Source: Botryllus schlosseri
Taxonomy: Eukaryota
Assembly: GCA_051294905.1 (NCBI GenBank)
Contig: CM119371.1
Coordinates: 17,672,001 to 17,736,000 of the forward strand
Reading direction: 5' to 3'
Length of the DNA: 64,000 nt
Shown here: positions 1-64,000 of the stretch, one piece after another
Numbering within the stretch: position 1 is the stretch's first letter
Layout of the letters: each line of letters opens with the position of its first letter
Program-made: the position numbers and the translations under genes
Notes under the pieces: model-generated
The model's database searches: none
Told to the model about the DNA's origin: nothing
The model's input: only the letters and a program-made list of their open reading frames with translations

Positions 1-3000
1 TAAATTGAATGAATTATGGGTGATCAATTCATATTATGTTACCATGAAACTATTTTTCAGGATTTTTCTTTCAAGCAGTCTGATTATTGACTCAGCTGCA
101 TTTCATGGATAGAAAAGTTCAGCCTAACTGATTCAGAATTGTGATTTGAAATTTTCCACTCATCAGCAATTTTTGAATATATATATGCAATTGCTAATGC
201 CTGTTACTTTTTGAAATTTGGCGTATCCAATGTATAGGTTGGGAATGAGACTTTGTGTTGGTGTACAGAGCTCCACAGTGTGAAGTTGTAAGTTCGTAAC
301 CGATTTTTTTTTATGACGCTGTTGAGCAACATTGACGAATGTGCTAATTTGATACCATTGATATATCTGTTCTCAGTATGGAACGATTCTACGGCATCCA
401 CGGTCTGCAGAAAATATGATCTGAAAACAAGGTACAACAGAAAATAAAACAGACAAAGTACTCCATGTGGTTCAGATGCTGATTGTTCAACTGTCCAGGA
501 CGATCTTCATTTAAATTAAAATAAACCCGAATATTTTCAGCTGACACTTATCAGGCGTGATCGTCAGCAACTAGTACATAATTGTTGTTGCTAGCAATTA
601 TCCCCGATGAGTGCCAGCCGAACATATTGGGATTTATTTCAATATGATTTTATTGTATGTTTGAGCTCTGTACCTTCAATAGTCTATTCAGTTTTCAATA
701 AAGATTATTCAATTTACAAGATATTTGTATTGAGAGACGCTGCCGGTCGGTATTAGTGTAAAAAGCCAACACACCACGTCAAGGTTCCAACCTTTGCATT
801 GGTTTCCTTGGCGACAGAAGGAACCCCTATGGGAATAGGCAGCACTCGTCCCATAGGGGAAAAAAAAACTGTTTGGAGAAAGGCTAATTTTCACCTTCTT
901 TAGATACCTCCTTCAATCCATCACGTAACCCTTTTGAATATTTAGAAATTTTGGCTTGCTTTTTCTGAAAGGCATAGCGAACAAAACTATGTTAAAAATC
1001 CTACTAAAGTGCATCACGGACTTTTCCAGTACATCCTCCACGATCTCCACACTTTCATATATCTGTAACACTATTAAGTCAACCAACTTTTGATATCACT
1101 GGTCTTGACGAAATTGTCCGAGGATACTGTTTACTGTTTGTTTTGATGCTTCCTTTCCATGGAGAATGAAAATCTGAATAGTATACCAGTGAACTTACCT
1201 GACGGATATTTTAGGCGGTACTTCTTTCTCTCCATTATCTGGAAAAATTTGCCAGCACGGCATGTAAAAACCACTTCAGGTTGATGTATAATATTTGAAA
1301 TGTACTCAAGTAAGTAGTTACTGTTGCAATCCCTCTTTATGCCTGTTTATGGCATTTTAAATCATACACATGATGGCTAATCCCTAACTAAAATCTTACT
1401 TTACAAAATTGAGAGTGCAAAAAGTAAGTACTTTTGCCTCACCTTTACTGTAAGTTAACAGGTAGTGAAAAAAATAACAACCGGTAGTACAGGTAAGTGG
1501 GTAAAATCTACTAGAGTAAGCCTATATCGGCTACTTAGAAAATGCAGAAGCAGGGCCTACTTTGTTACTGACCACCTCAGGAATTATTACGCATCTCGAG
1601 AGCCCAAATTAATGAATACCATATTTACGTCAAAAGTGAATATCAAACCATCTACTATTTAGACAATATTTTGCAAATGATAATTCCTTACCGGACTCAT
1701 GCCGAGTGACACCAAAAGCAGAAGTAATAGGCTCCTCCTCTTACACGCACCAACTCATCGAAAACCTTTAGCAAAACCATTGCAGCACCTAATTGTGGAA
1801 AGCCAGACAACGAAGAAGCTTGGTGGCAAATGTTAGTATAATATTGGTAAAACTGGTTCAATCACGCCAACTCCACAATATCTGGAATTAAGCTCCTCTA
1901 TGAATGACGAAATAGAATCTAGATCAGTGGTTCCCAACCTTTTTATCCTAATTCCCCACTTCCGATTTATTCCGAGCCTTTATTCCCCACCTAAAATCTC
2001 TATATCCATATCTACCCTTTAAAGTGCTACCTCCAATAAAATTCTGCGAGCCTTTGCTTACGTGCTATTGGTGATTGTTAATATCCCTGGAATTGATCAG
2101 CACACAATAAAATGCAGCGGTGAACTGGTAACCGTAAACACGCCTCCGTAAATATATGTATCTCCGCCGGCGCGCAGCCAACAGAAAAATAGGAGGGGTT
2201 TGAAAAGTTTCCAAATGTTGCGGGGTAGCATCAATTTTCATAAGTAATTAAATGCCGAATAAACTTCCTGATGTTGACGAACTCATGCGTGCTATATATA
2301 TATATATATAAGCCGCCGATAACTACACTTTCGCACAATACTAAAAGAACTTGAAATAACATAAATATGTAATTTCATTTGTAACGAGCCCGAATGTGCT
2401 ATCAATTAGCGAGTCCACGATCCCCCTTGAATACATATTCATTGTTCAGCAATATGAGCTCTTATTACAACTAATCAAAATTGTTCTATCACTACGCTTC
2501 GTGACCGATTATGGTGTACAAATGAATAAAATTATTCTGGAGATCGCGTGTTGCTAAGGCAATCGATATCATAATAATCTGACATATCCAATGTAGACTA
2601 CTTAGACGTAGCCTACATATCTCTATCAGCTGAAGGATATTGCGCGAAAATTGGTAGGGCCCTAATACATTCTGTGGACCCAGTTCTACCCTTACAAGCC
2701 AAGGAAAGGCTCGTGTGTGCTGGCTTGTACCGAAGCGCATAGAAAAGGTATCAACAGCGCAGCGTTTCTCTGTGGCGCGGTTGCACATTGCTATTGCCGC
2801 GACGTCAGCTGATCCCACTCTCGCCGCTCGGCCGCATCCTTGCTCTTGAGCTAGTCTCTCGTTTCGCCAGACAGCATTGTTGCGTCACAATGCCAATCTA
2901 CCCGACAATGAATAATTTGGGGCTGATTGTGGGGGTTCCGGGGCCACGAGTGGAATAAAATTTATATTTTCGCAAGCAGTACAGCGTCAGCGTTCGATTG

Positions 3001-6000
3001 ATACCCGATTCATCAAATGTAATGCTCGGCAAGCCGGTCAAAAATCACCGTCAAATTGCCTGTAGCCGAATGGAAACTGTGACGTGCTACAATTTCATTG
3101 AACCGTGCGATTTGCTTGTGTCGACACCATATAGGACACTATGGTAGGTTAGTTATCTTTATCTATAATCCATCTTGACCTAGTGTGCCCGATCTCACAG
3201 TTCTTTTCGATGTTGATCTAAAGCGAAATATGATTCAATGTACAGCCAGGCATTAGCGAAAGGATGGGGAAATCATCATGTCAGCTACAGCCTGAAACGA
3301 GGCTTGTTTCATAGCGAAACTGAGAACACAAAAATAACACACGCGCACTTCTCAACTTAAAGGGGCACTGCACTCAAAAAATGATGTGGTCTCAAATGGA
3401 AAGGCAAAACGAAAAAAAAAATTTGGCCGCAGCCGTTTTCTTCAGAACGCCACCATAATGGAGCTGCAATTTATTGAAATTTCCAGAAACACATCCGGCT
3501 GCAACTGTCGCGGCTCTGGGTCATTTCTCAACCCGTTACATCACTTACATGGCACGATGACTTCATCGTCGCACTTGCTCGGCGCGATTAGGCAGTCACG
3601 CAGAGGACGTCAGGACGAACTTTGTATAGTTGTCAGTCGATGTTATGAAGGAATCATGCCTTGCACACCAAGGCGGCGCTCGACGTACGATGTTAAAAGT
3701 CAGGAGGATTTGTGTCTGGAGCTTGTCATGACTTTATAGTATTTGCTAGTTGACTGATGCCACTACAGTTGTATATTGATACAGCTGTCATTTTCAAGAT
3801 GTATTAATGACTGCACAGTGCACAATCGTGATTTATGATAATTCTCCTGATATGCTGATCTGGGGGGATTACGGCACGTGTTGTGGTCACAGAATGTGAA
3901 AGCGCGACTTGAAAGCGCAACTTGAAAGCGCGACGTTCAGCTCTCCGTCGCGAGTGCAGTAGCACCAGCCATGTAGATCTGGATTGCGTGATTGACGCAC
4001 GTGTAAGAAATAGAATCGAAGTAGGTCGTTGAAGAAGTTAGAATATATGAATTATAAGGAAATTGTTAGGTTTTTTATATAAATTGCAGTCTACGCTATT
4101 TGTTCGGGGTTTATTTGGATCATTTTTAATTTAATTACTATTTAACTCTGTTAAATGCAAGCAAGTTTCTGCCGGCTTTTTACTAGTGTGTGCTTTTTCG
4201 GGTTGCCGCATCGATTTCTAACGCACTGTCGTCTATACTCCATCGTAGATCACGCCTCTTCAGCGATAGCTAAATTACTGGTTCTGGCGTAAACTATTTC
4301 CCGTCGGGTGTACAATATGTGGATGCATCTATTTATTACGTTATTTTAATGTATTAGCATGTTTCTAAGCCACGGTTGGAGTTGAGCGGGGTTTTAGGAT
4401 GGTACTTGACTATACACCATGTCGTTTCGATTACCTCCATTCTTGTACCCGTATCACAATTCTAATGGTATTTTGGATTTATAAAAATATTCTAACTCAG
4501 TGCTTTTCAACCTGTGTGACGGTTCGCACTTGTGCGAATGAAAAAAATCGAATTGCGAATGACGAAGGTGGTGCGAATGGTGCAAATGAAAATCCGGATC
4601 AAGTGCGAACGAAAATCGGGATTATTTGTTAATTTTTTTGTCGTAGAATAATTCATATAAACCTAATAAGAAAATTGACTGTCTGTGTACCTTTTATAGT
4701 TGCGACGCAATTGTATAAACCTAGCACTAATCGTAGCTCTCATAAGGTTTAGTGAATTAATATATTCGCACTATAATTATTACGTAACCAGAATCCTGCT
4801 GGTTTGGAAGCTGGTGTAGTGGCAGACATAAAGTATATCAGCCCGTCGGGGCCTGCGACAGGCTGAAAAAATGACGTCAAATTAACTCTCTGCTTTCATT
4901 CGCTAAACAATCGTCATATTTTCGTATTACCTGTTCGAATAGCGCGAGGCACGAGGATAGTAGTAAATACCATAAATACAGACTCACGTTTGCAAGTTAC
5001 TGTAACGTAAATTTTTACCCGTTCAAGGGTTATTAAAGTCTGGACCGCAAAGGGTATAATTGTGGATCGACACCTTGCCAGAGCTATCTGTTGATATGTG
5101 TGTAATATTTGTTGAATTTATTGCAAAATACTGCTATAGTTTTTACATATACAAGGTCACTGTGTTGTTTCTTGTAGCCAATAAGAGAGACACGCAGAAA
5201 ATATGGCTTTATCACTAGAATTTATGATAAGAATTGTCTGACTGTTTTTCCCGAAAACATGGTCGAAGACCGTTGGGATGAACTAGTGTAGGGGTGGGCA
5301 ACGATCGAGTTCAGGCCTATGAGACTCATTCATTTCGAGGCTGACCTCTTCCGCCTCGGGGCACATGAATACGTAAAGTTTGGCCAACAAACCGCTGATA
5401 AAATGTGGTGCCAAAAACATAAGCGGCGACAAAACTTTAGTCTAAAGATGACCGATGCTAAATGGCTAAGCCTTTCGAGATGGCTTGGTATGCTCCGTTG
5501 TCGGCACGGAATAGTCCCGTTCTAGCAATCTGAGTAGACGCAGTGGTAAAGCGGCGACACGCAAAGGACTTAAGTTGCCCTAATTTGAAATTGCGTGCGT
5601 CGGACGTGTTTTGAGAGCTGTGTTGGGTAAGATTGTGGTGTGCGCGATCTGTATGTCATACATGCCCGTAACATCATAGCATACAACCATAACATTAAAA
5701 TGAATTCCATTTCATGGGTTAGGCTAGGGTCGCGAGATGCCACAAAACTCAGATTTTGGTGGTAGTCTAAAAGCTGCTTTACCGTTATTATACTATTATG
5801 AATTCTCAAGTTAGATTGAGCTAATGAGTCGAACACACAGTGACACAGTATCGTGAGTTTATTTTTCTTCGCATATACCCGCGAGACGGAAGTTGGAGCA
5901 ACGTATGAACATATCATGAGGTACAGAGCTATAATGTGCCTACCTCTTTCATCGTTTTTCATCTTTTGTTCCAAGACATAAGGCCAAAGCCTCAACAAAA

Positions 6001-6587
6001 ACATGTGGGCTTTTCATTCTTTCGACAAACTGGAGCCTACGGGGCCTTTGTGTCCGCTCTCAAAAACGATTTCTGCCAACAAGCATTTTTCACTCGTGAA
6101 AAATACGCTGTATTTTGGATATGAGTGTTGAATAGATTTTAAGGCCTGAGAGACGTTCTTGTACAAAACCCAACAACATTGCTTGGTCGAGAAGGGTTTT
6201 AGTGAATAGTTGAAATCAAAACGAGCGATTGCCTTTTTAATGACACACCTGATAGCTTAAGCTACATAGTAGCCAATTTATTGCACATCTGTAAAAAATG
6301 TTAAGTATCGTCATCTTCTTTTTGTATCACAATTTTCGATTGGTTTGTGCGAATGAAATTTATTTTACAAAAAATAAATGCAAATGGAGCTCGAAAAGGT
6401 TTAAAAGCACTGTTCTAACGGAATGATAAGTGGGTGTCATTTAAATTTTGAAATCCGTCAAATAAGTTGCGTGAATTTTTGAAGCACTACTTGACTGTTC
6501 TTGTTGTTGCTGGATGCAATTTAAACAGCGATTTTAACTCAATGGTTTTGTTCGCTAGGCTGTAATATATATCCATTGTATTTGGCT

Positions 6588-8207
6588 ATGACAAGATCTA
6601 TTTATTTCGATCCGAGAGAACATGCATCATCGCAGCAGATGAAACAAGACGGTGTTTGCCATGATTTCATAATTCAAGTCGAGAATGATGAATATCACAC
6701 TCATCAAAAGACATTGTCTGATGCTTCGGATTATTTCAGAGCGATGTTCAGGCACGATACAAAAGAGAGTCGCGAAAGGCGGGTGATTTTGAAAGGTGTG
6801 GATTCTGAATGTGTACAAAACTGCATCGAATTCATGTATGATGGGGAATATGAAATTCCGAAAGGAAAGATGTACGACTTTCTCCACGTCGCAGTCATGA
6901 TGCTGCTAGATGACGTTAAAAAGGCATTATGTGACGTTATGACTGATTCGTTGACTGTCAGCAATTACATCTCCACGAAGCATGTAGCCGACATGTATGG
7001 GCTTGATGACCTGTCAGCAAAATGCAGATCTTACTTCCGACGAAATGTCTCGGAAATCTTCAACCAACCGGGATTTGAAAACACCGAGATGTCCGACCTT
7101 CGTGACCTTTTGAAGGCGAAAGAATCAGGAATATGTGAGGAGGACAAGTTGACCTTCACACTCATGTGGATTGAGAAGAATCCACGAATGAAATATATGC
7201 TGCGTCAATGCATTGATATGGTCAATTTGGGTCGTGTCTCTACGGCATTTCTACAAAATCTATTAAATACCAATCCGCTCATCAGCAACGACACTGAGTT
7301 ATACAAGCTGATTAATGGCCATCTTATGTCCCATCACATGACAATGGTCCGCAGAGATGAGTACTTTAACAATACCAAAAGAATGATACTGTTTGACTAT
7401 GATGCGAATCGTATCCGGTCATTGCATTTAATAACAGGAAAAATCTCAAAGTTCCGTTATGCTAAATTTCGGCATTTCGGAAATTTTTCCGTAATATTAC
7501 TTGAGTCCCACTTTTACATTTTGTGTAAGGATAAATCCGTATACCGAATCAATTTTCGAGACAATAATTCAAAATGGGAGAGAATGAAAGATATGATATC
7601 CGGACATGGGATATGGCCCCCCTCTGTTGCTTTGTTGGGATCGATATTTGTTATTGGAGGTAGCATGTCTGGATCGTCTAATATTGTTGATGGATTCAAC
7701 CCGTCTTCAAACCGATGGCTTCAACTAAAGAACAAACCCACAGCGGTTTCCGATCCGAGCCTCGTATCATTGAATGGCTCCGTATATTGTGTCGGAGGTA
7801 AAGGACCAGATTGCGTCGCAACTTCCTCATTCTGCAAATTTACTCCGTCCTCGTCAGAGTGGGTTGACCTCAAGCCAATGAGATATCCGAAGTGGGGCAG
7901 TGGTGTTCTCGCGTCTGGCCAGAAGATATTCGCGATCGGCGGCTGCACATTGCGGAAGAAATTGACAAATGTAGAGTGTTATGATGTCACGTCGTCTCAG
8001 TGGACTTCACTGTCGCCTATGAATAATGGTCATGGTTGGAATACTGCCATGCGCGTTGACAACTGGATATTTTCTGTACCAGTGTGTAAGTCTGTGTCTT
8101 CTCATCCATTTGAGAAGTATGATTTACTAAACGACATATGGCAGAGTAAAGAATTACGTGGTGTACATCGATGTAAAGCTTACGCAGCCATGCTCGTATC
8201 GCAGTAG
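6588..8207 (+). CDS. BTB-BACK-Kelch (KLHL-like) protein, copy 1, single coding exon, ~539 aa
   Basis: BTB motif (DFIIQVENDEYHTHQKTLSDASDYFRAMF), BACK region, and Kelch blades with GG motifs (IFVIGG, VYCVGG, IFAIGG) and conserved W. First ATG is at 6588 (track start 6576 is TTG). A candidate splice acceptor TTCGCTAG ends at 6558. Confidence 0.93.
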   Translation: MTRSIYFDPREHASSQQMKQDGVCHDFIIQVENDEYHTHQKTLSDASDYFRAMFRHDTKESRERRVILKGVDSECVQNCIEFMYDGEYEIPKGKMYDFLHVAVMMLLDDVKKALCDVMTDSLTVSNYISTKHVADMYGLDDLSAKCRSYFRRNVSEIFNQPGFENTEMSDLRDLLKAKESGICEEDKLTFTLMWIEKNPRMKYMLRQCIDMVNLGRVSTAFLQNLLNTNPLISNDTELYKLINGHLMSHHMTMVRRDEYFNNTKRMILFDYDANRIRSLHLITGKISKFRYAKFRHFGNFSVILLESHFYILCKDKSVYRINFRDNNSKWERMKDMISGHGIWPPSVALLGSIFVIGGSMSGSSNIVDGFNPSSNRWLQLKNKPTAVSDPSLVSLNGSVYCVGGKGPDCVATSSFCKFTPSSSEWVDLKPMRYPKWGSGVLASGQKIFAIGGCTLRKKLTNVECYDVTSSQWTSLSPMNNGHGWNTAMRVDNWIFSVPVCKSVSSHPFEKYDLLNDIWQSKELRGVHRCKAYAAMLVSQ

Positions 8208-10048
8208 ACTTTGCAGTTCTTTAATAACATCAACAAATATTGATGATGCATTTTAGTCCTTTCTTGTTATTTTGTGAGGTTGACAGTCTGTGATCATGAT
8301 CACCATACCCGTATACTATTGCTTGGTGTTACTAGCCTTCGGTAAATCGTATCTGTCTGTGTTCTCAATTATAGGCTTCCTAACCAATTTTTAAGAAAAT
8401 TATGACATTGTTATCACGTTTATTATGTTATACCATTGTATGCATAATTTTTAATCGTAATCCTGCTATAGGTCTAATTGTTTCTCTGGTTGATTATACT
8501 ACCATATCTATGCCTGCTACTGCAAGACAAACATGGCTTTCGTTCTGATTCTCCTTTCCGGTATGTTAACTGGTGATAATAAAGCGACAATATAGCTACG
8601 CAAACATTCAATGTCGTGATAACGGAATATATTGCCGGGTAGATAGGTGATTAAATTAAACACCAAAGAAAGTGGCTTCGAACCCAGGTTCTGCCTTATC
8701 TTCTATGTGTCGAAGGTTTATGATTGAAGCTTCTCATCACTGACCTTCGTGCCAATGCAGTGTATATACAAAAGACGACAGTGGTGGTGAACCGAGCCAA
8801 AAAAGACGACAGTAAAATTTAAGATATAAGTCGTACTAAATACATAGTCGTGGTGCACATGACCCAATTTCAGTGTGGGTGCACTGGGTACTGACTACCG
8901 AGTTGGAATTTCAGTTGAATTGAAAATTATGGCTCACAAATACAAATCTAGTCACTAACGCTCTGCAGAATGCTACCTTTGGATTTGTCACAAAGCTTAC
9001 GTTTTGAGATTCTGTAAATATATTGGTAACTCAAGAAGTTATTGATCGAGATTCACTTGCTCACCCCAAGTCAACTTCCAATAAGTCACATGCGACTAAT
9101 CACAAATCACCAATATGATCAACCAACTGTGCTGATACGATCTGCTTGACGACAGTTGACCGCAAAATAAAACAGTTGAATATTATTGTATGACGCATTC
9201 GACACGCGGTTATGTGGCTCTTCAGACTCGCAGGCTTCATCCACAGTGTCTGGGAAGGGTGCTGAAGGTGGGGCACTTTAATGACATATGGAAAAGGTGC
9301 GGTTAGCTGCATTTACGCATTGAAATAGTGTGATCAGGTCGGAATTATGTGTTATCCGAACGTAAGAGTCAGCAATACATCATTCCATGCCACATTTACT
9401 GATTTCATGATTGCTAGGGTGATTATAGTCATATTTGGACTTCGGAATTATTGAGTCGTAGTTGAGTCGGAATAAGATATATCCGATCATCATTGCCGAG
9501 CCAAAACCTCCAGTCCACATAGCTCGTTCAGGCGTCTCTGAAATGCTGAGATTCCTGGCAACATTTCTCCCGTATTTACCGCCGCATAGCGCCAGCTGGC
9601 GGAGTTCTTCTTCAAAATCTGTGGACTTTTCGAAATTATGAAAAATTGTATTAAAATAAAACAGTTTTGCACCGCAAGTGTGTCTGGACGGGACGTATAT
9701 ATTTACAAATTTGGTAAGATAAGGATCTCATCATCCTAAAATAAAGCAAAGTGGATCGAGTCTCATGAATTCGATTCGACACCTTCCTATCTTTCATTGT
9801 ATCGCGGTCTTGTGGTGTAGCCTATTGAAACGATGAAATTGTTAGCAATAAATTGAATTGAAATTAAACTAGAGGCCTACTTAAAAATGTTTGTAAAATT
9901 TGCCTACACTGGCGTAATCGCCATGAGAAGGTTTGTCGTAGAAGCGTCAATGCTGCATGTGTGAAATAAATAAATTACCTAAATAGGTTCCTTGTGGTAC
10001 AGAATTTAAATATTGCAACGAACAACACATTCATATTCGCAATTTATT

Positions 10049-10093
10049 CACTATAAGCTTTTCAACTGACCCTCGTCGGTAGTGGCCGTCAGT
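10049..10093 (-). ncRNA. Putative minimal type I hammerhead ribozyme in the PLE 3' pseudo-LTR
   Basis: Minus strand reads ACTGAC-GGC-CACTA-CCGACGA-G-GGTCAGT-T-GAAA-AGCT-TA-TAGTG. Helix I is CACTA/TAGTG, the core is CCGACGA (U4C variant) plus GAAA, with a palindromic AGCT loop 3 and a UA cleavage site. Confidence 0.68.
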
Positions 10094-10275
10094 ATAATGC
10101 GGAGATTGCAATTCGAAATACAAAGATGAAATAGGTAGTGTGACGTAAGAATGGTATAACAACAACAACGAGATAAATCACAAAACGAGAGCGTTAAGCT
10201 AAAAACGAGAGCGTTAAGCAAAAATGCAATTACTGCAATACAAATTGGCTATAATATATAGCCAGAGACGCGACA

Positions 10276-11400
10276 CTAATGAAATACACGGAGAGAATAG
10301 AGTCGGTCCTTTTGCCGACAAAGAATCCGTTGCTCGAGTTTAATTATAGTCGACTCGAGAACCTTTAAATGGAACAGACTACGTCCACGAGAAATAATTG
10401 AAAATCTGCTATCTTTATACGATTTTGTACACTCTGGATGCGTAAGAAGGTGCTGACCTATTGCAGAGTTACATGCCATGGTCTGGTCATAGTCGCGCAA
10501 GAAAGGGTTACTTGTCTGCGATTGACTGTCTGAAATAGCATTGACGTCAGGTTTTCTAATCTGCTTGGGCACATGTTGGTTGATTCTTTGTTGCAAACGA
10601 AGTGAAGTACGACCCACATACCGACTGTCGCTGTGGCACGTATAATTGTAAATAATACTACTCTGTTTTGTGGCAGGCAGTACATCCTTCTGTGTTGCAG
10701 GAAAGAGAGATTTTGTGGTGAAAACAATCCTAGGTTGTACCCACATGAAACATTGACTAACAGACGACATGATATGTGCTTCTCAAATCTAACAGAAACT
10801 TTACCAATCCATGGTAAATGTAAATATACTGGACATTTACTGGGTCCAATGAATTTTGTGGCTCTGAAGTCATTTAGTTTTTTGTCAATGGTGGACTTAA
10901 CAATGTGATCCGGGTATCCATTAGACTGGAAGATTTTCCGAATGAAATCTAATTCAGATTCAAGTTCCGACTTACTACAAATCATTAGAGCCCTGTGAAC
11001 AAGCGTTCGTATGAGATTAGTTTTGCGCTTTGTCGGACAAAAAGAATTCCAAGCGATGTATTGGCCAGTGAAAGTGGCTTTACGAAAGACTGAAGTTAGA
11101 AACATATTATTGAACTTTTTTACTAGGACATCAAGGAATGCAAGAGAATTGTTATGCTCTTTTTCCATAGTAAATTTGAGCGACGGATGAAGCTGATTTA
11201 AATGGCTCAAAAATATGTCACATTCCGATTCTTTGTTAAAGACCACGAAAGTGTCATCAACGTACCGAAGGTACATCAGTGGTTTATCAATGTTCCGAAA
11301 TAAGTTTTGCTCGTGATAACCTACGAAAATATTGGCAAGTATAGGACCAAGAGGTGATCCCATAGCCACTCCGTCGATCTGTTTGTATATGACTTCATTG
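10276..11400 (-). pseudogene. Penelope RT + GIY-YIG polyprotein fragment (5'-truncated, one frameshift near 10770)
   Basis: ORF 10458-11369 carries RT and thumb; ORF 10276-10770 in another frame carries GIY-YIG. The frame is open up to the inverted-repeat junction at 11400. Confidence 0.88.
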
Positions 11401-11676
11401 AAGGACCGACTCTATTCTCTCCGTGTAGTTCATTAGTGTCGCGTCTCTGGCTATATATTATAGCCAATTTGTATTGCAGTAATTGCATTTTTGCTTAACG
11501 CTCTCGTTTTGTGATTTATCTCGTTGTTGTTGTTATACCATTCTTACGTCACACTACCTATTTCATCTTTGTATTTCGAATTGCAATCTCCGCATTATAC
11601 TGACGGCCACTACCGACGAGGGTCAGTTGAAAAGCTTATAGTGAATAAATTGCGAATATGAGTGTGTTGTTCGTTG
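11401..11676 (+). repeat. Inverted copy of the PLE 3' end/pseudo-LTR (partner 10016-10311)
   Basis: Reverse complement of 10016-10311 apart from a few substitutions and a 20-bp tandem duplication (AAAACGAGAGCGTTAAGC) present only in the left copy. Confidence 0.93.
11599..11643 (+). ncRNA. Second copy of the putative hammerhead ribozyme (in inverted pseudo-LTR)
   Basis: ACTGACGGCCACTACCGACGAGGGTCAGTTGAAAAGCTTATAGTG, identical to the minus-strand copy at 10049-10093 and followed by AATAAA. Confidence 0.68.
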
Positions 11677-11840
11677 AAATAAATTACCATACACACAAAG
11701 AATAATTTTCAAATAGAGAGTAAGAAGGGCTGGGCGGGGCCGTTCCAATATGAAATCCATATCCAATTCAATTTCTACAAAATTGAGCCGAATCCAATTA
11801 TAATCCTATCAGAATCCGAGCGATGCCCATCGCTCATCAC

Positions 11841-12720
11841 TAGGGCAATTTTTTATTGACCTAAAAAACGGAAGATTTTGACCTAAAAAATCTAAATTGT
11901 GACCTTTTTTGACCTAAAAAAACTGAAATTTGACCAAATTTTGAACTCACGTATGCAAATTAGGTGTTATCGCATATAATGTTAAAATTGTACTACTTAT
12001 CTTCATTTCTGGTTGGAACTGTCTGTCCTTACAAAGTAGATTGGCCTGAAAAAACGTTTTTGGCTCAAAAACTGACAGATTTTTACATGAAAAGCTAGTA
12101 TTTTAACGAAATCTGGCCCTATGAACAATTCCAGTAGTTACATTACGTATTCTGGTCGAAATAATTAAAATTTGTTGTAGTACAACGAAAGATCCTTTCC
12201 TACATTCTCGGGTGGAAAGTGTCTGTCCTTACTACGTAGCTTGCCAAGAACGGAGAAAGAACGTTCAACAGCAGCATTTGTTGGCTGGCAACACTCAAGT
12301 TGTGTGCACACTGCTGGTGACAAACCGTGTTGCTTCATTCTGACAATGTTGTCTATACCACAATTTTTCAGCTTGCGCTTCTTGATATAAGAACCATGCA
12401 ATGTCCAAGCAGTCTTGCTTCAGCTAGGATATTGCGGTACGTTGATCATAAAACCATGTCACTATTTGTTTCATTTGACCATTTATGATTCACAATGAGC
12501 AGACGATGGTCCGTTTACAACGGTAGGCCTATAAAGTAGGCTACAAGCTGTAAAATATCAAATGATAAGTTCACCGACAGCGCAAAATCCACGATAAAAA
12601 TGAAATGCAGAGATCAAAAAATGTTTGACTTTGTGAACAATTTTGACAAATTTTGTCCTAACGCTACAATTTTGACCTAATTTTGACTTTTTTTTTGACA
12701 TGTCAAAAAAAATTGCCCTA
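11841..12720 (-). mobile_element. Non-autonomous hAT DNA transposon with transposase C-terminal remnant
   Basis: TIRs TAGGGCAATTTTTT / AAAAAATTGCCCTA. 8-bp TSD CTCATCAC (11833-11840, 12721-12728). TTTGACC subterminal repeats. ORF 12165-12401 has the hAT dimerisation-like motif PTNAAVERSFS. Site empty in unit 2 (~21590). Confidence 0.92.
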
Positions 12721-15700
12721 CTCATCACTGATCTAGGCGTCCCGATTCGATCGTGAGTCGGTCTGGGTGAAACTGCTACCCTTTTTTGTTAATCAGCTAA
12801 GCACATTTAGGGTGGAGATATTAAAGTTATATTAGCATTAAAAGTCGATTATCGCGTTCGTCAGGATTTTTCAGCCTAGGATTAACGCAACTGGTTGACC
12901 GCAGCGCACAAAGTTATAGTTTTAATCTCATGATTCAACGAACCGGAACAACCATTATTCATCCTGGTTCGTACCGGATTTTCACTGGTGCGACGAATAA
13001 ATGATTGATTAAATGATTATTTTATGTTGTAATTGTCAGGTTTCCATGAAGATGTAATTGTGATTGTAATTGAGCAAAATTTTGATCAAATTACAATTAC
13101 AATTCCACAAAATAGAAATGCTTCAATTACAATCACAATTACAATTACATGAGAAAATGTAATAATTACATTCAGCTCAATTACAAATTACAATTGATCC
13201 AACTCTGGTGTGGACGTGAGGTTCACGTTCGCGGTCTGTCAGCTGATCCCACTCTCGCCGCTCGGCCGCATCCTTGCTCTTGAGCTAGTCTCTCGTTTCG
13301 CCAGACAGCATTGTTGCGTCACAATGCCAATCTACCCGACAATGAATAATTTGGGGCTGATTGTGGGGGTTCCGGGGCCACGAGTGGAATAAAATTTATA
13401 TTTTCGCAAGCAGTACAGCGTCAGCGTTCGATCGATACCCGATTCATCAAATGTAATGCTCGGCAAGCCGGTCAAAAATCACCGTCAAATTGCCTGTAGC
13501 CAAATGGAAACTGTGACGTGTTACAATTTCATTGAACCGTGCGATTTGCTTGTGTCGACACCATATAGGACACTATGGTAGGTTAGTTATCTTTATCTAT
13601 AATCCATCTCGACCTAGTGTGCCCGATCTCACAGTTCTTTTCGATGTTGATCTAAAGCGAAATATGATTCAATGTACAGCCAGGCATTAGCGAAAGGATG
13701 GGGAAATCATCATGTCAGCTACAGCCTGAAACGAGGCTTGTTTCATAGCGAAACTGAGAACACAAAAATAACACACGCGCACTTCTCAACTTAAAGGGGC
13801 ACTGCACTCAAAAAATGATGTGGTCTCAAATGGAAGGGCAAAACGAAAAAAAAATATGGCCGCAGCCGTTTTCTTCAGAACGCCACCGTAATGGAGCTGC
13901 AATTTATTGAAATTTCCAGAAATACATCCGGCTGCAACTGTCGCGGCTCTGGGTCATTTCTCAACCCGTTACATCACTTACATGGCACGATGACTTCATC
14001 GTCGCACTTGCTCGGCGCGATTAGGCAGTCACGCAGAAGACGTCAGGACGAACTTTGTATAGTTGTCAGTCGATGTTATGAAGGAATCATGCCTTGCACA
14101 CCAAGGCGGCGCTCGACGTACGATGTTAAAAGTCAGGAGGATTTGTGTCAGGAGCTTGTCATGACTTTATAGTATTTGCTAGTTGACTGATGCCACTACA
14201 GTTGTATATTGATACAGCTGTCATTTTCAAGATGTATTAATGACTGCACAGTGCACAATCGTGATTTATGATAATTCTCCTGATATGCTGATCTGGGGGG
14301 ATTACGGCACGTGTTGTGGTCACAGAATGTGAAAGCGCGACTTGAAAGCGCAACTTGAAAGCGCGACGTTCAGCTCTCCGTCGCGAGTGCAGTAGCACCA
14401 GCCATGTAGATCTGGATTGCGTGATTGACGCACGTGCAAGAAATAGAATCGAAGTAGGTCGTTGAAGAAGTTAGAATATATGAATTATAAGGAAATTGTT
14501 AGGTTTTTTATATAAATTACAGTCCACGCTATTTGTTCGGAGTTTATTTGGATCATTTTTAATTTAATTACTATTTAACTCTGTTAAATGCAAGCAAGTT
14601 TCTGCCGGCTTTTTACTAGTGTGTGCTTTTTCGGGTTGCCGCATCGATTTCTAACGCACTGTCGTCTATACTCCATCGTAGATCACGCCTCTTCAGCGAT
14701 AGCTAAATACTGCTTCTGGCGTAAACTGTTTCCCGTCGGGTGTACAATATGTGGATGCATCTATTTATTACGTTATTTTATTGTATTAGCATGTTTCTAA
14801 GCCACGGTTGGAGTTGAGCGGGGTTTTAGGATGGTACTTGACTATACACCATGTCGTTTCGATTACCTCCATTCTTGTACCCGTATCACAATTCTAATGG
14901 TATTTTGGATCTATAAAAATATTCTAACTCAGTGCTTTTCAATCTGTGTGACGGTTCGCACTTGTGCGAATGAAAAAAATCGAATGGCGAATGACGAAGG
15001 TGGTGCGAATGGTGCAAATGAAAATCCGGATCATGTGCGAACGAAAATCGGGATTATTTGTTAATTTTTTTGTCGTAGAATAATTCATATAAACCTAATA
15101 AGAAAATTGACTGTCTGTGTAACTTTTATAGTTGCGACGCAATTGTATAAACCTAGCACTAATCGTAGCTCTCATAAGGTTTAGTGAATTAATATATTCG
15201 CACTATAATTATTACGTAACCAGAATCCTGCTGGTTTGGAAGCTGGTGTAGTGGCAGACATAAAGTATATCAGCCCGTCGGGGCCTGCGACATGCTGAAA
15301 TAATGACGTCAAATTAACTCTCTGCTTTCATTCGCTAAACAATCGTCATATTTTCGTATTACCTGTTCGAATGGCGCGAGGCACGAGGATAGTAGTAAAT
15401 ACCATAAATACAGACTCACGTTTGCAAGTTACTGTAACGTAAATTTTTACCCGTTCAAGGGTTATTAAAGTCTAGACCGCAAAGGGTATAATTGTGGATC
15501 GACACCTTTCCAGAGCTATCTGTTGATATGTGTGTAATATTTGTTGAATTTATTGCAAAATACTGCTATAGTTTTTACATATACAAGGTCACTGTGTTGT
15601 TTCTTGTAGCCAATAAGAGAGACACGCAGAAAATATGGCTTTATCACTAGAATTTATGATAAGAATTGGCTGACTGTTTTTCCCGAAAACATGGTCGAAG

Positions 15701-17018
15701 ACCGTTGGGATGAACTAGTGTAGGGGTGGGCAACGATCGAGTTCAGGCCTATGAGACTCATTCATTTCGAGGCTGACCTCTTCCGCCTCGGGGCACATGA
15801 ATACGTAAAGTTTGGCCAACAAACCGCTGATAAAATGTGGTGCCAAAAACATAAGCGGCGACAAAACTTTAGTCTAAAGATGACCGATGCTAAATGGCTA
15901 AGTCTTTCGAGATGGCTTGGTATGCTCCGTTGTCGGCACGGAATAGTCCCGTTCTAGCAATCTGAGTAGACGCAGTAGTAAAACGGCGACACGCAAAGGA
16001 CTTAAGTTGCCCTAATTTGAAATTGCGTGCGTCGGACGTGTTTTGAGAGCTGTGTTGGGTAAGATTGTGGTGTGCGCGATCTGTATGTCATATATGCCCG
16101 TAACATCATAGCATACAACCATAACATTAAAATGAATTCCTTTTCATGGGTTAGGCTAGGGTCGCGAGATGCCACAAAACTCAGATTTTGGTGGTAGTCT
16201 AAAAGCTGCTTTATCGTTATTATACTGTTATGAATTCTCAAGTTAGATTGAGCTAATGACTCGAACACACAGTGACACAGTATCGTGAGTTTATTTTTTC
16301 TTCTCATATACCCGCGAGACAGAAGTTGGAGCAACGTATGAACATATCATGAGGTACAGAGCTATAATGTGCCTACTCTCTTTCATCGTTTTTCATCTTT
16401 TGTTCCAAGACATAAGGCCAAAGCCTCAACACAAACATGTGGGTTTTTCATTCTTTCGACAAACTGGAGCCTCCGGGGCCTTTGTGTCCGCTCTCAAAAA
16501 CGATTTCTGCCAACAAGCATTTTTCACTCGTGAAAGATACGCTGTATTTTGGATATGAGTGTTGAATAGATTTTAAGGCCTGAGAGACGTTTTTGTACAA
16601 AACCCAACAACAGTGCTTGGTCGAGAAGGGTTTTAGTGAATAGTTGAAAGTAAAACGAGCGATTGCCTTTTTATTGACACACCTGATAGCTTAAGCTACA
16701 TAGTAGCCAATTTATTGCACATCTGTAAAAAATGTTAAGTATCGTCATCTTCTTTTTGTATCACAATTTTCGATTGGTTTGTGCGAATGAAATTTATTTT
16801 ACAAAAAAATGCAAATGGAGCTCAAAAAGGTTTAAAAGCACTCTTCTAACGGAATGATAAGTTGGTGTCATTTAAATTTTGAAATCCGTCAAATAAGTTG
16901 CGTGAATTTTTGAAGCACTACTTGACTGTTTTTGTTGTTGCTGGATGCAATTTAAACAGCGATTTTAACTCAATGGTTTTGTTCACTAGGCTGTAATATA
17001 TATCCATTGTATTTGGCT

Positions 17019-18638
17019 ATGACAAGATCTATTTATTTCGATCCGAGAGAACATGCATCATCGCAGCAGATGAAACAAGACGGTGTTTGCCATGATTTCA
17101 TAATTCAAGTCGAGAATGATGAATATCACACTCATCAAAAGACATTGTCTGATGCTTCGGATTATTTCAGAGCGATGTTCAGGCACGATACAAAAGAGAG
17201 TCGCGAAAGGCGGGTGATTTTGAAAGGAGTAGATTCTGAATGTGTACGAAACTGCATCGAATTCATGTATGATGGGGAATATGAAATTCCGAAAGGAAAG
17301 ATGTACGACTTTCTCCACGTCGCAGTCATGATGCTGCTAGATGACGTTAAAAAGGCATTATGTGACGTTATGACTGATTCGTTGACTGTCAGCAATTACA
17401 TCTCCACGAAGCATGTAGCCGACATGTATGGGCTTGATGACCTGTCAGCAAAATGCAGATCTTACTTCCGACGAAATGTCTCGGAAATCTTCAACCAACC
17501 GGGATTTGAAAACACCGAGATGTCCGACCTTCGTGACCTTTTGAAGGCGAAAGAATCAGGAATATGTGAGGAGGACAAGTTGACCTTCACACTCATGTGG
17601 ATTGAGAAGAATCCGCGAATGAAATATATGCTGCGTCAATGCATTGATATGGTCAATTTGGGTCATGTCTCTACGGCATTTCTACAAAATCTATTAAATA
17701 CCCGTCCGCTCATCAGCAACGACACTGAGTTATACAAGCTGATTAATGGCCATCTTATGTCCCATCACATGACAATGGTCCGCAGAGAGGAGTACTTTAA
17801 CAATACCAAAAGAATGATACTGTTTGACTATGACACGAATTGTATCCGGTCATTGCATTTAAAAACATCAAAAATCTCAAGGTTCCGTGCTGCTAAATTT
17901 CGGCATTTCGGAAATTTTTCCGTAATATTACTTGGGTCCCACATTTACATTTTGTGTAAGGATAAATCCGTACACCGAATCAATTTTCGAGACAATAAAT
18001 CAAAATGGGAGAGAATGAAAGATATGATATCCGGACATGGGATATGGCCTCCCTCTGTTGCTTTGTTGGGATCGATATTTGTTATTGGAGGTAGCATGTC
18101 TGGATCGTCTAATATTGTTGATGGATTCAACCCGTCTTCAAACCGATGGTTTCAACTAAAGAACAAACCCACAGCGGTTTCCGATCCGAGCCTCGTATCA
18201 TTGAATGGCTCAGTATATTGTGTCGGAGGTAAAGGACCAGATTGCGTCGCAACTTCCTCATTCTGCAAATTTACTCCGTCCTCGTCAGAGTGGGTTGACC
18301 TCAAGCCAATGAGATATCCGAAGTGGGGCAGTGGTGTTGTCGCGTCTGGCCAGAAGATATTCGCGATCGGCGGCTGCACATTGCGGAAGAAATTGACAAA
18401 TGTAGAGTGTTATGATGTCACGTCGTCTCAGTGGACTTCACTGTCGCCTATGAATAATGGTCATGGTTGGAATACTGCCATGCGCGTTGACAGCTGGATA
18501 TTTTCAGTACCAGTGTGTAAGTCTACGTCTTCTCATCCAGTTGAGAAGTATGATTTACTAAACGACATATGGCAGAGTAAAGAATTACGTGGTGTACATC
18601 AATGTAAAGCTTACGCAGCCATGTTCGTATCGCAGTAG
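17019..18638 (+). CDS. BTB-BACK-Kelch (KLHL-like) protein, copy 2
   Basis: Intact ORF of the same length as copy 1 with about 21 amino-acid differences; first ATG at 17019. Confidence 0.93.
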   Translation: MTRSIYFDPREHASSQQMKQDGVCHDFIIQVENDEYHTHQKTLSDASDYFRAMFRHDTKESRERRVILKGVDSECVRNCIEFMYDGEYEIPKGKMYDFLHVAVMMLLDDVKKALCDVMTDSLTVSNYISTKHVADMYGLDDLSAKCRSYFRRNVSEIFNQPGFENTEMSDLRDLLKAKESGICEEDKLTFTLMWIEKNPRMKYMLRQCIDMVNLGHVSTAFLQNLLNTRPLISNDTELYKLINGHLMSHHMTMVRREEYFNNTKRMILFDYDTNCIRSLHLKTSKISRFRAAKFRHFGNFSVILLGSHIYILCKDKSVHRINFRDNKSKWERMKDMISGHGIWPPSVALLGSIFVIGGSMSGSSNIVDGFNPSSNRWFQLKNKPTAVSDPSLVSLNGSVYCVGGKGPDCVATSSFCKFTPSSSEWVDLKPMRYPKWGSGVVASGQKIFAIGGCTLRKKLTNVECYDVTSSQWTSLSPMNNGHGWNTAMRVDSWIFSVPVCKSTSSHPVEKYDLLNDIWQSKELRGVHQCKAYAAMFVSQ

Positions 18639-20158
18639 ACTTTGTAGTTCTTTAATAACATCAACAAATATTGATGATGCATTTTAGTCCTTTCTTGTTA
18701 TTTTGTGAGGTTGACAGTCTGTGATCATGATCACCATACCCGTATACTATTGCTTAGTGTTACTAGCCTTCGGTAAATCGAATCTGTCTGTGTTCTCAAT
18801 TATAGGCTCCCTAACCAATTTTTAAGAAAATTATGACATTGTTATCACGTTCATTATGTTATACCATTGTATGCATAATTTTTAATCGTAATCCTGCTAT
18901 AGGTCTAATTGTTTCTCTGGTTGATTATACTACCATATCTATGCCTGCTACTGCAAGACAAACATGGCTTTCGTTCTGATTCTCCTTTCCGGTATGTTAA
19001 CTGGTGATAATAAAGCAACAATATAGCTACGCAAACATTCAATGTCGTGATAACGGAATATATTGCCGGGTAGATAGGTGATTAAATTACACACCAAAGA
19101 AAGTGGCTTCGAACCCAGGTTCTGTCTTATCTTCTATGTGTCGAAGGTTTATGATTGAAGCTTTTCATCACTGACCTTCGTGCTAATGCAGTGAATATAC
19201 AAAAGACGACAGTGGTGGTGAACCGAGCCAAAAAAGACGACAGTAAAATTTAAGATATTTGCCCGCGAAAACAAGAGAAATGGGACCGTTGGTGGATGGA
19301 ACCAGGACGGAAGTCGTACTAAATACATAGTCGTGGTGCACATGACCCAATCTAAGTGTGGGTGCACTGGGTACTGACTACCGAGTTGGAATTTCAGTTG
19401 AATTGAAAATTATGGCTCACAAATACAAATCTAGTCACTAACGCTCTGCAGAATGCTACCTTTGGATTTGTCACAAAGCTTATGTTTTAAGATTCTGTAA
19501 ATATATTGGTAACTCAAGAAGTTATTGATCGAGATTCACTTGCTCACCCCAAGTCAACTTCCAATAAGTCAGATGCGACTAATCACAAATCACCAATATG
19601 ATCAACCAACTGTGCTGATACGATCTGCTTGACGACAGTTGACCGCAAAATAAAACAGTTGAATATTATTGTATGACGCATTCGACACGCGGTTATGTGG
19701 CTCTTCAGACTCGCAGGCTTCATCCACAGTGTCTGGGAAGGGTGCTGAAGGTGGGGCAATTTAATGACATATGGAAAAGGTGCGGTTAGCTGCATTTACG
19801 CATTGAAATAGTGTGATCAGGTCGGAATTATGTGTTATCCGAACGTAAGAGTAAGCAATACATCATTCCATGCCACATTTACTGATTTCATGATTGCTAG
19901 GGAGATTATAGTCATATTCGGACTTCGGAATTATTGAGTCATAGTTGAGTCGGAATAAGATATATCCGATCATCATTGCCGAGCCAAAACCTCCAGTCCA
20001 CATAGCTCGTTCAGGCGTCTTTGAAATGCTGAGATTCCTGGCAACATTTCTCCCGTATTTACCGCCGCATAGCTCCAGCTGGCGGAGTTCTTCTTCAAAA
20101 TCCGTGGACTTTTCGAAATTACGAAAAATTGTATTAAAAAAAAGTTTTGTACCGCAAG

Positions 20159-21130
20159 CATAGCAATTTACAGCGTAGCTGGCATGGAGAGTTCCATCTG
20201 ACTACAATCGATGTTGTGGTTTACAGCGACACCAATCGCTAGCGTAATACTTTTTCGTCGTCATCCAGAACAGAGATGTAAAAGTAGCCGTAGTAAAGCA
20301 ATCTTCATATACTTGTGGAGATCATTCCATAATTTGCTAAACCAGGATATATAAAAACATTGCTTTCTTCTATAGGACGATTGCATCCATTCTGCTGCAG
20401 CAGATTCCGAGTGTAAATTATTCCAACGAGTGAAACCTGCCTGATTTTTTTACAGTCTGTGTAGGCTAGGTCTACTTATTTCCAGTTATCACAAATACTT
20501 CGGAAAGAACATATTTACAATGGCAATAAGTGACAACTTGATAAAGCAGTGAGCACATATGTATGAACTACAGACTGACAATATGTGAACCGGAATGAGT
20601 GCAAATTTTGCTGACCTAAGTATAGCAGTTGAAATTCCAAATACAACTCTATAAGCTGACAGATCAGTGACATCATTTATACAAAATAGTGAGTAACTTC
20701 TTCTACGATGACACGTGGAGGCTTCTGTGCTATACCGTGCATTTGTCGAAGGTTATAAACGCGCAACGACGCGAACTACCGTACTCGTATTGGGCTACGC
20801 GTTACAGCACGACTCGTCTTCGCTCACATCGATTGTCTACCGGTGACCCCATTGTGTGAAACAATGACGATTTCTGACTTTGAAGTCGATTTTCATGGGG
20901 TTTCAGTTCCCGAGCTGCATTTCAACTTATATTTTTGGAATCAGTACGAAATTTGCTTTTGATTGATACCAGTTTAATTTACTTTTGCGCTCTGGTCCCA
21001 GCTGGAAGATTACAGAGAAACAAACTAAAGCAGGTTGAAGCAATAGCATATGTACGCCACCACTGGAGGCAGTGCAAAACACAACATTGCTTACGGAGTT
21101 TCCATGCCAGCTACGCTGTAAATTACTCTG
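20159..21130. mobile_element. Non-autonomous TIR element, P-superfamily-like
   Basis: ~30-bp TIRs CATAGCAATTTACAGCGTAGCTGGCATGGA / TCCATGCCAGCTACGCTGTAAATTACTCTG. 7-bp TSD CCGCAAG (20152-20158, 21131-21137). Single CCGCAAG at the empty site in unit 1 (9672-9678). CANAG termini with a 7-8 bp TSD fit P elements. Confidence 0.8.
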
Positions 21131-22394
21131 CCGCAAGTGTGTCTGGACGGGACGTATATATTTACAAATTTGGTAAGATAAGGATCTCATCATCCTAAAA
21201 TAAAGCGAAGTGGATCGAGTCTCATGAATTCGATTCTACACCTTCCTATCTTTCATTGTATCGCAGTCTTGTGGTGTAGCCTATTGAAACGTTGAAATTG
21301 TTAGCAATTAATTGAATTGAAATTAAACTAGAGGCCTACTTAAAAATGTTTGTAAAATTTGCCTACACTGGCGTAATCGCCATGAGAAGGTTGGTCGGAG
21401 AAGCGTCAATGCTGCATGTGTGAAATAAATAAATTACCATACACACAAATAATAATTTTCAAATAGGCAGTAAGAAGGGCTGGGCGGGGCCGTTCCAATA
21501 TGAAATCCATATCCAATTCAATTTCTACAAAATTGAGCCGAATACAATTATAATCCTATCAGAATCCGAGGGATGCTCATTGCTCATCACTGATCTAGGC
21601 GTCCCGATTCGATCGTGAGTCGGTCTAGGTGAAACTACTAACCTTTTTTGTTAATCAGCTAAGCACATTTAGGGTGGAGATATTAAAGTTATATTAGCAT
21701 TAAAAGTCGATTATCGCGTTCGTCAGGATTTTTCAGCCTAGGATTAACGCAACTGGTTGACCGCAGCGCATAAAGTTATAGTTTTAATCTCATGATTCAA
21801 CGAACCGGAACAACCATTCATCCTGGTTCGTACCGGATTTTCACTGGTGCGACGAATAAATGATTGATTAAATGATTATTTTATGTTGTAATTGTCAGGT
21901 TTCCATGAAGATGTAATTGTGATTGTAATTGAGCAAAATTTTGATCAAATTACAATTACAATTACAATTCCACAAAATAGAAATGCTTTAATTACAATCA
22001 CAATTACATGAGAAAATGTAATTAATTACATTCAGCTCAATTACAAATTACAATTGATCCAACTCTGGTGTGAACGTGAGATTCACGTTCGCGGTCTGTC
22101 TGTGTGAACCTCAGAAATCTAGAGGTTCACGTTCACAAACGAACCTTGGTGGGTTCCGCACTGTTAACCTTTTTCATATAGTACAATTTTCACTTCATTA
22201 TAGCATCTTTGTGTGAAATGTATTGCATTCCAACTGCGCGCCACTCTATGCATGGCAATGGCAGCATAAAAAAATCAACACCAAACGAGCATGCACCTTG
22301 ATAATCTCAAAAATGTTACTTGCCTTGTTACAAAAGTTTGTTCAAAATATCCATCTTTCCGTTGGTGAATATTTAGTGGCTCTCTGCTGAAAAC

Positions 22395-23522
22395 CAGTGT
22401 TGCCACTCTACGTTTCCGGAAAAACACAAGATTGTGTCGTAAAAAAACACTAGATCGGCGAAAAAAGCACTAGATTACTAAATTGCAGGAAAAATTTGCC
22501 GTTTTGAAGTAACCGTGATGATCGAGGTACAAATCCATAGATAAGAAGTGTTCCACACATGAATTCGATACATATGTATGATATACTGCATTATCATTCA
22601 ACGAAAATTAATTAAACGAATTGATATACTGCAAGATGAATCAACGTAAATTAATGAAACGAATTCAACACAAGAAAAAATCAAATATTGTCGCTTTCGA
22701 ATTATACGGCATCATAAATATTATTTATCTTTCGATGGTACACCATCGATCAAAGAAAGTATATTTTGTGTGGCATATCGTTCTCACTACCGTACATCTT
22801 CAACCAAACAATGGGGAGGTGTCCATGTGCAGCATACTTCATTTCCATGCATGCACAGGAATGTGACAATGCCAAGAGATTCGTCATGAGCTTCCCCAGT
22901 AAAGGGAATTTTGATTCACCGAATCCATTGTGCACATATTTCAATCCAGCCAAAATTATGTTGGATGGCATTGACTGATAACCTGCAGCTCATTTTGCGA
23001 ATTTGCCAAAGCAGACCATTCTTCTGACAAATCATTAAATTCAACAAATAATATCACAGAGGGAAATTGCACAGCTAGAGGAACGATTGATTCTATTTCT
23101 CTTTGTGTTGACAAGGCTGTTAACGGATTCAATACACTCAAGCCGGCAAATGAAAATCTTTCCCGAATCTGCAGAGTGAGTTCAACAAGAAACGACAAAG
23201 GATTTCACCGAAATCGCTTTTCATTTTTCCGGTACATTCGCTTATAAATACGGATTCACAGCGCACCCTATTACGTAATGATTGCTTCTTACTGTACCAC
23301 CACAAGGAATTGTTGAAAACAAACACAGCCAGAGACACCCAATCGCCCCATTAGCGATAAATTTAGCGTATGATTTAGTTAGTATGTTCTTAGAATATTC
23401 CTTCTTCGTACGATTGCAGAAAAACACTAGATTAGCAAAATTGTGCGACAAAAACACTAGAACACTAGGACGACCGAAAAAACACTAGATCTAGTGTTAA
23501 AACACTAGGAGTGGCACCACTG
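22395..23522 (-). mobile_element. Internally deleted hAT transposon with degenerate transposase
   Basis: TIRs CAGTGTTGCCACTC / GAGTGGCACCACTG. TSD CTGAAAAC / CTGTAAAC (7 of 8). AAAACACTAG subterminal repeats. Minus-strand ORF fragments (LQIRERF..LSVLNP; FPLLGKLMTNLLALSHSCAC) resemble the hAT C-terminus. Confidence 0.82.
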
Positions 23523-26500
23523 CTGTAAACATACCCGCAATCACACAACATCGAGAGCGAAATACACTCTGCTCAATATCACCGTAGCAATACTCAGACC
23601 CCGAATACATATTCCGGTCTGGCCTATACCGTTATTCCCTTGCAAGTTCTCGTCGAAATTGTTGGCAAAGCGACGGAAGATATTGGTTTTATGGGAATAT
23701 TATATCATTTAATTGCCCCAGTAGATACATTTGGCGACGTTTAAAACGTCAATATGTAGCCTACTTCAGCAGTGTGGCATTATGTGGCCCGAATCGTCGC
23801 TAGGTGTACATTAATATATGCTATGCTATGCTTATGTTCGCGGGTTTATTGGGTTATCTTTAATGTAATTACTACTTAACTCTGTTAAATGCAAGCAAGT
23901 TTCTGCCGGCTTATTACTAGTGTGTGCATTTTCGGGTTGCCGCATCGATTTCCAACGCACTGTCGTCTATACTCCATCGTAGATCACGCCTCTTCAGCGA
24001 TTGCTAAATTACTGCTACTGGCGTAAACTATTTCCCGTTCGGTGTACAATATGTGGATGCTTCTATTTATTACGTTTTTTTTAATGCATTAGCATTTTAG
24101 CATGTTTCTACGCCAGGGTTGGAGTTGAGCGGGGTTTTAGGATCGTGACTAAACACCATGTCGTTTCGATTACCTCCATTCTTGTACCTGTATCACAATT
24201 CTAATGGTATTTTGGATCTACAAAAATATTCTAACCCTAACGGAATGATAAGTTGGTGTCATTTAAATTTTGAAATCCGTCAAATAAGTTGCGTGAATTT
24301 TTGAATCACTACTTGACTGTTCTTGTTGTTGCTGGATGCAATTTAAACAGCGATTTTAACTCAATGGTTTTGTTCGCTAGACTGTAATATATATCCATTG
24401 TATTTGGCTATAACAAGATCTATTTATTTTGATCCGAGAGAACATGTATCATCTCAGCAGATGAAACAAGACGGTGTTTGCCATGATTTCATAATTCAAG
24501 TCGAGAATGATGAATATCACACTCATCAAAAGACATTGTCTGATGCTTCGGATTATTTCAGAGCGATGTTCAGGCACGATACAAAAGAGAGTCGCGAAGG
24601 GCGGGTGATTTTGAGAGGTGTGGATTCTGAATGTGTACAAAACTGCATCGAATTCATATATGACGGGGAATATGAGATTCCGAAAGGAAAGATGTACGAC
24701 TTTCTCCACGTCGCAGTCATGATGCTGCTAGATGACGTTAAAAAGGCATTATCTGACGTTATGACTGATTCGTTGACTGTCAGCAATTACATCTCCACGA
24801 AGCATGTAGCCGACATGTATGGGCTTGATGACCTGTCAGCAAAATGCAGATCTTACTTCCGACGAAATGTCTCGGAAATCTTCAACCAACCGGGATTTGA
24901 AAACACCGAGATGTCCGACCTTCGTGACCTTTTGAAGGCGAAAGAATCAGGAATATGTGAGGAGGACAAGTTGACCTTCACACTCATGTGGATTGAGAAG
25001 AATCCACGAATGAAATATATGCTGCGTCAATGTATTGATATGGTCAATTTGGGTCATGTCTCTACGGCATTTCTACAAAATCTATTAAATACCCATCCGC
25101 TCATCAGCAACGACATTGAGTTTTACAAGCTGATTAATGGCCATCTTATGTCCCATCACATGACAATGGTCCGCAGAAATGAGTACTTTAACAATACCAA
25201 AAGAATATGATACTGTTTGACTATGACGCGAATTGTATCCGGTCATTGCATTCAATAACAGGAAAAATCTCAAAGTTCCATGCTGCTAAATTTCGGCATT
25301 TCGGAAATTTTTCCGTAGTATTACTTGAGTCCCACATTCACATTTTGTGTAAGGATAAATCCGTACACCGAATCAATTTTCGAGACAATAATTCAAAATC
25401 GGAGAGAATGAAAGATATGATACCGGACATGGGATATGGCCCCCCTCTGTTGCTTTGTTGGGGTCGATATTTGTTATTGGAGGTAGCATGTCTGGATCGT
25501 CTAATATTGTTGATGGATTCAACCAGTTGCGTATCCAGGGGGGGGGTTAGGGGGTCGGAACCCTCCCCTTTTCAAAATCCTGAAAATTGATGTCAAATAC
25601 AGCCTCTAATATTTGCTAATTTATCAGTTCAACATATTCGTTTTCTCATATGATAAGGCGAATATGGCGTCTTAATGTTATTTAGTGGGTCTAAAACCCC
25701 TACAAAATATTGGAATTATGCGCCGAATTAGTCGCAAGGATAAAAAAGTCATTATATTTCGCTAATTCCGTACGAATTCTGCGCTTGTTCAGCTACAATT
25801 CAGCTGTGGCAGTTGCCGACGTTCTCAACTTTCTTCCCTCGATTTCTCTCTCGCCTTGCTAAAACGAGAGACGCATTTTAGGAAATCTAATCTAATTGGT
25901 CGACGCGATACGTAATTGCAAAGACGACATTGTCGGCAATCAACATCGCCCGCGAATTCGCTGCACCTGCTCGCCTTGAAATCCTAATTAAGAATTGCAC
26001 GGCGGCGTGTTGATTGATCTGCCAGACGTAGACACGGCGGCACCAGTACGACAATGCTGTTCTCAAATCCACATTGTCTTCGTGGGCGAGCAACGGCCTA
26101 CGATTGACATTCACATTTCAAAATACAAGCCTAGCAATCCACGTTCTCGATTGTTAGGCGGCTTGCTGTCGTTGAAATACAGGCCTATGTTGCCGCTGAA
26201 CGGGAGAATTGCGTAGGCCTAGTAGTAAAGTTAACCTAATTATATCGACTGACAAGTTTCTCTGCCGTTCAAGTTATTATCTCAGTGCGTACTCTGTATT
26301 AATTGACTGACTTGCGTGCTTGCAATCAAGGTCTAATTATCTTCGCGCGTACTACACGCTCAGCCGTACGGCTAGTAAAGCCATCGAAAAGCACATATTC
26401 GTGTACAGTGTACACTGTTCACACCACACCTCTCTGTGGTGATCGCGATCGCCCCCTTTTATGCTACCCCCCTATTCCGCACTTGTTCGTCCGCTACGAT

Positions 26501-26854
26501 ACTACCGGCCGTGCGCATAATATCGTCAAAACCTAACAAAATCGCGCATCTCTGGCCGGAAATAGGCGCTTGGAGACGGGAGGCGTTTGCCGGCTCATGA
26601 CTAAATGTGAGCATTAACGAATTTATTTCAATCATACCGTAAAAAAACGCAATTTCAGGCATCGTCTGTATCGCATTCGTACATCTCCCACTCACCGCAA
26701 ATCTCTTTTTATTATTAAACTATAATGTATCGAAAATAGTCGCCATGGCGTGTAGACGAGTGATCGTATTGTCGAAATAGACATTTCACATTTCGATAAG
26801 ATACTACCAAACGAAAAAGGATAATGTCTGGAGGAAAGCGCTGCTAGCTACTGC

Positions 26855-27075
26855 CGACTGACCGCCGACTACGAGTAACCGACCGACCGCCGCCAGCTTC
26901 TGCCTGCCGTCGCCGACCGCCGATCATCGCCGACCGACCGCCGACCGACCGCTGAGCGACCGCCGCTGGCTGCTGCCTGCCGCCGCCGACCGCCGATTGA
27001 CGTCGACCGACCGCCGACAGACCGCCGAGCGACTGCCACTGGTTGCTGCCTGCCGCCGCCGACCGCCGCCGCTAC
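26855..27075 (+). repeat. (CCGA/CCGCCGA)n GC-rich repeats in the LINE 5' UTR
   Basis: Repeated CCGACCGCCG units; duplicated block GAGCGAC.GCC.CTGG.TGCTGCCTGCCGCCGCCGACCGCCG. Confidence 0.8.
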
Positions 27076-27354
27076 AGATATCGATATCTGCTCACGGAGA
27101 AGATTCAAAGCAAAAAGACTTGACGGGCCGCAAACAAGCCTTCCCTACTGGCTGCCCAATAGAGGGGCTGCCAGTGGAAGCTTATCGCCACCCAAAGTCT
27201 AAAAGAAAACCAAAGACCCGCGAAGAGGACATATGTCAAAACTCTATAGTAAGACTCTGATTTCTTTGACGACTAGTCTATAAGATACTCTAAATCATAC
27301 TCTAAAGCCTAGAACCTAAGTAATTAGAGGACAAGACCTCCTCTATCGCGGCGT

Positions 27355-27549
27355 ACATCCTGCGGACAAGAACTCCGCAGGACACACCCTTCACAACTGT
27401 CGGATTAAAAACCCGCACAAGATTCATACCTGCGGACTGAACACCCGCACACGCCATATACCTGCGGACTAAACCCCCGCACGGGACACATACCTGCGGA
27501 CTAAACACCCGCACGGGATACATACCTGCGGACTAAACACCCGCACGGA
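27355..27549 (+). repeat. ~32-bp tandem monomers immediately upstream of LINE ORF1
   Basis: About six copies of ACATACCTGCGGACTAAACACCCGCACGGGA, increasingly degenerate leftwards, ending at the ORF1 ATG (27551). Confidence 0.85.
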
Positions 27550-27550
27550 A

Positions 27551-28762
27551 ATGGCAACTTCAAACCTGTACACCCATCGTCCAAGGTCCCTGGACGTAAC
27601 AATTCCAGACGGATTGCTAATCACAGATGTCTACTCCGCTGTTTTAAATTTCGACCCCCTCAAAAACATAACGGACTATATTGAATCCATCTATCAAATC
27701 GGACTGAAAACTTACAACATTACAATATACGACATGGAAAGCACGCAAAACATAAAAAAAGAATTCCTCAATGTGACTCGAAACGGTATTAGAACACCGA
27801 ACGGAATAATCAGATTCGAAAACGCCCAGGAGCCGTACCAAGCAATCAATATCCGGGCTATCCCTACCGAAGCTACAGATCGAGAAATCGCAGAAATAGT
27901 AGAGAGAACCGGATGTGGAAAGGTCACAAAAATAATAAAGATAATGCATCGTGGAACAACAATCCATAATGGGTACAGACGAGTCCTAATTCAAAAATAC
28001 AAGCCTGGAAACCTTCCTCAATTCCTTAACATCAGAGGACTCTCATGCAAAGTATTCTTCCCCCCAGGAGAATACGAGCCAGAGTGTTTCCGCTGCTTAC
28101 AAAAAGGCCACACGGGACGAAACTGCACAAACCAGACAGTCTGCATTGAATGTAAGCAAACTGGACACCGTAGGGCCAACTGCCCCGACCTATTAACGGA
28201 ATTCCCCACACCCAACGAGGTGAAACAAAAAATAACGATCGAAAGAAACGAAGAAAACAAACAAGAAAACACACCCTTCATGGGAGAAAATGATGAAAAT
28301 ACAGAGGAACATGATGAAAGCAACGCCGAACAAACACAACAAGAAACAGAAAACAATGAAAACAACTTCCTACCAGAACTTACAGAAAGTTCTGCCGACG
28401 AAAAAAGCGCCGAAACAGATATGTTTGAGATATCTGAAGAAACCCCCCCTTCTCATCAGGAAAACCCTATTTTAGAGGGTTCAGCAGAGAACAAGACCCC
28501 CACAGAAGTGGATGAACCTGATCCATCTGACCCCACGGAACCCCCCACAATCCCCCCAAGAAACAGAAATAGAGGAAAAGGAGTATCTACTGTACCTATA
28601 GCGATGCCAGAACCCCTCCAAATCCAGATCTACAAGCATGTAGAATCATCTCCCACCCCTTTAGAACAAAAAACCCAAGATAGCACAAGACCAAAGAGAG
28701 CCTACCACAGCAGCCCCGAGGAAGGAATAAACGACAAAAACAAAAAAATACAAAAAAAGTAG
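27551..28762 (+). CDS. LINE ORF1 protein (Gag-like, two CCHC zinc knuckles), 403 aa
   Basis: CFRCLQKGHTGRNC and CIECKQTGHRRANC knuckles after an RRM-like region (NGYRRV), then an acidic/proline-rich tail. Confidence 0.92.
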   Translation: MATSNLYTHRPRSLDVTIPDGLLITDVYSAVLNFDPLKNITDYIESIYQIGLKTYNITIYDMESTQNIKKEFLNVTRNGIRTPNGIIRFENAQEPYQAINIRAIPTEATDREIAEIVERTGCGKVTKIIKIMHRGTTIHNGYRRVLIQKYKPGNLPQFLNIRGLSCKVFFPPGEYEPECFRCLQKGHTGRNCTNQTVCIECKQTGHRRANCPDLLTEFPTPNEVKQKITIERNEENKQENTPFMGENDENTEEHDESNAEQTQQETENNENNFLPELTESSADEKSAETDMFEISEETPPSHQENPILEGSAENKTPTEVDEPDPSDPTEPPTIPPRNRNRGKGVSTVPIAMPEPLQIQIYKHVESSPTPLEQKTQDSTRPKRAYHSSPEEGINDKNKKIQKK

Positions 28763-28833
28763 ATGAAAAAAAGTAGATGAAAAAAAACATGCTAAATAAA
28801 AGAAGAAAGCAACGCACTTCCCCCCTCTTTTAA

Positions 28834-31800
28834 ATGGAAGGCCAAGCCCCCACCCAAACTCCAGAAGAAACAAATCAACAAACGGGAGTTCTTGGGTGTA
28901 ACCTAATCTCCATAAATGTAAACGGTATACAGAGATGCTGGGATGAATTTAGACACTTCGTGACGAGCTCAAAAGCGGACGTATACTGCGTCCAAGAAGT
29001 CCACCGCCTACATGAAAGGAAACTTAGACTATGGGCTAATAATAATCGTCTCCTATACTACAAAAACTTCAACTCAGAACCACACCAGACCGGAGAAAAA
29101 CACTACTACAAGGGTACCACCATCCTCATTAAAAAAGAAAAAGTGAAAGACTATACCCTTGACCACCAAATCATTGTGCCGGACAGGGTCCAGACCCTAA
29201 GCCTCAGCGCCAACGACGAGGTCAGACTAACCATAGTAAATATATATGCGCCAACCAAAAACAAAGAACAAAAGACCTTCTACAAGGAAGTAACGCATAA
29301 CCTCCTCCAGTACCATGGAAACATGGTTATAGCCGGGGATTTTAATATGATTACGGCCAAAGAGGATAGCGAAAAATATCACGCCTTCAAACTATCTGCA
29401 GCAGCAAAAATCTGGAAGGAATACACAACACAGGGAAACATCATAGACCTTTACAGATGGCACTATCCATTTACAAGATTGTATACAAACTCAAACAATC
29501 ACAACTCAAGGAGAATAGACAGGGTCTATACTACTCAAGAAATAGCCCAATCGAGAACATCAGTCAACCATCATATAAATGAAATATCAGACCACAACTA
29601 CTACCTCAGAATCATCGTAAAGCCAAGAGACCCAGAGAAATGGGGCGGCGGCTGCTGGAAAAACAATACAACCCACTACACAAATAAACATTTCAAGAAA
29701 ACACTGGAAGCAAAATATGAAGAAGCCGCGCTAAGGAAAGTAGAATACCCCAACCACGCACAATGGTGGGATGATTTTAAAACAAAAATAAAAAAGACTG
29801 CCATCTCCTTCGGGATAGAGGAAAAACGAAAACAAAAAGAAAAAGAGAAAACACTCCAGCAACAACTAGCACAAAAGAACCTGCCCTCGAATGAGAGAAA
29901 AGACATCCTAAAAAACCTAAAGAAAATGGAAAAAGACAAATTACACCACCAAATGAAACTGCTATACAGGGAAGAACTAGAGGAGGACGAGAAGCCAAAC
30001 CGTGAATTCTTCGTCAAACTAAAAGCAAAGCAACAACGGAGATCAATCGCCCGAGTACAAAAACCATCCGGGACCATAACAGAAAATAAAGAAGAAATAA
30101 TACAAGAAGTCTACTCCTTCTACCAAGAACTTTGGCAAAAGAATGATAACACAAATGCCAAGATGCAAAAAAAACTAGTGGAACTCCTAGGAAAAAAACT
30201 AAGTAAAGAACAGCATGAGCAACAAGACCTGCCAATCCTAGAAGAGGAAATAAAATATGCAATCGAGCAACAAAATAAGACAAAGTCCCCCGGGCCGGAC
30301 GGCCTATCGTCAGAGTTCTACTCCACCTTCTACTACCTTATTAAGGATGAACTAGTTCAACTATACAACAACGCCCTACTCCTAAATAGCACGCCCAATA
30401 CCTGGACGGACTCAACAGTGAACCTGATATTCAAAAAGGGGGATCCCGAGATGCTGAAGAATTGGAGACCCATCTCCCTCACAAATGTCGACTATAAGAT
30501 CATGATGAAAATCGTATCGAATAGAATGAAAGAAAACCTTGACCATCTAATATCCCCCCAACAAAAGTGCGCTGTCCCATCGAGGCAAATGTCAGACCTA
30601 CTACGAAATATAAATTCGGTAATGGATTACCAGAAAGAAAAGAAACAGCCAATCATCATAGCAAACTTCGACCAAGAAAAAGCATTTGACCGTGTCCCCC
30701 ACCCCTACATATTCCAAGTATTGGAAAAATTCAATTTCGGAACCAAAACAATAAAACTGATAAAAAAGCTATACGGCAATGCCACAAGCTGCATCGGGAT
30801 AAACGGCTTCATCACAGACAAAATCCCCATCCAAAGAGGGCTGAGACAGGGATGTCCACTATCGATGTATCTCTACACCCTGACAGCGGAACCCCTAATG
30901 ATCAAGATTCTGGAGAATAAAAAAATAACAGGATGTAAAATTGGCAAACACAATATGAAGACACAGCAATACGCCGATGACCTTACCATCATCACGACAA
31001 AGCTGGAGTCGATCGAGAGAGCATACGAAGAATTTGAATACCTCGAAAAAGCCACAGGGCAAAAAATAAACAAAGAAAAAACCCAGATCCTGTGCATCGG
31101 GAACACTTTAGACCACATAAGAGAACAAAAATTCAAAGGAAACTTCGTTAAAAGTATCAAGATACTAGGACAGAAATTTGGACACGACCAGGTAAACGAA
31201 ACATGGGAGGGAGTCATCAAAAAAATCGAAGGAAAGCTAATGAGCGGCTCCCACCGCCGGCTCACGTGGATGGGGAAAAAGAACGTAATAAACTCTTTCG
31301 CGTCCTCAATTATAACCCTACATGCAAGGACCATACCTCCCACACCAGAACACACAGCACGCCTCATGAGGACGATATTCAGATATCTTTGGCATCCTGA
31401 AAAAATAGAGATAATCAGAAGAACAACGCTCTTACGAAAACTAGAAGAGGGCGGTATGAATATCCTACACCCCCAAAGCCAAGCCAAGGCATCTGAGCTG
31501 GAAAAAATATCAAAACTGTCGAGAATAGAACATCCAACGGAGTATTGGCACTTCTACGCCCTATACGAACTTGGGCCCGCGATCAGAAAATGGAACGACT
31601 CACTCTTTACTAATAGCATGCCACACCGGACACTACTATCAAACCAGTGGAAAAAGAATATAAGCATTGCTGGAAAGCTCAATTGGGATCAGGAGACTTG
31701 GCAAGCAGCGTCACTAAAGGACATATACAATGAAATCAAAAATATACATGTAAATACAGACCAACAAGGAAACAGTGAAATCAACTGGAAGTCACTCGCT

Positions 31801-33464
31801 ATGAAAAACAGATACACATTCGGCCTGTTCAAAAACAAAGAAAGAGTAACAACTTACCGTATCGCCTGCGACGGATACCTATTCGGCTGGAAAAGAAAAC
31901 AAAAAAATATACTAGGACACAAAACTGGAAAACCTGCTATAACATCATGCAGACAATGTGGATGCAAAAAAGAGACACTAGACCAGGGGTGGGCAAACTA
32001 CGGCCCGCGGGCCGCATGCGGCCCTCCACACCGTTTTGTGCGGCCCGCGAGAGTCTAAAGAAACTTTTCAAAAATATTGATAAATTGCGTACTAAAAATC
32101 GAATTAATGCAGAGACTTGATTAACTTTTTCTTAGTATATTTTACCATGATAATTCTAAAACAGTGGTTCTGAAACGGGTGAGCACGCGCCCCTTTGGGG
32201 CGTGAAAGCACCTGAAGGGGGGCGCGATACTGAACTCAAGAGAAAAAATTTTTCGCGCTAAGCGCAATTTACATCCAATTCGTAGTTATATTGCTCGGTA
32301 TTTAGTCTGAATTACATATTTTAAAATCTCTCATTCACAGTCGTAACCTTCCATCCCATCAAACTACCCGTTAGGTGTGCTAGCATCCTGGTTGCGTTTT
32401 GTGATATGACGATAAGGGGGCGCGAAATCTTTCATTTTCATAAGGGGGAGGGGTCGTGTCTTAGAAAGTTTGAGAACCACTGATCTAAGGTAAATACCTA
32501 ATATCATAGCGGAATAGCTGCAACGAGATTGGCATAATTTGGATCACGACTGAGATTTCAGATTGGTCACTCCCTTTTTAATTATTTCAGTGATGTGCCT
32601 ATAAAAACGATACGGGCGTGTCTTAAGTAGATTCGTTGTCTGTATGCGTAGAATTGAGGTATTTATATTTTATCTACACATAGTAGAAGCGTGTTTGAAG
32701 CTAACATGGTTATGATGCAGTCAGCATTGTGTATCCTGGAACTGCACCAAAAGTGGAATTTGTAAATCTATGAACAAATCTCTGCTCACAGATTTAAATT
32801 TCAATCCTGTTCTAAGAATCGGGTCAACCGACTTTCATCTCTGTAGTTTTGACAAATTGGTGATTAAGGTTCGCCAGCCTATGAAATCTCGCCAATATAG
32901 TACTTAATATATATATGTTTCTGGCGCGTGTACGATATCATCAAAGCAATGCTTGGTTTGTTTTAAATATGTACATATATTATCTCCATGTCCTCACTAT
33001 ATAAATCAAATATCAATATTGCGTTTTGGTTTATAATCCCAATTTTATATAGTGCGGCCCGCGAATGGATTCAGATGTTGAATGCGGCCCGCGAGCTCAA
33101 AAGTTTGCCCACCCCTGCACTAGACCATATCCTATATACATGCCCATCTGCTCGTAGGATACTTGATCGGCTAGAAGAAACCCTGAGACAAGCGACGGGA
33201 GTTAAGACATCCCTAAGCGGAACGCTCCTTGCAGGAAAGAACTGGGACAAAAACAACCTCGCCACGAAATTCCTCTTGACCTTATATAAAGAAAGAGTAA
33301 TACAAAATCGAATCATCCTGGAAGTGGAGAATGAAATGGAAAGCGACACAACCGAGTACGTAAACGCCACAACCAAACGCATCCTGAACACGGCAAGATC
33401 AAGACTCCGCCTAAGAGGACAACTTACAATGATTCTAGATAGACTCCGGATCATACTAGCGTAA
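28834..33464 (+). CDS. LINE ORF2 (APE endonuclease - RT - C-terminal CCHC finger), interrupted by MITE; reconstituted 28834-31983 + 33126-33464 = 1162 aa
   Basis: APE motifs (SINVNG, CVQEVH, NIYAP, AGDFN, RIDR, SDH) and RT motifs (KSPGPDG, WRPISL, DQEKAFD, GLRQGCPLS, YADD). The finger CRQCGCKKETLD|HILYTC rejoins in frame once the MITE and one TSD copy are removed. Confidence 0.93.
31984..33117. mobile_element. hAT-Charlie-type MITE inserted in LINE ORF2
   Basis: Perfect 16-bp TIRs CAGGGGTGGGCAAACT / AGTTTGCCCACCCCTG. 8-bp TSD CACTAGAC (31976-31983, 33118-33125). GGCCCGCG subterminal motifs. Confidence 0.95.
32162..32482. mobile_element. Older Charlie-type MITE nested within the 31984-33117 MITE
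   Basis: TIRs CAGTGGTTCTGAAAC / GTTTGAGAACCACTG; degenerate TSD TTCTAAAA / ATCTAAGG. Confidence 0.7.
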
Positions 33465-33999
33465 TGCTCACCATCCTCCCCCCCCCCGTGCATATATGTA
33501 TATGCCGGGCCCATGAAACCATAAAGAGACCATTATGTTTTATGTAAATATGGGTATGTGCACATGTATGTATGTATGCGTATATATGTCCAAATATGTG
33601 TATGTGTATATATCTGTATGTGTATGTTATGGGGAAGCAATGATGAAAACTGCCAGAACAGACTATAACCTGCTGAAACAGGTGTAATGCGAGCGAACCG
33701 AGAACCAAACTAGCCTGATCCCAAGAGGATAATGGCATGTCTAATGGCAACTACTGAGCTTCAAGTAAAAAAAAAAAAGACGTCATAATAGCCAATTTCG
33801 GAACACCAAACCCCCCCCCCCTTTTTCGCGCTCTGGATACGCGCCTGGATTCAACCCGTCTTCAAACCGATGGTTTCAACTAAAGAACAAACCCACAGCG
33901 GTTTCCGATCCGAGCCTCGTATCATTGAATGGCTCAGTATATTGTGTCAGAGGTAAAGGACCAGATTGCGTCAGTAGTATATAGGATCGGTCGTGATGC

Positions 34000-34330
34000 G
34001 CCATGGGGTTCTTATGGGCCCCGCTGGTGACTCGTATTGAAAACTCGTGTTGGTGACTCGTACTTTTAGACCCCCCTCCCGCTCGTGACTCGTAATGGGT
34101 TCTTATGGGCGCGGCGGTGACTCGTACTTTCGGGTATAGGCTGCGGCGATGACTCGTATTGAAAACTCGTGTTGGTGACTCGTATTTTCAGGTATAGGCG
34201 GTGTTGGTGAGTCGTATTTCATGTATTCTTACAGGGTCTCTGCTGATTCACCATGTGTTCTTAAGGGTGCGGTCGCATGCGGCTATTGCGTCTTATGGGT
34301 GCGGTCGTGATTCGTACTTTCAGGCATCTC
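34000..34330 (+). repeat. Subterminal array of TGACTCGTA and TTCTTATGGG motifs (mirrored at ~48140-48470)
   Basis: About eight TGACTCGTA-like and four TCTTATGGG-like motifs; the block TGACTCGTATTGAAAACTCGTGTTGGTGACTCGTA occurs twice. Confidence 0.85.
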
Positions 34331-37300
34331 TCGCGCGGTGTTGAATAGTCACCAACAATAACCGCGCAAACGGAAACGTGGCTTGCAAGAGGATTTACGC
34401 AGTGCGTGCGACAGACGGCGATTCGAATATCAACAATAACTGCGTTCGCAAACTAACACTTCAAAAAGATGTGAAATATTTGTAAAATCCTACGATCGCT
34501 CACAAGATACCACTTCCGGCATATCGATCTATCACTCAATACACAACCGAAGTTGAATTATAATTGAATGCGTAAATTTATCACCTCGGCATCAAAATTC
34601 GAAAACAACAACTTGATGCTTTATGTTCTCACTCTAATTTCATGATAAGTGTAATAAGTGTCGAATAACAGATACACCACCGGCGAGACTTGGATACCAA
34701 CAAATTGTCACTTATTTCTATTCCAACCGTAATCCTTTGTGAAGTTAACGCTTATTCAAAAAGGTGTGAAATATTTGCAAAACCCCGCGATCACTGACAA
34801 GATAATATCTCGGACATAACCATCTTTCACGACTTGGTGTCATAACCATACCGATCGCTCACGCGGTGAAATTTTAGTAATCAGTTTGTCACAGAACTTG
34901 ATTTCGCTGGTAAGATTTAACAAGTAACGAATAACAGACCGCGGTAACTTGAATAGCGACAAATTGTCACTTATTTCCGCTCTAACCCTAATCCTCTGTG
35001 AAGTGAACGCTTATTCAAAAGGGTGTGATATAATTTTAAAATCCAACAACCACTCACCGGATAATGCTTCAGACATAACAATCCCTCATGTCCGCTCACA
35101 AGGTAATATTTCGGTAATTAGTTTGTCCCAGAACCGTCGCAGACAGTGATTCGAAAACCAACAATTTGTCACTTGCCCGCGATCGCTATATGTTTCACAC
35201 CTCTCGAATAGTCGCTGACTTTAGTTGCGTGATAAGATCCATGAAAATATTCAATCAATGTGTTAGTTTGTCAATTCGAAATGAAACTTACTACACAAAC
35301 CAAGTTGATTCGTATCTGAATGTGTTAATTCGGTACAACTCTAAATATTTTGAGAAATCTTTTCGTGATCTTTTGATTCGACCATTACTGACACCGACTT
35401 TCAGCCACATCGAATTATTTGCACATTCCACGCCGCTGTTTTCACACTTATAGAATCAATACCAACTATAATTCTACAAGAATCAAGAATCACAAGTATG
35501 TGCATTATACAGTTATTGTCTTTATCAACACGAAATCAAACTCTTAACAAAAACACACATCTTATCACTCGTCAACTCTATCATGAAAATCATCGAGTCC
35601 TTATCATCAAAAATGTTATAGTGCGGCGTCGGAATCCATTCGCGGGGTGTACTAAAGTTAAATCCAGATAATCCAAAACGAAATATTTGGACTTTACCAT
35701 AGTGTGAATTGAAATAGGATTGACAAACATGACTGCCAACTTTGATCCAGCCACATTTCAAGATTATACTTTGAAACTAGTAATGTAACATTACAACTCT
35801 ATTCATGACCCCGCTTTCCGTTTGTCAAAGAGATATTTTAACATCTTACCATACTCAAAAGAATTATTCACAACATTAACAATTGTTAAAAATCTAGCTT
35901 CACTTACTTGATTATATCACTACAACTCACAAATTTGAATTAATTCATCCTGGATGTATTCGTATGATCGGTCTTTTTTTTATTCGATTGTAAAGGTTGT
36001 TACTATTCTGAAGACAAAGTATTTACTAATCGGTGCATATACGATTTGACTTGGACATATTATATTTTGAGTATACGAGATTTGAATGTCTGAACAATAA
36101 CTGAGAATTAATTTATCACAATTAAATCCGTATATTACAGCGTAAAAGATATTGGGGTGTCAGCAACTCTGTACGGTCGTAGTTACAACCATATTAACTA
36201 ATCTACCCAGGCAACTCGTCATGATCATTCCTGAAATCAACACAAACACGACTACTGACTTGAGTTAACCGCGAAACAGCATCAAGTTTTAAATCCGCTT
36301 GCAGCTGACGGATTATTCGAATGCATCGATGGAGAATATTATTGAACTCGTCGGTATTGTCACTTCAACAAATTACACCGACTGCGAAAGTTAATATCGA
36401 ATGGTAAGACTTGATCACATATTTGTTGATCACAGACATGACAAAAAAAAACATTACCGAGATTTTATAAACTAGTCATATTACTCTACACATCTATCAA
36501 TATCAAAATGCGAGTCATCCAATTTTTCTACTAAAGTAACATTGAGATTTCGGATTCGGATTCGGTATAGTCATACAAATAGTATTAAATCCAGCATCAA
36601 AACAAAAGGAATTTTTTTTTTTAGTTTATTGAAATCAAATCATTCGTCTTCGACTTGTGCTTTTCTAGATTACCCGCGACAATTCGTTTCGAGCGAGTTG
36701 TAACCAAAGTCAAGATATCTTTGTGTCCACAGATATGGAAGATGAATATAGCTAACACAATCACGAATCGACGTTTCAGAGTATTTCACGGGTGTAATAA
36801 ACTTGTTAGTGTCGCCTATCTAAAAGTACCCACGCGTTCGATTTCCATACCGACTGTTGCGATGTTTAGGATTCACTTACAATAACCACGGGTGAGGATT
36901 TAACATCAATGTCGTTACTGTCGGAATTTGCGACAGAGAATTGAAACATATGCACTTTACAGAGTGTGAAAATATCACTTTGAGTATCGAGTACCGTTCG
37001 AAGCTAGCGATCAATTCTTAATCATTTCAGTAACTCCCCATTGTGCATGCTAAATGTAAAATATCGCGAGGTTATACACTCTAAGACTTTGATTATTGTA
37101 AAAGTAAATTGTGATATGTTTGTTAGATGCATCCAATTCAATTAGAAGTGTCTAGTACCCAACACTCGTAATATCAAAAAAGTACTTGCTACACTGTAAT
37201 TCACTTAACGTGTTTTACATTGTTGTTCATTTGTAGTATTGATTGTTTTTGAACCTCCAAATAATAATTCCCGACATGAAACCAAACCACTGAAAGTCGT

Positions 37301-39489
37301 TACCATCACAACGAAACAATTTGTACGATGTTTACCAAATGTATCCCATAGTTAGGTGTACTAGAATCACTGGTCCAACACATACACCGACAATGCAATC
37401 GAAATTTTCCCCATTGTCATTCGTCAAAGTAAAGGTCGTCACAATACTCAACCCATAAAAGATCTTACTTGTATGTGATTGAATCGCAGGTAATTAACCC
37501 ACTAAATCAAACCATAAGGAAATTTCACTCACTCATCGGATATGAAACAGCGTCACTTAATCGGCGTGGATCGTTTTACTAAATGCAAATCATACCTGAC
37601 CAACAGAAAACAATTTTCACTCACCTTGTAATGAAACCAAGTGGTGGGCCTTCGTTCAATATTTTGTCTGTGTCAAATACTTTGTAATATACACAATGGA
37701 GTGGTTGAGCTTTACATCATCAAGCTGTCATTAATAAATCAAGATTTCGGTAAACTTGTAAATGTATCGTTTAACTAACCGAGTTGTATGCACAGTTTGA
37801 TATTTTTGTCATTTAGTGATTGCTGAACATACCACTTCGAAATACTGCGTTGATCTCAATTCCCTTTGTCCTGATAATCGAAGTACTTTTGTTTTGAATT
37901 CATAACAATCGGCTTTTCTATGACATGATAAATTAGAAGATTTAGAAGATTGGTTGCATATCACTAAAAATAAGATACCACACATATTATTACTGTTACT
38001 CCATTCATCGGTATTTTTTCCGTTGTCGATTTTCAAACGAGTAAAATTTATTACTTGAGTTGCTCTGCTTACTATATTTAAATGTAAACTCACCCGTCTT
38101 TCAACAACAAACAATGTTAAAAAAGTATGCAATCAAACACAACAAGTTTTACGATACTAATTATTATCCCACATAACCCATTTCTTACCGAAGACATATG
38201 AAATATATTCATGTTACACGAAAATATTCGCTCATGCTACAAACCTGTACAATGATTGGTGGTGCTTTCAAACTGTTTCGATACCTCAAGAACTTTATTG
38301 TCTGAATGGTTGTTCATGTATCGTAATAATCAAGTAGTTCAACACAGAACTAGTATTAACAGAAACACCAGAGTTGTTTACACAAAAGTTTGTATGTGTA
38401 CAGTATGCGAATACCATGTGCAAGTCCAGCACAGTTGTGGTATCCATACGAGTTTAGTTAACACAATTTACGACACCGAGGTCGCCTCATCTTTCGTAAG
38501 ACAACAAACCAAGGCTTCAGGATATGTCCATGTCATAACAATAAATCAGCTACTCCAACAACAGAGTACATATGTTTTCTAGTTACGGTGCTTACATCTT
38601 ACACACAAATCGGCCTACTTTGCTAACGAAAAGCGCTGAGTCATCACATGGTTATCCTCACAACAATACAACTAAAACATACTATCATACAAATTGGTCG
38701 TTATAGTTTACCCACCAACGATACATCGTACAAGTAGCAAGTCTCGAGAATCCAGTTATTCAAAAAACGTGAAAGTGTTTCTACACCAAGTCGGTATGTT
38801 GACGAAAGCATATATTGTAATATCATGATCGATTTACATTCGTTGGTCACAAACCGCCACTAGTCTAAATAATTATTTTTCACTCAAACACAAACGCATA
38901 CTTGTCACCAATCGTTTTCATCAAGCACGAGTTCAAGAAACCTGCTACGACATGAATTCTGATTTAGTTTTACAAATATTTTATAATTGTTTTTTATTAA
39001 CACTATATCAATGTCATCAAGTTGAGTGTTTACGATATTAGTGTGTAGGTGTGTGTGTCATACTTGGAGGATCCGTATTACAATTGACTCGAATTGACTA
39101 AATGTAAGAAGGGTTGAAATGTTTCGAATCGATTCATAAGTGGTCTTCGTTGTGGTTTTCGTCGGACATACAGCACGAACTAACTGTAGACTCCTCTCTG
39201 TTGTGCAGCTACTCGGTAATCGAAATGCATTAACATGTAAACAACGATCTTGTTTCGTCACACCAAAAATATGTTCACTATCGCGATACTCTGCACAAGA
39301 CGTGCATAGCCTTTTCACACTCGTAATAGTATACCAACGTCAAGCGATATCGTTTAACAAGACCAACGACACTGAACCCACGACGTTTACCTATGTAAAA
39401 TTACCACTTTCACTTGTCAGTCCATCGTTTACCTGACTAAACATATTATTTTCCTTTGGAGATCTGACGTTTACCCAGAGTAAGAAACC

Positions 39490-39742
39490 ATTTTCACTTG
39501 TAAATATATTTTTTCCTTGGCTAACTAACCTTTTTTCACTTGTAAATATATTTTTTCCTTGGCTAACAAACCTTTTTTCACTTGGAAATATATTTTTTCT
39601 CTGGGTAACAAACCTTTTTCACTTGGAAATATATTTTTTCTCCGGTTAACAAACCTTTTTCACTTGGAAATATATTTTTTCTCTGGCTAACAAACCTTTT
39701 TTCACTTGGAAATATATTTTTTCTCTGGTTAACAAACCTTTT
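39490..39742 (+). repeat. 41-42 bp minisatellite, 6 units (left arm)
   Basis: Unit TTTTCACTTGGAAATATATTTTTTCTCTGGCTAACAAACCT with degenerate flanking copies out to ~39990. Confidence 0.92.
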
Positions 39743-41669
39743 CCCCTAAGCAACAAACCATTTTCACATGGTGGTCCGTCGTTTAGCCGAGTAAAAATAT
39801 TATTTTCCTTTGGAGATCTGGCGTTTACCCAGTGTAACAATGCATTTTCACTTGGAAAAATACTTTTACCTAGAGTAACTAATCATTTTCTCCTGGGTAA
39901 CAATCCCTTTTCGTCTGGAAACTATCATTTAACTGAGTACCAATACCGTTTTCACTTGGAAATACATTTTTTCCCTGGGTAACAATACCATTTTCGTTTT
40001 GAAAACTGACAACCACACCGGCCAATTTGATATTTTTGTATATTGTTACAACGAACAGTGACGGAAATATACACAGACTACCGGTTTCAGAGTATACCCA
40101 TCGGCCGTATCACATCAATATCATCGGTTAACCACATACAATATGCTCTTGTACACCGAAATGCACGCTTTGGAAAATTGGACAATAGGCTTCGATAGTT
40201 CTGTGATTTCCGGGTTCGTGCTTTGGATTTTCCAGAGTCAAAATGTCTGAATAAAACACCTCCTCGACGATGGTTGGTATGTGGATAACGGGGTTCGGAA
40301 AACGGTTGGATTTATGTCACCCATCGCGATAACAATTCCTGGTCGAGTTTTCTCCCACATGTTTACTATATTGTGTCTTTATTGGTCAATGTATGTCTCG
40401 ACATTCAGTTTGAAATCGGAAATGATAAAGTATGTAACCGGATCCGGATATCAACTCTGAATCGATAAACCAATGAACAATATTCAAAGTAAACATGTTA
40501 CACCCTGTGTTTCCACGAAAAAATACCATCCAGACATACGTCGCGCTTGTTTGCCCTACCAGTATACGCGTAAATGGAGGTGTGTGACATTGCATGCAAT
40601 GTGTTGGTATACAAACATCGATCCACAGACATTATCATAGCCGGTAGTTTTGATGTAGATCGAATGTCACCTGATAACAATGTCATACCAATAAGCCACA
40701 TTGCAATGACTCTGAGTTAATCTGAAGCGCGACATACAGACACACAAACATCGAACCGTAACATGGGTTATTCGCACAACGGTGAAAGTGAATTATACAG
40801 CATATATCAATAGAGCGTTCACAGTCAAATATGCGAACCATGCACAATCATATACCCAGATTTTTGTTGGATATGTACGAAACCGATAAATCGATACATT
40901 TCTTTTCCTTTGACGTCAATAATACAAAAGTCATTCCAATTCATCGCTCGAATGTGAGGTTCTTCAGGTGTAAAATCCATGTCAAATAACACCAAAGTGT
41001 GCCTTCCGTGTTTTATTATTTCCACCGTCGCATCTTGTCTGTGTCGTAACACTATGGTGCAGGGACTTGAAAAACGGTACTTTGTAAAACGGATTGACAT
41101 GTTCTTCGATATGACCAACTGAATCGACGTCAATAGCCTTGTGGTGATGACAGTTTCAAAATGCTCCGATATGACGAGACCAACCCCGATCTCGCGTGCT
41201 GACGACCGTTTTTTGTAATGTTACCGGACGAACTGGACAAACCCTTACGGGGGGTGTGTTTTATGATTGCGTGTGAAATCACGAGGTAGTGTTCTATTGT
41301 GGTGTACGATTGCAGTCTTCACAGAAACACACCTTATTGGATCACAGTATCAGTCCGAGATTTTCAGAATCACTGTTCACGATATTTATCTGGAGTCGTT
41401 ATGTGGGAGTAGCGACATCCATTCGTCGTGACTGAAAGACTGATCCCAATCATTTCGAGCACCGTACTTCGATAGTTCACATTGGTCAAACGCTGTAGTC
41501 TCAGCAGAAAACTTCGGTGTCGACAACACGACGGATATCGACCGATGTATCCAATTGGTCTGGGTGATCTGTCTGGAGATAGGGTCATGACTATCTTGTG
41601 ATGTTACAACGCGATAACACCATCGAGTAAATCAGCGAACGGTGTCGAAATATCGATGTAATAGCGCGG

Positions 41670-44600
41670 ACTCAGAGTCATTGCAATGTGGCTTATTGGT
41701 ATGACATTGTTATCAGGTGACATTCGATCTACATCAAAACTACCGGCTATGATAATGTCTGTGGATCGATGTTTGTATACCAACACATTGCATGCAATGT
41801 CACACACCTCCATTTACGCGTATACTGGTAGGGCAAACAAGCGCGACGTATGTCTGGATGGTATTTTTTCGTGGAAACACAGGGTGTAACATGTTTACTT
41901 TGAATATTGTTCATTGGTTTATCGATTCAGAGTTGATATCCGGATCCGGTTACATACTTTATCATTTCCGATTTCAAACTGAATGTCGAGACATACATTG
42001 ACCAATAAAGACACAATATAGTAAACATGTGGGAGAAAACTCGACCAGGAATTGTTATCGCGATGGGTGACATAAATCCAACCGTTTTCCGAACCCCGTT
42101 ATCCACATACCAACCATCGTCGAGGAGGTGTTTTATTCAGACATTTTGACTCTGGAAAATCCAAAGCACGAACCCGGAAATCACAGAACTATCGAAGCCT
42201 ATTGTCCAATTTTCCAAAGCGTGCATTTCGGTGTACAAGAGCATATTGTATGTGGTTAACCGATGATATTGATGTGATACGGCCGATGGGTATACTCTGA
42301 AACCGGTAGTCTGTGTATATTTCCGTCACTGTTCGTTGTAACAATATACAAAAATATCAAATTGGCCGGTGTGGTTGTCAGTTTTCAAAACGAAAATGGT
42401 ATTGTTACCCAGGGAAAAAATGTATTTCCAAGTGAAAACGGTATTGGTACTCAGTTAAATGATAGTTTCCAGACGAAAAGGGATTGTTACCCAGGAGAAA
42501 ATGATTAGTTACTCTAGGTAAAAGTATTTTTCCAAGTGAAAATGCATTGTTACACTGGGTAAACGCCAGATCTCCAAAGGAAAATAATATTTTTACTCGG
42601 CTAAACGACGGACCACCATGTGAAAATGGTTTGTTGCTTAGGGGAAAAGGTTTGTTAACCAGAGAAAAAATATATTTCCAAGTGAAAAAAGGTTTGTTAG
42701 CCAGAGAAAAAATATATTTCCAAGTGAAAAAGGTTTGTTAACCGGAGAAAAAATATATTTCCAAGTGAAAAAGGTTTGTTACCCAGAGAAAAAATATATT
42801 TCCAAGTGAAAAAAGGTTTGTTAGCCAGAGAAAAAATATATTTCCAAGTGAAAAAGGTTTGTTACCCAGAGAAAAAATATATTTCCAAGTGAAAAAAGGT
42901 TTGTTAGCCAAGGAAAAAATATATTTACAAGTGAAAAAAGGTTAGTTAGCCAAGGAAAAAATATATTTACAAGTGAAAATGGTTTCTTACTCTGGGTAAA
43001 CGTCAGATCTCCAAAGGAAAATAATATGTTTAGTCAGGTAAACGATGGACTGACAAGTGAAAGTGGTAATTTTACATAGGTAAACGTCGTGGGTTCAGTG
43101 TCGTTGGTCTTGTTAAACGATATCGCTTGACGTTGGTATACTATTACGAGTGTGAAAAGGCTATGCACGTCTTGTGCAGAGTATCGCGATAGTGAACATA
43201 TTTTTGGTGTGACGAAACAAGATCGTTGTTTACATGTTAATGCATTTCGATTACCGAGTAGCTGCACAACAGAGAGGAGTCTACAGTTAGTTCGTGCTGT
43301 ATGTCCGACGAAAACCACAACGAAGACCACTTATGAATCGATTCGAAACATTTCAACCCTTCTTACATTTAGTCAATTCGAGTCAATTGTAATACGGATC
43401 CTCCAAGTATGACACACACACCTACACACTAATATCGTAAACACTCAACTTGATGACATTGATATAGTGTTAATAAAAAACAATTATAAAATATTTGTAA
43501 AACTAAATCAGAATTCATGTCGTAGCAGGTTTCTTGAACTCGTGCTTGATGAAAACGATTGGTGACAAGTATGCGTTTGTGTTTGAGTGAAAAATAATTA
43601 TTTAGACTAGTGGCGGTTTGTGACCAACGAATGTAAATCGATCATGATATTACAATATATGCTTTCGTCAACATACCGACTTGGTGTAGAAACACTTTCA
43701 CGTTTTTTGAATAACTGGATTCTCGAGACTTGCTACTTGTACGATGTATCGTTGGTGGGTAAACTATAACGACCAATTTGTATGATAGTATGTTTTAGTT
43801 GTATTGTTGTGAGGATAACCATGTGATGACTCAGCGCTTTTCGTTAGCAAAGTAGGCCGATTTGTGTGTAAGATGTAAGCACCGTAACTAGAAAACATAT
43901 GTACTCTGTTGTTGGAGTAGCTGATTTATTGTTATGACATGGACATATCCTGAAGCCTTGGTTTGTTGTCTTACGAAAGATGAGGCGACCTCGGTGTCGT
44001 AAATTGTGTAAACTAAACTCGTATGGATACCACAACTGTGCTGGACTTGCACATGGTATTCGCATACTGTACACATACAAACTTTTGTGTAAACAACTCT
44101 GGTGTTTCTGTTAATACTAGTTCTGTGTTGAACTACTTGATTATTACGATACATGAACAACCATTCAGACAATAAAGTTCTTGAGGTATCGAAACAGTTT
44201 GAAAGCACCACCAATCATTGTACAGGTTTGTAGCATGAGCGAATATTTTCGTGTAACATGAATATATTTCATATGTCTTCGGTAAGAAATGGGTTATGTG
44301 GGATAATAATTAGTATCGTAAAACTTGTTGTGTTTGATTGCATACTTTTTTAACATTGTTTGTTGTTGAAAGACGGGTGAGTTTACATTTAAATATAGTA
44401 AGCAGAGCAACTCAAGTAATAAATTTTACTCGTTTGAAAATCGACAACGGAAAAAATACCGATGAATGGAGTAACAGTAATAATATGTGTGGTATCTTAT
44501 TTTTAGTGATATGCAACCAATCTTCTAAATCTTCTAATTTATCATGTCATAGAAAAGCCGATTGTTATGAATTCAAAACAAAAGTACTTCGATTATCAGG

Positions 44601-47600
44601 ACAAAGGGAATTGAGATCAACGCAGTATTTCGAAGTGGTATGTTCAGCAATCACTAAATGACAAAAATATCAAACTGTGCATACAACTCGGTTAGTTAAA
44701 CGATACATTTACAAGTTTACCGAAATCTTGATTTATTAATGACAGCTTGATGATGTAAAGCTCAACCACTCCATTGTGTATATTACAAAGTATTTGACAC
44801 AGACAAAATATTGAACGAAGGCCCACCACTTGGTTTCATTACAAGGTGAGTGAAAATTGTTTTCTGTTGGTCAGGTATGATTTGCATTTAGTAAAACGAT
44901 CCACGCCGATTAAGTGACGCTGTTTCATATCCGATGAGTGAGTGAAATTTCCTTATGGTTTGATTTAGTGGGTTAATTACCTGCGATTCAATCACATACA
45001 AGTAAGATCTTTTATGGGTTGAGTATTGTGACGACCTTTACTTTGACGAATGACAATGGGGAAAATTTCGATTGCATTGTCGGTGTATGTGTTGGACCAG
45101 TGATTCTAGTACACCTAACTATGGGATACATTTGGTAAACATCGTACAAATTGTTTCGTTGTGATGGTAACGACTTTCAGTGGTTTGGTTTCATGTCGGG
45201 AATTATTATTTGGAGGTTCAAAAACAATCAATACTACAAATGAACAACAATGTAAAACACGTTAAGTGAATTACAGTGTAGCAAGTACTTTTTTGATATT
45301 ACGAGTGTTGGGTACTAGACACTTCTAATTGAATTGGATGCATCTAACAAACATATCACAATTTACTTTTACAATAATCAAAGTCTTAGAGTGTATAACC
45401 TCGCGATATTTTACATTTAGCATGCACAATGGGGAGTTACTGAAATGATTAAGAATTGATCGCTAGCTTCGAACGGTACTCGATACTCAAAGTGATATTT
45501 TCACACTCTGTAAAGTGCATATGTTTCAATTCTCTGTCGCAAATTCCGACAGTAACGACATTGATGTTAAATCCTCACCCGTGGTTATTGTAAGTGAATC
45601 CTAAACATCGCAACAGTCGGCATGGAAATCGAACGCGTGGGTACTTTTAGATAGGCGACACTAACAAGTTTATTACACCCGTGAAATACTCTGAAACGTC
45701 GATTCGTGATTGTGTTAGCTATATTCATCTTCCATATCTGTGGACACAAAGATATCTTGACTTTGGTTACAACTCGCTCGAAACGAATTGTCGCGGGTAA
45801 TCTAGAAAAGCACAAGTCGAAGACGAATGATTTGATTTCAATAAACTAAAAAAAAAAAATTCCTTTTGTTTTGATGCTGGATTTAATACTATTTGTATGA
45901 CTATACCGAATCCGAATCCGAAATCTCAATGTTACTTTAGTAGAAAAATTGGATGACTCGCATTTTGATATTGATAGATGTGTAGAGTAATATGACTAGT
46001 TTATAAAATCTCGGTAATGTTTTTTTTTGTCATGTCTGTGATCAACAAATATGTGATCAAGTCTTACCATTCGATATTAACTTTCGCAGTCGGTGTAATT
46101 TGTTGAAGTGACAATACCGACGAGTTCAATAATATTCTCCATCGATGCATTCGAATAATCCGTCAGCTGCAAGCGGATTTAAAACTTGATGCTGTTTCGC
46201 GGTTAACTCAAGTCAGTAGTCGTGTTTGTGTTGATTTCAGGAATGATCATGACGAGTTGCCTGGGTAGATTAGTTAATGTGGTTGTAACTACGACCGTAC
46301 AGAGTTGCTGACACCCCAATATCTTTTACGCTGTAATATACGGATTTAATTGTGATAAATTAATTCTCAGTTATTGTTCAGACATTCAAATCTCGTATAC
46401 TCAAAATATAATATGTCCAAGTCAAATCGTATATGCACCGATTAGTAAATACTTTGTCTTCAGAATAGTAACAACCTTTACAATCGAATAAAAAAAAGAC
46501 CGATCATACGAATACATCCAGGATGAATTAATTCAAATTTGTGAGTTGTAGTGATATAATCAAGTAAGTGAAGCTAGATTTTTAACAATTGTTAATGTTG
46601 TGAATAATTCTTTTGAGTATGGTAAGATGTTAAAATATCTCTTTGACAAACGGAAAGCGGGGTCATGAATAGAGTTGTAATGTTACATTACTAGTTTCAA
46701 AGTATAATCTTGAAATGTGGCTGGATCAAAGTTGGTAGTCATGTTTGTCAATCCTATTTCAATTCACACTATGGTAAAGTCCAAATATTTCGTTTTGGAT
46801 TATCTGGATTTAACTTTAGTACACCCCGCGAATGGATTCCGACGCCGCACTATAACATTTTTGATGATAAGGACTCGATGATTTTCATGATAGAGTTGAC
46901 GAGTGTTAAGATGTGTGTTTTTGTTAAGAGTTTGATTTCGTGTTGATAAAGACAATAACTGTATAATGCACATACTTGTGATTCTTGATTCTTGTAGAAT
47001 TATAGTTGGTATTGATTCTATAAGTGTGAAAACAGCGGCGTGGAATGTGCGAATAATTCGATGTGGCTGAAAGTCGGTGTCAGTAATGGTCGAATCAAAA
47101 GATCACGAAAAGATTTCTCAAAATATTTAGAGTTGTACCGAATTAACACATTCAGATACGAATCAACTTGGTTTGTGTAGTAAGTTTCATTTCGAATTGA
47201 CAAACTAACACATTGATTGAATATTTTCATGGATCTTATCACGCAACTAAAGTCAGCGACTATTCGAGAGGTGTGAAACATATAGCGATCGCGGGCAAGT
47301 GACAAATTGTTGGTTTTCGAATCACTGTCTGCGACGGCTCTGGGACAAACTAATTACCGAAATATTACCTTGTGAGCGGACATGAGGGATTGTTATGTCT
47401 GAAGCATTATCCGGTGAGTGGTTGTTGGATTTTAAAATTATATCACACCCTTTTGAATAAGCGTTCACTTCACAGAGGATTAGGGTTAGAGCGGAAATAA
47501 GTGACAATTTGTCGCTATTCAAGTTACCGCGGTCTGTTATTCGTTACTTGTTAAATCTTACCAGCGAAATCAAGTTCTGTGACAAACTGATTACTAAAAT

Positions 47601-48498
47601 TTCACCGCGTGAGCGATCGGTATGGTTATGACACCAAGTCGTGAAAGATGGTTATGTCCGAGATATTATCTTGTCAGTGATCGCGGGGTTTTGCAAATAT
47701 TTCACACCTTTTTGAATAAGCGTTAACTTCACAAAGGATTACGGCTAGAATAGAAATAAGTGACAATTTGTTGGTATCCAAGTCTCGCCGGTGGTGTATC
47801 TGTTATTCGACACTTATTACACTTACCATGAAATTAGAGTGAGAACATAAAGCATCAAGTTGTTGTTTTCGAATTTTGATGCCGAGGTGATAAATTTACG
47901 CATTCAATTATAATTCAACTTCGGTTGTGTATTGAGTGATAGATCGATATGCCGGAAGTGGTATCTTGTGAGCGATCGTAGGATTTTACAAATATTTCAC
48001 ATCTTTTTGAAGTGTTAGTTTGCGAACGCAGTTATTGTTGATATTCGAATCGCCGTCTGTCGCACGCACTGCGTAAATCCTCTTGCAAGCCACGTTTCCG
48101 TTTGCGCGGTTATTGTTGGTGACTATTCAACACCGCGCGAGAGATGCCTGAAAGTACGAATCACGACCGCACCCATAAGACGCAATAGCCGCATGCGACC
48201 GCACCCATAAGAACACATGGTGAATCAGCAGAGACCCTGTAAGAATACATGAAATACGACTCACCAACACCGCCTATACCTGAAAATACGAGTCACCAAC
48301 ACGAGTTTTCAATACGAGTCATCGCCGCAGCCTATACCCGAAAGTACGAGTCACCGCCGCGCCCATAAGAACCCATTACGAGTCACGAGCGAGAGGGGGG
48401 TCTGAAAGTACGAGTCACCAACACGAGTTTTCAATACGAGTCACCAGCGGGGCCCATAAGAACCCCATGGCGCATCACGACCGATCCTATATACTACT
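41670..48498 (-). repeat. Right inverted arm (6829 bp)
   Basis: Reverse complement of 33973-40717; 84 bp longer (83 bp in the minisatellite, 1 bp in a homopolymer near 45850). Confidence 0.96.
42645..42980 (-). repeat. 41-42 bp minisatellite, 8 units (right arm)
   Basis: Reverse complement of the 39490-39742 array with two additional units. Confidence 0.92.
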
Positions 48499-51485
48499 TG
48501 CGTCGCAACTTCCTCATTCTGCAAATTTACTCCGTCCTCGTCAGAGTGGGTTGACCTCAAGCCAATGAGATATCCGAAGTGGGGCAGTGGTGTTCTCGCG
48601 TCTGGCCAGAAGATATTCGCGATCGGCGGCTGCACATTGCGGAAGAAATTGACAAATGTAGAGTGTTATGATGTCACGTCGTCTCAGTGGACTTCACTGT
48701 CGCATATGAATAATTGTCATGGTTGGAATACTGCCATGCGCGTTGGCAGCTGGATATTTTCCGTACCAGTGTTTAAGTCTATGTCTTCTGATCCAATTGA
48801 GAAGTATGATTTACTAAACGACACATGGCAGAGTAACGAATTACGTGTAGATCAATGTAGAACTTACGTGGCCATGCTCGTATCGCAGTAGACTTTGCAG
48901 TTCTTTAATAACATCAACAAATATTGATGATGCATTTTAGTCCTTTCTTGTTGTTTTGTGAGTTTAACAGTCCGTGATCATGATCACCATACCCGTATAC
49001 TAGTGCTTCGTGTTACTAGCCTTCGGTAAATCTGTCTGTGTATTCAATTATAGGCTCCCTAACCAATTTTTAAGGAAATTATGACCTCGTTACTGATGCG
49101 TTCAACCCAATACGCGTGTAACCCATCTTATTCCGGGTCGTAACAGATCGTTTACCACACTTTCTATACGATAAACGTCGTTTTTACACGGAGGTAAACC
49201 GACGACCTGCGAGAAATGCATTTTGTTATTCTCTCCACGTAGCATGAAAGCAGGCATTGAGGTGTCCTCCCAAGGCCACTGCGAGCGTAAGTTAAGTCAA
49301 TCTCACTGTTTGGAGTGCTAATGTCGCACAGTCACCATAATGATCACTTGCTTATGTGTAGAAAGCAGAAATTGACGCCTGGATTATTTGAACGATCTCA
49401 TGGTTCTGGCAAGCTTACTAAAGCGGGAAGCCACTGTCAAGTTGGATATTAAATTGATTGATGTTCGTTCTCTTGTTAGCGTTGATATTCGTTGGTACGT
49501 GCTTTCATGCTTTAATATTTTCGTTATCATCGAGGGTGATCATAAATAGACATGGGGAACAACTGATTTTGACCTGGATGCGTTCAACAAAATGCGCGTG
49601 AAACACATCCTATTCCGGGGCCGTAACCGATCGTTTACCGTCCCTTCTATATGATAAACGTAGTTTTTCCTCATACGTAACCCGATGACCTGAGAAAACG
49701 CAGCGGTAACGTGCCCTTTCGTTATCATTTCAACGTCACATGACAGCGTATGTAGGTATTGGGGTGTGGTGCCCGTCAATACAGTGTTGAACGCGATACA
49801 TAAGGACCCCCACTGTGTGCTATACGTTTAAATGAATATCTTTACTCATTACCGCCACCTAGTGCGGAGTGGTAAAGTGGGTGCACAACTGAAGTAGACG
49901 ATATAAACTGGTGCTTATTATTATTATTAATTGATAAAAATCGTGTTTAGCTGCTTATACAATGAAAGTCTTTTGCACCATAAACTGGTAATCGATTGTG
50001 ATTACATAGGAGGAAAGAAAAATAAGTGGACATAAATTCCGTTGTAATTAACAATGCCTCTCGTATAGTTGAGCAATGAACAGCAGTGAACCTTTTCTCT
50101 ACGACCAACTTGATACACATATTTCAAGTTACCAGACTTGCACAAACTACTGGATTTTCGGAATGTGTGACTAGAATTAGAATTTAAAATAAAACTAATG
50201 AACCCTTCAAATTTAGCGATAAACTAACCTAAACACAACTATGACACCCGATAATACGAATTACTGAAGTGTAAATGCACATTTATATAAATACATGTAA
50301 CCAGGGGGTATGTGTATTAGACCCCTAATAGCTGATAAGGGTTTTCATAAATTTTGTAAAGTACCATAAAACATTATGAATAAAATAGTATTTACGGTGA
50401 CCAATTCTAATAATTATTTATTATAGTGGTGCCCACCGTAAATATTATTTTATGCAAGTCCAAATTTTTCGACGGCAATAACTCCGCTTCTAATGGTCGA
50501 AATTCAACCAAATTTGGTGAACATCGTTTCTATAGACAACCTAACACTTTGATGGGATGAACAGAAAATTTTCGAATTTTGGGGTATTTATTTTTATATA
50601 ATAAATAGAAACTTTCTTCTCCTGTAGCAATGCGGCTACTGGTTCGCTGGCGCTCACATTGGGAACAACTGCAGTAGGTCAACAACATATTGAGCAATGG
50701 TTCAATAAAGGTACTTGGCGGAGAAAAGATGTATGAGAAAGAATTGTTCCATACCAGCATTCGATCAATAGCTTTCGAAGATACCCGCTTCCGCTTCCGC
50801 CTGCGATATCAGGAACATCAGTTTTGGGATAATATGTTAATAGGTCTGTGTATATTGATCTTGATAAATTTTTTGGCTCACTTGAGGTATAAGAAGAACA
50901 TTTAATCACATTACAAATATTTGTGGAATACAATATACATGTGTATATCACTTTTTAGATCCCAGGACGTGACTGTCGTGTAGTCTATAATGAAGAGTAG
51001 CTTCCGGAATATCGCGTAATAAGATTAAATACGCGCATAAATGTGGTGTCATATTATCATTATCTTCCATCTTCCTTGATACACAAAAACAATATTTGTA
51101 GTGTGTTTGCTACAGGTTGTGATATTGAACACCAAACATTTACACTCCGACATCTGTTCCTTCCTATTCCAATTATGAGTAAAAATGTTTGCAAGTTGTT
51201 CGTTTCCTATGTGAAACTATCAAAATATAGATATAGCAAAGAAGAGTCTTAAGTCTGATAATGAGTTAAGAATCCCTTATTGGAGAAGTGCCACCACTTG
51301 TGCAGAAGTGCTGTTTCTGGTGATTGGCGGTACGATATAGAATATCACTCGAAATTGAATTTTCGTTTGTTGTATATTTTCAAATGCTATGAGTCGCTAT
51401 GACACCATCAATCCGGAAAATGAGGGAGACTTTCGAGAACATTTCGAAATTGTAACTGGGTTTAGTGAAGTCAGTTAGGTCTATC

Positions 51486-51493
51486 TATATAAA
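51486..51493 (+). promoter_or_regulatory. Candidate TATA box of the C-type lectin-like gene
   Basis: TATATAAA about 165 bp upstream of the ATG at 51655. Confidence 0.4.
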
Positions 51494-51654
51494 AAATTTG
51501 TGGCCGCGGTCTCCATTGTGATCGACGATTATATCGAACATTTTCTTCTGAATAATACGGATGTATTTTATAATTCATATCTATTCCCGCTTTTCACAAG
51601 AGGAAACGAGGTTGCATATTTAAGTTGAGAAGATACCAACGAATAGCCACTACG

Positions 51655-53933
51655 ATGAACCGATTGATGTGTTTTATTACTGGAGCTGTGATTCTCGTGA
51701 ATTCGATTATCGCGTTACCGTGCGATAGTAATCAATTTCTGAACACCGACGAGATCACACAGAAACTTTCCCACTTGGAAATACTACAGATCACAGGTAA
51801 GCGCTGGCACGAACATAACAATTGAACAACCAGGCATGCGTTCTATGGTGTTAATTAGGGTTGCACCTAAAACCAATGATTGTTTGAAACATTTTGTTTA
51901 AAACATATTTTAAATGCTGTTTTAAACAAAGGCATTTCTAAAAAAATATTTTTTTCAAGTTGTCATGCCATAAGTTTATAAATAATTTCCATAAAACATG
52001 TTCTATGAGCCTACGGACGATTACCACCCCATATAGCCGACGTGTACGATATGGGATAGTTGGAACCCGCGAAATAGTCAGTTCAACCACTACGGTACGT
52101 TGATATGGATCATTGGTAGAGAATGCATGTTCTTATGATGATGACCACCGACCGTCAAAATGCTGCATGACGATGTGGTCCTGGTTAGAGATATTTTTGG
52201 TCAGTATATGACAGGGGTTGGAAGCCTATTTCGTCAAAGAAGCTATCTTTATACCTTCTATTTTTAATTGTCAATTTCAATCCACCATGACGTCACAATT
52301 GAATATCCGTGGCGTCATTGCTTTAAACATGAAAAAATAAAAAAAATATGTTTTATCCAGGCCTTGTTTTAAACATGTTTGTTTTAAACTGGTTTTTGTT
52401 TAAAACACAACCCTGATATTATTTATCATCTAAGTTCAGCAAAATCTGATCCATGTGAAATATTATTTTCAATTAGTAACGTAAAAACTATTCAGTAGGC
52501 CTACATTTATTCAGCAATCGCACACATTTTGTCGTAACGTCACACGTATAGATGGAGATATTGATCTAATAGTCGTCCTTGAGCAAAGTTTTACTAGCCC
52601 GTTGATTTTTGTCCAGATAAGTGTGCAATTCAGTGGAATGGTACCTGCTTCTTCGTCTTATTCTATCATCCTGGTGAGGTCAATCAGGAGGCCGCCAGAT
52701 TAGCGTGCGAAAAACGAGGTGCCGAGGTTGGCAACATTTATGCGGAGGAGCAATACAATTATGTCATGGACTATATGAGACCATATATCGCAGCAAGAAA
52801 TGACGGGAGTCCACAGATAGGATTTAGGACCGGTATGACTTATGATCCTAAGGTATAGTGATTACTGTTCCGTTATAAAACAAAACATATAGGGTTGCCA
52901 TCCGTCCGGAATTTCCCGGACATGTCCTGAATTTCACTGTTCAAACTTCGTCTGGGAGGAAATGCTCAAATATGCTTGAATGTACGGAATTTTCGAAGCT
53001 TGAGCGGAGCTGAATAATTTTTCGTAAATCAACATGACCAATGTATTATTTTGGGAAAGATTTATGCACCTTGAAATTTTTCTTCGCGCTACACGCGATT
53101 TATTGTTACATCTATTGATATTAATATGGGTACCCTATCCTCGCAAAAACTACAATAAGTGAAGGTTCAGAATTATCGTAGTAAAGCTCACTGAGAAAAT
53201 TTCAAAACTAACCGCGTTAATATGTTGCTATGTTTGTTGTTGCTGTGTAGTCACTATCAGCTAGGCCTATACCTCTTTTACCGAATACAATATCTAGCTT
53301 TGAGGAATGCTTATTCAATTGCGAGTCATAGCGGGGCTGGCTACATCCTACAGTTATTGATGATCGTAAGACACACGATCAAAGGTTTATTGATATTCGC
53401 CATCCCAACAGAACATAATTTCGACACTATCTCAGCAGACGATTTGCAGATAGCAAATTGGTGGAAAAACGGGAGATGACAAGCGGAATTGATCCCGATC
53501 TGCAGGAACCCGCTATGAACGCAATTGACACGAATGGGGTAAAATTCATGGTGTGAATAATACAACAGGACAATTAGAAAAGTTTTCAACGTTACACATT
53601 TGTGTTTTAAAAGAACAGCCCGCGAAAACAAGTTAAGATGTGAATCTGGCCACCAGATTAAAAGAGGTGGCCGACCCCTATTCTAGATTCTAAATTTCGA
53701 ATCCATACAATGAATTCGTCACGTTTACTATCATTTTTCAGTCTCAAATCGTTTACCTCTCCGATGGAACCAAGGCGCCGTTCGTGCACTGGCAACAAGG
53801 ATTTCCTCAGGCAGCCTCTGACGATACCACTCTGCTCCTTCAAGTGTATCCAGAAGGGTCTGAGTACACTGGAATGAAAAACAGGCAATCGTCGATCGGA
53901 GCTTTCGCGGCTCTATGCCAAATAGACATTTGA
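51655..53933 (+). CDS. Secreted C-type lectin-like protein, 3 coding exons (51655-51796, 52617-52852, 53742-53933), 189 aa
   Basis: Signal peptide MNRLMCFITGAVILVNSIIA. GT-AG introns with consistent phases (1, 0). Spliced product has CTLD pattern KCAIQWNGTCFFV..AARLACEKRGAEVGNIYAEEQYNYV..FRTGMTY..VYLSDGT..VHWQQGFP..GMKN..ALCQ. AATAAA at 53973. Confidence 0.85.
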
Positions 53934-55250
53934 GTGGAAGATATCTTTCAAATGATGATATACATCGATTGCAATAAATATCCGATAAAACAATGCTATT
54001 ATAAAGACATTCCGGGCGTGATCTACGTGCTCGGGAGGTCGCCACAGTTTAAGGCAGTGGTTCTCAACCTTTTTGACATCGCGGCACACTTTGAAAATGA
54101 AAAATAGTTCGCTGCACACTAGCACAGTGGTTCTGAACTCTTTTGGCTTACGGCACAGGCAAACTACCGAAATGCGTATAACAGCAACCATAGTCTTACA
54201 GAGGTGGTCACTGACGAAGTACTTCTACCTTTTCGGAGCACTCAAGTAGGGTTTTCTCTGCTCGAGTTTTTTTTTTATCTCTGCGGATATCTCACAAATA
54301 CGGCTGCGAATGGTATCATTAGACATGGGAATCGTTTTCAATTCTTCCCAAGCATTTCTTTATAATTTTATTGCAGGACGGAAGAGGAACTTTCTATGCT
54401 TCCATGTCAGGTTTTGAATTATCAGCTATTACCGCTGTTACCACATACCTGGCCTGCTGAGATCTCGTTTAAACTTCAGGCTGAGCTTACTGTTATAAGA
54501 TTGGCTTGATAATAGAGTCTGACCCCACCGCATTGTCGATGTAATTGACCATCGCATCGGAGAGTCCAATCACTGATCGCCACTAACAAATACAGAGGCG
54601 TAGAGGTGTATTATACATGGATGCCAAACGCATTTCCACTCAGATTGTGTCACCTGTGATGCTAGTATGTATATCTCCAGCACCGTAACTGCCGCACCCC
54701 AAACCCCCCAATTGGGGGGGGCCCGAGCTCGAAGGGGGCCCCAAATTATTTCGTGAATTAGCATAAATTATAGAGTATTTTTTGAAAATTTATGCAATAT
54801 TTTCCAAAATTTTTCGCGCTGTGCGCGATTTAAAGTTGCCAAATATCTTGATTATTTGGTACTCTTCCCCCAAGAAAAAACACGCAAGATTGATAGAAAT
54901 CGCCATATCGGCGTTGGCCATTAATACGCCACTACGCACCAAGATATATAACGATTTAGGACTTATTACATGCGACTCCAAGAAGTGTGCCAGAACGATC
55001 GGCAGCACGAAAAGCTTGGCCGAAACAGACTGCCCTTACGCAGACCGAAAACTTCGTTATATATACAAAATAATAGGTTTAATTGTCCATAGGCGCCTAA
55101 ATGACTGGCGCCATATGTTGCTTCCTGTCTTGGCAATCTGAACCTCAGAAGACAAATACCATCCAGCAGGAAAAAAAAATATATGCCTGTGAAGAAATAC
55201 CAATTTGAAATCGTGTGCGTCTTTTAGTTTAGTACGTTTGAGCGATTCTA

Positions 55251-57325
55251 CACTGTAAAAAATCTGGTAGATTTACTGGGAAATCTCTGTAAATTTTACA
55301 ACGAATTACCAGTCGCAGCCAATAACTGTGCGTAGCTTGTAATTTGACATTTTGATATGTAATATTACCTTAGTTGAGCTGTGAAGTCAAGTTACCAGAA
55401 TTTCTTCGCAAAATTACTGACAGTTACTCGTAACTGCAGTTTACCAGGCTATTGGGAAGATTGATTAGCTTCATAATCGCTGCAGCCAATATATACGTGG
55501 ATATGAATGTTACTGATATATCATTCTCGTGGTGATTTGACTTGATTCAACTTCGTTTGCGAAACTGGGGTCTGTCGTACGGAAATTGTTGGCCCTAGTA
55601 CCAATTTCAGTATACTACATAGTAGGGTACAAGAAACAACTGACAATCGTAGCTAATGTGGTTACACCATAGCCATTAATTATATTATAAGGCTATGGCT
55701 ATACGGCCGCGTTCTCGCTGGTTACATTCGCTGTTACGGATAGGGCTGATAAGTTAGAAAATCAGTTTAGGATGTATTATATTGTTCGGGAAACTAGAAA
55801 TATCAGCACCGCATGCTCAGTTGACCATTTGCTAATGGCGGACAAGGCGACCTGTACTAGGTTACAATAGGTTACCGTTACGCGTTACTGGTTTTCTGAG
55901 ATTCGTGGTAAACAGCCAACGCACAACTGTGACATCACAAGCAGCGTCTCGTTAAGTAAGTACAGTAAGTAGTGAACAACACTTGGGATAAATATCAATT
56001 TATACGAAATTAGATGGAAAAGAAAGGAACTATATGTAGTGATAAATGTTTCTGTATGAAAGAGAAATAACCTAAGTCAAACATTATAACGTGGCCAGCA
56101 AATATTATTGGTGGCATGTCAGCGGATGAATACCACTTATTTCGAAATCGTTCGAGTGTCGTATCGTTGTCTGGCCATTATTGAGATTGGAGCAAAGGGT
56201 GGAGCGAAGCTTGTGCTTGAAGAAAGTGGACACGATCGTGGAAGATTCCTAGGAACGCTGAATGGGATACGCATCGTAAAAGGTACAGTATTACATAGTA
56301 TTTGTTACCGTGAATATCTGCGACTGTGCAATGTGCACACCACTTTGATTTCATGATTGAAATATTTCATTCTCCGCATTCTCTGTTCTATTTTGGGATA
56401 CTAGTCGACTTATATAGTGACCTGTGACACCACATACTCCGCCGCGAAGGAGTTGAATCTGTTGACTTGTTTATGTCATTTTCGGGCCATAGCATGGAGA
56501 TGTTTTCATCCACTGTTGGATTTGTTTGGCACGCATGTCATCTCAAATGAGGAACCTTTTGCTTCAATACGTTAGATGAAGTAAGTCATGAATCTCTGCT
56601 ATATCATGTACAAGGCGGAGCCTTCATTACACAATGTACCAGTACCGGTACTTCAAAACATGTTACCGTGTATTTTTGTTAGCCTATTTGTCTTAATAGT
56701 CTTTATAATGTCATGTCTAGGTTAGGAAATTTGCTGTATATAGCGACTTACTCATGAATTCTTTTTAGTGGAACTGCAAGATACTAGTTACACAGAAGGA
56801 TTGAGGACGAGGAAAAGAAACAATTGGAAGTTTGGCCGGTGGTGGAATTAATTCACCTTTTCTTGCGACCACTCGTGTTACTGCATGTCTCCTAAAGATG
56901 AATTAGACCTCCAGCAGCAATACTTTTCCATCGATTACCACTTCATCGTGATATCATGAATGAATATACAGTTTGTTCCAATGTCGTTTTGGGAGTGTGA
57001 AGAAAATTTTGCGATATTTTAGCATCGGGTTGCTTTGCGATAGGTATGGATGTACGTGAATTTACAAGCTGGTATGTAATCCTGATTTAGGTAGGTAGGT
57101 AGGTAGGTAGGTAGGCGGTCTCGGTCTCAAATGTACAGGAGAACATGTAGATTGGATATACCGGAGGGGACTGTAACATTACAGTCTGGCGTGTAAAGTG
57201 AGATTACCGGACGAGTGTAAGTTGAATTTGCATTGACTAACGGTAATGTTAGATTACCACGAAATGTCTGGCTACCGTGCTTCCAAACATTTCGCGGTAA
57301 ATCGAGGTTTTTATTTTTTACAGTG
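55251..57325. mobile_element. EnSpm/CMC-like non-autonomous element (nested)
   Basis: TIRs CACTGTAAAAAAT / ATTTTTTACAGTG flanked by TA on both sides; TTAC/GTAA-rich subterminal sequence. Confidence 0.75.
57089..57114 (+). repeat. (TAGG)n microsatellite
   Basis: TAGGTAGGTAGGTAGGTAGGTAGG tract. Confidence 0.9.
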
Positions 57326-58905
57326 TATATTTTTGATATAGCAGACAGGAGGTCACGAAATAAAATCATGTAACGAAGTCATACCAACGGGTCCGTCCGA
57401 AGATGTTTAATTATTATTAACGGGCCCTACAGTTTCAGGTAAATCTGATAACGTGAGCAGAGAGGACAAGATATTGATAGCAATATATTAGCAATTCCCG
57501 ATCTTATTGACCGATTGTATCATGAATTATCGAAAATTTTCGCGCTTCGAGCTGGCTCACTAAGCAGTGCAGCTAATTTCGTGGCAAAAGCGAACACTGT
57601 GATGAGGGGGTCGGTTTATCACCCTATGAGACCCCCAAACCCAAGTTTTTGTGGGGGTCGAGGCTGACGAAGTGCTGTTTCGTTCCTGCCAATGGGTATA
57701 CGCCCGAAGTTGTCTAATTATTATTAGGCGGTCCTACGTTTTAAAACATACCTCGCTCAGCTCTACCGGTAAATCTGATTACGTGAGCAGGGAGAGGATC
57801 AAAATTGATAGCAATATATATGTAATTCCCGATCATATTGCCTGATTCAATCATGATTTACTGAAATTTTTCGCGCTTCGCGCGTCTAGGCGGGAAAAGC
57901 TGATTCACCAAACGGTCCCCCAATGCAGATGTGAAATAGCGTCAAAAAGCGGACTGCCAAAGAGGGGTCTGGGGGGCGAAGCCCCCCAGAAGTTAGGTTT
58001 ATCACCCTATGGGGGGCCCACGGCCAACGTTTTGGGGGGGCCTGACGAAGTGCTGTTACGGCCCTGTATATCTCAATAGTGTTACTGGCATCCACCCGCA
58101 GTTCAATTGTAGTTCCAACAAACCGGAATAATAAACCTCAGCGGCGTGGAAATTTGTAACTGACATAATTATATTACATTTACCCCTTAATACTCGAATT
58201 TGTCACATGCAACATAACGTTGCGCCCTGAGCCTACATTTTACCTACAGTGCTGGCACGCTACCTAACAATAGCAATGTGAATGGCTATGTTCGTAAATT
58301 CTAATTTGTAAACGTAAACATCACTTCCAAATGAGTTCATTTCTCGATGGTGAGGATGCCTTCCTATGTGTTGGAGGTTTATGTAGGCTCCTACTCGTCC
58401 TCCGATCTGCAAAAGTAGTGTGTTATGAAAAATGCTCCGTGCTACAAGTTGGCATCTCAGGAATCAAAATAAGTAATATCGGTATGGTGTAAACTGTAAA
58501 GTGATCATCGATGACAAAGACATGTCACCAATACGACTACAAATAGAAACAGAAAAGGTCACCAACCTGCGTGATGTCCTTATTCTGCCTCCGGTTCTGT
58601 GGAGGGTGACAAAAGTAAAAGGTGAACGCTTCGGCCACAACTCAATATCACGGTACAATTGCCTAATTTTAGTTATCACCGTCCTAAATGCTACTATGCG
58701 TGGCCAAACTAGCGTATATCACACTCATTGGCGGTGGAAGCCCCAGTTTGACTCATGGTAGTGTAGTAGCAAGTTACGAAGCGTCGCAGATTTATTAGAT
58801 TCTCCTCCCCTACACGTTGCTGTGCTCAGAGCGTATTTACAATATAAAGCCCAGAGAAAGACCCAATTCATGACCTAATGGGGATGTCAGACTGAGGTAC
58901 TAGAT

Positions 58906-60490
58906 CAGGGGCGGGCAACATACGGCCCGCGGGCCGGATCCGGCCCGCCGAGAATTTTTACTCTGAAAGTGAAATGTAATGACATGTATTGACAAATTTT
59001 ATGCGTCACAGAATGAATCCAAGTTTGTGAACCTGAGAAAGATGGACATTAAACTACTTGCTCGGTTCGGGTCTACTTACATTTTCTACCATGAGTCAGT
59101 GTTGGGATGACTCGAGTCACCTTTTTCGTATGACTTGACTTGAGTCACCTTGGAAAAATGACTTGACTTGACTCGACGCTTCAGAAATGTAGATAGACTC
59201 GTGACTCGAATCAAAATTCAAGAGTCAATTTTAAGCCATCAAGTAATTGATGTTGACTAAATCGCTGTATCTTGTATAAGTTCGCCAAACCTTCATTGTT
59301 ATATCACAAATAAATTGATCGCAAACGCAGTGATCGGAGGTCGGAGCTGATACAACAACTTGTTGTCGTAAACTTGCTCACCTCCACCAGCCCTCTTGTA
59401 TATAATTTAAATGAAACGAATATCGCTCATACGTTTATAATTGTATATCGTTGATAAGTAGGTGGGTAGGGTATTGAACTATATAATTTTTAAACTTTCT
59501 GAGGTTTCGTATGTTATCCTGTATTTTGGCTGATATTTAAAGACTGGGGCTACACCGCTATACTTGCGTAGTTGAGCAGTTTTGCGCATGCGTGAGCGAT
59601 ACAGCGCCTTTTGCGAGTAAAATCAACTCTTCATTCCATTACTCCCCGCCACTTAATCCGCGTATGCGGTGTCTTACACAAAGACTATAAGTGGGCATGC
59701 TATAAGTCGGCAGTTAAGAAATAAATATGAAGAATATTGGCCTGCTGTAAATAACCGTAGTAGTCGACAAACACCATGAATATCTCAAAACAAACAAACA
59801 AACTGTTTGTTTATTCGTCGATTCCGAATAAATGGGTACTTCATCTGTGTTTAAAACAGTAAGCAAAATGTAATGACTTTGAATCATGTCTGGTACTTTG
59901 AAATTTCAACCTGACCTGACTAGTGACTTGACTCGTGACTTGACTCGTGACTTGACTCGACTTGACTTGACTTGACTTGACTTGACTAGAGTCGCCTTCA
60001 AAAATCGAGTGACTTGACTTGACCCGAGTCACCTTTGAGAATCAAGTGACTTGACTTGACTTGACTCGAGTCAAAATGTACAATGACTCGAGATGACTTG
60101 TGACTCGAAGGTAGTGACTTGATCCCAACACTGCCACGAACATTAACGAGGAACGCCGCGTTCCAATATAACTGCTAATCGCGTGCAGTCTTTAGTAAGG
60201 GTTTCCGCATACGACATGTACCCAGAGTTTAAAAAACTAGTTGACAATATTGAACGATCACAGATCTCTGATTGACTTCAATAGTTGCTGTAAATAAATA
60301 GAATAAATACTGTTTTTAGACATCTGTGCTTTAAACTTGAAGTTTACATTAAATACAACGGATTCCTTGTATAGGTGGATAAATACGCGATTGAGGTATA
60401 ATGTATAAGGTATACATGCTGTAATCCGGCCCGCCAAGTGCTTCATTTTCCCATATCTGGCCCGCCGACCGTAGAAGTTGCCCGCCCCTG
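58906..60490. mobile_element. hAT-Charlie-type MITE (nested)
   Basis: TIRs CAGGGGCGGGCAAC / GTTGCCCGCCCCTG; perfect TSD TACTAGAT (58898-58905, 60491-60498); GGCCCGC motifs like the 31984 element. Confidence 0.92.
59097..60133. mobile_element. hAT-like MITE with (GACTT)n subterminal arrays (nested)
   Basis: TIRs CAGTGTTGGGAT / ATCCCAACACTG; degenerate TSD CCATGAGT / CCACGAAC; GACTT/GACTC arrays at 59110-59225 and 59910-60120. Confidence 0.75.
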
Positions 60491-61702
60491 TACTAGATTG
60501 AGCTACTTTAACTACGGTCGCCTAGACATCCTTATATCTGTTCACTGCATCCGATTGTGCATCGCGTGTTTTGATCTGAAAATTCAATAGGAAAACCAAC
60601 ATTGACACACTCAAAATTTGGATTTTTGTTATACTTCGACATAGTTTGCTCGCGGCACACCTGAGCAGTCCAATTGGCACACTAGTGTGCCGCGGCACAC
60701 CGGTTGAGAACCACTGGTTTAAGGGTATAGTAGGGGAAGCTGGGGCACAATGGTAAATCGTGAATATTTTAAAACCTGAAATAAAGAATATAGGCCTCGC
60801 TTTGATGATTTAGTAGTGTCATATTAGATGTAATCCTAATATGCTTTATGATTTCGCCAGGGTCGCTGTCTCTTGCTAAATTGCGTAAACTTACATCGCT
60901 TATTGCTATTCCATCGTTGTGTAGGTATGTAGGCTATATCGCCTCCGCTGTGCTTGAAATTGGTATACAGCTTAGTCAGAGCAGTTATAAGTTGCCCTGC
61001 ATTATATTTTAGGCGCAGCGAGTTGCGATTTTTTTATCTGAAGAATAAGTGGGTGGAGAACTTATTGGGACATTTGGCTGGGGCACAATCATGGTCCAAT
61101 GATATCCAAAGGCGGAATTTACAAAATATATGAATATCGGCAGGAGCGTGCGTAAAAGCAAGATCGTCACCAACACTCCCTTAAAAATACCCCCTGTCAC
61201 ACAATAAATGCAGGACGGTGCGGTGACGTTAATATTCACGGCACGCGACAAGCCACGGCAGCGATTTTCATGCAAGTTTCATTACGATTCCAAACTTTAT
61301 GATGTGAAAACCATGACTATGGTCTTGGACACCTGCTGGTACATCCTTTTTTCCAACGGCTCTCAGTTTCTTGCTAACTGATGCTGTGTATAATATTTAG
61401 TACTGTGTATATATCCCATTCCCCAATCGCTGTCCCATTGAGCCCCGCCTATGGGTCAAAACGGAAAAAATGGTTGTCTTTTGGTCATTTCTTCGTGTTT
61501 ACAAATCATTTTTATTCGGAGATATGTATTTTATGTTTGTTCATCATATTGCAAAAATAGGGTAACCATATTTTGAGATTCGAAAAAGAGGACACTTTTA
61601 AAAAATTGTGAAAACTGGAAAAAAGGTCATCACTTTGTTTCGACGCAGGTTTTAGCCGACTATTTAGTTTAGCCTTTTTAGCCTGTTAGACTGTTTAGCC
61701 GA

Positions 61703-61986
61703 CCATTCCATCGAGCAACGGACGAGCGAGCACTATTGCGAATTGTTTCGATGCGGCACTCCGATGAGTGACGATTTAGCAGGCGTCGAATCCTGTTTGC
61801 TCAGCTGAATCTGCTCTTGGACTCGCTAACCTTGCGTATCAGTCTTGCATTTCAACAGAATCAAGCAACCCAAATCAAAGATTAAACAATGTGAACTTCG
61901 GAATTGCTTTGAAAATACTAAGATGTTTATAGAAGTATAAGTGATTCGCAATTTAGTGCTCGCTCGTCCGTTGCTCGATGGAATGG
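61703..61986. mobile_element. Small foldback/MITE with ~40-bp TIRs
   Basis: CCATTCCATCGAGCAACGGACGAGCGAGCACTA is matched by its reverse complement ending at 61986; no clear TSD. Confidence 0.6.
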
Positions 61987-62685
61987 AGGACGAGACAACG
62001 GTAGCGAGTAGTGCGGAGCATGGACCGGAGCCGGATTGGATATCCGGCCGGATTTTTACAATTTTGGCCGGACCGGATTGGAGCCGGATCACTACTTTTT
62101 CTCTTACGGCCGGAGCCGGATCGGAGCTGGATCACTACTTTTTTGATCCGGCCAGAATTTTTATGGATAAGCATGACTTTTATATGGATAAGCATGACTT
62201 TTATACCTATATAACTACCAACCAACCACACGTAAGTAACCTCCAAGCCAGTGTGAACATAAACGAGGCATATTTATCAATAGGCCTTTTGCAGGACTTC
62301 GATCACGTGACTAGATACGCATAGCAACAACAAATTGGGTAGCAAGCTACTTTTTCGTGCACCTGACTCAATGCTAAATATCGTGTAGTATATTGTTGAT
62401 TTCTAGTTGTAATCGTTTCAGAAATTAGTCGTGTAAGTGCGCAGGGGTTTAGATGTGTTAGATGTCAATAATCAACAAAGGATTTAGTTAGAGTGATTCC
62501 GCCAAAACACCGCAGAACTCCCTCGGTAACGTAGTCGTATTACAGAACATAACTATGATTGCATCATTCATATGTACCTACATTCATGCACATGAAGCAG
62601 AGTAATTGGTATACATTGTATCGTAAGAGTGTTATCAAGCTTAACGAATACTATTTGGCTGCTGTAACGCCTGATTTTGGATAGA

Positions 62686-64000
62686 ATGACTGAAGCAGCT
62701 GGAACTAGCCTTGGTGAGTATAGTGACTACGTAAACATATTCTACTGGATCTGATGATTTGCTTAATGCCAAAATCTTGAAACAATGTGGCTGATCACAT
62801 CGAAAATATTGTTTGGCCAGAACCTGCTACCAAGTCTAAACGAACCAGTGCACGACACTGTTGCGTTCCGCAATGTTGCAATGATGGTCGTTCCAGTGCC
62901 TCACTTACGTTTCATCGTTTTCCAAAGGATCCGCAACTTCGATCCAAGTGGATTTGGAAAATAAGACGAGATGTTGGCGCAAACTTAATGGTAAATATAC
63001 ATAACATTGTTTACCTTTATTATTCACAGTGTTTATTTTTAACGTCGATTTTTAAGATTACAGATGGGACTAGAGTTTGCTCGGCCCATTTTTCTAAAGA
63101 AGATTTTGCACCACCTGATCGAGCTGGCCGACGCTGGCTAAAAAGGCAATCTGTTCCATCTATCTTCAAATGGTCAACCCCAGTTAATCCGAGGAGAAAG
63201 ATTGTTAGAGGCAGGCCGAGGTGGGTCTAATTAGGTTGTAGGTGAGCAAGGCGAGCAATAAGCACAATAAACATATTAGCATTATCTCAAGCAAGTAGAA
63301 GCTTCAAACGTCAAAGAGTATACTATTGCTAGATTAGAATTCAGCTCTAAACATTATTAGTGACATTGACCGATTTTTTTCGTGTCTACAGCTCTTCCAA
63401 TGGGATACGAACAGAGCAGTCTAATGCAGCGATAGAACAGTCGTCTCAACTGCAGAGAGATTTTGAGGCTGTAAAGGAAGAGAACACTGCTTTACTGCAG
63501 CAACTTAAACTTGCTCAGCGGGATGTTGAGAAAAGGGAATCTGAGATTAGTGATCTTAAAGACGCAGCCACTATAACCAGTGAAAAAATACAAGAGCTCG
63601 AAACTAGTCTTAGAATTAGTCGTTTTAGTTTGGAACGTTTCTCGAAAGACAATCATTTGATCAAATTTTATACAGGCTTCCCTACATATGAGCACTTTAC
63701 ACTATTTTTCGAGCTTGTAAAACCTACAGCGGACACTATGACATATGTGTATGCTTCTGGAGTAGGCAAATCTAGACCAGTCGTGCGCAAGCTGCAGTTG
63801 ATAGATGAGCTATTTTTATTTTGTGTTCGGATAAGGCTTGGACTTTTTGAACTTGACCTGTCCCAGCGGTTTAACATCCACACGTCTACTGTTAGTAGAA
63901 AAATCGTAACTTGGGCCAACTTTCTATATTACTTGTTAGGCAATCAGCCAATTTGACCAACAAGAGATCGCATTAATGAACTTATGCCACATAGTTTCCA
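62686..64000 (+). pseudogene. THAP-domain ISL2EU/PIF-Harbinger-type transposase, spliced (62686-62713, 62821-62990, 63057-63220, 63392-window end), in-frame TGA at 63954
   Basis: THAP C2CH (CCVPQC..FHRFP..W..RVCSAHF..LK..SVPSIF), a coiled coil, then FYTGFP..DELFLFCVRIRLGL..DLSQRFNI..STVSR (HTH_Tnp_4-like). GT-AG introns keep frame. The frame continues past the stop as QPI*PTRDRINELMPHSF. Confidence 0.82.

What the first reader, a model, noticed from the sequence alone, without database searches (positions are those of the whole stretch)
33973..48498. 14.5 kb palindromic, gene-less element with Maverick/Polinton ends: candidate copy-back defective virus-like transposon
Seen: the insertion interrupts the Kelch gene with a 6-bp TSD (TGCGTC) and begins AGTAGT / ends ACTACT. 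About 93% of it is two inverted arms (6745 and 6829 bp) around a 952-bp spacer. The longest ORF in the track is 108 aa, and none resembles pPolB, retroviral-type integrase, packaging ATPase, protease or capsid. Established: Mavericks/Polintons make 6-bp TSDs, have 5'-AG...CT-3' ends with short terminal repeats linked to protein-primed replication, and usually have TIRs of a few hundred bp to ~1 kb in 15-20 kb elements. Inference: this is a non-autonomous element mobilised in trans, with TIRs about ten times the usual length. Its structure matches copy-back/snap-back defective viral genomes. Its length near that of an autonomous Maverick may reflect packaging-size selection, i.e. a satellite or defective-interfering parasite of an endogenous virus. 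Transcription across it would give kilobases of dsRNA that could silence the helper.
Basis: partly seen in the sequence, partly recalled or inferred. Interest (0 to 1): 0.92.

Follow-up and report, generated by a model that had tools for sequence, protein, structure and literature searches.

The report
Palindromic gene-less Maverick satellite family
This 14.5-kb insertion in a Kelch gene is one recent copy of a very abundant family of gene-less, mirror-image DNA elements that borrow the ends of virus-like Maverick transposons in the same genome, and their shape hints at how Mavericks copy and perhaps package their DNA.

Summary
Window 33973-48498 is a 14,526-bp insertion with AGTAGT...ACTACT ends and a 6-bp duplication (TGCGTC). 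It has two near-identical inverted arms (6745 and 6829 bp) and a 952-bp spacer. It is not an assembly artefact: contigs of two DNA runs carry the exact empty site.

Ten elements read end to end share the design: arms of 4.7-6.6 kb with 0-4.5 mismatches per kb, and 6-bp duplications. First-look counts suggest about 1000 copies.

No Maverick gene or Pfam domain is present. The outer ~245 bp are 88-93% identical to the ends of intact Mavericks that encode pPolB, integrase-chromodomain and a packaging ATPase.

Copies with nearly the same centre carry two different end types, each also found on pPolB-bearing Mavericks, and the two ends of one copy always match.

Best reading: a helper-dependent Maverick satellite whose arms are re-copied from each other during protein-primed replication. 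That step is inferred. Size selection by a capsid is plausible but untested. The idea that its RNA silences the helper is not supported.

The parts
33967..33972 (.). left copy of the 6-bp target-site duplication TGCGTC
   Evidence: the empty-site joint holds a single copy
33973..48498 (.). whole palindromic non-autonomous element (14,526 bp), AGTAGT...ACTACT ends
   Evidence: family members
33973..34216 (+). terminal ~244 bp shared with the inverted repeats of autonomous Mavericks (about 90% to the element at G000:C4:15128927-15143965); starts with the 3-nt tandem AGTAGT
34027..34316 (+). array of 8 subterminal GTGACTCGTA-like motifs, spaced 26 or 32 bp apart except the last (100 bp); the mirror array is at 48155-48444
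   Evidence: 16 of 21 window hits lie in the two ends, 3.0 expected in shuffles; 6-11 copies in the other type-A ends, 10 in the autonomous element
33973..40717 (+). left arm (6745 bp), non-coding
39491..39742 (+). 42-bp tandem repeat, 6 copies (left arm)
40718..41669 (.). unique 952-bp spacer, the family's conserved centre with conserved boundaries
40825..41100 (-). 91-codon frame (plus stop) inside the spacer, open in 8 of 8 copies but without a coding signature
41670..48498 (-). right arm (6829 bp), mirror image of the left arm
42645..42979 (-). 42-bp tandem repeat, 8 copies (right arm)
48499..48504 (.). right copy of the target-site duplication TGCGTC
33838..33972 (+). left half of the interrupted host exon (same reading frame as the right half)
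48499..48888 (+). right half of the interrupted host exon, Kelch_1 motif
   Evidence: E 1.7e-13

Best explanation
The insertion is a young, still polymorphic copy of a large family of helper-dependent ("satellite") derivatives of Maverick/Polinton virus-like transposons. It codes for nothing. It keeps only the cis-acting ends of the Mavericks of the same genome: the AGTAGT terminal tandem repeat, about 245 bp of terminal repeat, and an array of subterminal motifs. It is inserted by their retroviral-type integrase, which makes the 6-bp duplication.

Shown here:
- the family exists, and its ends are shared with intact Mavericks;
- the duplications are 6 bp, and an empty-site allele exists;
- the symmetry centre is inherited;
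- the two arms of one copy are near-identical, while copies differ by 2-30%.

Inferred:
- Between excision and integration the element is copied as a free linear DNA by the helper's protein-primed polymerase.
- The displaced single strand snaps back into a 6-7 kb hairpin. Mismatched or missing 3' arm sequence is then re-copied from the 5' arm. This is the 'panhandle' homology-restoring step proposed for adenovirus and PRD1.
- That step would keep the arms identical. It would make any exchange of ends or outer arm segments symmetric. It would also sometimes create new palindromes from truncated arms.

More weakly inferred:
- The mirror-dimer design brings a roughly 7-kb unit up to 82-97% of helper length. 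This would suit packaging in the helper's capsid, as with undersized helper-dependent adenovirus vectors that are packaged as inverted dimers.
For: (1) Ends and duplications. All 12 elements read at both ends start AGTAGT and end ACTACT. Eleven of 12 have a perfect 6-bp duplication and one has 5 of 6.

(2) Helper. The element at G000:C4:15128927-15143965 is 15,039 bp with 600-bp inverted ends. It has a 1298-aa frame matching DNA_pol_B_2, an rve integrase with a chromodomain, and an A32-like ATPase. It probably also has a double-jelly-roll capsid protein (a lead only). It shares the terminal ~245 bp with the window element at about 90%. The pPolB search gave 50 scored hits, many with open ~1300-aa frames.

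(3) Family. Ten full palindromes were read. Three of 3 sampled centres of further pairs are palindromic. Seventeen plus/minus pairs appear among the 40 scored inner-arm hits. First-look candidates number 1017 for the spacer and 2166 for the inner arm.

(4) The spacer boundaries are the same in 7 other copies.

(5) Arms differ by 0-4.5 mismatches per kb within a copy, against 2-30% between copies.

(6) Symmetric end swapping. C9c and C5a have centres 96-98% identical to the window copy, but their terminal 260 bp are only 67-73% identical and hold no GTGACTCGTA motif. That second end type also flanks pPolB-bearing elements of 16.1 and 16.4 kb.

(7) The old copy C5a has arms only 97.5% and 92.2% alike. 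So arms do decay in place.

(8) C13 has its symmetry axis at arm position ~4.6 kb with a 75-bp loop. This means mirror-image breakpoints.

(9) Empty-site allele in runs X1 and X5.

(10) Analogy from papers (passages read). Helper-dependent adenovirus genomes under 75% of wild-type length rearrange, and a 15-kb vector is packaged as direct and inverted dimers (PMC4189039). Panhandles are proposed for the displaced strands of adenovirus and PRD1, and for restoring homology (PMC11886824). A racket-shaped single-strand intermediate is proposed for Polintons (PMC4196379).
Against: - No free linear, hairpin or encapsidated form was seen; none could be looked for here.
- Beyond the terminal 250-700 bp, the arms are not helper sequence. 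The family is therefore not a plain copy-back deletion of current Mavericks, and the origin of its 6 kb of arm sequence is unknown.
- Decay of arms in place rests on one copy (C5a). Gene conversion between arms in the chromosome could also homogenise master copies.
- The size cluster (9 of 10 at 82-97% of 15,039 bp after subtracting nested insertions) can be explained by common descent. C13 is only 63%.
- Copy numbers are first-look candidate counts, with only 40 scored per search.
- Assembly polishing could have exaggerated arm identity.
- At least one related locus holds a 100-N gap at a symmetry centre. Not every palindromic locus in this assembly can therefore be trusted.
Confidence: 0.6

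Rival explanations
1. It is the same Maverick-dependent, gene-less family, but with no replication or capsid step. The palindrome arose once in an ancestor. Copies move as double-stranded DNA through the helper integrase alone. Arms stay alike because the copies sampled are young and because master copies undergo arm-to-arm gene conversion in the chromosome, as in other large genomic palindromes.
For: The symmetry centre and spacer boundaries are inherited. Sizes are what descent from one ~13.7-kb ancestor would give. The samples are the best-scoring, hence youngest, relatives. No extrachromosomal form was observed.
Against: Copies with 96-98% identical centres carry two unrelated end types, always the same at both ends, and their outer arms are symmetric mosaics. 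Each such change would need an ectopic exchange followed by full conversion of several kb. C5a shows arms decaying in place without conversion. Nested insertions sit in one arm only in C9b, C12b and C12a. C13 needs mirror-image breakpoints.
Confidence: 0.27
2. It is a host- or element-selected hairpin-RNA locus. Transcription through the arms would give kilobases of double-stranded RNA, feeding small-RNA silencing of Mavericks.
For: The arms are perfect inverted repeats, so any read-through transcript could fold. A few reads of run X24 lie on the element in both directions.
Against: The arms have no similarity to any helper gene. Only pseudo-frames from the inverted-repeat region of the helper matched in tblastn, so the RNA could target the terminal repeats at most. 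Only 101 reads of about 12.9 million records read were laid; 96 lay only partly, and 93% ran on into unlike sequence. The insertion destroys a coding exon and is polymorphic, which is what a fresh parasite insertion looks like.
Confidence: 0.03
3. It is an assembly artefact: a fold-back chimeric long read or a mis-join created the second arm.
For: Palindromes are a known failure mode of long-read assembly. A related locus (G000:C2:3711000-3720999) has a 100-N gap exactly at a symmetry centre and 100.000% identical repeats.
Against: Both junctions carry the same 6-bp duplication inside one Kelch exon. The empty site is exactly the element plus 6 bp. The arms differ by two tandem-repeat units. 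The unique spacer is shared with dozens of other loci. Ten other full copies show the same design with their own duplications. The window holds no N.
Confidence: 0.01

Closest known systems
Autonomous Maverick/Polinton elements (self-synthesising, virus-like DNA transposons)
   Same: 6-bp target duplication; 5'-AG...CT-3' ends with a short terminal tandem repeat (AGTAGT); about 245 bp of terminal repeat 88-93% identical to intact Mavericks of the same genome; similar overall length. The general features come from a passage in PMC4196379 and from PMC10748475.
   Different: No pPolB, integrase, ATPase or capsid gene, or any other recognisable gene. The inverted arms are 6.7 kb against 0.6 kb in the helper, so 93% of the element is palindrome.
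Inverted dimers of undersized helper-dependent ('gutless') adenovirus vectors, and long-inverted-repeat defective adenovirus genomes
   Same: A protein-primed linear replicon that keeps only its ends and depends on a helper. The mirror-image dimer brings the length close to that of the helper. PMC4189039 (passages) reports that genomes under ~75% of wild-type length rearrange, and that a 15-kb vector is packaged as direct and inverted dimers. The adenovirus packaging repeats lie 220-400 bp from the end (PMC5033970, passages). That is much the same place as the motif array here.
   Different: Those arise in cell culture and are not integrated. Here there is a unique 952-bp centre, the design is inherited, and copies are integrated hundreds of times in a germ line. 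The older adenovirus work (Daniell 1976) is recalled only, because the paper was not held.
Copy-back / snap-back defective viral genomes
   Same: Long complementary arms around a short loop. One member (C13) has a new symmetry axis, as expected from fold-back on a truncated arm.
   Different: The arms are not parental genome sequence. Interference with the helper is unknown. The classic cases are RNA viruses.
Foldback-type transposons and long-inverted-repeat non-autonomous DNA transposons
   Same: Non-coding elements dominated by inverted arms.
   Different: The arms here are mostly unique sequence; only 252-335 bp are tandem repeat. The duplication is 6 bp and the ends are those of Mavericks. 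The 9-bp duplication of Drosophila FB elements is recalled, not checked.
Butterfly polintons with ~2-kb gene-bearing terminal inverted repeats (Pannagram preprint, 10.1101/2025.02.07.637071, passages)
   Same: Polintons whose inverted ends are much longer than usual.
   Different: Those repeats hold hexon and adenain genes and the elements are coding. Here the arms are 6.7 kb and gene-less.

Membership tests
Maverick/Polinton (autonomous) | [quoted passage not shown] | tested here: not met
   Outside the inverted-repeat region, none of the 35 C4 frames of at least 80 aa matched any of the 12 other elements at E <= 0.01. No Pfam hit in 39 frames.
Maverick/Polinton (autonomous) | retroviral-type (rve) integrase gene | tested here: not met
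   The helper has rve at E 2.2e-16 plus a chromodomain.
Maverick/Polinton (autonomous) | capsid, packaging ATPase and protease genes | tested here: not met
Maverick/Polinton (autonomous) | 6-bp target-site duplication | tested here: met
   TGCGTC on both sides. The empty site holds one copy.
Maverick/Polinton (autonomous) | terminal inverted repeats starting 5'-AG and ending CT-3', with a 1-3-nt terminal tandem repeat | tested here: met
   AGTAGT...ACTACT in 12 of 12 elements
Non-autonomous Maverick derivative (mobilised in trans) | ends shared with an autonomous element of the same genome | tested here: met
   About 90% over 244 bp to the C4 element; 87-89% over 260 bp to three Maverick ends.
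Non-autonomous Maverick derivative (mobilised in trans) | many copies at different loci, each with its own duplication of the same length | tested here: met
Non-autonomous Maverick derivative (mobilised in trans) | presence/absence polymorphism with a precise empty site | tested here: met
   The joint 33965>48498 skips 14,532 bases, in X1 and X5. The contigs are short (26 letters on the shorter side).
Non-autonomous Maverick derivative (mobilised in trans) | actual mobilisation by helper proteins | not testable with these tools
   needs an experiment
Copy-back / snap-back defective genome of the helper | made of one end of the parental genome, duplicated in inverted orientation | tested here: not met
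   Only the terminal 250-700 bp resemble the helper; the rest of the arm does not.
Copy-back / snap-back defective genome of the helper | complementary arms far longer than the parental terminal repeat | tested here: met
   6745 and 6829 bp against 600 bp
Copy-back / snap-back defective genome of the helper | generated by polymerase template switching; interferes with the helper | not testable with these tools
   Indirect only: the new symmetry axis in C13 and symmetric end swapping.
Foldback (FB-type) transposons | long inverted ends built mainly of tandem subrepeats; another duplication length | tested here: not met
   Tandem repeats cover 252-335 bp of each 6.7-kb arm. The duplication is 6 bp.
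Capsid-size-limited satellite (adenovirus inverted-dimer analogy) | length within the packaging range of the helper (75-105% in adenovirus) | tested here: inconclusive
   Nine of 10 palindromes are 82-97% of 15,039 bp after subtracting nested insertions; C13 is 63%. Descent explains this as well.
Capsid-size-limited satellite (adenovirus inverted-dimer analogy) | found inside particles | not testable with these tools
   no particle data

The most novel reading that the evidence does not exclude
The palindromes are true satellites of endogenous Maverick viruses. In this reading they are gene-less mirror-dimer genomes, replicated by the helper's protein-primed polymerase. They are kept symmetric by snap-back (panhandle) repair of the displaced strand, and they can swap ends between helper lineages. 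Their size is set to fit the helper's capsid. They outnumber their helpers, and make up perhaps about 3% of this genome. They would then be a natural fossil record of three things never shown directly for Mavericks: strand-displacement replication, panhandle homology restoration, and a capsid size limit acting on a transposon.
Probability: 0.35. Interest if true: 0.92.

Novelty: new variant of a known kind. Interest (0 to 1): 0.8.

Why it matters
How Mavericks/Polintons replicate has only been inferred from their genes; a free single-stranded 'racket' intermediate and protein priming remain models. A recent structural paper states that even for adenovirus and PRD1 direct evidence for panhandles is lacking (PMC11886824, passage).

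A family of hundreds of integrated palindromes offers many natural replicates on which the models can be tested by plain sequence census. The useful properties are these:
- the arms are identical within a copy but diverged between copies;
- the two ends of a copy always match, even after switching between two helper lineages;
- some derivatives have mirror-image breakpoints.

It also shows that a non-coding parasite can outnumber the virus-like element it depends on. On the rough candidate counts (about 1000 centres of 13-14 kb in 495 Mb), it may fill a few percent of the genome. It is active now: this copy knocks out one allele of a Kelch-repeat gene.

Practically, such palindromes are hard to assemble and annotate and are likely to be missed or mis-joined in other genomes.

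I found no paper describing palindromic non-autonomous Mavericks in four full-text searches. However, Kapitonov and Jurka 2006 was not held. Pritham et al. 2007 was not looked up, and repeat libraries such as Repbase could not be consulted.

Tried and rejected
- Rfam on the left arm and spacer: nothing at E <= 0.1.
- Pfam on 39 frames of at least 55 aa: only one chance-level hit (Endotoxin_C, E 0.0094, below the cut-off).
- A 91-codon frame in the spacer is open in 8 of 8 copies. However, pairwise dN/dS runs 0.3-2.4 (mostly 0.5-1.0) and differences are spread evenly over codon positions. It is rejected as a gene.
- RNA: no RNA holder was listed. In raw RNA run X24, 101 reads were laid from about 6% of the run. 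Of these, 96 lay only partly on the stretch and 93% ran on into unlike sequence. This does not settle expression.
- Scan of viral contigs for two GTGACTCGTA motifs 14-24 bp apart: one hit in a 61.5-kb contig, with no other similarity, so it is chance.
- Earlier findings of this scan: none.
- C2 was considered as a second case of a new symmetry axis and rejected. It is a one-sided deletion of the inner left arm plus the spacer.
- The zig-zag repeat at G000:C2:3711000-3720999 was considered as a natural alternating concatemer. It was set aside because a 100-N gap sits at its second centre and all repeats are 100.000% identical.
[quoted passage not shown] What I say about them is recalled.
- No structure prediction or complex prediction was run.
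Full report
**What is there**

The element spans window 33973-48498 (14,526 bp). It begins AGTAGTATATAGGATCGG and ends with the reverse complement of that string. TGCGTC lies on both sides.

The arms are 33973-40717 and 41670-48498. They are reported as 100% complementary over 2650 and 3062 nt, and 99% over the inner 1208 nt, around a 952-bp spacer. Their 84-bp length difference is two units of a 42-bp tandem repeat, with 6 copies on the left and 8 on the right.

Each terminal ~340 bp holds 8 copies of GTGACTCGTA (at most 1 mismatch). Seven of them are spaced 26 or 32 bp apart and the last follows after 100 bp. These account for 16 of the 21 hits in the window, against 3.0 expected and at most 7 in 100 shuffles.

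The left flank's reading frame continues into 48499-48888, which is a Kelch_1 motif (E 1.7e-13). A Kelch coding exon is therefore split.

**It is a real and recent insertion**

I laid four public runs on window 33400-49100. Contigs of X1 and of X5, two different samples, join 33965 to 48498.

- The joint skips 14,532 = 14,526 + 6 bases, with 7 letters fitting either side. This is the exact empty site with one TGCGTC.
- The contigs are short, with 26 letters on the shorter side. X1 may be the sample that was assembled.
- The third DNA run, X6, is labelled as a different organism. It did not show the joint and barely covers the flanks. It does hold contigs 95-99% like the element, including the spacer, so the family exists there as well.
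- The window contains no N.

**It is one of a large family**

The first 400 bp found 92 places in the window's own 495.5-Mb genome. There were 2352 first-look candidates, of which 40 were scored, and many hits lie as plus/minus pairs 9-29 kb apart.

I read ten such pairs in full and two more loci found through the spacer. Self-comparison gave these results:

| Class | Elements | Features |
|---|---|---|
| Long palindromes | WIN, C9c, C8, C3, C9b, C12b, C9a, C2, C13, C12a | 4693-6627 aligned arm bases, 0.00-4.53 mismatches per kb, spacers of 75-1137 bp |
| Old palindrome | C5a | arms only 97.5% (inner 2 kb) and 92.2% (outer 2 kb) alike, with extra insertions |
| Gene-less, not palindromic | C7 | 14.3 kb, with the same ends |
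| Coding | C4 | an autonomous Maverick (see below) |

All 12 elements read at both ends start AGTAGT and end ACTACT. Eleven of 12 have a perfect 6-bp duplication, all different, and C9a has 5 of 6.

Further searches of the same genome:

- The 952-bp spacer gave 1017 first-look candidates. Forty candidates were scored: 37 hits besides the query's own place span the whole spacer at 86-98% identity, and three are partial.
- A 708-bp inner-arm probe gave 2166 candidates. Among the 40 scored there are 17 plus/minus pairs, the window's own included, around spacers of 597-955 bp (one of 4293 bp). Arm scores within a pair are equal or within 17 bits. Six hits are unpaired within the top 40. Two of these pairs may be assembly duplicates.

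The 1:2 ratio of candidate counts fits about 1000 centres. These are rough counts, not copy numbers. The summed contig depth over the element is a few hundred to about a thousand times that of the flanks; the tool warns that this is not a copy number either.

**The helper**

C4 (G000:C4:15128927-15143965) is 15,039 bp with 600-bp inverted ends and the duplication TACATC. Its frames are as follows:

- A 1298-aa frame whose C-terminal part matches DNA_pol_B_2 (E 7e-6, just under the curated cut-off).
- An rve integrase (E 2.2e-16) with a chromodomain (E 2.2e-9).
- An A32-like NTPase.
- A 432-aa frame whose nearest Atlas clusters (score 0.98) carry the double-jelly-roll-like domain PF21738 in 14-30% of members. 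This is a lead only, because Pfam itself found nothing for this frame.

The pPolB search scored 50 of 331 candidates, and many have open frames of about 1300 aa.

The window element shares only its outer ~244 bp with C4, at about 90%, followed by weaker, shifted motif repeats. I ran all 35 C4 frames of at least 80 aa against the 12 other elements with tblastn. Only four pseudo-frames from the inverted-repeat region matched.

I also tested 39 frames of at least 55 aa from the arm and spacer against Pfam, and none gave a credible hit. Rfam found nothing. The family is therefore gene-less and keeps only Maverick ends.

I classified the 30 best terminus loci by the sequence just inside the end. 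This count includes the elements used to build the comparison set.

| Interior sequence | Loci |
|---|---|
| Palindrome-family arm | 22 |
| Maverick interior | 5 |
| Ends of C7 | 2 |
| No match | 1 |

**Family anatomy that bears on mechanism**

(a) *The centre is inherited.* The spacer aligns from position 1-2 to 952 in 7 other copies, exactly between their arms, at 84-98%. An eighth copy (C8) keeps only positions 645-952.

(b) *Arms evolve in concert.* Copies differ from the window copy by 2-30%, in patches, and every patch is mirrored in both arms. Within a copy the arms differ by at most 0.45%.

(c) *Ends are swapped, and symmetrically.*
- The identity matrix of the first 260 bp does not separate palindromes from Mavericks. 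For example, C3 and C9b are 92-93% identical to C4 but 85% to the window copy.
- C9c and C5a have centres 98% and 96% identical to the window copy. Yet their ends are only 67-73% identical to it and hold no GTGACTCGTA motif.
- This second end type has 1696 candidates in the genome. It also flanks two elements of 16.4 and 16.1 kb that enclose pPolB hits.
- Eleven further pairs with this end type are 12.7-14.5 kb long. The centres of 3 of the 3 I sampled are palindromic, and two of them have the family spacer.

(d) *Arms can decay in place.* C5a shows this. Nested insertions of about 1.5, 2.0 and 4.2 kb sit in one arm only in C9b, C12b and C12a.

(e) *C13 has a different symmetry axis.* In six of six comparisons, homology to other members stops at the same point, which corresponds to window arm position 4633. 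About 27 bp of unrelated stem and a 75-bp loop follow. The two breakpoints are therefore mirror images.

(f) *Some deletions end at the arm-spacer junction.* This is seen in two copies, C8 and C2.

**How it most likely works**

Shown: it is a non-autonomous Maverick-dependent family that inserts with a 6-bp duplication and is active now.

Inferred, from established knowledge of protein-primed replicons:

1. The AGTAGT tandem trinucleotide matches the terminal repeat needed for slide-back initiation. The adenovirus CATCAT parallel is recalled. The 1-3-nt rule for Polintons comes from a passage of PMC4196379.
2. After initiation at one end, the displaced strand of a palindrome would snap back into a 6-7 kb hairpin.
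3. Panhandle models for adenovirus and PRD1 include restoration of homology between the ends (PMC11886824, passage).
4. Re-copying the 3' arm from the 5' arm would explain four findings in one step:
   - identical arms in copies of a diverged family;
   - symmetric mosaics;
   - symmetric end switching after a one-sided template switch onto another helper lineage;
   - new palindromes such as C13 arising from truncated strands.

The rival is arm-to-arm gene conversion in the chromosome plus the youth of the sampled copies. It explains (a) and the sizes. It needs several extra events for (c) and (e), and (d) speaks against it. I put the replication-coupled reading at about 0.6 and the rival at about 0.27.

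**Size**

After subtracting nested insertions, 9 of 10 palindromes measure 12.3-14.5 kb, which is 82-97% of the 15,039-bp helper. C13 is 63%.

Helper-dependent adenovirus genomes below about 75% of wild-type length rearrange towards that length, and a 15-kb vector is packaged as direct and inverted dimers (PMC4189039, passages). The adenovirus packaging repeats lie 220-400 bp from the end (PMC5033970, passages), much where the motif array lies here.

The analogy is close, but descent from one ancestor of about 13.7 kb explains the sizes equally well. I rate capsid size selection at about 0.35-0.4.

**What is not supported**

- The arms are not helper sequence, so this is not a plain copy-back deletion of present Mavericks. 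The origin of the arm sequence is unknown.
- Any double-stranded RNA from the arms could not target helper genes. The RNA run gave almost nothing.

**Known or new**

I ran four full-text searches for palindromic, copy-back or non-autonomous Mavericks/Polintons and read passages of the most relevant papers. They gave no description of such elements.

The nearest is a preprint reporting ~2-kb gene-bearing inverted ends in butterfly polintons. Kapitonov and Jurka 2006 was not held. I did not look up Pritham et al. 2007, and I could not consult repeat libraries such as Repbase.

I therefore file it as a new variant of a known kind: a non-autonomous Maverick with a palindromic, satellite-like genome.

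Noticed in passing
window 28834-32058 (+): A 1074-aa open frame just upstream of the Kelch exon. It is A-rich (AT skew 0.3-0.45 over 27-32 kb) and has a YADD-type motif in its translation. It looks like a non-LTR retrotransposon ORF2. It was not run against Pfam.
   Followed up: no
G000:C1:17643749-17645368 (about 27-28 kb upstream of the window start): Another centre of the same palindromic family: a plus/minus pair of inner arms at 96-97% identity around a 935-bp spacer.
   Followed up: no
L054 = G000:C2:3711000-3720999: A zig-zag of alternating arms with a 6454-bp period, all at 100.000% identity, and a 100-N gap exactly at the second symmetry centre. Probably a scaffold join inside a palindrome. 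It warns that this family is mis-assembled in places.
   Followed up: partly
G000:C8:27590337-27592694 and 27612546-27614903: Two family centres 22.2 kb apart with identical scores on all four arms. This is either a recent segmental duplication or an assembly duplicate.
   Followed up: no
L041+L042 = G000:C7:8261353-8275699: A 14.3-kb gene-less element with the same AGTAGT ends and the duplication CTTGTG that is not a palindrome. Its ends are 330-bp inverted repeats at 92.8%, and it has an internal 876-bp inverted repeat. Non-palindromic Maverick-dependent elements therefore exist too.
   Followed up: partly
L031+L032 (C12a), record positions about 13280-17436: A ~4.2-kb insertion in one arm of a palindrome, carrying open frames of 972 and 286 aa. 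Probably another mobile element; not characterised.
   Followed up: no
window 40825-41100 (-) and the same place in 7 other copies: A 91-codon frame starting MSIRF is open in 8 of 8 copies. This stretch is more conserved (90-99.6% nt) than the spacer as a whole (84-98%). However, dN/dS is about 0.5-1 and there is no third-position excess. A nucleotide-level constraint is possible.
   Followed up: yes
C8 (L039+L040) and C2 (L047+L048) centres: Two independent deletions each end within a few bases of the arm-spacer junction. This would be expected if the base of a hairpin or cruciform is a break hot spot. Only two cases.
   Followed up: partly
window 39491-39742 and 42645-42979; also C12a, C9b, C8, C12b: A 42-bp tandem repeat in the inner arm is conserved across the family. 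Its copy number differs between the two arms of the window copy, 6 against 8. Its role is unknown.
   Followed up: no
G000:C6:10548534-10577502 (L013, L014) and G000:C14:14372200-14394282 (L029, L030): Pairs of type-A ends 29 kb and 22 kb apart. The first has Maverick interior next to both ends, and the second has palindrome-family arms. These may be elements with large nested insertions or composites.
   Followed up: no
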